Under the pieces are notes generated by a model. That model made no database searches. It was not told the DNA's origin and was given only the letters and a program-made list of their open reading frames with translations. A program made the position numbers and the translations under genes. A stretch of 63,384 nucleotides of DNA, the filler included, from Atractiella rhizophila (lineage: Eukaryota), in the NCBI GenBank assembly GCA_021432655.1. It is 5 parts of 4 records of this genome, joined end to end, with 100 filler letters (N's around TTAATTAATTAA, not from the genome) between each part and the next. Parts side by side here need not be neighbours in the genome. Positions count along the whole stretch, not along the records: positions 1 to 31,155 come from MU271700.1; 4 more parts are not named here. The stretch is one strand, 5' to 3'. Shown here piece after piece: positions 1-63,384 of the stretch (positions are counted from its first letter, which is position 1; each line of letters starts with the position of its first letter).

Positions 1-1468
1 ACCTTGAAGTCCTCCACGAATTCCTTCTACGAGTTCGTACGCGTTCCGAAACGTATAGAATGGGCGAACAAACGGGAGGACAAGGAAGTGCAACCTCTGA
101 GCTGCATCTGATGGTTCTCCCTTCTTCTTCGACGTAACCGATTCTTCCTCCGTCTGTAACAGTTCAAGGACAGATGCCGTGATGCGTGATGAATTTTTGA
201 GCGTGTAGTCATGATCGTCTACGTCTTTGGGGTGGCCACCGTAGATCATTTCTTGAACATAGTGTGATTTCTTGAGCTTGTCATACACTTCCGATTCCGA
301 TGCGCGACCCTCACCAATATATATCCAGTTGGCTTTCACAAAATAAATCGATTCCTCCTTCTCCTTTTCGTACCCTATGAAGTACTTTCCATTCTTGCCA
401 CAGAGCGACGGACGACAGCAGTCACTGATTCTGCCTACGATCAACTGCATCGACGGCTGCGAACACGGAGCGTTCGGAGGTGACAATGCTGGAAGATTTA
501 GCACCCAAATGTCGGGAGCCCTGGGAACACTGAATCCAGCCTGCTCGAGTTGCTCTTTTCTCGCCCCAAAGACTTGATGAGCCGCCTCCGCGACGAATGT
601 GGTGGCTCTGATAAAGTGATGATCGAGGCCGCGATTCGCTCCAGCTGAACCATACGAGCGAACGAAATGACAGAAATCGTCAAACTCGTCTTCGCTTGTG
701 AAATCGAATAGTTCGGTGTAAACAATGTGCCTCGGAGTCCAACGAACGATTCTTGCTGCGCCAGGGAAGAAGAGGATGTAATAGGATGCTGTTCGATGCT
801 GATAATATGTGAGATTCATGAAAGAGTAGAGAACCTGTTCGAGTACTTGTTCGGTATCTTGATTCCAGTTTGACTCGTCGAAAGGATCGTACTGCTGCAT
901 TGTCGCGTCCGCTACCAGTTGGCAATGAGTCCAGCAGATCGTGTTCTTGATTCCACAACACTCGTCTTTCTCCACGCCCATAAAGCCTGATTTGCGGCCA
1001 AACTTGCCTCCATCGTACTCTTCATCGTCGGCTGGTGGATGCACATGCACATCGCGGAACTCCAACTCTTTATCTTCCCACAGAAAGTTCATTAACCTCG
1101 TCTAAACAATAACAGCCATAAAAATCCAGTTGCCTGTTTGAAACAATACTCACAATCACAGGATACATCTCACGCTCCTGCCTGTCCTTCACTCCCATCA
1201 CTTTCCGCCAGGATTTCAATTTGTTAGCATTCTTGGATTCCCACTCCTCTTCCTCCTTGAGCTTCGATTGCTGATTCCTGGGAGTAGGAAAGAATTCCTC
1301 GAGGAAAGCGACGACGCTTGCAGAGTAGTAATGATTCAGAGTTTCTTCAATGAAGCTTTCCGTAGCATGATTCAAAAACTCAGAAGTGTGAGTGTGAGAA
1401 CAGTTGCTCCAAATGCAACTTTGCTTGCTCGGCTGCTTAACATGGCTGCTAGTTAAACTCTTGGACAT
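1..1468 (-). CDS. FunK1-type (Pkinase_fungal) protein kinase, copy A; 5' part only, continues past window start
   Basis: ATG at 1468, short intron near 1100-1155, then an open frame (ELEFRDVH...ICWTHCQLVAD...YYQHRT...YFVKANW) running to position 1; near-identical to 6403-7881. Confidence 0.75.
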
Positions 1469-1759
1469 CGGGTAGCAAATAGTTGACCTTTACTTCTGTT
1501 GTAATCTCCTTGCCGCTACTTGCCGTACCTTGTGTTGCATACAGAAAAGTAACGTACTGTCAACCACCGCACTAGCCAAAGGACTCTTTCCACTGCCTCG
1601 GGCCTCAGATGTCTGATTCATTTTCACAAATATTATTCAAGCATTCCCAATCCACACCTCACAAAGTGTAGCAGCCCTAAGTAACTGTTTACATTCCAAA
1701 AAAACACAATATTTACATTCCATACAGGATTTACATGAGAAAGACATGGTATTGACAAA

Positions 1760-4449
1760 TCACGAAGGCTGAAAGACTTGCTTTTGAAGGGTAGACTGTC
1801 CTTGTAGTTTCTTGGTTGTGCTGCTCTCCAATCCTTCCCCCTTTCTCTTCTTATTATTGTTCCCCAAAATACTATCAACAACATTCGGTTCGTTGTGCGT
1901 CAGCCCTTCCAACCGTTCCTTGTGCTGCTTGATCACGATTTGTAAGAACAGAATGAGAAATCTCAGCAGCTTCTCTTGTTTATCATCCGTGTCCAAAGAA
2001 GGTGCACTGATAAAATCTGATTGGAGGAACTCATCCAATTCGTCTGCTGAGATTTCAAGCTTTGAACAGAGCTGAATTACTAGATCCTTCCGATTTTCCA
2101 CGAAAGCTTTCCGCATAAATTCTTCTAGCAGGTAACGTGGGGCGAGAAATCGGCGAAACAGTGAAATAATGGCACCCAGAATATCGATGTCCGCTTGAAT
2201 GTCTCCGTGACGGAATGATGCGTGATTCCCTGACATCTCCCTTTCCTTCACATCGCCTGCGTCTTTGCCATTGTACGATTTGATGAGCTCTTCTGCGTCC
2301 ACTCGATAATCCGAGCGCCAATGTGGGAACGTATGCGTTGTTAGAATGTGGTAAGAAGATTCGATATCATCGATCAGCTCGTGCGCATGTGGGGATCTTC
2401 CGAGAAGGGCGACGGAGAGAAAAAGAAATGTCCCCTACTCAAGACTGTGAGTAGTTTTATAACGACTGGGCGGAGGAAAGGACACACCGTCCTGCTGTGG
2501 CTAGATTTCCTCGTTGCGTCCAACTCAACTGCAAAATCAAAATCTTGGAGGACACCTTTCACATCATCTCCGGACCGTGCCAGAGCAATGTTAGAGTGAC
2601 TGACATCGCGATGAAGGTAACCAGCACGGTGCAGATCCAAAAGGCCTGGACTAAAGATCAGGGAACTGGTCCTTTTATGACAAAACATACTCACCTTGAA
2701 GGCCTCCACGAAGTCCTTCGACCAGTTCGTATCCATTCCGAAAGGTGGAAAGAGGTCGAACAAAGGGTAGAACAAGAAAGTGTAATCTCTGTTCTGGATA
2801 ACTTCGGTCTCCCTCGGCCTTCCCTTTTGAGCTCTTCCCCCCCGTCTGCATTGCGTCGTTCCTTAACTGTTCCTTGGTAGAAGGTGTTAGGTATTCTGAG
2901 TCCTTGAGAGTGTAGTCAAGATCTTCGATGTCTTTCGGGTAGCCACCGTAGATCATTTCTTGAACGCTTTGTGTACCTTTGAGTTTTTCGTACACTTCCG
3001 ACTCCGATACGCGACCTCCACCAGTGTACGCCCAGTTGGCCTTTACGAACCAAATCGATTCAGGGTTCCCCTTTTCGTACCCTACGAAGTACTTCCCATT
3101 CCTTCCACAAAGCGATGGACGATATCGACCAATTCGTCCTATGATTAGTTCCATTGAGGGTTGAACAATTGGTTCCATTGTGGATGCAGAAGATTGGTCT
3201 GTTGGTTCCACTGGGGATGCAGATGATTGATGATCTGTTGGCTCCATTGAAGGCGCAGAGCTTTGAACAGTTGGTTCCGTTGAGGCTGCAGAGGATGTTC
3301 CAGTTAGCTCCATTGACTGTACAGAAGCTTCTTCAGTTGATCCCATGGAGGGTTGCCCCCGAAAAGGGTTGGGACGTGTCAACTCTGGAAGGTGCAGCTC
3401 CCATATATCGGATGACTTGGGAACACTGAAACCAGCCAGTTTGATGTCCTTTTCGTTCGCAAGAAAGACAGCGACTGCTTCCTTCGCAACCCCTTCGTCG
3501 GCTCTAGTAAAGTGGCTATCGAGACCGCGGTTAGCTTGTGGCGAACCGAATGAACGAACGAAGCGACGAAATTTGTTGAAGTCGGTTTTGAGCTTGAAAT
3601 TGAATCGGTCCGTGTAAACGACCTGTCTCGGAGTCCAACGAACGATTCTCGCTGCGCCAGGGAAGAAGAGGATGAGATAGGATGCCGTGCGGTGCTGATA
3701 ATACGCTAGATCCAGCAAATAGTGGAGAATTTGCTTTAGCGCCTCTTCAATTTCTTGACGCCAAAGCAACGGTTCGAAAGGATCCTCGTTCTGGAATTTC
3801 GCGTCCGCTACCAGTTGACAATGCCTCCAGCACATGTGGTTCTTCGTTCCACAACACCCCTCCACTTCGTCTTTCTTGACAGCTATGAAATCGGGCTTGT
3901 TTTTAGGCTTGAGTCCATCGTACCACGTAGGATCAGGTTGTAGATGCACGTCGCGGAACTCCAATTCTTGGCCCTCCAACAGAAAGTTCATAAACTCTGT
4001 CTAGAGCGGCATACCCATAAAAATCCAGACATTTGCCTAAAACAAAAGCTCACAATAGTGGAATAAAGTGCAATCCCCTTGAGTTCCTTCGCTGCTTTCA
4101 CTCCCATCTTTTTCCGCCATGAATCCAACTCTGTCTGCTCCGTGGACTCACTATCCTCAGATTGGTTGTCTTCAGAATCAGAGTCAGAACTCTGTGTCAC
4201 GGATTCCTCACTCTGCTCAGGTTGATTGTCGAGAGAATCTGAATCTGAATCTGAATCTGAATCGGGAAAGAATGTATGGAGGAAATTGTCGATGCTGATA
4301 GAATAGTAATGGTTCTGCGTCTCCTCTAGAATCCTTTGTCGCTCAGCAGCGGGAAGTTCGGTAGTCTGTGAAGGGTTGCTCGTATTACGACTTTGGGTTT
4401 GAGGCCGCTTATTGGGGCTGGCTGGCGTACGAGGTAAACCACTGGACAT
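1760..4449 (-). CDS. FunK1-type fungal protein kinase, copy B, apparently intact (4 exons)
   Basis: ORFs 3988-4449, 2675-3991, 2374-2775 and 1760-2302 join through short GT-AG introns; motifs WFVKANW, LHRDVSHSNIAL, VLQDFDFA, RT|GTFLFLS, HELIDDIES. Confidence 0.85.
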
Positions 4450-4535
4450 CGTGTCACAAATAATGTCGACGGCTCGTGGTGGTCAGTCTGATGTTCAGAA
4501 AGTGGTTGATATTGGTCGCGTTTTTATGGCAAAAG

Positions 4536-4632
4536 GAACAAAGAACGAAGAACAAGGGACGAGGAACAAAGGACGAAGAACAGGGGATGAGGAACAAAGG
4601 TCGAGGAACAAATTTAAAGGTCGAAGAACAAA
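4536..4632 (+). repeat. 14-bp tandem repeat (consensus GAACAAAGGACGAR), about 6.5 copies, upstream of kinase B
   Basis: Units begin at 4536, 4550, 4564, 4578, 4592, 4606 (with insertion) and 4626. Confidence 0.85.
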
Positions 4633-4808
4633 CAAGCCTGAAACACGTGATCAACTTCAACCTTAATGTTCATTCATTGGCAAGTTTCGTAAGGACAAGA
4701 ATGGATTAAATGACTTTTGTTTTCGCTGCTCTTCACCGTTCCTACCAGGAAAGATTCAAGTTTAAAAGTAGAATGGCATTGAAAAGGGGAAAAAGCCCTC
4801 GTCTACGG

Positions 4809-5180
4809 CTAGACCTTCATCTCTTCCGTGGCGCAGCTGTCTAATCCATCCCTCTGTCTCTTGCAAACATCAGAACATTGTCGACAATATTTATTTCGTT
4901 GGTCACCATCCCCTCCAACCGTTTTCTGTGATGATTGATAACGACCTGTAAGAACTGAATCAAAAATTGCAACACCTTCTCTTGTTTCTCCTTGTCGCAA
5001 GAAAGCGCATCCAGAAAATCTGGTTGCGGGAACTCTTCCAATTAGTCCAGTGGAATGCTGACTTCTGGGCAGAGCTGGATTACTTGATTCTTAGGAACAA
5101 CTCGCAAGGGCTTCTCGTCGAAAGTTTTCGGGTAGTAACGCGGAGCTAGAAATTGGCGAAACAGGGAAATGATGGGTGGG
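4809..5180 (-). pseudogene. Degenerate C-terminal fragment of a FunK1-type kinase
   Basis: PIISLFRQFLAPRY...LD*LEEFPQPDFLDAL...QEKVLQFLIQFLQVVI matches the C-termini of copies B and C; in-frame stop near 5042; no kinase domain upstream. Confidence 0.75.
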
Positions 5181-5483
5181 AAAGAAGAAGGAAACGATGA
5201 TCCGTGGGCTGGTCACGGAGAATGGTATTAGACATTCGGGTGCTGGAGTGAAGGACAACCCCTGAGAGGTGACGATGAGCCTTAATCGCGGTGCGAGTGT
5301 TTAGTTCTCAGATGACTGATTCATTTTCAGAAATATTAATCAAGCATTCCCAATCCGCGCCGTCACAAAGTGTACCAACCCTGAGTAACTATTTACATTC
5401 CAAAAAGAAAACAAAATATTTACATTCCAACAGGATTGACATGAGAAAGACTTGGTATTAACAAATCACGAACACGGAAAGAC

Positions 5484-7869
5484 CTACTTTTGAAGGCTAG
5501 TCATTGATTGAAGTCTCTTGGATGTGCTGCTCTCTAATCCTTCCCCCTTTCTCTTCTTATTATTGTTCCTCAAAATAGCATCAACAACATTCGGTTCGTT
5601 GTGCGTCATCCCTTCCAACTGTTCCTTGTGCTGCTTGATCACGATTTGTAAAACTTGAATAAGAAATCTCAGCAGCTTCTCTTGTTTATCATTCGTGTCG
5701 AAAGCAAGCGCATCAATAAAACCTGGTTGAAAGAACTCGCCGAAACTGTCCGATGGGATGCCAATCTCTGAACAGAGTTCAATCACTAGTTCCTCACGGT
5801 CTGACGCGAGGACTTGTCGGAATCGTCCTTCTTTGAAGTAACGAGCTGCGAGAAATTGGCGAAAGAGGGAAATGATGGGACCAAGAATATGGATATTGGC
5901 TCGAATCTCGTCCTCGCCGACCCCTTCGTAATCTCCTTTTAACTCCTCTCTCTTCATACAAGCTGCGTCCTTGCGATCGTACGACTTAAGGAGTTGTTCT
6001 GCTTTCGCACGACGATTAGGGAACCAATGTGGGTATGTATGCGTTGTTAGAATGTGGTAGAAAGATTCGATGTCATCTGCCAGCTGGTGCGCGTGCCTGT
6101 GGGTGCCAAGGAGGGCAGCAGACAGAAAAAGGTGTGTTCCCTTGTCAAGGTTATTAGCTCCGTAATGATTAAGGACAAGAAGTAGGAAGGACACACCGTC
6201 TTGCTGTGACTGATTGTCCTCGTTGCGGCCAAGTCAACAGCAAAATCGAAATCTTGGAGGACACCTTTCACATCATCTCCAGACCGTGCCAGAGCAATAT
6301 TGGAGTGGCTGACATCGCGATGAAGGTAACCCGCACGGTACAGATCCAAAAGGCCTAGACACAAACATCAGGGAGATAGTCCTTCGTCCGACAAACAAAC
6401 GAACCTTGAAGTCCTCCACGAATTCCTTCTACGAGTTCGTACGCGTTCCGAAACGTATAGAATGGGCGAACAAACGGGAGGACAAGGAAGTGCAACCTCT
6501 GAGCTGCATCTGATGGTTCTCCCTTCTTCTTCGACGTAACCGATTCTTCCTCCGTCTGTAACAGTTCAAGGACAGATGCCGTGATGCGTGATGAATTTTT
6601 GAGCGTGTAGTCATGATCGTCTACGTCTTTGGGGTGGCCACCGTAGATCATTTCTTGAACATAGTGTGATTTCTTGAGCTTGTCATACACTTCCGATTCC
6701 GATGCGCGACCCTCACCAATATATATCCAGTTGGCTTTCACAAAATAAATCGATTCCTCCTTCTCCTTTTCGTACCCTATGAAGTACTTTCCATTCCTGC
6801 CACAGAGCGACGGACGACAGCAGTCACTGATTCTGCCTACGATCAACTGCATCGACGGCTGCGAACACGGAGCGTTCGGAGGTGACAATGCTGGAAGATT
6901 TAGCACCCAAATGTCGGGAGCCCTGGGAACACTGAATCCAGCCTGCTCGAGCTCCTCTTTCCTCGCTCCAAAGATTTGATGAGCCGCCTCCGCGACGAAT
7001 GCGGTGGCTCTGATAAAGTGACAATCGAGGCCGCGATTCGCTCCAGCTGAACCATACGAGCGAACGAAATGACAGAAATCGTCAAACTCGTCTTCGCTTG
7101 TGAAATCGAATAGTTCGGTGTAAACAATGTGCCTCGGAGTCCAACGAACGATTCTTGCTGCGCCAGGGAAGAAGAGGATGTAATAGGATGCTGTTCGATG
7201 CTGATAATATGTGAGATTCATGAAAGAGTAGAGAACCTGTTCGAGTACTTGTTCGGTATCTTGATTCCAGTTTGACTCGTCGAAAGGATCGTACTGCTGC
7301 ATTGTCGCGTCCGCTACCAATTGGCAATGAGTCCAACAGATCGGTTCTTGGTTCCACAACACTCGTCTTTCTCCACGCCCATAAAGCCTGATTTGTGAGC
7401 AAACTTGCCTCCATCGTTCTCTTCATCGTCGGCTGGTGGATGCACATGCACATCGCGGAACTCCAACTCTTTATCTTCCCACAGAAAGTTCATTAACCTC
7501 GTCTAAACAATAACAGCCATAAAAATCCAGTTGCTTGTTTGAAACAATACTCACAATCATGGGATACATCTCACGCTCCTGCCTGTCCTTCACTCCCATC
7601 ACTTTCCGCCAGGATTTCAATTTGTTAGCATTCTTGGATTCCCACTCCTCTTCCTCCTTGAGCTTCGATTGCTGATTCCTGGGAGTAGGAAAGAATTCCT
7701 CGAGGAAAGCGACGATGCTTGCAGAGTAGTAATGATTCAGAGTTTCTTCAATGAAGCTTTCCGTAGCATGATTCAAAAACTCAGAAGTGTGAGTGTGAGA
7801 ACAGTTGCTCCAAATGCAACTTTGCTTGCTCGGCTGCTTAACATGGTTGCTAGTTAAACTCTTGGACAT
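5484..7869 (-). pseudogene. FunK1-type kinase copy C, full length but with a 1-bp deletion frameshift near 7343 (pseudogene or sequencing error)
   Basis: HRDVSHSN, LQDFDFA, GTHLFLS and DDIESF present; reads AAGAAC-CG-ATC where copy A reads AAGAAC-ACG-ATC. Confidence 0.7.
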
Positions 7870-8278
7870 CGGGTAGCAAATTGTTTGGTGGTTGTTGTTC
7901 AACGCGTCGTCCCGTCCCGATCGTTTCAAGGGAAAGGGACAAACGTTAACGTTGATGGTTGTTGCCGTGGTTGAAACTTCCTATGGAAGTTCTCGACTTG
8001 AAATCGCAACAACTATTCTCTTCCAGTACCAGTGCCTTCGGTGCCTCACAAACTTGTTCCACTGGCAAACACGTTGGTTTTGCTCAGTTGCTGATGGTAT
8101 TTCTTGGACACACTCATTGGTTTGGCTTGGAGCCATCACGTAATAGAAAGCCAAGATAGGATATATCATAGACGGAAGGCACATTAACAAACGGCGTATG
8201 ATTACAGATATTGCACAATGGAATCACGAAATGCAACGACCAGTCATCCTCAGAATAAAGACTCCTCCTCCTGTCACC

Positions 8279-9970
8279 TCAAGTCAGTGATTTCAGCCTC
8301 CCCAACAACTCATGTTTCTTTTGCAGCAACCGTATTCTGATCTCAATCTCCTTCTCTTCGACGTCCGCCTCGGAGAGGAAGGAAGAACGCGCCTCAGCAT
8401 GTAACTGGGAGAGCGAGCTTGGCCCTTGCTGCCATGCTTCCTCTACTTCTTCCTCAACCTGAAGTCCTTTCTGACCCCCAAATCCTTCCATCAGCGTCGA
8501 CATCCGTGAGATTTTCTTCCTCTCGTAATCCTCCACCTCGCTCTCCCCCACAACATTCAAAAACCTCCGTTCATCCCTCACCTTCGGTTTACCTTTGAGT
8601 CTACCTTCTTCCCTTCGGTCTCTCGTCACACATTCATCGTCGGATTCAGGTTCTACCGATAATCGCAACAGGATAGGCTTCAGAGAGAGATCCTCCTCCG
8701 CCTCGAGAGGCGAAAGTCCTCCCGGAAGGCTCTCCATTGTGCGATTCGCTCGAGGTGTCTTGTGTTCCTCCTCGTCGTTATAATCACAACCGCATACCTC
8801 TCTGCCTCTAACGGCGCAATCACCGTGACATAGCTGTTCTTCAGGTGTATCTTCAAGATCGCAATGATCACATTGGTTGGCTACACAAACGCATGTGGGA
8901 GAGGAGGCGCGAAAGATAGGGTTGAAAGGTGGGAGGTGAGGAGAGGGTGGAGTTTCGCCTGGTGGTGGTTGAGGATTCCGAACGGAATAAGGAGAGGAGA
9001 AAACGTCTTCTGGGGACTGATGCCGCTTTCGTAGAGGTCTTTCACCTCGATGATCGTGGGGCTGTAACCTTCGTCGTTCTTTTTTGCTCATCTCTTCCCA
9101 TCTCTTCCCCTTCTCCCTCTTCTTATCACGTTGCATGTCCTTCCTATCCCTCACTGTGCCCTCCTCAATCTTCTCAAGTTGCGATCTACCACTTTCCCAT
9201 CCCCTTGTTCCTTCTAACCAAGTCTCGACATCACTCTCCAGCCCTATCCTTATCCCCATACCCATGGTTGCCGATACGCTGTCTTCTTTGAAACTTTTGT
9301 GCGTCGTAGTGGGGGTTCCTGTCCTCATCTTCTGTCCCATTCGTTCCCCCTTCAATATTGCAACTTCGGATGCATCAGGTGCATCCCGCGTACGCATTCG
9401 TTCCAACGTCGAACGACCTCTCCTTGGGGTTAAGGGAGGAGAGAGTAAAAGTTTGTCGCGGAGGGAGGTGATGGTTACTGTGCTCTGGCTCAAAGCTGGC
9501 GATGGAGGACGAGGATGCTCCGGCGCCACAGATGCCGCTGATGTGGTGAATACTGTTTCCTCCTCTTCTTCAATTTGTCTAGCGCGAAAAGAGTACTTCA
9601 TCCCCGACTTATGGACGACACCCTCTTCTTCTGTGCTACTCATCCCCAACAGGAAACTATCTGTCACCTTCCAGTCTTGATCCACCACCCTCACTTGCTC
9701 CGCAACACACATTACACCTTCCAGGAGCGCCGACGGGACATCGGCGACTTCATATCCAAGAACGTCGAGGAGCAGGAGGCGCAAGAGCTTTGTCTGTTCC
9801 ACTCGGGAAGGTGGGAGAGCAGGAAGGTTAGATTCCAGGACGCAGGACAGCACCGAAAGTAGCAGGGAAGGAGTAATAGACGCTAGCGTGGGTGGTAGAA
9901 CGGGGAGTTTGAGTGAGTTGAGGAGCGAGTGGAACAATGTAAGCAGAGCGGATGTTTCTGGCGCTGCCAT
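8279..9970 (-). CDS. Uncharacterised 563-aa protein; helical N-terminal domain (possibly DUF5745-like), disordered middle with a Cys cluster, coiled C-terminus
   Basis: Long single ORF; N-terminus [31 protein letters not shown]; family assignment from memory only. Confidence 0.7.
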   Translation of the reverse strand: MAAPETSALLTLFHSLLNSLKLPVLPPTLASITPSLLLSVLSCVLESNLPALPPSRVEQTKLLRLLLLDVLGYEVADVPSALLEGVMCVAEQVRVVDQDWKVTDSFLLGMSSTEEEGVVHKSGMKYSFRARQIEEEEETVFTTSAASVAPEHPRPPSPALSQSTVTITSLRDKLLLSPPLTPRRGRSTLERMRTRDAPDASEVAILKGERMGQKMRTGTPTTTHKSFKEDSVSATMGMGIRIGLESDVETWLEGTRGWESGRSQLEKIEEGTVRDRKDMQRDKKREKGKRWEEMSKKERRRLQPHDHRGERPLRKRHQSPEDVFSSPYSVRNPQPPPGETPPSPHLPPFNPIFRASSPTCVCVANQCDHCDLEDTPEEQLCHGDCAVRGREVCGCDYNDEEEHKTPRANRTMESLPGGLSPLEAEEDLSLKPILLRLSVEPESDDECVTRDRREEGRLKGKPKVRDERRFLNVVGESEVEDYERKKISRMSTLMEGFGGQKGLQVEEEVEEAWQQGPSSLSQLHAEARSSFLSEADVEEKEIEIRIRLLQKKHELLGRLKSLT

Positions 9971-11124
9971 TGTATCGCGTCTAAAAACTGAATGTTAGAT
10001 ACTTTTTGAAAGGCAGTGAGGTATAAATTAATTTGCAAGGCAGATCTAGGCAAATCCTCACAAAGATGCTCTGTTCGGCTCTGGTGGCACCCACCGCTAC
10101 ACAATGAACAGCATATACATATTTGATCATCAGCCGTGAAGAGATTTTAGAATGGTATCTTCACCAACGCGACCGTTGTGTAGAACCAACGCTCCCCCAA
10201 TAAAGCATCATCTAACGAGGCACGATATTGTTCATGGTCCTATGAGACGAAGATAATTGTAAAAGGCTCATCCGCTTCTACTTTAGATAACGTTCCTAGC
10301 CGCTTATATACATATTTCATCACGCAAACCCATCTTAAAAGTGATCTGAACTGCTACAAGCTTCCAAGAAATCATTTCAATGACGTTGCCCTCAGTCAAA
10401 ACATCATGTCATTCAGATTACACGAGCTCGCGTCGCCGTCCCTTATTTTTGAGGGAAGTTATTGTCAGCACAAACACCGTGCCATTCTAGGATTATCGGG
10501 TAAACATAGTCGTTCATTCATCCAAAGAGACTAAGCTGTACATAAGCCCACGGCGATCCAACCACCCCCTTCCATCATGTCAGTCCCACAGCCTATATGA
10601 AGACCGAATACCATGCCAGGAGCTGCTACTACAAAACAAGCAGAGATAATCTCCAAACGAATGCGATCCGCGCTTTCCCGTACACGGTTTCTCAAAGAAA
10701 GAGTAACACACCTTTGCAGTTGCTATCCCTCACTCCTCCTACAGATTCGTCAAATTGTTTAATTTCTACACTTTCCACTTCCACCAAATCTCGTCAACTG
10801 TTTGCAGCGTGCTGACATCAGAGCTTTGTTGTTGTCAACAATTGTTCAATTGTTGCTTATTATTCGGAGTCCAAGATTGGCACGTGATTTGTGGACCTAG
10901 CAGGAACAAGAATCGCCTGGAGATTATGTAGGAATGGCAGAGCACGAGGGAATCATTGCATTGCAAGCATCACAACGTCCAAACAACGTCTCAACAAGAT
11001 GTGGGTAACCAAAATAACATAATAAAACAAATCCGAAGATCTAAAGTCACTCCTCATTCCACCCTGCCACATTGCGTTACGAGCGTCGAAGGTAGCGTTG
11101 AAGACACTTCCAAAAAGGCATCCG

Positions 11125-14039
11125 TTATGAACTTTTGTCCTCGTCCTTCTCCTTACCCTTTCCTTCTGCCTCGCCTTCCAAACTGCGTCCGTCTACGCTT
11201 GTCACTTCGATTTCGATCTCGATGTCATCTTTATCCTTATCATCGTCATCTTCCATCATCTCCTCTCTCTTGCCGCTTGCTGCATCCTTAGGCTTGTCCT
11301 CGGTCTTCGAACATAACGTATGAATACTATCGTTGCTCAGGTGACTCTGCCGAGAGTCCAGCGCTCGACTCATTCCTTCTCCCGAGTGAGAAGGGAGCAC
11401 TGAGCTCCCGCTGGGTTGGCTCTGGTGTTGTCGCACATCAGAAGGGGTTGGTGAAGGTGATCTAGTCCCTGCCGGAGTGGTAGGACGCGAACTAGAGGCA
11501 TCGTTCACGGCTTCGTCCGATGTCGACGCTTGGGCTTGTGGTCGAGACAAAGCGTGTGCATCGAGCGAATAGCGCGGTGGAAGACCACGACCGTCAGCAC
11601 GGGTAGGGATTGAAGGTTCATCCTCGTCGTCTGGATCACGCTCTGATCTCTGGCCTCTTGTCCGTCGTTCGTAGTCTTCGATCGAAAGGACATTGGGTTC
11701 GGTTGTAGGGGATGGCTGCATAGACATGGCTTGATCATTGAGAGCCGTGCTGGAAATGTCTTCCAGTGTCGGTAGGCTCGTTGCTGGTCCAGGACTGGAC
11801 GGAAGTCTCGAGTTCCTCCTGCTGTCGCCACTTGTGACGTTCCTCGAGTTCCTCGCCGGTCGATAGAACAATATCTCATGCAAGTTTTCCATCTCCTCTA
11901 TCCCTCGATCACGCAACATCGTCCTATTGTACGAAGGAAGAGCCGCGTCCCGCCTGAAATACTCCGGCAGTTCTTCCCGCTCCCTTGAAGCCCCTCCGGC
12001 CCTTGGGCTAGCGACACCATCACCATCAAACTCCCACTCCTCCTCATCAAGCAGATCATCATCCCGCTCACCGCCTCTCCGACCTCCCTCCCCAATCTCC
12101 GGACCCGTCATAGGATCTCTTCGTCTTCTCCTCCTCCGCCTCCGCCGCGACCCATCCCCACGCCCAACCTCCTGCATGTCCACATTTGTCGCCCTTGGAG
12201 CAGGAAAAACGACATCGCGACCGATGTGCCATTGCGTAAAAGGAATCCGAATTCGTCTGTTTGGGAGAAAGAATGATACACGTGTCCCTTGCCGCCTCAG
12301 ACGACGAACGTAGACCAGACGCCAGAAAACGATAATCAAGAGAACAACGACGATGATTACAACCTGTCAGAAGGCAAATGCATTAGCTTCTAGTCTTAGA
12401 TCTCGCAGGAAACATGCTCTTGAAGGTGGTAGAAGGTCACGACTTCAATTCAATGCACTCCCTTCGAGAATGCATTGTGAGAGAGAAGGAAAGCTTATCA
12501 ACTTCGAGTGAATAACGTGAAGAAAACTTCAAGGTGGTTCCACATGTAAAAGGAACAACTCCAAGCTTGATCCTCAAAGATGGCTCTCCCGGAAGAGGAA
12601 AGACGGTGCAAAGCATTCTTGCTTCTAATGAGATTGGTTCCCTGACCATGCTCAGCAACATTGGTATCCTACAGCTGATGGCGCACAGTGATTCACCTGA
12701 TAAGCAGTCTCAAGCACAGGAAACGAAGTACCCGCATAAGGAGGATATTAAATGCCGTTCCAAGCACTCTATACCAATCGGCACCGTTAGAACAACACAT
12801 CCCCGACCTCAAGAATTGGTTGCACCCTAGCTGCGAAAGCGGCGGAGCCGGGAGTTCGCTTGCTTTTTGCTTTTCGCTTTTTGCTTTTCTCCCAGAGGTA
12901 ACATAGGGTTCTATTGATAAGCTTCGATACTATAGATGAGAAGCTGGGAACAAACCATCTTGGGAAGGCTAAAGCATCCTGGCCTCGTCAGTTTGTCTCA
13001 CAAACGGCTGATATTTGTGTCAAGCACGTATTTCTGTCGTCGCAGTTTAGATTGATGCAGAAGCATCCATCCCTTTAGCGTCATTCATATGAGCTTCTCG
13101 AAACATCCACAACGCGATGACAATCCTACACTGCAACCAAAGCGCTGAAGCTTCCAAGTTAATGTCATGCAGACTGGCGAAGGGGACAATCAACATTCCC
13201 TTTTAAGGTTCCTCCAAGCATCCACGCTGTCCTAACTGCTGCTCCAACTCGAAAGGGATTATTACGACTGCGAAGTGCCAAGTTAAGAGAAATAAGATCA
13301 TATATGCGCAGTGAGATAGAGAAGCTGGTGACTAGAATCACGAAGGAATGGAGAGATGTTTCTCCATTTACTTGGTTCAAACGAAGAGAAGAGGAGATAG
13401 TGCACAGCGCCGAAACTGCAGCTTACCAGAAGAAAATAAATAAGATCAACAGAAGGCATATAGCGCGGAAGGAAACCGGAAGAAGCTATGACGGTATCGT
13501 AGATGGAGAGTAATCTTGAACATGCAAGGTCAACAGAACCTCCCGTGTCACTTTGCACTCAAGAATGACAGCAACAAACACGGGAAGATTACGACTACTG
13601 TCTCATTCCACTTCACTTCATCTCTTCTCATGTCCAACGGTTGACCAGCTCATTGATGTGGCTTCCAACATATGCGTTCCACCAGCAGGGAAGCCAGGTT
13701 TTAGGACATCATAGACCCCTTCTGCACTCTAGCTCGTGGCAAAAACCTCACGAAACCCACACACACATGGCGCTCGATCGAATCCCGCAAAGGAAGAATA
13801 GGAAAGACACTCACCGCTACCCAGTTCAACACCTTAGAGTTATCCCTCCAACCCTCACCCTGACCCTCCCCTCCAAAAGCCTGCACATCTCCATTACCTG
13901 TGCCATTCGAAATGATCGGAAAATCTCCATTCCCGCCAACTATTCCGGTGGATGTGGCAGAAGCGCCTGCAAGCGATGTCGAGGTTGAAGTGATGGAGAG
14001 AGAGTCGTCTTGGGGTAGAGGAGAGGCAGCGACAGACAT
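11125..14039 (-). CDS. Single-pass membrane protein with long disordered cytoplasmic tail (PY-like motifs); 1451-bp first intron
   Basis: Exon 1 14039-13815 (...VLNWVA|gtgagt) joins in phase to exon 2 at 12363 (cag|VVIIVVVLLIIVFWRLVYVRRLRR), completing a TM helix; LPEY, LPSY and PPRY in the tail. Confidence 0.7.
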
Positions 14040-14526
14040 CGTCGTTCGTTTCTCTTCGTCGATTCTGGATGGTTGACGAGAAAGGTTGACGAAGAGGACC
14101 TCGTGGAATGGAATGAAATTAAGCCGCTGGGAGCTTCCGCTAGAGATCAGTTCATCGATTCTGTTCCGTGCTTCCCTGAGGTGCTTTAGTAGTCTGTAGG
14201 AGGAATCCGAGAGCCCCCGAGCGTGACCTGCAGAAAAGAGAGGAATTGATGGATCTAGGTGCTGGTCGGAAGTTCAAGAAGAAGAGCACAAGTTCCGGTC
14301 CGATTGCCTCAGAGTTGTGTGGCACGAAGTCCTTCCGGTTTCTTGGGTCAGCCTCCATGACGCGTGAGTGACGCGCCAAGTCCAACGTTCATCATTGCAG
14401 CAGGATTGCACCAGCTTAAAAGCTTAAAAGGCAGCCGTTCTTTACAGTGACCACCATCACAACGTCCCATAAACGATAAAAGACTAAAGACAATTCAAGA
14501 ACTTGTACATCCAGCACGAAGAAAGA

Positions 14527-15002
14527 ATGTTTGGCCTCTCCTCCCGCCGCCGTACCACCCGCGTTGGACCTCGCCCTCACCATCATTCTCATCGACGAGG
14601 ACTCGGGGGACTATTCCATAAATCGCACAACAATCGTTCGCATGCTGAGAACCGAGCCGCAGGTTATCAGGTTCGTTCCTCTGCTATTCCATTTCATTTC
14701 GTCGTCGCAGGACACAGAAACTGATGGTGGCAATTCGAGCAGGCTGCTATCAATAATCCAAATGTTGGAAGCGCGGGAAGGAGGCATGCGAAGAGAGAGC
14801 TGAGGATGATGGTTCGTCTCTCGCCTTCTCTCTGATACTTTGGGAAATGAGGTCCTGGTTCTAACTTGGTTTGGGTGGACAGGGTCGAAAGCCGAATCAT
14901 GAGAAGCTCTCGACGAGATTTAGGAGGTTGTTTCATCTGGGAGGGAGGAGGGAGAATAGAAGGTACCACACTACGACCACGACCAGGGCGAGGAGGTATT
15001 AA
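14527..15002 (+). CDS. Small basic Con-6 (conidiation protein 6)-like protein, 3 exons
   Basis: Spliced product contains NRAAGYQ|AAINNPNVGSAGRRHAKREL; TAA at 15000-15002. Confidence 0.65.
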
Positions 15003-15816
15003 TCATTGTCGGTTTTCGGTATAAGGGAAGGGGGAATGTGTGAATAACAATTTGTGAATAGCTTCTTTGTTTCTTGCCCATCGTGGCATACGTTTTTTGC
15101 TGGCTTTTTTTGGGGTTGGCTGTTGTATAACACATAATATATCCTATACATGCAAGATTTTGTACAATACCGCCAAAGCTGCAGCGAGAACGAACAGCAC
15201 AGAATTGGGAAACGTGAGACTGGCCAGGGGTGGTTAGGACCAGGATTCAAGACTCAATATTCCGCCGCATAGGTATCTGACTCTCCGGATTGAAAAATGC
15301 TTTGACAGGAACCTCTGGCAGATTGATACACAATAAAACAGTTCGTCGATACTGTATTGCCATCATGATATCAGCCATTCAGCGGATGAGTACAACAACA
15401 TGCCATGGTTGGAGATCAAAGAATATGAATCACGCCTGGAACTCGCCAGCCACCTTGGGATCTCAAATTACAAGGCTCAACGGACTCCTGCCATTATTAA
15501 AAATGGTTTAAGGAAAGGGCAACATGCCAAGACAGTCGCCTCACGTGACAGATCTATCCGGATCTGAGCGGTTCCCTTGTTTGTTTGCCTTGTCGTATCC
15601 TGTAAAGTATTTTATTCAAAGCGGCCACAATAACTTGGATAACGTGATGAGCAGAATCCACGGCTAGGCGAGTCATAAGCCCTTGAAGTGCCTCATTTCG
15701 GAAAGATGGAAGCAAGAGTTGTTGGTCCCCGAAAGCGTCAACAGAATATAAAGGCGTAGGATCTCTACCTGTCTAATCCACAGAAGACATTCACTGAACT
15801 GGAACACTGACTGAAG

Positions 15817-16506
15817 ATGGCGAGTGGCATTTTAGGTGAATATGCTGTCAACCCTACGAACTCATACATTTCCTATCCCTCGTCTACGAACTCATACAAT
15901 TCTTATCCCTCGTCAACCTTTGCAAGTTGTATGGACCTCTTTAAATGACTCGCAGCCATTTGACTTGCTTGAAGCTTACAGGAGCTACCATTACTATAAG
16001 GAGGTAAATAGCACGAAGGTTGCTGCCCTAACAGCAGCCTTTGCGGTGCTCTACATCTCTGTCTTGGTTTGCTTTCATCGCCTGCTCGGAGGAGAAACTG
16101 ATGCCCTTGATTTGTAAGGCCGGAATTGTCTTTGCTCTGGGACGATGCATCAAAAGACGGCGAGCTAAACAAGGAATCGCTGTGCAGAAGCAATCGGCCT
16201 TCCCCAACGTCGGACAGTTTCTGAGAGACGTGAAGGAAGCTTGGAAGAGGTCTCTGTCCTCTCGTCAGGCCATAGCACTCCCCACTTCTCCAGTCGCTGG
16301 GACATCGGGTCTGTTCCCGTGAGCCTCTCTGCTGTACTTTGTAATTTCGAACTTGACTGAAATTTCACAGGGACAAAGAGGCGATGGGAGTTGAGAGCTC
16401 TGAACACATGGTGCAATATGGAGAAGATGTTGTACGGTAAGTCAAGTTCTTCATGAAGCAGAATGGTACTGATCTATAGCACAGCGAGGAACACAAGATT
16501 GTTTAA
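15817..16506 (+). CDS. Small multi-exon single-pass membrane protein, unknown function
   Basis: TATAAA near 15747; spliced TM segment VAALTAAFAVLYISVL|AGIVFALG followed by basic RCIKRRR; canonical short introns. Confidence 0.5.
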
Positions 16507-17100
16507 TAGCGTCCGAAATAGCAACCTGAACACAGGTGTTCTGGATCCCTTCAAATTTCCTACTGAAACAAGATTGTCAAATCCATTTTTTTGTCTTCGC
16601 GCATCAATGTATTACTATACGGACTCAACAAATGATATCTAGAAGTATTTTGCAATGATAAGGCAAGTCTGTTGCCATACTGCTTGACAAACACTTGCGA
16701 GCAGCTCGTTTACAACATTGGGCGGCATATGTCAGATTGTTTTGAACACGCCAAATCGTGATAAACGGGCTGCACTGGCCATACATCTTGTTACTTCATA
16801 TGGTACAGCTCCCGTAGAAGATGTGATCACAATTCTGTTTAGATACGCTCTTGCTCTTTATTCCGCCTCTACCGTCGATCTGTTCGTAGGAGCAACTCAC
16901 CTTACCGACCTTAACCCACTGTCCAAATGATTATCTGCCCTATGCCTCTCTCACCATCATTGGTGTGTCATCATTGAACTTAGTTTGGCCACACTACCCG
17001 GTTAGTCACAAATGCAGCTACCATCTGCTTGACAATTGGCTTGGACACCACACCAGTCAGCTTGTGTTAATATAGGGGTTAATACGCATAAATACATTCT

Positions 17101-20100
17101 ATGCCTCCCAAACCTCCTCCTTTACCTCTCCCTTCCCAGCTCCCCACACTCCTCTCCGGCAGCGAAGACCTCCTCGAATTGGGACCGATTATTAAGAGGA
17201 TACATGTCACGAAACAGCATGATGCTTTCTTGAGGGGCTTGGAGAAGGAAGTGGTGGAGAGGGAGGGGGAGATTGAAGGAGTATGCAGGGAGAATTATCA
17301 AGTTAGTGCTCTCTTATCCTTAGAAGGGTTATGGACTTGTGGTGTGTGGGACGATTTGGCTCTTTTACTGTGAGCAGGGGACATTGGTGAAGGAGACAAG
17401 TACTCCTGTTGTAGATCGGGAGACCGATGAATTCAAGAAACAAATCATTCCTCTACTTGTTGCATTGTCGTTGTCCACTTCGAGAAGGAATGGCACAAAG
17501 TGTCACCAAACACACCCGCAGGACTGCTGAACCTGAGTAGCCATCGCAAATAGAAAGGTGGCGCAGATGAGTCGGCACTCTGGAGGTGCAGTCTTCTTTT
17601 CATGAATCCAGGAAGACTGCTCATGCCTAGGGATTCATGACACGATTTCATTAGCACATATTATTGGAAGGCAGAGAAATTTACTATGATGTAGAAAAGG
17701 CGTTGTCATTCTGCCAAAATAACATGAAACTCTGGGGTGAGGCGAGCAGAAGCTATGAATCTTGTGGCTGGAATATAATCTACATATGACTTCTGCGCTT
17801 TCAGCTCGAAAACTGGGCAATCAACCTGTTCCTGCACTCTAGTGCGCACACATGCTTCCCCCCCTTCTATATAGGCGGTGGCCGACCAGAATGGTGACGA
17901 TCTGTCAGGTCGAATATGCCGGAGCGTTTCCTGTTTGAAGACAGCATATTTTTTTTGGTCTAGAATCCAAGCGTTCTCACTGTCATCAATGCTACTTCCT
18001 TTGCACTTCTTTGAACTGCCAAACCGATCCTGTGAACACGGGCTCATTCCACGCGATTGACTCTTTGTAAGCTACTTGAATATAATTCGTTGTCCAATGC
18101 GGAAATCATATCCTGTACCTCCAATCAATCAACGTTGACATCTACGCTTCTTAGGAATTCATCTCCTCAGTTGAGAAACTCCTCAAAGTACGACAAGGAA
18201 CGGTTAATTTGAAAGTTAGAGCGATGTCTCTGAATGAAGATATTCAAAAATCTGGAGCAGTTCTTGCGGCCAAGGTTAGTGCGGTTTCATCCATACCTTG
18301 CGACCTTCCTAATATTCGCGGAAGCGAAAAGAGTTGTTAGATGCGAAGAAAGTCGCCCAGAACTTAGACGAAACGATAGAGACATTGCAAGCCTGCCTAC
18401 GCGTTCTGGACCTGAACAACAAGGTCACCAAGCTGATAGAAGATCGTCAGTATTTTGCAGCTCTAAAGGTAGTCACTTCGGTCGTCGATTCCTTAGCCTC
18501 CTGACAATCTGTCACAGGCTCTGGATTCACTTGCTCTCACCTCACAGATCCCCATACTTCCAGCTCACTTCTTAACCCAAATCCTCTCGACTCTTCCCGC
18601 CTCAAAGAACCTAATCAAGACAAGTGTGCTGAAGGAAATGAAGACATGGCTCTTCGACATCCGAGAGATAGAGGCGGAAGTTGGAAAGAAGAGCTTTGAG
18701 GGTATGGATCTACGGATCAGGAGGTGGAAGGTGCGCTTGGCGAAAGATATCGAGAAGGGAGGGGCTGGACAATCGGCTGGAAAAGGTCCAGGTGTGGGTA
18801 GCAGTCTCGAGTTGACGGTCAGCGAACGACATGAGTGTATGCTGTTTTGTTCGTCCATGAGCAATGTCAGGCGACTGAAAAATGGTGCAGATGATGTCAT
18901 CGATAACGCTCAGGTGAAAGTTGATTTCAAACCACTGTTGCAGTGCATTCACATCTACGACTCTATGGACTCAGTCGAAGAATTACAGCTCAATTATCAG
19001 AGCGATCGGAGGGCGAGTATCCTCGACCATCGCCGAGTTACATGCTCATTATGTGATCTTGCTAGGCTCAATCTGCCCTTATCCTTTCCCAATCAACAAC
19101 CTTCTCCCTCGCTTCACTTACACAACTCCTCTCTCAGATTATTGGTTTCTTCGTCATCGAGTCACATGTGATCCGAGAGACGAGTTATCCCATACCATTC
19201 CGCTCAGAGACGGAAGTGGAAGACTTGTGGGAAGGAATGCTGGAGAAGACCGTCGAGTTTGTCAAGCAGGGGCTGAATACGTGCGAAGATTTAGAAATCT
19301 ATCTCGGCGTAAAGAAGAAGGTTGAAGGATTTGTCATGATACTTGAGGTGATTCTCATTTATTTCTATTGCCAGACTCTTTGATGATATAATGTGGGAAG
19401 GGTCTGGGATACTCAGTGGCTCAACTCAACAGTCTTTTGTATACCTTGTTTGAGAGGTATGCTGCCCTCCTCCATCGGTACTTCCGATCCACCTTCCAGA
19501 AGGTTTGTTGCTCCTCTCGTGTCATCTAATTGTTCCATTGAGAGGACTTCTAGATTGTTGCATCGGACGATTATCAACCGCTCGAAGTGGAAGGAGCAGA
19601 AGATTTTGAGATTGTATTGAAAACGTGCTGGTTCCCCCGTGGTGGAGAATGGAGTATCGAAGATCTTCGAGAGTGAGTTGCACACATTGACTTGCTCCTC
19701 GTATATGACTGAACTATCTCCAGAATGGCAACCAGCAAGCAAAGATATCGCTTCCCGTTCTCAAAAACATACTACGACAGTTGTCAACAGATTCGACGCT
19801 TCGTGGACGAGTATTACCGTTTCGCAGAGGGAATTAATGTGCATGATCGGGACATCGACGAGGTGCTACGGAAGGTGATAATTCTTCAATCCATGGGAAG
19901 AGGTTGAGCTAACTAATTTTCAGGCTATCGACCTCTTGCTTATCGAACAAGTTTCGAATGAAATCAACAAGCGGGCTTCGCTCGCAGCTAACAAGCTCTC
20001 CGTCAGCCAGCTGGCTCAGATTATCATCAATGTTTTGTTCTTCGAAGTAGCTTGTGAAGAGCTCGAAGGAGTTTTAGTTACGCTGAAGTGCTGCTTCCTT

Positions 20101-21063
20101 CTACATCCTGTCACTTGTTCTTACCAATCGGCGGCTTACAGATCTACCCAACGAGGCAGTACGACGCTCCAATCTCTAACTTCGTTCAACATCACCCTCG
20201 ATCACGCCAAGCAGTTAATCCTTCAATCGATCTGTCAAAAACTCGACAACCTTGACTTCCCACAATACGATTGGGTGTCCTGGGTTGCACCATCCGAGGC
20301 AGAGGGAGAGGCAACGCCTTCGGAGGAGATGAATGGAATGATTGCTTACCTCAAAACAGTCATGGATTCCAACTTTGATATCCTTGGAGAACAAGGAGGC
20401 GTGAAGGAAGGAGTATGGAGGGGTGCAATTCAGCATGTTGCGGAAGGACTAATGGCACGCTTATCTTCTCATGTAAGCGGGCAGACGAGCTGATAAAAGT
20501 TGGGAATAGTCGTATCTCTCAGAAAGAGAACCGCTAAAGATGTCTCACTACGGCTTAGGATGGCTAGCAGTCGATGTCCGATATCTCGTTTCGCAAGCAA
20601 CAGAGCTAGGGTTTGAAGGCGAGAATACAGGTTTCGTGTTGGAAGAGCTTTCTCAGGTGAGAGTCTGCCCCTATTGTAAAGCCATCTAGCAGGTGTCTGA
20701 TATGATATTGAATGAATAGACAGTAGATGTCCTTCTCTCGCCAAACATGCTCGAGTTCCTTACTCCCGAATTCAAATCATCTTTCTGGCCAGCAGTTAAT
20801 CCCAAAGTTGTACAAAGTGTACTGATCAAGGTTCGTCCTTTCTCCTCCAGCTCCTGTGGCGAAATAGAATTTTAATCGGAGGATATTGTGACAGCTGATA
20901 ACGTGGCAAAATTCCGTGTCAGCGAGTGTATTAGAGGCTGGAGGAGGGGGCAAAGGAAGGAAGAAATTGACGGTATGTCTCCTCGCTCCTTCCTGTGTCC
21001 TGTCTCTAAAATATGGGCTATGTGAAGGAGGACCTATTGAAAGGTGTTGCTGTTCTACGATAG
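17101..21063 (+). CDS. SEC15: Exocyst complex component Sec15/EXOC6
   Basis: LGPIIKRIH...EIEGVCRENYQ|EFISSVEKLLKVRQGT, MKTWLFDIRE, VDFKPLLQCIHIY, FPFSKTY, QLAQIIINVLFFEVACEELE; many introns; 3' end approximate. Confidence 0.92.
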
Positions 21064-21398
21064 CCGAACGTAGCAGAAGGTATGTGCCTTAGAAATCCAT
21101 GTCGAATGTTGCTAACTCATTGGTCCTTGGGTTGCAGGATGGGAGGGCTGGTCCCACGAAAGAGCATCCAGTTCTTGTTCGGAGATCGCTGATTTCTCCC
21201 ATGGAAAAGATGGGACGCATTCATGCGCAACCTAACCATAGTGCAGTCCAGTGGTATTTTGTAATTTGTAAAAGTTCATTGGTTGTGTTTTGCTTCCTGA
21301 GCTGTCACGTGTGCACACGAAAAGCGCGTCAAATCTTGAAATCCAGCAGAGAAGCTGCCACTTCCCTAACCTCTGTCTTGAGCTCCCTCTTCATCGCC

Positions 21399-22579
21399 AT
21401 GTCTTCCCTCCAGTCACACCTCCTCCGGTCTCTTCGCGCGTCGCACCCGTCCCAACTCCCCCAGACATACTTTTATCCCTCACCACTTCGCACCCCCTAC
21501 CTCTCCCTCCAGCTTTTCAGGCAAGAATTGGCGGATATACCGGTTAAGGTCAAGAGTGGACATACTACTATGGGAAGGCTGAGGTACGAGTGGTGGAGAG
21601 GTGCAGTAGGCGAGGTTTGGGAGGTACGTTTTCGTTTGGAAAAGAAAGCGTCTTGTGGTTTGTGCTGTGCAGTGAAAGAGTGCCTGTTATGAAGGAGTGT
21701 CCTTTGATTGAGAGCCCTTGTCAGGCCGTTGGGAGAAACTATTCTGCTTTACCATGACGGGATGAGGAAGGAATTGTCCCTAAGGCAGTCCACCAGACGT
21801 CATGTTGTTGAGGCTCTTTTCATACGTGCTAGCCTTGAAACTGTTACTCTTAGGCAAGTAACATTCAGCAATGAGTAATATTGCATTTCATTTCTAGAAG
21901 GCACGCTGCTCTGCCCTCGTGGCACAAGATGGGATATGAACTGACAGGCATGGATCAAGGAAGGGACGAACGCCTAAGCATCCGGTAGCACTAGGACTTG
22001 CAGAAGCCCGTCGAATAGCGCCTGGATTAGACCGCACAAAGCTCATCGAAATGGTAGACGGCTTCGTATGTCCTTCCCTCTAACACGTGCACTCCACAAC
22101 TCTAATTGTGTCCAACTGTAACGAAGGAGGAGCACTTCCTCGCTGGACCAACTCACCAGTCTCTCTCCGCTTTTTCCCGCTTCTCAAACCGCACCATGCT
22201 TCCGCTACTGCATCTTCTCCACTCCCTCTTCTCCCCGTCACCTCATCCCTCACTGCAACATCTTCACCTCCCCATCTCCCTTTCACTACGCCCACCAATA
22301 TCGACGATTTCTTCCCCGACGCTCCTCTACGACTTAGCGTGGGAGGAGCTTACAAAAGCTCAGGACTTGTTGCAAAAAAGTCCCAAATTGAAAGAAGAAT
22401 GGGTAGTCTGGGCGTCAGCAGTACCGGCAGTGGAATACTGGAAGAGAGTGAAGCTAGAAAAGAAGGATGTGAAGGAGAGGAATTGGGCGTGGGAAGTAGG
22501 AAAGGCTTGGTCAAGGGAACGATGGGGAATCAGAGGAGGTGTTTTAGGTATAAAACTGATCCCATCTCAGAAGCAGTAA
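21399..22579 (+). CDS. NDUFAF6: Divergent NDUFAF6-like (squalene/phytoene synthase fold) complex I assembly factor
   Basis: Exons 21399-21623, 21964-22065, 22127-22579: FRQELADI...MGRLRYEWWRGAV|GRTPKHPVALGL...AVPAVEYWKRV. Confidence 0.6.
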
Positions 22580-23217
22580 CAGCGCTATTACATAGGAAAT
22601 CGCTGAATATATCACCCTGCTTTTTGACAGTCAACAGAAATATTATACCGTCAGTCAAATGAGGTCTTCAGACTCATTTTCTGCATTCGCGCCATGTTTT
22701 TGTTTCTTATCCTCCTCCTTCACGTGATTGAAAGCATCATGCTCATGCTCTTCTCGCTATCGTCGAGTTCAAGAGTCCAGTCAGATCCGCAATCACAAGT
22801 GCCTTCTCAAGCCGTCTACGGATTTTATCATTTTCGAGCTCATGCGCCTCATTGTCTCCGCCTAGGTCGGATGCTTCAGTCCTCAACTTAAGGTCGGCCT
22901 TCTTGAGCTCATCAGAATGATCGGAGCTTCTGAACAAGTCGGCACACCTCGTTCATCTTGGTGCTGGTCGTCTTGATCGATAAGTGCTCATGCAGGGTTC
23001 ATTGCAGGTTCATGGTTATCATGACAGTATTCCCATCCTTAGCTGGCTAATGCAAAATGATATTGTCATCGACCAAGCTGCTTCAGCACTTTGCTCCTTA
23101 TAATGTAGAATAAAAATGGGAACTTTAACACCACATAGTTCGCTGAGGATATTGACGCACTGCTAGAGGTCTGTGGGGGATTGGGAACAATTGTAACCTC
23201 ATTTGTTCAGTAAAGCT

Positions 23218-24972
23218 TCAGCTTCTGTTTTTTGGTCCCTTCTTTGGTTTTGGGAATTGAATGGGCGCCTGCAAGGTCGCCACTCTCCCTTCTGACAGTT
23301 TCTCGACCTTGCATCCAATCGACTTGAAAATTTCCTTCAACACACACTAGTCAGCGAGTAGGAACGGAAAGGAAAGAGCATAGCATACAACGAGGTCCTT
23401 CTCTGGCATCTGCAAGTCCGTGGCAAGCTGGGCCACCGGCGACCTGAATTCAGATATGTGGAGGGAGATGGCAGCAATGTAGGCAAGGAGCTTTTGTTTG
23501 GCGTGAGGAGTGCGTCTTCGTCTGTGTAGACCAGTCATCAATTTGTCGCAGGGTAAGAGGAGGCAAGTGGACTTACTCTGTTGTCCCAGTCGGAAGCTCG
23601 CTAAAGGTTTCCAAAAGGTCGGTCTTGATGGTTTCTGGTACTGAGCCTAGCATGGGAGGGAACGAGTAGTCTTCGGGTATCTTCGTGTGTGGAAATTTCT
23701 GGTTCACAAAGAACAAAATGGAGAGATAGAGTACGGCCCTTGTCCTCCTCTTGCTGTCATTTGTTTCCGTCGCCTTCCAGAGCTCGAAAGCCTTCTCAAA
23801 CTGATTCGAAAGGTATGTGGAGTGCTTGGCGTAAAGAAACCTCCTCGCTGCCTCCTTGCCGTCTCCTTCGAACAGTCCGATCGCCTCCATTCCCAGGTCC
23901 TTAGCATGAGGCATGAGCACGTCAAGGCGATAGATCTTCTCTTTCTGCTTTGTCTCCATATCTACCGGAGGGATAGGTTTTCCTGCCACTTCCACATCTT
24001 GTAGTTCCTCCATAGACAAGAGTGTCTTTGCTCCTTCCTGAATTTGCTTTCTCACGACCCCTCCCAATGTCTTGTCCCCTCCCAGTCCCTCTTTCTTTAA
24101 CACATTCCTCTCCCTCGCAGCCAAGGACCTCAACGACTTGCGGCTGCCAAACGCGGCTGTGAGATCGGCTCTTGCTTGGGCGTACGGAAGAGAAGCAGAT
24201 GCGCCAGGAATAGGCGGAGGAGGCAGCTCGGGGCGAATAGCGTGGAGAGGTGCAGGAGGAAGAATACTGAGAATCCGCTTTTTACGAGAGTAGGCGCAGA
24301 GAACATAAGCTCCATCGTCAGAACTGGCAGATGAAGAATTAAACCATAATCCCCCAGTCGAGGCGTGGAGTTCTGACGACTCTTTGGAAACGTTGTTGTA
24401 GAGTTCGAAAGAAAGTGAACGGGGAGGTAGTGTGCTGGGTATCGTAGCTAAAACGTGAATTGTTAATGAATAGAGCTGGGATATATTCTCTAGCAACATG
24501 GTCCCGCCGTGGAACATCGTAAACGCAGGTATACCGCCCAGCAGGTGCAAACTTTCAGCTGTATAAAGCAACGCCTCAGACCTCATGGATGAGGTAGATA
24601 ACGCGTGACAGAAAGCCAGAGGCAGTAAAACATTCCAAAGAGAAATATACAGATGAACCTCTCCGTATATGGGAAAGGTTGTGGCAAGCAAGTAGTCACC
24701 AGAAGCCCAGAGGCTGGACGTTTTCAGTCAGCATCACCAGAGCTCGCTCCTGAGGAGATCGAGATTACAACAGCGGTCAAAAGGATAAATTCCATCATTC
24801 ATTGATGCCAGTCAAAGAAGAAAACAGTCCCTCGATCCCATAGTACAGTCAAAGAGGCAAAACACGAAAGCTCACCTAATAAAGGACACAAACTATCCTT
24901 TTCTGGGAAGGACAGCAGCTCAGTACGCGCAGTTTCAGTTACCGCCGTGGAAGATCGTTTGCGTTTTGACAT
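23218..24972 (-). CDS. RPA49: RNA polymerase I subunit A49 (PAF53)
   Basis: ARADLTAAFGSRKSLRSLAARERN, IPPVD...IYRLDVLMP, KLLAYIAAISLHI, LATDLQM, FKSIGCK...VATLQAPIQFP; first intron 24875-24448. Confidence 0.85.
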
Positions 24973-25273
24973 CTGGTTATCCGTTAGCAAGAGATGAGAA
25001 GCCAATTATTTTCTTTCGAAGGAGCAGGAACCGGAAATTTTATTCAACATTCACATTCGGGAGATGCGGAACTTAAATGCAGGAAGCACGTGAGCACTGA
25101 CACCTATCAGAAAGAAGAGAGCAGTCTGTTCATTTGACAGAATGAATTATTTATGCCTATAAAATACATTATATCCATGTGTAAAGATGCAACTGCAGAG
25201 CAAATGAAATATGCGGCGAGACCGAACCAAGCGAGTAAAATGATGACGGAATGGAGTGGACTGACAGAAACGG

Positions 25274-28200
25274 TTATGAGAAAAAATATTCACTTTTGAG
25301 GACCTCTTTGAGATCAAAAGGACCTCTGTGCGGAAGAGGAGGGAAGAGAAGCTGGATATCCTTATCGTTGCTCTCCTCCGACAATAGCGCCTGTTTCCAT
25401 TCCTGTTGCGCCATCTTGGGTGCCTTCTTCTCAGGGGCAGAAGGGTCATCCGAGGCGGGTGTGAGTACCGGTCCAGGCTGCTTCTTCTGCTTCCCTTCTT
25501 CATCCTTCTTTTTCGGTGTCAAAAATTTGTGCTCCCCAGCCATTGAACGGATCTGCGAGAAAGAAATGAGTGCCCTGTTGAACGTGAGAGACAAGAGGAC
25601 ATACGTCGTCGCAAAAGTTCTCCAGAATCGGGAGTGAATGCAGCTCCACAAATGCTTCCCTCAAATGTTTAGCCATCTGTGGGATGTCAGCCGCATGTGT
25701 CCAGAATGAATCGTGGACCATCGCAAATGTCAAGCTCGACTCTTCCATTTTCAGAGCCGTCATCATCATATGGCTCGCGTCGAGAGAATGAATGAAATTC
25801 GGAGCGAGAGCAGCGCATTGTGGCGCGGGGTCAACTGGCATACTTTGGAAAGAATCGGCAAGGGCGACCTTCTGGATTACCGTCGAGTACTACAAATCGA
25901 ATGGGTGAGTGGATGTCGCAGCGCACCAGAACGAGATCGACAGAGACTTACAGACTCTTCCACGTCCTTCCTATAGGGCTGGATAACCCCGACCCCGATC
26001 GGGGAGTACCATTTCATCGAAGTCATGCCAATACCGTCCCTTGCCTTCTGTAAGTTGACACTTTTGGACTTGTTTTCTCTTTGGGTTAAAGCGTTCTGCT
26101 GCTGGGTGTGTAGATTTCTGGAGTTCACAACCAGATATGCAAGATGAAGCAGCCATTGTTGAATCCTTGAAGCTCCTTTGAACAAGTCACCTATGGACAG
26201 CAAGACCTTTCTACCCACAACTTGTTCCGCCCTCGTGGCCACCACTTTTTCACCCGTCAGTAGATAGGTCTCCATTCCGCTTTTACACCCGCCTTACCCT
26301 CTTCCGCTTCCTCCTTTACTTAGACCTTCTTCCTCGGTCACTCCTATGGGTCGAGCGACGACTCGTCCTCTTGTGGAAGCTACCGTAGGAGTGCTTTCTA
26401 CTGAACGTTCTAGGCTGGTCTGAGTATGACGCTGGCTTGCTAGACCTCTAATACTTCTTCACCTACCGCCTCTATCTCCCGTCCAACCTAAGTGTCCTTG
26501 GCTGCCTCTTCCTACTACGCAAGAGCTTCTTCATATTCCCCAACACCCACCGAGGACTCAAGCCGCTTGAACACGGTGAGCTCTAAGTGGTCGCTAAGAA
26601 CCAACGTAAGACCGCACTTCGGACATTGAAGTGCTGGTACCCAGTTGTATCCTACCGCATATTTTACCGACCCTCTCGAACCAGTACCACCGTCTACGAA
26701 TGACCAGGCAACTAGAAGTAAGAAAACTTGGTCGGTCCGACTATGCGCAATATCTTGTACCACGCTTACTGATGCGAAACGTCTAACTTTTTTACAGACG
26801 GCGATAGTACCATTTTCCGCAAAACGTCAAGCTTTTGATGACAGCTGTTGAGCTAGGGAGAATGTGGGGCTAGGAGCTGAAGAAGTCCGAGCTGAGCTCA
26901 GTTAAAAACTAGTACAAGAGCGGGAGAGGCGGCGACTCCGAGGAAAGCAGCTGCACCTGCATCCCCTCAGCGAGGAGCTCCAGTCGAACGAGCGGTTTCT
27001 CAAACTGGTGGAACCGTTGTAGCTCGGCCTCTGCCATCATCTTCGAAACAACAGGTCGCTCTCCAAAAGGTTCGGCCTTCTACAGCGGTTGAAGTGGTCC
27101 GAGAACCTCTCAACCTCTTTCCTTTTGCCACTACTTGAATTCGTCGCACTGCATTTCGCGAACCTATCCCTCCGAATACAGCTCACCCTCAACCTCCTTT
27201 TGTTCTTTCTTGCCGACGGTCGAGAATTTGTCTACTTGTTACTTCATGCCAAGGGCGAAAAAGGACCCTTTTCAAAACTATCCAGGTGTCAGACCACTAC
27301 GCCGTAGACAAGTCAGGTACGTTCGCAACGTCCTCTCAGAGCCAAGCGAGGAATACGGACTAGCATGCGACCTACGCATGCGCGCCGTTAACTCCGAGCT
27401 CTTCCTAAGGCTTGATCAACGTCTCTTCAAGCGCTTTCGTCTGCCCCTCTTCTACCGTTTGTGACGTCCGTCCGTCTGGCGGAGCAAGTTTCCGGCTTTG
27501 TAACTTTTCCGTTACTTCCAGACCTGTGTTCGCTAACGCCTGGTCAACTTTCTTCTGTAATTTAGCGATGCTGGAGCCGGTCTATAACGGCCTCTTCTAG
27601 GGTTAGAGGATAGGGTACTACGGTGACGACGGGCATAATAGAGGTTTAACGCAGGTGTTGTTTAACGGAAAGAGTGCCAGCATCTTCGAGAGGCTTACTG
27701 TCCTGGCCGACCTCTGCTACCACAGTTCAAACGAGAAGACTACCAGTTGTAGTCGCTCCGATAACTCGACCTCAAGTTCCGTTTCTAACAACCGCCTACC
27801 TTCCCCTTACGCCGACACCGCTCTAAGTAGTTAGCATTGTTCTAACTAGCGACCTTATTCGGGGATTCATTGCTCGTCCAAGTTCGGCTCATGTTACAGC
27901 TTTGTCGGGTTGGGTCAGCTATGCAACGGTTTAGGCGAGAGAGGGCAAACAACTTACGGTGACGCTGGCCTGCGACCTTAGGGTTCTGACCTGCAACCAG
28001 GGCCTTTCTCTTACCCGTTTTACGTAACAAGGTTCATAGGAGGCTTTGGTTCGTTCTAGACCTTTAGCAAACCTGGTGCCTCGACTTCACGTCATAACCA
28101 CGGTACTACTAGCCAATAGAGAACTTTATACGCTTCGTAGAACACTGCCGTCTTCACCTACCCCTCTGTTACATTCACAGAGAGTATTATAGTGACTCTC

Positions 28201-31155
28201 AAGCTACTGTTAACAAAAGGTCGCTCCTTCTTGTAGGTCGAAAGGTCGTCTCGAAGGGAATACAGCGTCCGTGCTTCCAGCCACAGTAGTTTGACGTGGC
28301 ACGGTAGCAGCTCGACAAGTGCTTCTTGAGCCAACGGAGGTGGGACGTCGTAGCTGTAGAAGGTTACGAAACGTGAGGTGCTGGGACCTGCTCGAAGCTG
28401 CTCCCGCGGATGGAGTGTTGATCGTGGGTCGGTCACGCGTGGTCATGAGTGCTTGTTTCCTTCAGACAGTTCCTCCTGTAGTTCCTACCTGCAAAGCTGG
28501 CTCGAAAAGCTCGAAATCTAATAGAGCCTTCACAAGGTACCCAGCAGTTATTCTTCCACGAACGGCAGTATTGCGTTCAAACCTTGTGACCTCTGGTCAA
28601 AAATAGGTAAGGGTGGCGGTTCGGTCTTCAGCTGTAGGGACTACGCGGCTTCTGACTATAAAATGGTCTTCCAGTCCTCGTCCTAAGCTTCCTTTAGCTC
28701 TACGTCCTTGTAGCGTAAACCCATTTCTTCGTCTTTTTTCAGTAAAGTCGCGCAGCACCACGAGTATCGCTCTCTACGTTATAGTCAATGTTCGACTGCT
28801 AGCGGGTACGGCATTCTGGCAGTATAGCTAACAGCGTACTGATTTGATTACTTTGAGGACCAAAGTCAAGGTCTTGCTTCAGTACATGAAAGGTGTGTTG
28901 TAGCTGAAGGCACCTGCTCGCATAGGCCATGGGGGGTTGGAGAGTGTGTAACCTCTACTAGAGAGCGCCTCGGAAGAATTTAAACGTCTTCCCTTTGGAG
29001 ACCCCTTCCTTCCCGACGCGACCGAGTTTCACGTGGAAAGGTTATGGATGCCTTTCTCATTCGACAGCAAACTGCTGGCTCTCGTTAAGCGTTACCTAGT
29101 GAACCTACTATAAAAGTTCAGTCGACTGCGTGGAGAACTCCAGACAAAGACAAAGTATGAGGCTGAACAGTGGAATCGAATAATTCAGTTGCTTATCGTG
29201 CTAACCACCGTCTTCCGTCTGCTGGGAACCGTTACGGAGCGTTGAACAAAGCTTGAATGACCGCGAGATGCCATGTTTTTAGGCTATCTGAAGCAGAGAG
29301 TGGAGGGACACGTGGTCCTACCGTGGACATTGCCAGAAGTCGTGATACGGCGAGAACCTCCTCTGCAGCGTCCCCGACGTGTACAGTTAGAGAGGTTGTT
29401 GGGTCGTCCTTTCGGGCGTCTGCATATAAGACCGCATCGGCTAGACCAGTTGGTCTTCTATCTGGTCGTGACATTTAGACCTGATGGGCTCCGAGAACAA
29501 AACTTTCCAGTGCAGTGATCCTTTCAATAGTTTGTTTGACACTTAAAACGAGGCGAAGGACGAACATGAGCCAAGACTGTCGAACTTTCCACTACTGATG
29601 GCAGATACCGCAATGGAAAAAACCTCGCTTTGTTGTCTAGCTCTTCGTCAATTTCCTATAAGGTCTTTAAGGCCGGCTCTTTCAGTCGCGTACGCGCGAG
29701 ATGGACTCAGCTGTTCACGCAAAAGCAAAATAAACGTCGCTAGTGTGACTGAAGNNNNNNNNNNNNNNNNNNNNNNNNNNNNNNNNNNNNNNNNNNNNNN
29801 NNNNNNNNNNNNNNNNNNNNNNNNNNNNNNNNNNNNNNNNNNNNNNNNNNNNNNNNNNNNNNNNNNNNNNNNNNNNNNNNNNNNNNNNNNNNNNNNNNNN
29901 NNNGCATTGATGACCGCACTTAGCTCACTGACAGTGACCGTCGGTAGTTGAGCCCTGAGATCGCTCGTCCAGATCGAATGCAGACTCATCCTCCCCTCTT
30001 CTTCCGCTCCTTTCAATCCGTAAAACTCTTCGACCGTCATTCCACCACCGGCACGGATATGAGAGTTGTATGACTCGAAGATCTTGTTCCATATCAAGAG
30101 GGCAGAGAACTTGTTGAAACGAAGGTTTTGATTCGGCCCACGGGAGGACAAGAGGAGGGAGACGTATTCCTCTCTATTCAAGATCTCGGCAATGGCCTCT
30201 CCCCTCATCGTCTGAGTATTCGAGAAACCTTCCTTCACCGCCTTCAACGCCGAGTCCTTCTGCGCCAATAGCACCTGCAACACCCTCGGTTTGGCGGCCC
30301 GCAACATCCCCTGAGTCGCGCTCGTGCTCTCCTCACTCCCCTCCGTCGTCCTCCACCACTCCGCCCACTGCCTTTCCACTTCGGCACTCTCCATCTCCAC
30401 GAATCCCTTGCCCCTCCGCGCACCATTTCTCAAACGCTTCATCGTCTTCTCCACATCCGCTTGATACGCTTCAGCCGCTTCCAGATCGATGCCCCTCTCC
30501 TCCGCAATCTCATCCACGACCTCCTGACAACCTGACTCGCCCCTAGATTCTTTATAGAAGTTCCTATAAAACCTCGCGCTCTGATTGCTCACATCGTCCG
30601 TCTTCTCCAACGTCTTTGCTCCCCACCACAACCGATGTATGGCGTTATAAGTCTGCAGAGCGGTCTTGAGCGATTCTACATTTTGCGAATTCTCTCCTTC
30701 CGTGGTCCAGTTGACGGTCCGAGAATAGAACGGTGGGTTTTTGGTGAAATCCACTCCTTCCCTCAATGGTGGCGCGGCATGGGAAAGGTCCAGGTCTTCC
30801 TTCTCGATCTCGAGGCTGTGAAGGCCTTCAAGGTCCGGTACAGTCTCTCGCTGTTTAGGGGGGAAAATGTCACCTTCGAGGGAAGCGACGATGGTAGCCA
30901 TAGCGGAGTGGTGCCAGCCAAGGGGATGATAGCGGTGTTGAAAGAGCAAGGCAGCCTCGTGATACGGGAGCGGTTTCGTCGTGGGCGAGATGGGGTTATA
31001 CCCCGTGGGCAACTTGAACGGCGGAGGGACGTATTTCGCCTTCGGACGCTCCGTCGCCAGACTCATATCCACCTCCACCTCCGAATCCACAGCCCTCGAC
31101 TCGAACGGCGCCTCTTCTTCCGCCGCGAGGTTCGCTTCCGTCTCAGTTTGCTCCA
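25274..31155 (-). CDS. RPO41: Mitochondrial T7-like single-subunit RNA polymerase; central part stored reversed (about 26213-29754), 5' end lost at a linker
   Basis: Normal minus strand gives SIGDLFKGASRIQQWL, APNFIHSLDASHMMMTA, VHDSFWTH, SEYFFS*; complement of the reversed block gives PMLCTPRPW, YFPHNIDFRGRAYP, HQDGTCNGLQHYAALGGD, TRKVIKQT. Assigning 29904-31155 to this gene is inferred. Confidence 0.92.
26213..29754. other. Reversed-not-complemented block 1 (assembly artifact)
   Basis: Complement read left to right encodes RNAP motifs with GT-AG introns; ends at an N gap; left junction uncertain by a few nt. Confidence 0.95.
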
Positions 31156-31255
31156 NNNNNNNNNNNNNNNNNNNNNNNNNNNNNNNNNNNNNNNNNNNNT
31201 TAATTAATTAANNNNNNNNNNNNNNNNNNNNNNNNNNNNNNNNNNNNNNNNNNNN
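31156..31255. other. Artificial contig linker N44-TTAATTAATTAA-N44
   Basis: Same 100-nt structure at 50004-50103, 56344-56443 and 61778-61877. Confidence 0.97.
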
Positions 31256-31386
31256 AACGCGGATCGTTGGCGCTTAAAACACCGTCAGAAATGGTATCAG
31301 GTGATTGACTGTAAGGGATTTCAGGTGTGCCGGGCTGAGGAGAGGAGTTAGTAACTTATTAAAAACTTTAGAGAAGACGGAGAGTT

Positions 31387-34300
31387 TCATACCGGAGAAA
31401 AGGAGATTTCTTCCACTCCACTTGTCGGTCCGGCGTCATCGTCAAACGGATTTCGATTGTCGTCAATCTCCACTCGCAGAGGTTCTGGAACATGCCCCGA
31501 TTCCAGGGGAGCATCTACCATCCTGGCATAGGGATTGTTGGAGCTTAATGGACGTTGGACGGGGGGTCGTGGCTCATCGGGACTGAGGACTAGCTGCCTA
31601 TTTGTGCCTTCCCCGTCATCTACCATTATCTTCGTCATATTCTTCCGCTGCTCCTGCTCCATTGCCGCCTCCCTATCTGGAGTGTCGAGCGAGTGAATGG
31701 CTAATGGTACTTGCTTTACCTCCCCATCAGCTTCCACCATCTTCCACTTGTACTTGCGATCTTCCATGTCATTCTCCTTCCGCGCACCTTCGTATTGAGG
31801 ATATTGCTTCTCGGGAATTTGGAAGTGTCCGTCTAGAACTGCTGTTGGTGGGATACTTCCCGCTAATCTGCCCGCTAGATCGGCAGAAGGGAGGCGGGTC
31901 GGGGAAGGAGGCTCCATTTCCAACTCTTCGTTCTCCGCAGCAGATTCAGGAACAGCTTCTGTCGATATTCTGGTGCCGACTGGGGGGTAGAGAGCGCCTC
32001 GAATATTGAAAAAGATAGACGATCCGGGGTAAAGCTGATACAGATTAACGGGGTACCGAACATGAACATTTGCAACTTGCATGTATCGCACATCAGGCAC
32101 TTTGATGATCGGTCCGGTGAAGGGGTACAGCGAAGGTCGCACAGGCGGATACGTCAGGTAGAGATTGAGAGGATACCGTTCGAAAAACTGCTTTTGTTTC
32201 ATGTCGAAAGGTAAGTTGATTACTACTCCACTGGGGTAAAGCTTGAAGTTGGGGTATCCAGCAGGATAAAGGTTGTAGAGATTCCTTGGGTAAGGAAGTT
32301 TCTCCTTGACAGGTTTTGCCGGGGGAACGGGTACAACAAGTGGTCCCCGAACGTTGAAGAGCGTTGGGAATGGAGCGGGATAGATAGAATACAAATTAAG
32401 AGGGTAACGAACATCGGCCGCATGGACTTTGGTGTAGGAGATGTCGGGTATTTGGACTAATGGGCCGCGAATGAGGAACAATCGAGGAAAATGGGGTTCA
32501 TAAATTTGGTACAAGTTGAGTGGGTACCGTTTTGGAGGTGCGGGCGGTCCCTTTGGTTGGCAATAGAGGGGCCCTCGAACGAAGTAGAGTTTTGGAGAAG
32601 ATCCCACGTATAGCTGATACAGATCCAACGGATACCTTGTCCCAGAATTGATGACATTCATGTACCGTACATCCGGCACCTTAATGATTGGTCCAGTGAA
32701 CCGATACTCAAGTTCACGCTCGGGCCAGTGCCTTTACTTCCTCAACTTTCCTTCTCCTAAAATAGTACGGCTTCCTTAACTTCCCGTCACTCGAGGGAGG
32801 AGAGCAGCAAAGACGTTTGCCAGGCCGCTTGCCTGTTTACGTGCATTTACCCAGCAGCAGCAGGCGAGAGGGAGGAGGCAGCTCCTTGCTTGGTCGTTTC
32901 CTTGAACGATGAGGAGGCCAGGGATAAGGACGAGGACGCGGCTGCGGACGAGGACAAGGTTGTTGGCCGGAGTGTTAAGGTTGTCTTCATAAACAAGTTC
33001 GAGGTTGTGGACAGCAGCTCGGCTTTGGCAGCGAGGGTCGTCAACGGGGCTGTCGAGGGGGTGGTGCCTTCTCTCTGTTGTTCTGTGGGAGAGAGGACTG
33101 AGTGTCTGCGTTCGAAGAGGAGTTTGGGAAGTCGCTAGCCCGAGAGAGAGTGCGAGCCCGAGGGAAAGAGCGAGACCGAGGGAGAGGGCGAGCGTGGTTC
33201 CGGCAAGGTCGTAGAGCATGTTTAGGTGTGGTAGCTTGCAGCGTCAAGTTGGGGGTCGAGTGTGTGAAGGACAGTGGGGAGAACGAGTCTGAGTTAGGGT
33301 CGGCGTCCACCCACTCTCAGTGGGCTAATGCAGCCACTAGCTATAGAGTTTTCACGTAGGGCGAAGGAAACACCCGTCAGTACGGGTGCTGGTGGTAAGG
33401 CTTCGTAGCTGGTCGTGTCGGCGGCTCCCACCTGTAGTCACCGACCACCAATAATATGGCGGCTACGTAAACGGCGTGCTAGGTGGACGGGTACCTCAAG
33501 TGTCAGACCCTATACCGGGGCGCCGCTTCAAACCTCCTCCTCATAACGAGTCCGACCTCTCCTGACAGGCACAAGGAGGGAGAAATACACCTCCTCTTTC
33601 GATTGCGCTTGTTAAAATGCAATATCTACTTGGTTGTCGATTGCTCATAGCGAGCGCGAAAGAGGGAAGGTAGTTAGTACCCACAGCGCGAGATGGAATC
33701 GGAAGGTGGGGTTACGGTTACATAGGTTACTACCCTTACCCGCCGCCCTACCCGCCCTACCTACCGTACTTGTACCTCAAGCCTAACTTTGGAGCCGACT
33801 CACTCCTCTAAACCAGGCGTCAAACCCGACCGGAGACCCTGCCTCTTCGTCTCCCTTGTTCAGGATGGTTCCGAGGACCACGGCGTTGACGCTACCCTCC
33901 TTACCCGTACGTGTACTACTTGTACGTCCGCTACGTTCCCTACCCTCCTTACCCTTACTACCCTTACCCTACCCCGCCTACCGCCTAAGCATTCAAGAAA
34001 AGAAATCAAGTTTTCCGTACTCAACTGTTATAAGACACATGTTGTCGCTAGCATCGTGCGGAGCTTAAACTGTATCTGTGAGCCTTTCGAGCGACCATGC
34101 TCGTCACCGAGCGGTTGCGTCCAGGAGTAGTCAGTTAAGGGGTAGTGGGAGTTGTTCGAATGGGAGTCGTGGGAGTTATGGCTCGGAGAGCTAGGTGAAG
34201 AAGGTAGATAGCGAGCAGGTACCTGTACTCTCCTCGCTTGCACGTACCACAGTACCCACTACCGCTCTACGACTTGTTGGTGCTAAGGGGAAGGTTCGCT

Positions 34301-35839
34301 GTGCTACCCGAGCACGGATAGCCGCGACCTCCTCCTCACTCCTTCTACATAGAATGTCCCCTTCTGCCGAGCGGCCTAGATTTTCCTCGCCTTCGGTCTT
34401 CTTCGAGAGCGAGGAACGTCGCCCGTCCCGGCGAATAGAATGTGCCAGCCTGTCACCTACCCCCTCTGCTCCAGTAAGTTTTTTAGGAAGGGAAGTCCTC
34501 CAATGTCTCGGGCTGAGGCCTAAACAACTATGGCGACCATGGTGGTGACGCTACCTACCTTACTGTTACGCGCTGCACCTACCCTTCTTCTAAGGTTAAA
34601 GGTTTCCACACCTGGCCGGGGCAGCGTCCAGGATTACCACTTCTCGACCAGCTACTTGAGGAGCTGAGGACCGGAGGGTGAGGACTAAGGGGCCTGGCAG
34701 AAGGTAGAGGTCTAGAACGCCTTTCTAACTACCCTCGAGAGAGATGGGGGCGGAACGACTTATACTTACCCTGCAAGCCTTCCGACGTGTACCTGTACCA
34801 CCCACTTCCTTCCTCCTCTCTTGGACTTGAGCTCTGGGGGTAGCTCTGATCCTCCTTTATGAATCGAACCCTCGCGTCCGGTTACGTAGAACAACCCCAA
34901 CTGGCCCTTTGTCTCTCGTCCTACTCCGTCAACTTCCTATAGTCACTTGGCTGCGGCTGAGGTTTCCTCTTTCTTCTCAAGGTTCTCCAAGTCTTCTCTG
35001 TCGACTACTTTAACCCTTACCACCTCCTCCCTCTCCTTGTTAACCATGTCCCTCTTGTAGTCGTACTGTCCTCCTGCTCGCGACGGCTTATAGGATCCTT
35101 AGAGATACTCGAGATGAACCGAGTCATAGGGTCAAAGTTGGAGATAGGCTTTCCGTAGCAGTAATTAGATGGGAAGCTGTACTTTGTCTTCGTCAAGAAG
35201 GTTGCTATAGGGGAGTTGGAGATGGACTGGATGGGTGGTCATGCTCGTAGAAACATAGGCAAATGCCCTGGGTAGTAGTTCCGTGGTCTACACGCTATGT
35301 ACTTTCACTAGTTGAGTCTCTGAGCGATAGGAGAACTAGAGATAGTCGAAATAGAACCCCCACGAGGTTTCGAGATGATACAAGCTCCTGGTGAAATGGC
35401 GGTTGGAGTTCCTGGCGGCGGAGGGGGTTTTGCCATGGGCGAATTGGACATGGTTTAGATATGCGGAGTCAAGGGAGCTGAAAAGGAGTAAGCGCCAGGG
35501 GAACAATTTTAGGGGCTGCAACGGATGTACTTCCACGTACGAAGACTGTAGGCTATGGGAGATTTGGAGATAAGGTAGATAGGACGAGGAAAGGGGTGGG
35601 AGAAGTTGCAAGCACCTGGAGCATAACATGGGCAAGGCGGACGTGGTGGTCACTTCCTAGCGGAAGGAATAGGGTCCTTAAACCTGTTGGACATGGGAAG
35701 TCCGATGGGATTAAAGTTCGAGATGGGCTTTGGAGCGCTCTAGCTGAACGGAAAACTGTAGTTTGTCTTCGTTAAGAAACTTGCTATGGGAGAGTTAGAG
35801 ATAAACTGCATGGGTGGTCAAGCTGGCAGCGACATAGGG
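31387..35839 (-). CDS. Large uncharacterised protein with conserved-looking N-terminal blocks and C-terminal Tyr/Pro-rich repeats; 32701-35839 stored reversed; further upstream exons possibly at 36286-36620
   Basis: Complement of 32701-35839 gives WLVVIIPPMHLPHDPP...QQLTSIARAFSLPS, PRLSEEIWSAVW, IVARLEFDIDTRKARWYEQWL and repeats ending RPSLYP, which joins FTGPIIKVPD at 32700 on the minus strand. Confidence 0.85.
32701..35839. other. Reversed-not-complemented block 2 (assembly artifact)
   Basis: Seamless in-frame join CTG TAT CCC | TTC ACT GGA after re-reversal; ends at an N gap. Confidence 0.97.
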
Positions 35840-36799
35840 NNNNNNNNNNNNNNNNNNNNNNNNNNNNNNNNNNNNNNNNNNNNNNNNNNNNNNNNNNNNN
35901 NNNNNNNNNNNNNNNNNNNNNNNNNNNNNNNNNNNNNNNNNNNNNNNNNNNNNNNNNNNNNNNNNNNNNNNNNNNNNNNNNNNNNNNNNNNNNNNNNNNN
36001 NNNNNNNNNNNNNNNNNNNNNNNNNNNNNNNNNNNNNNNNNNNNNNNNNNNNNNNNNNNNNNNNNNNNNNNNNNNNNNNNNNNNNNNNNNNNNNNNNNNN
36101 NNNNNNNNNNNNNNNNNNNNNNNNNNNNNNNNNNNNNNNNNNNNNNNNNNNNNNNNNNNNNNNNNNNNNNNNNNNNNNNNNNNNNNNNNNNNNNNNNNNN
36201 NNNNNNNNNNNNNNNNNNNNNNNNNNNNNNNNNNNNNNNNNNNNNNNNNNNNNNNNNNNNNNNNNNNNNNNNNNNNNNNNNNNNNGACGACTCGTGGAGC
36301 CTCCAGCTTGACCTTGCACGTTCAAAAGAGGGGCGTACGGTATAAAATAAAGTAATGCCTCGGTGGCACTGCACTGCAATGCTGAGCTTTTGTCCCCGTA
36401 GTTAACTACCACACAGCACACTTGAGGGCGTCGTGGAAAACTCCTCGGTCGCCTGTTTCACCTTATCTCAGCCTTCAGGGCCGCTTCAATGTCGTCCGAG
36501 AGGAGCTGTTGGCTATTTTGCTGCTGGAGGTGGTCGAGGTATCTATGTTGATGGTCACTAAAGTTAATCGAACAACACGGCTCTCAATTCTTGGCAAAAA
36601 TTGCTTCATGCGCATGTTCGCTCCGATAGGCGACAGCAGGGGAATAGATGGTGGACGCAACAGCGTTCAGAATGAGAGATAGATGGATACTGTCCAAAAG
36701 AAACTACGTATGGAGTCTACAGGAGAAGGAACAGGGTGGAAATACAGGAATTTGAGAAACGAATTCTCTGTGATGAAGTTGCTCGATAGAACGCGACAT

Positions 36800-37817
36800 T
36801 TAGAAATCGATATCATCTGTTCCCACGGGAATCTCGACTTTCTCTCCAGGCTTGAAAGCCGGAAGACCTGTCCATTGCAGACCATTAATTTCTTCATTGT
36901 TCAGCTGACGATGAAAAGGCATACCAAGGTAGGGACAACCACTGCACCTGAACGCGTCTCCCAAGTAGCAATTGCCACAGCTACTCGTCACGCCGCCACT
37001 CCTCAACTGCTCCACCTTCTTCTCATTCAAATCATCTTCCTCAAGTTCGATCTCCAGCTCCCTCAAGCCGCACGTACAATTCTTGCAAGCCTTCTTCCGC
37101 CGTCGTGGCTCGCAGGCTTCTTCCTTTGCTGGACGAGCGAGGTCGGATGATGTGAGCAGCGACGATTCGTCAATCAATCCATCTCCGTTTCCGTTCGTAG
37201 AAGGCGTGGTGGTGAAGGACCACAGGGCGCTCTTCTTCGCGGTTCCATTGCCGTTTGTTTTTGCGGTGCGTGATCGGAGCTTGAGAGGGACAGCAGAGGT
37301 GCTCGTTGGTGCAGTGGAGAGTAAAGTAGAGTGTATCTTTCATCGAGGTTTCCTTTAATATCGAACCTTTGCTGAAGGAACAGTACGCACGATCGTCTCT
37401 CCGTTGTTGCCACTCTTGAATTCAGTGGTCCATCCTTCTTTGAGCAGATTCTTCAACTCCTCTCCTTCTCCTGCGACCGTCCACTCCACCTTCGCTCCTT
37501 TCTTGGAAGCTGCCTGAACCCTACTAACCAAAACGTCCCAAGCCTGCGACACCTCCCCAGGGTTCAAAAAGAGCTTGATCTCCTCGTAATGCTCTTGTGG
37601 CAACCAGGTAATGCCAGGAGTGATGATTCGATCGTACATAAAATGATCGGGCAAATCATTGGGAGGGTAAGAGGACAGATGAGCTGTATATGCCGGAAGA
37701 GTTAGAGAACCAACGAGGAGAGTCGATTTCTTCGAGGAAGATCCATTTAAGGGAACTGGAATGCCCATTTGTCCCGTTTGTTGCGGGGGGAGCAAAGTCG
37801 TCAGCTGGCAACAACAT
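36800..37817 (-). CDS. DRE2: Fe-S cluster assembly protein Dre2/anamorsin
   Basis: [11 protein letters not shown] and [31 protein letters not shown]; start inferred across a probable 1-bp indel near 37747. Confidence 0.93.
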
Positions 37818-38101
37818 GATACTGTCTCTTGGACTGGAGCAATGAGAGCTGATATTGATGGGCGTAATAAAGCTGACTGGTCGTTTTTCTTTCTTTTGCA
37901 AGCGATCTGATAAGTCATCCCGAGCAATCGGATCACGACACACCGTGCCCGCCAAATCCCGCTCCGGCCACTTCCGGCCGATAATCTCCCCACCGAAGTT
38001 TTCTAGTTCGTTTTAGTCTGATTCACTAAGCTCACGACATCGAGCCTTCCGCATCCTGAGCAAGCAAAAATTTTCCAGCACAGATCTAAGCAAGTCATCC
38101 C

Positions 38102-40599
38102 ATGGCGACGCTCATTCCGCCCCCTCCAAGCGTCAGAAACGCGAACAAGTCAAAGCGGACGACGAACTTTTGTCCAAAGCACAGGCAGATGTGCCAGTTG
38201 TCATCGTGCGTTTTGAAGATGGGCTGGACGGCAAAGAAATCGGGAATCGCGTTGCATTGCCTGCTAATACGGACGTCAGAGCATTGGAGCAGGTTGTGAA
38301 TCAACTGAGGGGACAGGTACGTTGTATTTCTTGAAGCTGGATCTTGTGGAATACGTACCTTTTGCAACTTCTGCACTCTCGAATTGAGCAAGTCGTTCTG
38401 AAGAGTGCGTGAAGCTGCCATGCACGTTTGAACGATTGCTGCTTGAACCTGTATCTTCTTGAGCAATCCCAAATTTCTTTGGTTGTAGCACCATGCCATG
38501 TACTTCTTATATATTGAGGAGCTTCCGCTGCTCAACTTGGAACTCCTGGTGCAAGAATCCTGTGTAACTTAGTCCACCTTGACAAGCTGTGATGGTTAAC
38601 GCTGTCAACCATAAACCAGCCCGTAGCAGGTCCCCACAGAGCATAATTTTCTTGATTGATGTTGTCAATCTAACCGAGCGGCTCATTCTCATTTTCTTCC
38701 AAATTATAGCGGATGAGATTAAAAATTGGCACCCGGAAATTTCTCATACTGTTACAACAATTCTGTGTCTCTTGCCATACTATTATTTTAGTCTGCCCCT
38801 TGCAGAAGAGATAAGCTGAGCTGCGTAACCTAGCAAGATGATCCCATCCCTTTCACCTTCTCACTCAATCTCCCTCCGCCGAAAGCCTCAAAGCCAGACG
38901 AAAATGTCATCTCCTCTCTCCCCATCGTGACCTCCATCCACGATCTTTACCTTGTCTCCAACATCCACGTCTCCCGCACTCCCATCTGTCGAATCCGTTC
39001 TCACACTCACTTGCCATCCTTCCGTCCCGTTCCGCGTTCGCCCAGTTACCCGTCTATCCTCTTCCTTGTCTGGCCACGGCAGCCCAATCCTTTGCGCTAC
39101 CTTCTCTCCCACAGGCAAATGGCTCGTGACTGGGAGTGGCGATCATGAAGCTAGATTGTGGGATATGGGGATAGAGTTACCTGCTGGTAAATTAGAGGGT
39201 CACAAAGGCTGGGTGCTTTGCGCGGAGTGGGAGGCAAGGGAAAGGCTTGTTGCTACTGGAAGCCATGACAATACTGTACGCTTGTCATTTATCTGTTTAC
39301 CGGTCTGACAGGAGGATCGGAAGGTAGATTAGGATTTGGGATCCAAAGACCTGCAAGTCCATCTACGAGCCCTTGAAGGGTCATACCAAATGGATCACTT
39401 CCTTGGCGTGGGAACCGATACACCTGTTTGTCTCCATTCCTTCTCTTTCTCAATAGCATGCTTAATTTGGACACATGAAGGAATCCTTCCTCACCTCGTC
39501 TCGCTTCCTCTTCGAAGGACTCCACCGTCCGAGTATGGAACATCAAGACCCGTCAGCTCGACTTCACGCTTGGCGGACACACTGACAAGGTGAATTGCGT
39601 GCGATGGGGTGGAGGTGCCGATGCTGGGATGCATGGCGGTGTCATTTATACGGCTAGTAGTGATCGCACGATCAAGGTTTGGGATGGCAAGGATGTGCGC
39701 TCCTATCTTCCATCCCTTAATGGTGAAAGTTGACGAGATTGATAACAGGGGAAGCTTTTGAGGACTTTGAGCGAGCACGCCCATTGGGTTAACACTCTTG
39801 CACTCAACACGGAGTTTGTGTTGAGAACTGGACCGTTTGATGAGAAGGGAATCCTACCATTAGACGATGAGGATGGTGCGTGTCCTTCCTACGCTGATCC
39901 CGTGCCATTTACATTGTATAAAAGCACGGAAGAAAGCTCAAGCGCGTTACGATGACTTCCTTCTCAAATCTGGTCAATCGGAGCGCTTGATTTCAGGCTC
40001 GGAGGATCACACACTCTTCGTCTGGCCTCCGCAAGTTGGTTCGCAAACGGGTGCGACCCCCAAAAAGCCTCTGGAGCGACTACTGGGACACCAAAAACAA
40101 ATAAACCATGTCTCGTTCTCGCCTGATGGGAAGTACGTTGCGAGTGCTGGATGGGACAATCACGTTAAGCTTTGGGATGGAAGGACTGGGAAGTGCGTTG
40201 CTGCTCGGAAAGTTGCGAATATGCACTGATGTAACGTTGGTGATAGGTTCGTTGCTACGCTCAGAGGGCATGTTGCCGCAGTTTATAGATTGGCCTGGTC
40301 AGCGGACTCTAGAATGCTCATCAGTGCTAGCAAGGATTCCACTCTGAAGGTAGGTCTTATTATTCCTTCTAGTCCCTTGACCTGCTAATCACCGCGATTC
40401 ATAGCTCTGGGACCTCAAGACATTTAAGATTAAAATGGACCTTCCGGGACATACTGATGAGGTCTATTGCGTGGATTTCATCGCCGATAAAGTCGCAAGT
40501 GGGGGCAAAGACAGGAAGGTTAGCATGTAAGTGATCCTCATCTTCTTCTTATCAAGGGTATTGATGGCATTGCTGGGGATTTTAAGATGGAAAAATTGA
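38102..40599 (+). CDS. RSA4: WD40 ribosome biogenesis factor Rsa4/Notchless
   Basis: MATLIPPP start, PFRVRPVTRLSSSLSGH, HAHWVNTLALNTEFVLRTGPFD, GHQKQINHVSFSPDG, DLPGHTDEVYCVDF; apparent 1-bp deletion in a C-run near 38120. Confidence 0.93.
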
Positions 40600-40881
40600 T
40601 GTGTTCAAGGTCGCGCTAGCATCAGATCGTCCCGTTTGCTGGTTTCCCGCTATTCAGTGCATTTATACTGCTGCTGCACCTTCTTTGATTTTGCATTGTA
40701 TCTTCTTCTATGTTGTCCACGGCCTTCGCTCTGCCATCTTATCATGAAAGCAAGTTCCCTTCACGAGTAGGGTTGAAGAACGTGACCGAACTCCGGGTAA
40801 TTTGACCACAAAAAGGCAGCATTACCTCAACAACCACCTCACTTTCTGCAACCAGTCGCCACCCATAAAATTTCATCCAAA

Positions 40882-42392
40882 ATGACTAGCGCTCTCGATC
40901 AACTGAAGCAGTACACCACCGTCGTCTCTGACACTGGAGATTTTGAGAGTGAGTCCTAATGACTTCCCGATCAGACAGCGCTGATCCCGATCTTTGAAGG
41001 TATCGCGTCCTACAAGCCTCAGGACGCTACTACTAACCCCGTGCGACCTCCTACTGAGTTCTTGACCCAATAAAACTGACCTTATGTTGTTTTCAGTCCC
41101 TGATCCTTCAAGCAGTGAAGAAGCCCCAATATGCTAGGCTGATCGATGTTGCCGTTAAGTACGGAAAGGAGAAGGGAGGGTGAGTGCTTTTTTCGCTGTG
41201 GTTAGTATGAGGTGATAATGGGATGTGAGTGTAGAGATATTGATTCTCAGGTCGATAACACTCTCGATCGTCTCGTCAGTCTCTCTCGCTACTTCACGGC
41301 GAATCGCTCCCTGCTGAACTGAGTTGAGAACAGCTTGTGGAATTTGGCAAGGAGATCCTTCAAATCGTTCCCGGCCGCGTTTCCACCGAGGTCGATGCTC
41401 GCTTCTCCTTCGACACGAAGGCCAACGTTGAAAAGGTCCTTTTCTTACTAAGTACTGTACATTTTGCTAAGGAGAGGTTTAGGCTCGCCACTTGATTGAG
41501 CTCTATAAATCTGTCGGTATCGAAAAAGACAGAATCTTGATCAAGATTGCGTCTACTTTCGAAGGCATTCAGGCGGCTAGGATCCTCGAGAGGGACTACC
41601 AGATCCATTGCAATTTGACACTGCTCTTCGGCTTCCCTCAGGCTGTCGCCTGTGCTGAAGCTGGCGTTACTCTCATCTCTCCCTTTGTCGGTGCGTTTGC
41701 GCACAAGCGTCACTTAAAGCGAGCACTCATCGTTACGCCAGGGAGAATTCTTGACTGGCACAAGAAGAACAAGCCGGAGGCAAATTACGATGGCGCCAAC
41801 GATCCTGGAGTCAAGAGTGTCCAAAGGATTTACAAGTACGATTTCATCCGCGACCTCCATTTAAGACGCTGACATGCCAAAAGCTATTATAAGCAGCACG
41901 GATACAAGACCATTGGTAGGTCACCTTCAGGCTTCAGTGCATACTCTTTCTTACAACGCGTGTTTGTCAGTCATGGGCGCCTCTTTCAGGAACACTGGCG
42001 AGATTAAGGAATTGACGGGTTGCGATTTCCTTACTATTTCACCTAACCTTCTCGAAGAACTCCATAAGTCAACTGAGAAGCTCGAAGTCAAGCTTTCTGC
42101 CGAAGCGGGTGCGTGACATCCTTCACCTTTCACCGTCATCCACTGACGCCTCATTTCCTGTACTCCTAGCGACCAAAGCCGAATCTCACCCCAAGGTTTC
42201 TTTCATCGATAAGGAGTCTGACTTCCGCTGGGCTCTTCTTGTGCGTCGATTCCACTGACAAGTCTCCTCCTTGCTGACCGGTATATACAGGAGGATCAAA
42301 TGGCGTTTGACAAGCTCCATGAGGGTATTAAGAAATTCGCTGAGGACGCTGAGACTTTGAAAGGAATTCTCAGGCAGAAGCTCAGCGCTTAA
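40882..42392 (+). CDS. TAL1: Transaldolase
   Basis: [76 protein letters not shown]. Confidence 0.97.
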
Positions 42393-42902
42393 AATTTTGC
42401 ACTACTCCGGCAAGCAAAGATAGACGGTCGAAGTGTAAAATTCTTGTTTCCGATTTGTAACTCATACGAAGGAATTAAATAACAACGTTGTACCCTCATT
42501 TGACCGAGGAATGCGGAAGACAGTGTATGCTTCAAGTTACCTATGCCAGGAGATAATGCAGGTCGACGCCTGTATCAATTTTGAATCAATTTGTGCGCAT
42601 GAAAATGGAATTAAAGCTGCTAAAGTCAAGATACTCATGTTCCCTTTGCTGTTGCGGCAGATGCGTTTAACTTGAAGTTTTGAAGGCATTTCTTTTCTCC
42701 GTATAACGAGAGAGAGAGGTATCGTCCAATAATGTTTTAAATAGGACCGTCCATGAGGTTTCGAAGAGAATGTGAACACTGACAATGAAGAAAATAAAGA
42801 TCCGAAAAGAACGTCGAAGGCCAGGGCCATATGGAATCCATCGCCAAAAAACAGTTCTCGTCCTACCATGACCGATGTTTGCCCTCCAACGAAAGCGGTG
42901 CA

Positions 42903-44384
42903 TTAAAGGCTAGAACTAGGGCGTGGTTGTGTTCCCAGCGGCACACCGTCTGACCCCTCGTTAGCATTTGTACTGTTTATAAGGGAAACACATAAAAAGA
43001 AGCTGCTACGAGAAACGTACATTGGTTGCTATTATCGAACTCGTAATCAGACAACCCTCCCAGCCTAGCCTCTTCCTCTCCTATGCTATTCCTTCCTTGG
43101 CAATGCCGTGTATGCCTAGGAGAATAGGGGAGATGACAGGTTTTCTCATTCAAACTTGGATAATAGAGATGATAGCAGAAGAATGCCACAACAAGTCCAA
43201 GCACAGCGCCAGCGATGACGTCCGTGGCGTGATGCCTTTTTCCTTGAACGTTCAACGCCTCGCCTTTATGGACAGGAAATACGAACCTATAGTCTTCAGT
43301 CCTCGTAATGGCCACATAGGTCGCACCGAAGAGAGGAAAGACTGCGATCCAAGCTTTGAGGGTGTGTCCTTTCTTGTCGAAAAGGTGGAATTTGCCAGCA
43401 AGGTATAACGAGAGGTATCCGAACCCACAAAAAGCGCCAGTACTATGTCCTACACAACGACAACGCGCAAGAAATGAGTTAGCATAGGCTCAAGGAAACC
43501 GAAGGAGATGGATCGTATGTACCGGATGGGAAACTCCTGAACCCGTCCTTTAGCAAATCGGTGCGTGTGCAGATTGCATCGGTAACGAGACCGTAGACGG
43601 CCGCATTCATAGATCCCGTGGCAGGCTGACAGCTATCGCAAACATCAGCAAGAACGTAGGCCTAACACTGGGAAGGAGTACCGATCGATAAGATCCGGAC
43701 GTGGTCGTCCGACAGATATCTTGATGAGCTGACACAGGGACTCAGAGATAGCCCAAGTAAGCAACAGTCCTAGAGCGCCTTCCAACCCGTCTTCGATTAG
43801 CCTTCAAAAAAAAAAGGGATGGGAACGGACCATTGTGTGCATCCCAAAAACTTCGCATCAAGAGGAGAGAAATAAACAATATGATGACGCTGTCATTTCC
43901 CTTTTATCAGGAAAACTCGTAGAACAGAGTTGAGGAAATGACAGACAGCGGTCCAACTCCAGCGATCAGGACAGCAGCCCAGAATGTGATGCGCTCTGTA
44001 ATTGCATATGTGTGTTGAATTGAGGTGTCGGTGAGCGAGAACTCCCTCCGAAAGCCATGTATCTTGTCCAATGCCTGTCACATCATCAACGCTATAGCGA
44101 TAGAGGACTGAAAAGGAGACAGACAAGAAAAGCGCCAAGGAACAGAATTGAGATTATCCAATCTACCGCAGTGGACGGGATGAGTATTCAAGGTGAATTC
44201 TGCGAGAGAGAGGTGAAAACAGACCGGGCAAGTATCCCAAAAGCAATATTCTCCTCTCACTCCATTTTTGGTTGGGACGCACTCTCCTCTCTCTGTCTCC
44301 TCGCCATAGATGAGCAGGAATGAATCCAAACTTATCCGCACCCTCTTCCTCGCTCTTAGAAGAGACCTGGTTGTCAAGGGGCAT
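42903..44384 (-). CDS. PAP2-family lipid phosphate phosphatase (Dpp1/Lpp1-like)
   Basis: KISVGRPRPDLIDR, DGFRSFPSG|HS, RTEDYR|HHATDVIAG motifs across short introns; 3' end approximate. Confidence 0.88.
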
Positions 44385-46050
44385 TTGAGCTTCTCGAACA
44401 GAGTTTACTGGGTTCCCTTGCTGTCCTCAGGCTCCGAGATGTTGAGACTTATTATTCCTTTATGGTGAATCAATGCTGGATCGAAAGATTCTCGAGTCTC
44501 TGTCTCTTAAACGGCAGCCAAAGATCTATGAGAACAAGATGGCGTTGTTGCCGCCTCTCCAGTTTCTCGAGTCCAAGGAGCAAATGCTTTCTCTGAGGCG
44601 TTATTTGAGCACTAAAGGGCGATTGTCTGAGAGAGGTTGAAGTGGATGAGAAATTAGCTGGAATTATGAAGGCTAAGAGATGACTAAGAGGATGTTGCCC
44701 TTGTGAGGATGTGATTGTAAAGTAAAGGGAGTGGCGTTGACCTGACGTGAGAGCTTAAAGCAAGAGCCAGCTGGTCAAACGAAGGTGTGACTCTCGCTTT
44801 CCGATCATCCTGGAATGCTTTTGAAACCAAACGCTGGAGACAATGCCTCCGACTGAAGGTATACTTGGATCCAGTCTGCGTCGAGACTGTAATATGAGAC
44901 AGTCGCATACAATCGCACCAATCACGTGGAACAGGACTGTTAGTTTGGATTGGACCTATGAAAGTGAAAGATGATCAAAGCCATTATCAGTACAGTTTAG
45001 ACACTTCCTTGGTCCTTTAATGGCACAAGAAGCTTCGGAAATTGTGTATTTACGACGTGGGCGGTTCTAGATGCGAATCGATGATTGGCTGGAATATCTC
45101 GAAGGACAAGATTCACTCAGCGAGGCAGCGCACCTCTCTATAATCAGAAGCAAATCATTCTGAAACAAAAGACCTTTATGCCAAGGTCTCCACTTGCAGA
45201 CCAAATGCGATGCGAAGGAGTGTGATCAGCAGAACTTGAGACAGATGAGCGAAAGCACGTCGTCAACTTTGAGTCTGTTCGCACATTGATTTCAGACAAA
45301 AGATGGCAGTAGCAGAAAATGATAATAAATCGACGCACAACGATGAAAGCTTGCATTTTCTAACTTCAGATACGACTTCTCATAGCTAGGAGCTGCTGAA
45401 GGATGATATTAGACCAATGAAAAATGACCTTGAAACGCTGGGGACGGTTCATCACTCCCTCTGCACATCAGCACATTCCTACATTTAAGCAAAGCAGCCT
45501 AGTGTGCGGTTTGCATCTCGTTCTCCTTAACTCCTTAACAGACAAAGACAAAGAAAAGATGTCATCAATTCCCATCTGTCAATTCATACGAGGTATGGAA
45601 ACTTTCGGGGGTCGCCATGGGTCAATTGCATTTTACGTCTGAAAGTCTCAATGCCATCGGCAAATGCTCCACGATGAGCTGGAAACACATCAGAAATTTT
45701 TTTTTTTGTTTTCTCCATTGTCTCTGTACTTATTGCTGAGAAGTGTAGTCCAGCAACCTTCAAGCCCTTCTATCACTGTCAGTGGCGCAACACGCACCTA
45801 AACGCCGTCTTCCTTCAGCCTCCTTTCCCCACCACCTCCTACTTCCTTCCGACATGCACCTCCCCCACTCCTGCTTTTCCCAATCTATCCTGGCGGAGAG
45901 GATGTGTAGCAAAAGGTGGTTGTTGCTTTGACCGGGAAGAACCGGCAATCACGCGACTTTTTGACGCGTCAAAAGCCGACCACCGTTTCCACAAATTCCT
46001 CCATCCGGGGTTTTTTGTTTCATCTCAGCTCGTTAGAATAGAAGGGAAGG

Positions 46051-47438
46051 ATGGCATCGAAATCGACGTCTGAAAAAGTGCAGGAGAAGGCGGTGGAGGT
46101 GGAACAACAGGCGAAAGCTGCTACGAGTGGTGTGAAATCTTTTCTGAGTGGTGGATTCGGAGGAGTATGCTGTGTCGTCGTCGGTGCGCCTTCTCCATCT
46201 TTCTCATAGTCTAGCGATGGGTTGTGACCTAAATGTTTGATTCGGACTGAAGGTCATCCCTTCGATTTGACAAAAACAAGGCTGCAGACTGCTCCGAAAG
46301 GTGTCTACACTGGAGCAGCTGATGTGGTCAAGCAGACCTTTGCAAAGGACGGCCTCAAAGGGTACTTCATCTCCTCTCATCCAGGACACAGCACATAATG
46401 AAAATACCAAAGGTTTTATCGCGGGATGGGCTCTCCCCTGGCAGGTGTAACACCAATGTTCGCGGTCTCCTTCTGGGTCTGTCTTCCTACCACTCTAAAT
46501 CCTTATCAAGACTGAGGTGTGGGGACCGCAGGGATACGCAATGGGCAAGAAACTCGTCTACGCCGCTACTCCTAATCGTACCGACCCACAGCTCTCCCTC
46601 CCCGAATTTGCAGCAGCTGGTTTCTTCTCTGCCATTCCCACCACCTTCATTGCCGCGCCAATGGAGCGGATAAAGGTCGTCCTGCAGGTGTGTTGCCATT
46701 GCTGTCTTCGGTATTTGGTACCAGACGATGTTCATTTGTATGTCAGGTCGACGGTCAAGGTGGCACAGAACGCAAATACAAAGGTCCAATCGACGTTATT
46801 GGCAAACTGTACAAAGAAGGAGGGGTGCGTTCCATCTTTCGTGGGACGCTAGGAACAATCGCAAGGGACGGGCCAGGTAGCGCCGCGTAAGTATTCTTGC
46901 TCCTGTTCCCCATGGTCGATTTTTGAGTAGAGACTGATTGGACGGTAACAGATACTTTGCAGCATACGAAGCCTCCAAGAAAGCTCTGACTCCAGCCGGC
47001 GCATCTGCCTCCGACCTCAACCTCGGAGCTGTGATCGCCTCTGGTGGACTTGCAGGAGTAGCAATGTGGTTGATCGCGCTGCCGCCTGACGTTTGTCACC
47101 CATTCGCCTCTATGTCTTGCTTTTGGCTCGAATTGACCAATGTTCGTCATGGTTTGTAGGTAATCAAGTCGAGGCTGCAGGCGGCTCCCCATGGAGTGTA
47201 CTCCGGTTTCATGGACTGTGCACGGAAGACGATTGCGCAAGATGGGGTCGGTGCGCTGTTCAAAGGATTTGGACCAGCTATGGCCAGGGTAAGAGTTGCT
47301 TTCATCTCTTGCTGGTGATCAGGAAACGAGGATCGAGCTGGAGCTGACATGACGTGGTGCGGACAGGCTATACCAGCGAATGCTGCTACGTTCTTAGGTG
47401 TAGAGGCATCGATGAAGTTCATGAACAGCATGTTCTAG
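46051..47438 (+). CDS. CRC1: Mitochondrial carnitine/acylcarnitine carrier
   Basis: SFLSGGFGGVCCVVV|GHPFDLTKTRLQT, GVTPMFAVSFW|GY, APMERIKVVLQ, ARDGPGSAA|YF, AIPANAATFLGVE. Confidence 0.93.
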
Positions 47439-47578
47439 TTTAGTGCTTATCTTTATACAAGGACTAGGAAGGGGCATATTGTACATGGTCGCATCATAGA
47501 CTTTGTCGTATCGTTATCAAATCCAATAATCCAACGTAACAAGCTTGTCACATCAGCAACCACGGTCACACAGAGTAG

Positions 47579-48889
47579 CTACAGCTCCGGATTAAGGTCG
47601 AGTTCGAATCCAGCGACGATCCCTTCCTTCTTCTTCTCCCTCTCCCTCTCCCTCTTCCCCCGCTCCCTCCGGCCCATCTCCAGTCTGACTTCTTCCAACC
47701 TCCTCCTCCCCTCCTCATCCACCACCGGAGGTTTCGTCTCGCTAATCTCCCCAACGCTACCCCTTAGTATCGACGCCGCCAATCTTCCTTGACGCATGGA
47801 CGTCTCGGATGGGAAGGGCGGCCGGATGTGTGGTGGGAGGACGGTGCTCTGGAGGGTTTGGAGAGAGGAGGGGAGGGAGGAGAGGGAGGAGGTGAAGGGA
47901 GCAAGACGCTGAGCGTGCGTGAGGATTCGGGTCGAAGAGAGAGGGTCTACAGTGGGTTAATGGAATGGTTAGTCTCTTGTGATAAACTGAACCGCAAAAT
48001 GTATCCATCCATCAAAGGTTAGGATGCCCGTCTTTCATGGGTGCAAAGTCATGAGACCATGAGATGATCCAGATCCAGTCATCTGCGTGCGACAGGAAAG
48101 ATCTACGCGAGAGAGTGTCCTCACGATCAAATGTGCCTCTAGTCAGCTACAGGTGCAATGAAGGTCATGATAGAAGCCCTACGAGGCCCTGACACATTTA
48201 CTTAGACTAAGCATTGACAATTACATACTCAATCTCAGAGGTTACAAAGGAACGGAAAATAATGCAGACCACAAAGGTAGGACAATGCAGCCTTCTGAAA
48301 ATGTCCAAAAACTTCACGGAATTCAACGATTGAGCAATGTAGAAAATCCACAATTACTAATTCTCGTGCAATTAAGGACAGATTCTCTAGTAACACAGGC
48401 GGAGTATGTTGAAGGGAAGAGGCACTCACTTATCCTTGCATCCTCTATCTCCCTCTTCTCCCTCTGCCACTCTTCCCCTGCACCACACTCCTTCAACGCC
48501 TCCTCCATTCTCTCTATTCTCTCCAGAGCCTCTTCCCACTCATCCTCCTCTTCCTCAACGCTCAAAACCAATCCCTCAATCACAGCCTGATTCCTCCTGT
48601 GTTCCCTCGCATACACTCCCAGCGTTTCCTGTAGCCTCTCGTCCGTCATTATCAGGTCAGAGATAATGCTCGCTAGCGGCGAATCCGTGGCGGAAGCTAC
48701 GGCGGATTGAGGAAGCGTAATGGAACGTGAGGAAGAGACGGTGGATGCGAGGGTGAAAAGTCGGACGAGGTGAGATTCGAGTGATGAGAGTTGGGCCAGC
48801 AGCTGGTCCCGTATTGGCGTCGCGTACTTTGCGTTCGTGTCTGCAAGATCCGTTGCAGACTGACTGATATCACCCTTTGAGGACTCCAT
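47579..48889 (-). CDS. MED4: Mediator subunit 4
   Basis: Coiled N-terminal exon, intron 48429-47947, then ILTHAQRLAPFTSS...PPFPSETSMRQGRL...FELDLNPEL*. Confidence 0.8.
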
Positions 48890-49009
48890 CTTACGCGTGC
48901 CCAAGCGAAGTGGTTCAGGTTCAAGTTAAAAGGCAGATTTGATCACGTGACGCTTTTGAGAGGAGTTGAATAAAAGTGCCTTGAAAAGACCAGAAAAGCA
49001 GGAAGAAGT
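48890..49009. promoter_or_regulatory. Compact bidirectional promoter between MED4 and PRP38, with TCACGTGA and ACGCGT
   Basis: 120 bp between divergent ATGs; CACGTG at 48944-48949. Confidence 0.55.
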
Positions 49010-50003
49010 ATGGCTAATACCACCGTGCGAGGAGCCCTTTCGATCCATGGCAAAAACCCACAGGTGCGTATCTATTTCTCACATTTTGTTCCGCCTTTCG
49101 AGTTTATTTTGTTCTCGCGTGTTCCAGCCCAGAACTTCATGCTGGCCATCAACCAGACCCTCTAACGCAACAAAGTGCAAAAACTTAAAACTGCTGTCTG
49201 TGTCAATAAAAGTTTAGAATGTCTCTAGCTATAAAGAAACAGCTATGAGTACGGCTTTCCTTGCTAATAACATACTGCATTGTCGCTTCTCGAAAGATCC
49301 TTCAACTGAGCGACTCTCTATACGCCCTAGTTCCTCGTCGAGCGCGTCATCAGAGGTCGAATCTACGAGTCACTCTACTGGAAAGAACACTGTTTCGCTC
49401 TCACTGCAGCGACCATCATTGACAAGGCACTGGAGCTCAAGTTTATTGGAGGGACGTATGCGAATCTTAAGCCGACAGAATTCATGTGTCTTTCCCTCAA
49501 GTTGCTGCAGATACAGCCCGAGAAGGCTATAGTGTTAGAGTATTTGAAGGCAGAGGAATACAAGTTCGTGCTCCTTTTATGAAATACACCCAAGGAGAGG
49601 ATGTCACTGATAAGTGTTGGAATAGGTATCTGAGGGCATTGGCTGTATTTTACATTCGTCTCACTTTTTCTCCACTTGAGGTGTATCAGACTCTCGAACC
49701 GCTACTCAATGACTACCGAAAAATACGCTATCGATCAATGGGTGTGTTCTCTTCCTGTCACATTTTCCCATTGGTGATTCTCGCCATCACATCTTCAGAC
49801 GGAAGCTATTCTATTACAACGATGGACTCCTTTATTGACTCCCTTCTGCGATCCGAAAGAGTCTGCGACATCCAGCTGCCCCGCCTCACACAACGAAAGG
49901 TGTTGGAAGAAACCGAAGAGCTGGAGCCGCGGACAAGCAAGCTGGGAAAGGCAATATTGGGTGAGAGAGAACGTAGCGTGACGCCAGAGGAGGAGAGGCA
50001 GCG
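49010..50003 (+). CDS. PRP38: Pre-mRNA splicing factor Prp38, 3' end lost at a linker
   Basis: MANTTVRGALSIHGKNPQ|FLVERVIRGRIYESLYWKEHCF, KLLQIQPEK, YLRALAVFYIRL, LEPLLNDYRKIR, ERVCDIQLPRL. Confidence 0.95.
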
Positions 50004-50103
50004 NNNNNNNNNNNNNNNNNNNNNNNNNNNNNNNNNNNNNNNNNNNNTTAATTAATTAANNNNNNNNNNNNNNNNNNNNNNNNNNNNNNNNNNNNNNNNN
50101 NNN

Positions 50104-51254
50104 ACTAGCTCTAATGTGTAGTTGACTAGGGCTTCCACCTTCGATTGTCGTATTTCCCCATATTGTCGTAAGTCTCCTTCTAGCTTTAGAGTTGCTAAGG
50201 AAGGCGACCCTTGTGGCATAATTGAAGAATGGGTAGAAGACATAGAACCTGGTATGGTTTTAGCACAGACACTTGTACCTTGTACTGGAACTCACCTCGG
50301 GCACATAAAGTCGCGATAATTACGTCGCTGGAGAAAAAAAGTCAAAAGGTGGAATGAAAGGAAGGAGACGGACGCATGCTTTCCCATCTTCTTGGGATTG
50401 AGACCACTGTCCCAGAACGCTTTGGGTAGGTCCTCATATAAAGGCAGAAACATACTGCAGTTTTGTTAGTATTGGTTAAGAGTTAACTGCACCTACAATT
50501 CGGGCTGTCGTGTCAAACTGCGGCTTCTGTCAAAGAGGAAGTTTGTTAAGTGCTGCATACCTCTCATTGACAAGCTCAAAGCTCAAGCTCTTGGCTAGCT
50601 CAACATCCTTCAGCCGATTTGAGGAACTGCTAGGTCGCAAGTTCGAATCTTCAGCTTGACGGTACAACGAGCGAAATCTTTTCTTCAATGGAGGACCCTG
50701 AGCCTGAAAGCTCGAATCTTGGACAGAAGCCAGAATTTGCTGGATTTCTTCTTCTAAAGACCTGCAAATCATTAAAATTCGATGGCTGGAGGTAGATCAA
50801 AGGATCGTGTGGGGACGAACAATTTATTGGTCTGCCGTTCATTCCTTGTATTGGCAAGCAATAAATAATACTCAGAAGTGCATCTCTGTTTCAGTCGTAA
50901 ACAGCGTTGACATGCAACGACTTTTGGTTCATTTGAGCCCGACCAGATGCATTCAGCGGCGTCATCGATACATTGATCACACACTTCGAGGGCTTCACGA
51001 AGACGTGGTGTGTTCGCTCGGGGCGGTGTGACAGAGGATGGCGATGGCGGCAGTCCGATGCTTTGTAGGAAGACGGCCTCAAGTTGGGATATGGAAGGAT
51101 GCACATGATTGATTGGATAGGAAGCCGACGTCGTGGGATAAGAACTTGAAGAGCTGTTATCATTTGAAGGCTGGGGACTGGAGGGTAGATCTTCTAAAGC
51201 TCGTGGGAGTGAGCTCCAGTGATGATGGTTATGGGAATAGGGTCGATAATACAT
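50104..51254 (-). CDS. Zn(II)2Cys6 transcription factor, 3' end lost at a linker
   Basis: CDQCIDDAAEC...ACQRCLRLKQRC binuclear cluster; downstream spliced exons VIIATLCAR|GSMSSTHS...DLRQYGEIRQ. Confidence 0.75.
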
Positions 51255-52075
51255 TCTCCAGCCCTAATCTCTGGTAAGTGCTTGAGGAGTCGGAAAGAGA
51301 GAAAAGACAGAGCACTTTTGTTTTGCAGCCAACTTCGCCCGCGTTGCTTTCTACCAAAATCCTGGCACCAGAGTGGGAAAGTTCGGTTCAGGCTTCCGAT
51401 CTGCGAACTCAATGCAGCCTCGTCAATTCTTTCAAAACACACCCGTGGAAGCTAGTGGAAGGATAAGGGAGGTGCGGTTGTGATTGATCCTGATTTAATA
51501 TTTATTTTTCCACTGAAGGAGCTCAACTGTTTGAATTTGTTTGATCCGGTCGCCTCCAGTTCCTGTGAAGGACAGTGGGGCAGTTACAATACAGTAGGGA
51601 GCATCGAGGTATAGCCTCAGCAGGTTCTGTGCAGGCACCGTTCATAATTCACAATTGCACAGGAAACATACCAGAACATAACGTAGAGCTCAAAACGAGC
51701 AGCTCTTGCGAAAGACAGATGCTACTTCAGAAACCCACTCGAAAGGTTGGCGTCCATGGAATGGGAAAGTGAAGTAAACTACGATGCAGCAGGCATGAGT
51801 CTGAAAACGATACTGTGGTAACCAGCCAAAGAGTGTAAGAAAGAACGTGGGGACGTAAGAACTAGATAAGTGAACACGTGATTCGGGAACGAAGCAATCA
51901 ATAGCCACAATCTCATAGACAAGAGGCAATTAACAGGTAATAGTGTTTGAAACCCTTCGTTTATCCTTTTTTTCTCCACGTTTTTCTTGTTTTCCTGGAT
52001 GGAACCAAACGGGCACTAGAGACATGAACTGAAAAATGCTGGGGATACTAATGCTACATTGACGGCGCAAATGAA

Positions 52076-54230
52076 TCAGACGCTGTTACAGCAGGAGTCA
52101 GCTGAGTGCGTAAAGAGGTAGTTATCGACGTACAATCTGGGAATATGGTTTGTTAAGTCTTCACCGAATCTCGAAAGGGTATGCTTGGTGTCCGACGTCG
52201 TTCGCTTCTTCAGTCTGTGAGGCGACTTGATAGGCCCTTCCTCGTCATCAAGATCTTCGCCCTCAACTGGGTTATCGAAGATTGGGAACAGAAGCTGTCC
52301 TACGAATGGGTGCTCCTTCTTTGCTTTCTTCGTCGACGCGTCTTTCTCGGCAGCTTCCAACGCCTCGGCCAACAACTCGTCTCCTCTTGTGTCCTTCTCA
52401 CACGACTGCCTTTTCTTGTCGATCACCTGGTTCACCCAACATGCCCATTCTGACCTGTCCAAGTTCAATTTAAAGTCGAGAACTTTTAGGAAGCTCGCTT
52501 CCCAAGAGTCCAACTTCGACAACGTAAAAGTCGAAATCATCGCGAATGTCTCCGATCTATAACTATTGTCGTCGAGGATTTTGTTGGCGGTCATGAGAGC
52601 GACAACGAGGAGTCTGTATGGAGACTCCAGTTCTTTCGGATAATTCTGGCTCGTGGTGACCCTCTCGACGTAGGACAAGGCGAGGAGTAAAACCGTGGGT
52701 GTAAGCAGAGTCTGGGTAAGGATCTTTTTGGCGAACGCCTTAAATTTGACATCGGTCGTGGGAGAATAGACAAAGTCTTCTGGGAAAACCGACGGCTCGT
52801 CCTCAGTCTTTGCCTTGATATCTCCCGAGGAAATCATGACGTTCTGATCCACAGGAGTTCCAGGAGCAGTGCTGGCAGGAGAAGTGAGGACACTGGCACA
52901 TTCCGACATTGAATTCCTCCTCGTAGCAATCTCCTGGCCGATAACGCCAAAAGGGGTATAAACGGTGGTTTTCGCGGGAACGTGAACAAAGTGGCGCTTT
53001 TCATATGCCGAACAACAGAAGCTCCATATCAAATCTGCTGCAAAGGACGACAGAGGAACGGCCGAATTTTCAATTGGAGGAGGAGGGAGGACTGGGTTGA
53101 CGTTTGTGGGCACAAGCTGATATTCGACGTAGGGTTCAGACAGCGGTGCAGGAGCTCTTGCGTTCCTCGACCTAGCATAGGTATTCTCGTGTTCATCTGT
53201 CACATACAATCATTAGTGTGCTATGAATGGATGCGAGAGAACAAAGCATACCATAAGCATTGTTGTTGTACCTGTCCCAACTACCAGAATCGTACTCATC
53301 CACTGGGAATGGTCCTAATCCCTCCACTTGCACCGGGTGTCCGACAGTCGTCCGCTCTCTTCCATCACCGACGACTCCGAAACCTGCATTCTTTTGCGCT
53401 GTGATACCCATTGGTCCATTCTCCTGCAACCTAAACGGCTGTGAATATTCGACATCATGATCCCAAGGGCTGTTGTCAACTTCTGGGGGAGGGGCAGGCC
53501 GAGAGTGAAACTGGAAAGCATATGCTCCCACAACTTTATCGTCGACGACGGGTGCCTGGGTATAATATCGTTGTTGATACTCAAAAGGACGGTAAGGCGG
53601 CGGAGGTTGCATTGCTCCATTGGTGTGGGGGTATCCGAATCCAGGGGGAGGATTGGCAGGGGGATCGTAAAACATCGCTCCAGCGGCAGCATATGCTGGT
53701 GCGACCGCGAGTCCCATCCCGAATGGGGGTGATTGATAGGTTCGGGCGTTCTGTTGAAACTGAGGATGGAACTTGAACGGTCGAGCTGCTGGCATCCTGT
53801 GAGACATGAGAGGAGCGTAGCAAGGGGTTTGAGATGGCTGTCCATGATTATGAACAAACATCTGCTGTTGCTGTTGCTGTGGCTGAGTTGCAGTCTGCAT
53901 CCCAATGTTCCTCGTATTTGAGGGAGTATTCCAACTCGGTTGCCACTTCATCGCGTTCCTTTGTTGCTGCGTTGGGAGTTGCGGCTGAAAGGCAGGGGGA
54001 AGGGACGTGTTGAAAAAGCCGTATGGAGGAGGTTGATGACCACCCGAGGACGTGGGAGGCGACCAAACGTTCCTGCTCCAAGTTCGGTGCGGCGCGAAAG
54101 CAGAAGGTTGCGAAGGGTGATAGAAGAAGTAGTCGGCCTGACCAGAACCTGGCACGGCTGGTGACCATATGCCAGGGGGCAACATATCGGCGACCGCGAG
54201 TGGGGAAGGATTGTTGTATGGATGCGTCAT
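52076..54230 (-). CDS. PHO80-like (Pcl/Clg1-type) cyclin with long P/Q-rich N-terminus
   Basis: Cyclin box KILTQTLLTPTVLLLALSYVERV...RLLVVALMTANKILDDNSY...WEASFLKVLDFKL; one short intron near 53200-53250. Confidence 0.85.
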
Positions 54231-55917
54231 CTTGAAATTGGTGAAATCAATTGACTGTGACTCCAAACCAGGCTACCGAAAGCTACAACTCCAGAAAAGC
54301 GGTCCGTGGTTCGAAGGAGCTTCTTTTCGTGAGTGTCTCCGAACAACGAGCGAAGTTGAGACGATTACCGAGATGGTGGCAATAATCGGAGTGAAAGAAA
54401 TAGGTAAGGGTCCCGCTGAATTAATAACTGATGGAGCGGGCTCTTTTATAAAGATAAAAAGTGTGATGGGGACAGAGAGCTACAGATGTCTAGACTTCTT
54501 CTCCGTCTCGAGGAGAGCTGTCGCCCTATTGGTCCGGTTGGACCTGATGAATGTGTTGAGGTGCCTCAGAGATCGCGAGAAGGAATTGTCGACGCCAGAT
54601 TGATTCGGGATGACGTTTACCAAAAGCGAGTACTTCTGAGACGTTAGGTCGAAGGCTTGAAAAAATGTGTGAGGTGGAGGTATGAAAGTTATTCTATGCG
54701 AATAAAGAAATCCTGTTCCGTCGTGAAATGTTAACAGCTGCCACAATTCAAAGAGGAAACGGACGTACGATAGACCTGAGATAAGAAGAGACGCGTCACA
54801 AGCCGATATAATGCGAAGTTATAGGGAACCCAAACAGCAGACCAAGTTCGAAGCCAAAAATCTCAAAAAAGCGCTAGAACCGTTATAACCAATAACTGAT
54901 TTAATTTTCTGCTTTTTTGTGACGAAGAGATTTACTTAAAGAAAGAAAAGACAAAATGAAAGGGAGACAAGTTTTTATTGCTTTCGACCGCTTTACTGAA
55001 TCGGAACCGAAGAGGGATATGATGTGACAGACTCGCAAAGATTCGAGAATAGAAGGTTTGAACAGGTTTTGAGGAAAAGGACTGAAATGATCAGCGAAAG
55101 CTAGAAGATTCAAAAACGAGGAAATAAAACAGCGTGAAGAAGGTCGTGATGAGTGTTGTTGCAAGCGGAAATAAGCCTTGGTGTTATTGAAACGAATATC
55201 AAGCCTCTGAAAGGAAAAGAATTTGGTGTGGTTTGGTCGTTATGCGCGAATAGGCGATTTGTGGTGTGGATTCAATTGATTTACAAAGGAGAGAAGAAGA
55301 GCTAGCCTTCGGCGATGGGTTGGATTGTTGCCACCGAAGGGCGTGCAACGGTCGTAACAAGAGATGGGAGTACGGTTTTCGATCCCGACAGGTGGGAGAG
55401 GTCTCGAGAAACTGATTCTGATGGTCAAATGGCGACGATCCTAAATTGATCGGGAGAAAGGGGAAGGACAAGTCAGCGCGCTCACCCGGAACAGACCGAA
55501 CCGCAGACCACACAACTCCTTAATCGCGAGGACAAGACGTACCTTTCGAATATCGCCACTTATTCCACCACAGCCAATGATTTCCGATTGTCTCCTCGAC
55601 GTCTGAGATTCGATCTGACCAGAGATGGACGGAAGGGAGGGATGGGATGGAAAGGACTGAGTTGAATAAAACTCTGTTCTTTAGCCTTCGGTTGCGCTTT
55701 CGCGTGCCCTATGAGCCTGGGAAAAGAGAATTATCCCCTCGCGAGAAGGGAAAAGTCCTGAGATAGACCTGATTCCCTTGAAACCGAGTTTCTGCTTCTG
55801 CTGATGGTCGTTGTCTTTTGGGGAAGATTTTGAATGCTTACTCATCAAGTTTCCCCTCAGGGTACACGTGACATCTGTCGAAACTTCCATCACCTTTTCT
55901 GCCGAAACTTGCCTTCC

Positions 55918-56343
55918 ATGTCAGCTCTCTCTTCCGCAATCCCTTCAAGGCTCGCGAGAGCCGCCCAAGTCTCAGGTGAGCGTCTGCATTGTAAATTATT
56001 GCAAAAATTGATGTGGATTCTCAGGTTCCTGGCCAGTTGCGAGGGCAAGAGTTCGTGGCCTCTATCGTGACTGGTACCGAGGTATGCGGCCCAATCTCCT
56101 GAATACAGCCGCTCAGGATAATATCAAACAGCTGCACCGGAGATTGTATCCCTCTATGCGCTCCCTTTCCCTCCCTCCGTCATCCGGGCGAAGATTCGGA
56201 GTGAATTCGACAAATACAAGGAGGTGAAGGACCTTGAAGCCGTGGATGTACTCCTTTTGAAGGGGCATCAGGAGTTTCAGGAGACTCTAAACCTTTGGAA
56301 GATGGACACTCATGTTATGCGTTGGTTCGCGGCTGAGGAGGTA
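55918..56343 (+). CDS. NDUFA6: Complex I LYR subunit B14 (NDUFA6), 3' end lost at a linker
   Basis: IPSRLARAAQVS|...RARVRGLYRDWYR|AAPEIVSLY...IRAKIRSEFDK...DVLLLKGHQEFQETLNLWKMDTHVMRWF. Confidence 0.92.
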
Positions 56344-56450
56344 NNNNNNNNNNNNNNNNNNNNNNNNNNNNNNNNNNNNNNNNNNNNTTAATTAATTAAN
56401 NNNNNNNNNNNNNNNNNNNNNNNNNNNNNNNNNNNNNNNNNNNGATGTTT

Positions 56451-56850
56451 TGAGAGAATCTGATGCTGGATGGAGCTAGGGGACAGAAATTGGTGGTCAC
56501 AGATGATAATATTGATAGGGAAACACATACCTAGGGGACAGAGATTGGTGGTCAAAGATGATGACCGCCTAAACTACCCCCTAGGGGCTAAACTATGAAG
56601 TGAAGCAAACAAAACAGAGGTGGCTGACCACACAAACACAACACCATGAAATATAACACCTAATCCAACGCTCCCACCTAGGCAGCCGCCTCTTGAAGCT
56701 CCCACCAAATGAAGGCAGCATGAAGCGACATCACACAAAGAAACATATTAGTTGACTGTCTAAAACCAGTAGAGAGATCCTCGTACCGCTTAAAGCGGCG
56801 TCTTATAACCTCCAGAAGGAGGACAGAGTTTTATTGTGCCCCGTAACTGT
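56451..56850 (-). mobile_element. 3' end of a Copia element, family 2: 220-bp LTR (56451-56670), PPT and 3' untranslated region
   Basis: On minus, AGGTGGGAG PPT then (C)GTTGGATTAGG...CTCA; 56780-56850 resembles 59500-59572. Confidence 0.7.
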
Positions 56851-58035
56851 TGGATTAACCACTGAGCTAAAATGACTAGTCATTTACCAACAGTGTAGAT
56901 TAACCCTTTGCACCCAAGTTCAACATAGAGGACGACCTGTAGACAGATTTAGGACCCCAGAAGCACCTCAAAACAACGACGAAGGGTCAACAGACGAGCT
57001 TGGGATGTTGGTAAAGGAATGTGACGTACTCACTGAGCCAGAGGCGATGGAATATGGCTATATGCTTGTCACAGAGCATGCCATGAGTGCAGCAACAGGA
57101 GTAGAGGTNNNNNNNNNNNNNNNNNNNNNNNNNNNNNNNNNNNNNNNNNNNNNNNNNNNNNNNNNNNNNNNNNNNNNNNNNNNNNNNNNNNNNNNNNNNN
57201 NNNNNNNNNNNNNNNNNNNNNNNNNNNNNNNNNNNNNNNNNNNNNNNNNNNNNNNNNNNNNNNNNNNNNNNNNNNNNNNNNNNNNNNNNNNNNNNNNNNN
57301 NNNNNNNNNNNNNNNNNNNNNNNNNNNNNNNNNNNNNNNNNNNNNNNNNNNNNNNNNNNNNNNNNNNNNNNNNNNNNNNNNNNNNNNNNNNNNNNNNNNN
57401 NNNNNNNNNNNNNNNNNNNNNNNNNNNNNNNNNNNNNNNNNNNNNNNNNNNNNNNNNNNNNNNNNNNNNNNNNNNNNNNNNNNNNNNNNNNNNNNNNNNN
57501 NNNNNNNNNNNNNNNNNNNNNNNNNNNNNNNNNNNNNNNNNNNNNNNNNNNNNNNNNNNNNNNNNNNNNNNNNNNNNNNNNNNNNNNNNNNNNNNNNNNN
57601 NNNNNNNNNNNNNNNNNNNNNNNNNNNNNNNNNNNNNNNNNNNNNNNNNNNNNNNNNNNNNNNNNNNNNNNNNNNNNNNNNNNNNNNNNNNNNNNNNNNN
57701 NNNNNNNNNNNNNNNNNNNNNNNNNNNNNNNGATGGTTCTATTGAGCGCTTCAAGGCCAGATTCGTCATCAAGGGGTTCTCTCAATGCCCTGGATTCGAC
57801 TACTTTGATACTTTCGCATCGACGGTCAAATGGGCGACACTTAGGACAATTCTTTCGCTCGCTTGTGTCTTGGGACATGCAGTTGGAGTCAGTGGATATC
57901 TCTACGGCATTCCTTAACGGCGATATGGATGCAGAAGTCTATGCACAACAACCAGAAGGTCATCCACAGGGTCCTCCAGAGTACGTGCCCGAGCTTATCA
58001 AGGCCATCTATGGCACAAGGCAAGGAGGATGTAAA

Positions 58036-58200
58036 TGTAAGGATCTAAGGCTAGGAGTAGTTGGTGGTCAATAATGAGGCATTCATGAAGTATAGAGAGA
58101 CGTACCTAGGAGTAGTTGGTGGTCAATAATGAGCACCAACACTCCTAGGCAGAACTAAACTACATAGGGATGACTCATATGAGTCATCTGAGGCAGATGA
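58036..58200 (-). mobile_element. Family 1 LTR, 5'-truncated
   Basis: Reverse complement matches 58947-59137 and ends CCTTACA. Confidence 0.85.
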
Positions 58201-58282
58201 AAGGTCGTCAATGGCAGAAGAAACTGGACAAGGAACTCGTTTCCGTGGGCTTCACCAAAGTCAAGTGTGACAGCAGTCTCTG

Positions 58283-58628
58283 TGACTGACCACACAGAGA
58301 CAACACCATGAAATATAACACCTAATCCAACACCCTCAGCTTGAATCTCTTCCCTAACTCCTTCTTGAACCCCTCCACAGCGCTTCTGGACATGCTAGCA
58401 ATCATTATATCATCCACAAAGACTGGGACAATCACCTTGACTTCACCATCGAGTAGATCTCTTTGCTGTGTTTACTCACTTCATAGTTTTTCTCCCTGGG
58501 GGCAGCCTTGGTGGTCATCATCTTTGACCACCAACCCCTGTCCCCTAAGTATGTGTTTCCTCACCAATCCTATCATCTTTGAGCACTAACTCCTGTCCCC
58601 TAGCTCCATCCAGCCTCCATTTCCCTCA
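58283..58628. mobile_element. Family 2 solo LTR split by an inversion
   Basis: 5' end TGTTGGATTAGG on minus at about 58332-58283; remainder on plus about 58460-58628 ending CTCA; flanks GAGGG/GATGG. Confidence 0.7.
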
Positions 58629-58946
58629 GATGGACCTTGGAGCAATGGAATTTTTGTTTGGAGTGAGGATTAGGTGTGATAGGAAGCACAAGAAGATGTG
58701 TGGATCAGGAGCAATATGTTAAGGACCTTCTCTCTCGACAGAAGATGGATAGCTACAAGCCTGTGCTCACTCCTCTCAGTGTAGGCCAAGGTTTATCAAA
58801 GCAAGACTGTCCTCAGACCAAGGAAGATGAAGAAGAGATGTGAACTATTCTCTACAGTCATGTTGTCTCTCTCATGTACCTCGCAGTTGCCACATGCCCT
58901 GACATCGCCTACACTGTTTCTGTCCTTGGAAAAGTCCCCTCCACTC

Positions 58947-59137
58947 TGTTAGCTCTAGTGTGTTGTTTTAGTCATCTGCTTCATATGACTCTTATGAGTC
59001 ATCACCATGTAGTTTAGTTCTGTCTAGGAGTGTTGGTACTCGTTATTGACCACCAAATACTCCTAGGTATGTCTCTCTATACTTCTCTAATGTCTCAATC
59101 ATTGACCACCAACTACTCCTAGGCTTAGATCCTTACA
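58947..59137 (+). mobile_element. Family 1 complete LTR, 191 bp, TG...CA
   Basis: TGTTAG...CCTTACA; internal direct repeat ATTGACCACCAA(A/C)TACTCCTAG; no matching TSD. Confidence 0.85.
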
Positions 59138-59246
59138 CGAGATGTACTGGAGGTGTTACTGGTCGCTCTGGAGCAGCCTGTGGCCTGTCTGGTGCTTCTT
59201 CCCTCTCTTCCTCCGCTTCCTCCGCTTCCTCCGCTTCCTCCGCTTC

Positions 59247-61777
59247 TAAGGCTAGGAGTAGTTGGTGGTCAATAATGAGCACCAACACTCCTAGGCAGAA
59301 CTAAACTACATAGGGATGACTCATATGAGTCATCTGAGGCAGATGACCAAAACAACACACTACAACTAACACTCCCACCTGGGCAGCTGTCTCTTGACAC
59401 TTCCACCACATCCAGAAAATCTCCCACCAAATTCGTACAATGTATACTCGATATAAAGCAGAAAGCATATTAGTTTTTCAGTGAAAAGAAGAGGGAAAGT
59501 CCTCGCACCGCTTAAAGCGGCGTCTTATAACCCCACAGAGGAGGAAAGGAATTTTTATCGTGCCCCACAACTGCCTCAGACACTTGGGTAGGGGTGCAAA
59601 CCCATCATAACTCGAAACTTGTCCACACTGGCGACTGGAAGTGCCTTGGTGAGGAGGTCCGCTGGCATATTGATCCCCAGACAGAAGACTGGACTGATCT
59701 TGCCCATCTCAACAACATCCCTGAGCCAATAAAAGCGAAGGTCCAGGTGTTTCATTCGACCATGGTGCTCAGGGTTCTTGGATACCTGGAGAGCGCTGCT
59801 TCTGTCTGTGAAGAGGGGAGTAGGACCTTGAGGAGCGAAGCCAATTTCTTCTAAAAGATTCCTTAGCCAGACAACTTCTTGGCCAGCTGAGACTCCTGAG
59901 ACATATTCTGCTTCGGTTGTGGAAAGGGCAACGAGGGATTGTAGTTTGCTGCTCCAACTGACCGCTCCATTGCCTATCTTGAGGAGATAGCCTCCCATAG
60001 AACGTCCAGTATCCTTGCACCCAGCAAAATCTGCATCGCAGAAAGTGTGAAAAGGTTGCTTGAGGTCAAAACCAGTTGCAGAATACTCAATTCCTAAGGT
60101 CTGAGTGCCTTTGAGGTACCGTAGAAGATGCTTGGCCGCTTCCCAGTGCTTCTTTCCAGGATTAGAGAGGTATTTTCCAAGTACAGAGACTGCGTGAGCG
60201 ATATCTGGACGAGTGGAGATGGCCAAGTACATCATGGAGCCAACAACGTTGCTGTAAGGGATTGTGCGCATTTCTTCCTGTTCTTCCTTTGTCTGGGGGC
60301 AGTCCTGCTTGCTGAGACCGTGTCCAACGTTGAGAGGAGTGAGGACAGGGTTGCAGTCATCCATCTGTTGGCGTTCTAGAAGGTCCTTAACATACTGTTC
60401 TTGATCCAACCACATAATTCTTCGCTTCCTATCCCTCCTAATACGAACCCCAAGTAGGAATTCCGTTGGTCCAAGGTCTCTGAGTTTGAATCGCTTCCCT
60501 AACTCCCTCTTGAAGTCCTCTACAGCACCCTTGGATGTGCTAGCGATTGTAATATCATCCACAAAGACCGGGACAAGTACTTTGATGTCCCCCTTCGAGT
60601 AAATCCACAGACTAGAGTCGCTCTTGATCTTCTTAAATCCCATATCGACAAGTTCCTTATCGAGTTTCTTCTGCCATTGACGCCCTCCTTGCCTTGTGCC
60701 ATAGATGGCCTTGATTAGCTTGAGAACGTACTCTGGAGGACCCTGTGGATGACCTTCTGGTTGTTGTGCATAGACCTCTGCATCCATATCGCCGTTAAGG
60801 AATGCCGTAGAGATATCCACTGACTCCAAGTCCATGTCCAAGACACAAGCGAGCGAAAGAATTGTCCTAAGTGTCGCCCATTTGACCGTAGATGCGAAAG
60901 TGTCAAAGTAGTCGAATCCAGGGCATTGAGAGAACCCCTTGATGACCAATCTGGCCTTGAAGCGCTCAATAGAACCATCTGACTTCTTCTTAACCGCAAA
61001 CACCCATCGAGAACCAACGATTTTTGCTCCTTTAGGCGGCTTGACCAGAATCCAACTCTTGTTGTCCAAGTGAGATTGAATCTCCTTCACTGTCGCTTCA
61101 TGCCATTCCTTCGCATTAGGGCTTGCCATCGCTCTTGAATATGACTGAGGGACCTCTACTCCTGTTGCTGCACTCATGGCATGCTCTGTGACAAGCATAT
61201 AGCCATATTCCATCGCCTCTGGCTCAGGAGCAGTCTTGTTGGGTCTGTCTCTCTAGGTGAACCTGTCCGCAAGTGTACGGATGTAAGAGTTTTAGCCAAG
61301 GTCTGGGTGATGTCTAGGTGGGTTGTTGTGGTCTAGCTGGAGGAGGTCGTCGAAGTTGTGGAGGGGGACAGTGGTCCGGAAGTTCTTAAATAAGATGCTC
61401 TTCTCTCGCTTGAGAGGTCTAGTCGATGTCGCACAACAGGACCAGTTGACGGACGATCCTGTGGGTGTTGAGTATAGTCAGTAGTGGTACGTCATCTCTA
61501 GGAACGTGTCCTCACAACCACGAGTAATAACTGGTGGTTGGTGAGGGTCCATACAGAGGTCTATGGTGAGGTTACACGAATAATAGGCGGGTTGTTGCGG
61601 TCTAGTTGGAGGAGGTCGTCGAAGTTGTGGAGGGGGACAGTTGTCCGGATAGTTCTTAAATAAGATGCTCATCTCCTGCTGGACATGTGTCTAAATCCTG
61701 GGGTCTTCGCGGAGTTTTGTTGCTGCTTCCCAGTTGTCTGCTCGAACCCTACAACCATTTCCTTACACTGCATGAGT
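59247..61777 (-). mobile_element. Ty1/Copia retrotransposon 3' half: open RT-RNase H ORF (59576-61213), PPT and 3' LTR (59247-59371)
   Basis: RFKARLVIKGFSQ, DISTAFLNG, VFVDD, FCDADFAG, ALSTTEAEY, KHLDLRFYWLRD, ADLLTKAL; PPT AGGTGGGAG before TGTTAG at 59371. Confidence 0.95.
61228..61777. other. Reversed-not-complemented block 3 (assembly artifact)
   Basis: 61671-61777 is the base-by-base complement, in the same direction, of 56928-57032. Confidence 0.97.
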
Positions 61778-61877
61778 NNNNNNNNNNNNNNNNNNNNNNN
61801 NNNNNNNNNNNNNNNNNNNNNTTAATTAATTAANNNNNNNNNNNNNNNNNNNNNNNNNNNNNNNNNNNNNNNNNNNN

Positions 61878-62276
61878 CTTGCCAGCTTGCGTTGGACAAA
61901 ACTCCAAGAGGCGACCAAGGATTCGGACGTTGATGAGCATCTTTGTCAACACTGTCGCCTCGCTCCCTGAAGCCTTCTCCAACCTCTCCTTCAAATATCT
62001 CTCGACGGTTCGGCATGTACCGTGGGCGCTCTCTGTGTTCGGCGTGTCCTTGAAGTCAGCTGGTAAATCCATCTTGCATGTGTGGTCGTATTGTCAACTG
62101 ATGTTCGGTTGGAAAAAACGCTCGGAAACAATCCATTCTGACTTGACTTGACTCATCGAGGAGGATGTAGTTTATTCTTGCTCCTGCATTCCGAACAAAC
62201 ATATCTTGTGAGCTGTTGACACTTACCGTACCGCTAGCTTCTCGGGAGATAATAACGATGATGTTATTCCAGACAT
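61878..62276 (-). CDS. 5' fragment of an uncharacterised gene, possibly the N-terminus of a fungal HNH-domain protein
   Basis: SAHGTCRTVE...INVRILGRLLEFCP runs into the linker; family resemblance from memory; start could be 62072 or 62276. Confidence 0.35.
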
Positions 62277-62457
62277 GCAGGATAACAGTAGATTAAGGAG
62301 AGCTCTCTACGAGAGCTGCATGATACGAACATGTATGCCAGAACAACAACTCAACTTGATGGACCTACGAACTGAGGAAAATTTTGAACAAATAAACATA
62401 ACCGATGCTTCATCCCTTAAACAAATCGTAATCGTCTAAAAAAGCGTAGAGCAACCA

Positions 62458-63384
62458 TCAGGATGTGAAAAAACCGTCCTCTTTCTCCTTATACGTGTGA
62501 TATCCCGTCTCTGCCAACGAAAAATCCGGTCTAATAGGCGTTGCAAAAGTGACCATAGGCCCAAGTTCCCTCGGTCCAAAGAGAGCGGACGCCTCAAACC
62601 TCTGGACATAACTCTGAGTGTGGCTCCTCGTCGGAGTCAACGGTCGTCCATCTTCGTCCTGCGCTAGTCCGCGACCAGGAAGGGAGATGTGTTGGTTGAA
62701 GTGCTCCGCTGTGGGAGCCAGGAAGCTCCTGCTCAATACATCCCCGTTGGACTCCGCATTCCCCCTCGTTCGCGTACCCCGCCGTGTGTTGGTGTTGGCA
62801 GTGGTGGACCGTGTGGAAGCTGGAGAGCGAAGGGAGCGGATGAGGATGAGAACGTGGGCTGCCCCACCAAGGATGGCGTAAACGTAGAGGGAGCCGACGT
62901 CGTTTACTTGGAGCGGACCCTTGTGTCGAATGACTGACTGGACGTCGACCGTTATCCACACTAGGGTACATTCTAGAGGTTAGCCTAGAGGAGGGGACCG
63001 CAGAAGCCAAAAGGGAGGTATAAGAGAAGACGCACGGGTCTGGGCCACGTAGAGTGTGAGAGCGAGAACTATGGCCGCACAACTGGCGATCAAACTATTA
63101 TAGCTCTCAACCACCCTCCTCTTCTCGCTCCCACCCGTATCCGCCGACCCAATCTTCCTACTCCCACCCGTTCCTCCAAAAAATCCAAATCCGAATCCAC
63201 TCTTTCCCGTACCCGTCCCAGTCGGCGGTGGTGGTCCAAGCTGATCTGCCTCGCGTTGCTGTTGAGTCTGAGTTGGAGGCAGATGGATTGTCTGGATCTG
63301 CACGCCAGCTTCGCGCTCGACGATGCCGGAGGGAGAGATGACGCGAGGAGTGGAGACGATGTGGTGGTGCATGCTCTCGTAGTG
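62458..63384 (-). CDS. 3' part of a multi-pass membrane protein, begins beyond the window
   Basis: SLIASCAAIVLALTLYVAQ|...SLYVYAILGGAAHVLILIRSL hydrophobic segments separated by a short intron. Confidence 0.55.

Follow-up and report, generated by a model that had tools for sequence, protein, structure and literature searches.

Mirror-written sequence in an Atractiella rhizophila assembly hides most of a mitochondrial RNA polymerase gene

The window analysed here, by which we mean the whole stretch of 63384 bases, contains a gene for a mitochondrial RNA polymerase whose 3' portion is written normally, on the minus strand at 25274..26213; this portion is delimited from open reading frames, the Pfam family PF00940, spliced contigs and the homologue P0020. 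Its exons lie at about 25952-26206, 25605-25889 and 25277-25552, with a stop codon at 25274-25276, and this part of the gene encodes the motif HDSFWTH and a C-terminus ending in ...SEYFFS. PF00940 matches 25503-25889 with 128.7 bits (cut-off 22), residues 1145-1169 of P0020 match 25351-25277, and the introns 25553-25604 and 25890-25951 are skipped by contigs of the public run X3, the former also by those of run X7. Immediately to the right lies a stretch of 3541 nt (26214..29754, assigned to neither strand), hereafter block 1, which contains those exons of the same gene that encode the N-terminal domain and the greater part of the polymerase domain, and whose true order runs from 29754 down to 26214, directly after 26213. 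Block 1 is delimited by motifs, loose contig ends, the mapping of the protein P0001 and a 4-mer log-likelihood score (LLR), and is followed directly by 149 counted N (29755..29903, no strand), a true assembly gap for which contigs of runs X1, X2 and X3 carry 177 more letters before 29904 that are absent from the window.

As written, block 1 makes no sense as coding sequence, which is what the initial annotation of this DNA had claimed. No family match is found anywhere in 26214-29754 in written order, the longest stop-free stretch in the six ordinary frames over 26213-29754 is 123 aa, and none of the four ordinary-frame ORFs tested (123, 103, 103 and 94 aa) matches a Pfam family. Reading the complement of the same bases from left to right instead yields stop-free stretches of 312, 211, 183, 175 and 169 aa, and all four of the peptides named earlier recur in it: PMLCTPRPW at 28362, YFPHNIDFRGRAYP at 28886, HQDGTCNGLQHY at 29312 and TRKVIKQT at 29516. 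This complement-only reading gives most of a T7-like mitochondrial RNA polymerase interrupted by GT..AG introns, much as had been described; six inter-exon gaps in or at the edge of the block measure 34-84 nt between ungapped matches, and GT..AG ends are readable in five of the six, the printed ends of the 84-nt gap being without them.

The mapping of P0001, a public protein of 860 aa from a nearly identical fungus and with the source name DNA/RNA polymerase [Atractiella rhizophila], leads to the same reading. Against the window as written only its residues 643-860 can be placed, such that the gene appears broken, as predicted. Reversing the block without complementing it, a check that had been proposed and that we carried out, places residues 1-860 colinearly on the minus strand, with residues 1-647 found within the block only after this re-reversal. 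Five ungapped exon matches on the re-reversed block (165/166, 196/196, 91/91, 115/115 and 43/43 residues, i.e. 99-100% identity) lie 47-57 nt apart. More distant homologues behave likewise, with all five of those tested gaining matches in block 1 once it is re-reversed: P0031, P0066, P0003 and P0020 become colinear from residue ~370-590 onward, and P0004 gains residues 624-1034 in separate pieces. The initial ~400 residues, which comparison with longer fungal homologues leads one to expect, have no placement and probably lie at the far end of block 1 and in the N gap.

P0001 scores 513.9 bits with PF00940 (Pfam cut-off 22), and its residues 10-306, which map only in the re-reversed block, score 181.9 bits with PF14700 (cut-off 30.1). 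The peptides HQDGTCNGLQHY, TRKVIKQT and HDSFWTH fit the catalytic motifs A (…DG(S/T)CNG(I/L)QHY), B (…RK..K….MT..YG) and C (HDSF), and VMTTVYGVT is present in P0001. The best solved relative of this protein is 6ymv_A, 'DNA-directed RNA polymerase, mitochondrial' (E 2e-168); the top 11 distinct sequences among its structure matches are all named mitochondrial DNA-directed RNA polymerase and are followed by T7-type phage polymerases, with T7 RNA polymerase itself matching at E about 1e-62. With PF00940, PF14700 (scored on P0001), motifs A, B and C and these closest structures all in place, the hidden gene is a member of the mitochondrial single-subunit RNA polymerases (yeast Rpo41 / human POLRMT type, T7-like), as had been proposed, and its protein is an ordinary one.

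Sequence from outside the window was drawn from four public runs (X1, X2, X3 and X7), compared as Logan contigs of which 30 letters of each loose end are visible; these runs need not be the source reads of this assembly, and X1, X2 and X3 are about 99.5% identical to the window in the flank. All four runs have a depth of zero in nine bins across 26324-29671, a lack of cover that is not counted as evidence here. Of the words sampled from 20213-29754, where the normal flank accounts for a share of 0.63, fractions of 0.52 and 0.51 occur in the best runs, values that were likewise not used as evidence.

At the border itself these runs speak for an unmirrored order. Contigs of X1 and X2 cover 22998-26213, with 11 and 15 letters respectively that differ from the window, and the 30-letter loose ends that continue past 26213 are the exact reverse of 29725-29754 (30/30). 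As they read through 26213 before entering the reversed end of the block, the start of block 1, previously given as 26213, is corrected to 26214. Contigs of X3 skip 12 short stretches, ten of which have GT..AG or CT..AC ends, like spliced transcripts, and one X3 contig leaves the written sequence at 26206, its next 30 letters matching the reverse of 29687-29716 (29/30), which indicates a transcript in which splicing joins an exon of the re-reversed block to the normally written exon. The short-intron link into VLLSIGDLF that had been read from the sequence is thereby borne out; on the minus strand this exon begins at 26206. External sequence in unmirrored order across a border is thus available for block 1 (X1, X2, X3), while the evidence on two further blocks, described below, is internal to the window.

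Composition sets block 1 apart as well. A TA/AT dinucleotide flip, suggested by the initial annotation as a screen and applied here within the 63384-base window, is clearly seen, the ratio being 1.78 in block 1 and 0.69 outside. The 4-mer forward-versus-reversed LLR of the block is -104 or -106 bits, against a null of 173 normal 3.3-kb windows of the same sequence with a mean of +107, a standard deviation of 22 and a minimum of +47.5. The null distributions of this score rule out chance as the source of the reversed signal.

Block 1 is not unique, since two more backwards blocks occur in the window. Block 2 (32701..35839, 3139 nt, no strand), recognised from TA/AT, LLR, an open frame and a reverse-only blastn match, holds, reversed without complementing, the 5' portion and the middle of a gene whose product is a proline/tyrosine-rich tandem-repeat protein. 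The 3' part of this gene is normally written on the minus strand at 31390..32700, as judged from its open reading frame and the continuity of that frame after re-reversal, and 446 counted N (35840..36285, no strand) lie directly to the right of the block. Within block 2 the TA/AT ratio is 2.2-2.9 and the LLR is -108 or -110 bits (against +107, sd 22, for normal 3.3-kb windows). When it is re-reversed, the open frame over 32700 on the minus strand grows from 448 to 862 aa and the repeat unit carries on exactly, and a reverse-only blastn match links 35254-35839 to 32122-32707 (75.9% over 589 nt, E 8e-116). Word-indexed protein searches returned no relatives of this gene at E <= 1e-10, and a full HMMER search gave nine weak matches, the best with E 8e-9.

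Block 3 (61228..61777, 550 nt, no strand) forms the right end of a scaffold and was recognised from an inverted repeat, a complement-only match and its LLR. An ordinary inverted repeat between 57033-57108 and 61227-61152 (100% over 76 nt) breaks off at 61227/61228, and re-reversing the block restores it (98 matches in the first 100 letters); 61671-61777 has a complement-only match to 56926-57032 (98.1% over 107 nt). The block has an LLR of -18.7 bits, where 501 normal windows of 550 nt give +18.7 (sd 8.0). Directly to its right, at 61778..61877 (no strand), the sequence shows a scaffold-joining linker consisting of 44 N, TTAATTAATTAA and 44 N, and the same linker is found at 31156, 50004 and 56344. 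The fault is not universal: the window has seven contig right ends, and four of them (31155, 50003, 56343 and 57108) lack a backwards stretch. Two further candidates were rejected: 56444-57108, to the left of the third internal gap, has an LLR of +9.1 and ordinary repeat matches, and 58800-59400 has no reverse-only match to normal sequence despite a negative LLR. The latter coincides with a hairpin-like inverted repeat and is left as unexplained composition.

Together blocks 1-3 amount to 7230 of the 63384 bases (~11% of the window), and the flipped TA/AT and 4-mer scores set all three cleanly apart from the rest. Each makes sense only in a complement-only or reverse-only reading, has flipped k-mer statistics, lies at the right end of a contig and is bordered by assembly features: all three have an N run or a linker on the right, the left border is seamless and unmarked in the sequence, and re-reversal restores continuity with the left flank in every case. 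For block 1, we conclude with very little doubt that the 3541 bases after 26213 were reversed without complementing during data processing, and that the real gene is intact, contains introns and lies on the minus strand. Such a reversed-only result would consist of the same letters as a minus-strand read complemented without being reversed. The most likely step, inferred from the N run or linker on the right, the seamless join on the left and the regained left-flank continuity of all three blocks, would be a one-sided contig-end extension or partial gap fill in which added sequence was appended backwards. Of the software error in gap filling proposed earlier, the reverse-without-complement error is supported by X1, X2, X3 and P0001, whereas strict gap filling is less favoured than one-sided contig-end extension because one block ends at a scaffold end and not at an internal gap. 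Under such an error a six-frame reading would find nothing in the block, and the polymerase gene would be split with only its last ~220 codons recognisable.

The same letters would arise if a scaffolder had mis-oriented whole contigs, complementing minus-strand contigs without reversing them on placement and extending no ends, and the N runs or linker to the right of the blocks would suit this. We nevertheless regard it as unlikely, given that it predicts gaps or overlaps on both sides, whereas all three blocks join the left flank without N, and the re-reversed joins are base-exact (X1 reads through 26213, frame and repeat continue at 32700, and the inverted repeat at 61227). It is improbable, too, that the assembler output was correct and the reversal came later, e.g. 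in file conversion, in building a pseudomolecule with TTAATTAATTAA linkers or in preparing the window. At least one post-assembly step did handle contig ends, since the window concatenates scaffolds with artificial linkers, and block 3 ends exactly at one of these; yet what follows blocks 1 and 2 is in each case not a linker but an internal N gap, irregular in length (149 and 446), and their left borders lie inside continuous sequence that concatenation has no reason to touch. That the DNA of the isolate truly reads as written, through a real 'mirror' rearrangement, is vanishingly improbable: this reading has no positive support, and no replication, repair or recombination process is known that reverses a strand without complementing it. 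It would moreover require three events in 63 kb, all ending at assembly gaps or linkers, one of which would destroy the mitochondrial RNA polymerase gene, whereas in contigs of three runs, whose identity in the flank is about 99.5%, the order is normal.

Whether the backwards appending of contig-end extensions was a systematic pipeline fault, such that about one tenth of the assembly would be mirror-written, as are 7230 of 63384 bases here, and other public assemblies from the same tool may be affected, is a tentative proposition to which we give slightly less than even weight. If true, six-frame and alignment checks would all miss the fault, which would show up in a simple k-mer reversal score. 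The blocks resemble the mis-oriented contigs and false inversions of draft assemblies in being orientation errors bounded by contig ends and gaps, with genes broken at the border. They differ from such (reverse-complemented) cases in that order is reversed and bases are left uncomplemented, so that they match no strand of the real genome, no biological inversion can mimic them and six-frame searches do not see them. Sequence databases occasionally contain reversed-only entries. A literature search at the level of listings for reversed, uncomplemented sequence in assemblies returned unrelated papers only and no description.

Consequently, ~11% of the bases of the window match neither strand of the real genome, and two genes or more are interrupted. 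In automated annotation an essential gene would come out truncated, together with spurious small ORFs, and comparative, population and machine-learning uses of the record would ingest nonsense sequence. The TA/AT ratio and the 4-mer forward-versus-reversed score offer a possible cheap screen for whole assemblies. For the organism, block 1 is not a real biological feature and matters for data quality only: in the fungus itself the gene for the mitochondrial RNA polymerase is almost certainly normal.

Block 1 (26214-29754) is written in the window in reversed order without complementing, as emerges from contigs of the public sequencing runs X1, X2 and X3. Together with those of a fourth run, X7, we placed these contigs (Logan contigs rather than raw reads, from runs that may differ from the reads behind the assembly) on positions 20000-31155. 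X1 and X2 each provide one contig on 22998-26213 (4903 letters with 11 unlike the window, and 3778 letters with 15 unlike the window, respectively), and past 26213 both continue with a loose end, GAAGTCAGTGTGATCGCTGCAAATAAAACG (30 letters shown), that is the exact reverse of window positions 29725-29754 (30/30 letters). Because these contigs read through base 26213, block 1 starts at 26214; the start of 26213 given in the initial annotation shifts by one base, and across this junction the contigs carry the un-mirrored order, not the order as written. Contigs of X1, X2 and X3 also carry 177 letters before 29904 that are absent from the window, so the 149-N run right of block 1 is a real gap. 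X3 contigs skip 12 short stretches, and look like spliced transcripts since 10 of these have GT..AG or CT..AC ends; two skipped stretches, 25553-25604 (also skipped by X7, a run recorded as RNA) and 25890-25951, lie within the gene that block 1 cuts. One X3 contig ends at 26206 and proceeds with 30 letters that are the reverse of 29687-29716 (29/30), reading ...SACALYLSRQ then VLLSIGDLF on the sense strand. This transcript was therefore spliced from an exon in re-reversed block 1 (letters put back in the opposite order) into a normal exon, bearing out the suggested link into VLLSIGDLF via a short intron.

The gene concerned encodes a mitochondrial single-subunit RNA polymerase of ordinary type. 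Normally written exons of this gene occupy the minus strand to the left of block 1 (...NFIHSLDASHMMMTALK...HDSFWTH..., C-terminal ...SEYFFS), and exon 25503-25889 matches PF00940 with 128.7 bits (cut-off 22). Via the C-terminal exon we found the public protein P0001 (860 aa; source name DNA/RNA polymerase [Atractiella rhizophila]; 98% identity over the query), which contains PF14700 (181.9 bits) and PF00940 (513.9 bits), and whose closest relatives among solved structures are chains that bear the name mitochondrial DNA-directed RNA polymerase (6ymv_A, E 2e-168), with T7 RNA polymerase next (E about 1e-62), in agreement with the T7-like mitochondrial identity claimed earlier. In local tblastn only P0001 residues 643-860 match the window as written, whereas re-reversing block 1 extends the colinear minus-strand match to residues 1-860. 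Exon matches are ungapped (165/166, 196/196, 91/91, 115/115 and 43/43, with 47-57 nt between), and a further stretch (38/46) lies at an exon edge of uncertain position; the GT-AG introns previously proposed are legible as GT..AG ends in 5 of the 6 gaps inside or at the edge of block 1, but not in the remaining one. Re-reversal also adds block 1 matches for each of the five more distant homologues tested: P0031, P0066, P0003 and P0020 become colinear from residue ~370-590 on, and P0004 now matches with residues 624-1034 as well, though piecewise. Comparison with longer fungal homologues predicts ~400 initial residues that were not placed here and are probably encoded by the far end of block 1 and the gap.

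The P0001 model seems to retain the last intron (25553-25604, skipped by X3 and X7 contigs), so that its end is ...DTEKEG and not the conserved C-terminus ...SEYFFS, which the window encodes from 25277 (minus strand), where P0020 residues 1145-1169 match. To the right of the gap lies a 416-aa open frame (29906-31153, minus strand), located upstream of the polymerase gene, that is covered by X1-X3 contigs and contains no Pfam family; it may be a separate gene or may extend into the gap.

We translated 26213-29754 in four ways, including the complement read left to right. The six ordinary frames yield stop-free stretches of at most 123 aa, and none of the four ordinary-frame ORFs tested contains a Pfam family, consistent with the reported absence of a sensible product. 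Read left to right, the complement gives stop-free stretches of 312, 211, 183, 175 and 169 aa, and all four polymerase motifs described from this reading are present: PMLCTPRPW (28362), YFPHNIDFRGRAYP (28886), HQDGTCNGLQHY (29312) and TRKVIKQT (29516). The TA/AT dinucleotide flip, proposed as a scan, is likewise evident (1.78 in block 1 vs 0.69 elsewhere in the window). Under a 4-mer Markov model trained on the remaining window sequence, both strands included, and used to compare every stretch with its reversed form, block 1 has a log score of -104 bits, compared to a mean of +107 (sd 22, minimum +47.5) in 173 normal 3.3-kb windows.

The TA/AT scan uncovered a second flipped stretch, block 2 (32701-35839), which ends at an N run (35840-36285) and whose border at 32700/32701 is set by the open frame that it cuts. 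This minus-strand frame over 32700 lengthens from 448 aa as written to 862 aa when block 2 is re-reversed, and its repeat unit is then exactly continuous (...VRPSLYP then FTGPIIKVPDVRYMNV...). When the reversed window is compared with the window (blastn), 35254-35839 aligns with 32122-32707 in the reverse-only direction (75.9% over 589 nt, E 8e-116), as expected of a 579-nt tandem repeat with its upstream copies written backwards. By this evidence from within the window, block 2 is a backwards stretch. The restored frame (31390-32700, minus strand, plus block 2) encodes at least 862 aa of a Pro/Tyr-rich protein with a tandem unit of ~193 aa (YPLNLY..., FTGPIIK.PDVRYM...), in which no Pfam family was found; two protein searches returned no relative at E <= 1e-10, and HMMER, run in full against 1.84 billion representatives, yielded just 9 weak matches (best E 8e-9).

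Block 3 (61228-61777) is likewise written backwards, again by evidence from within the window. An ordinary inverted repeat (57033-57108 vs 61227-61152, 100%, blastn) ends abruptly at 61227, and its continuation at 61671-61777 matches in the complement only (98.1%, 107 nt); once the block is re-reversed, the repeat continues in 98 of its first 100 letters. The Markov score is -18.7 bits, vs +18.7 (sd 8.0, minimum -10.2) in 501 normal 550-nt windows. At its right end stands a scaffold-joining linker (44 N, TTAATTAATTAA, 44 N), present in four identical copies (31156-31255, 50004-50103, 56344-56443 and 61778-61877); the window is therefore a set of separate scaffolds joined, not one continuous chromosome piece. 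The adjoining region (56444-61227) is rich in repeats, with inverted repeats (57732-58037 vs 60979-60675, 95%), short hairpin-like elements (58947-59066 vs 59371-59252, 90%; more copies at 58036-58200) and strong CpG depletion at 58001-59000 (CG/GC 0.27), and is possibly made up of transposon remains. Elsewhere, a near-identical direct repeat (1-1484 vs 6403-7885, 98.45%) with weaker copies between (69-77%) suggests a tandem gene or repeat array over 1-7885.

Orientation errors are commonplace in draft assemblies; their reverse-without-complement form is unusual, and a full-text literature search found no description of it. All three blocks form the right end of a contig, have a left border without N, abut an N run or linker on the right, and join the left flank exactly to the base on re-reversal. 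Because they share these four features, they fit a processing step in which contig ends are lengthened into gaps or past scaffold ends and the added piece would be written backwards, e.g. if a minus-strand read were complemented but not reversed. Backwards blocks occur at 3 of the 7 contig right ends in the window and are absent from the other 4, and no long one is found at any of the 7 left ends (short blocks being below the reach of the score). Mis-orientation of whole contigs by the scaffolder, or a reversal introduced during later concatenation, fits these borders less well than contig-end extension. Of the software error in gap filling originally put forward, the reversed order of block 1 is upheld by the run contigs; the extension of contig ends is our own inference. 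Together, the three blocks account for 7230 of the window's 63384 bases. Their reversal is not a biological feature.
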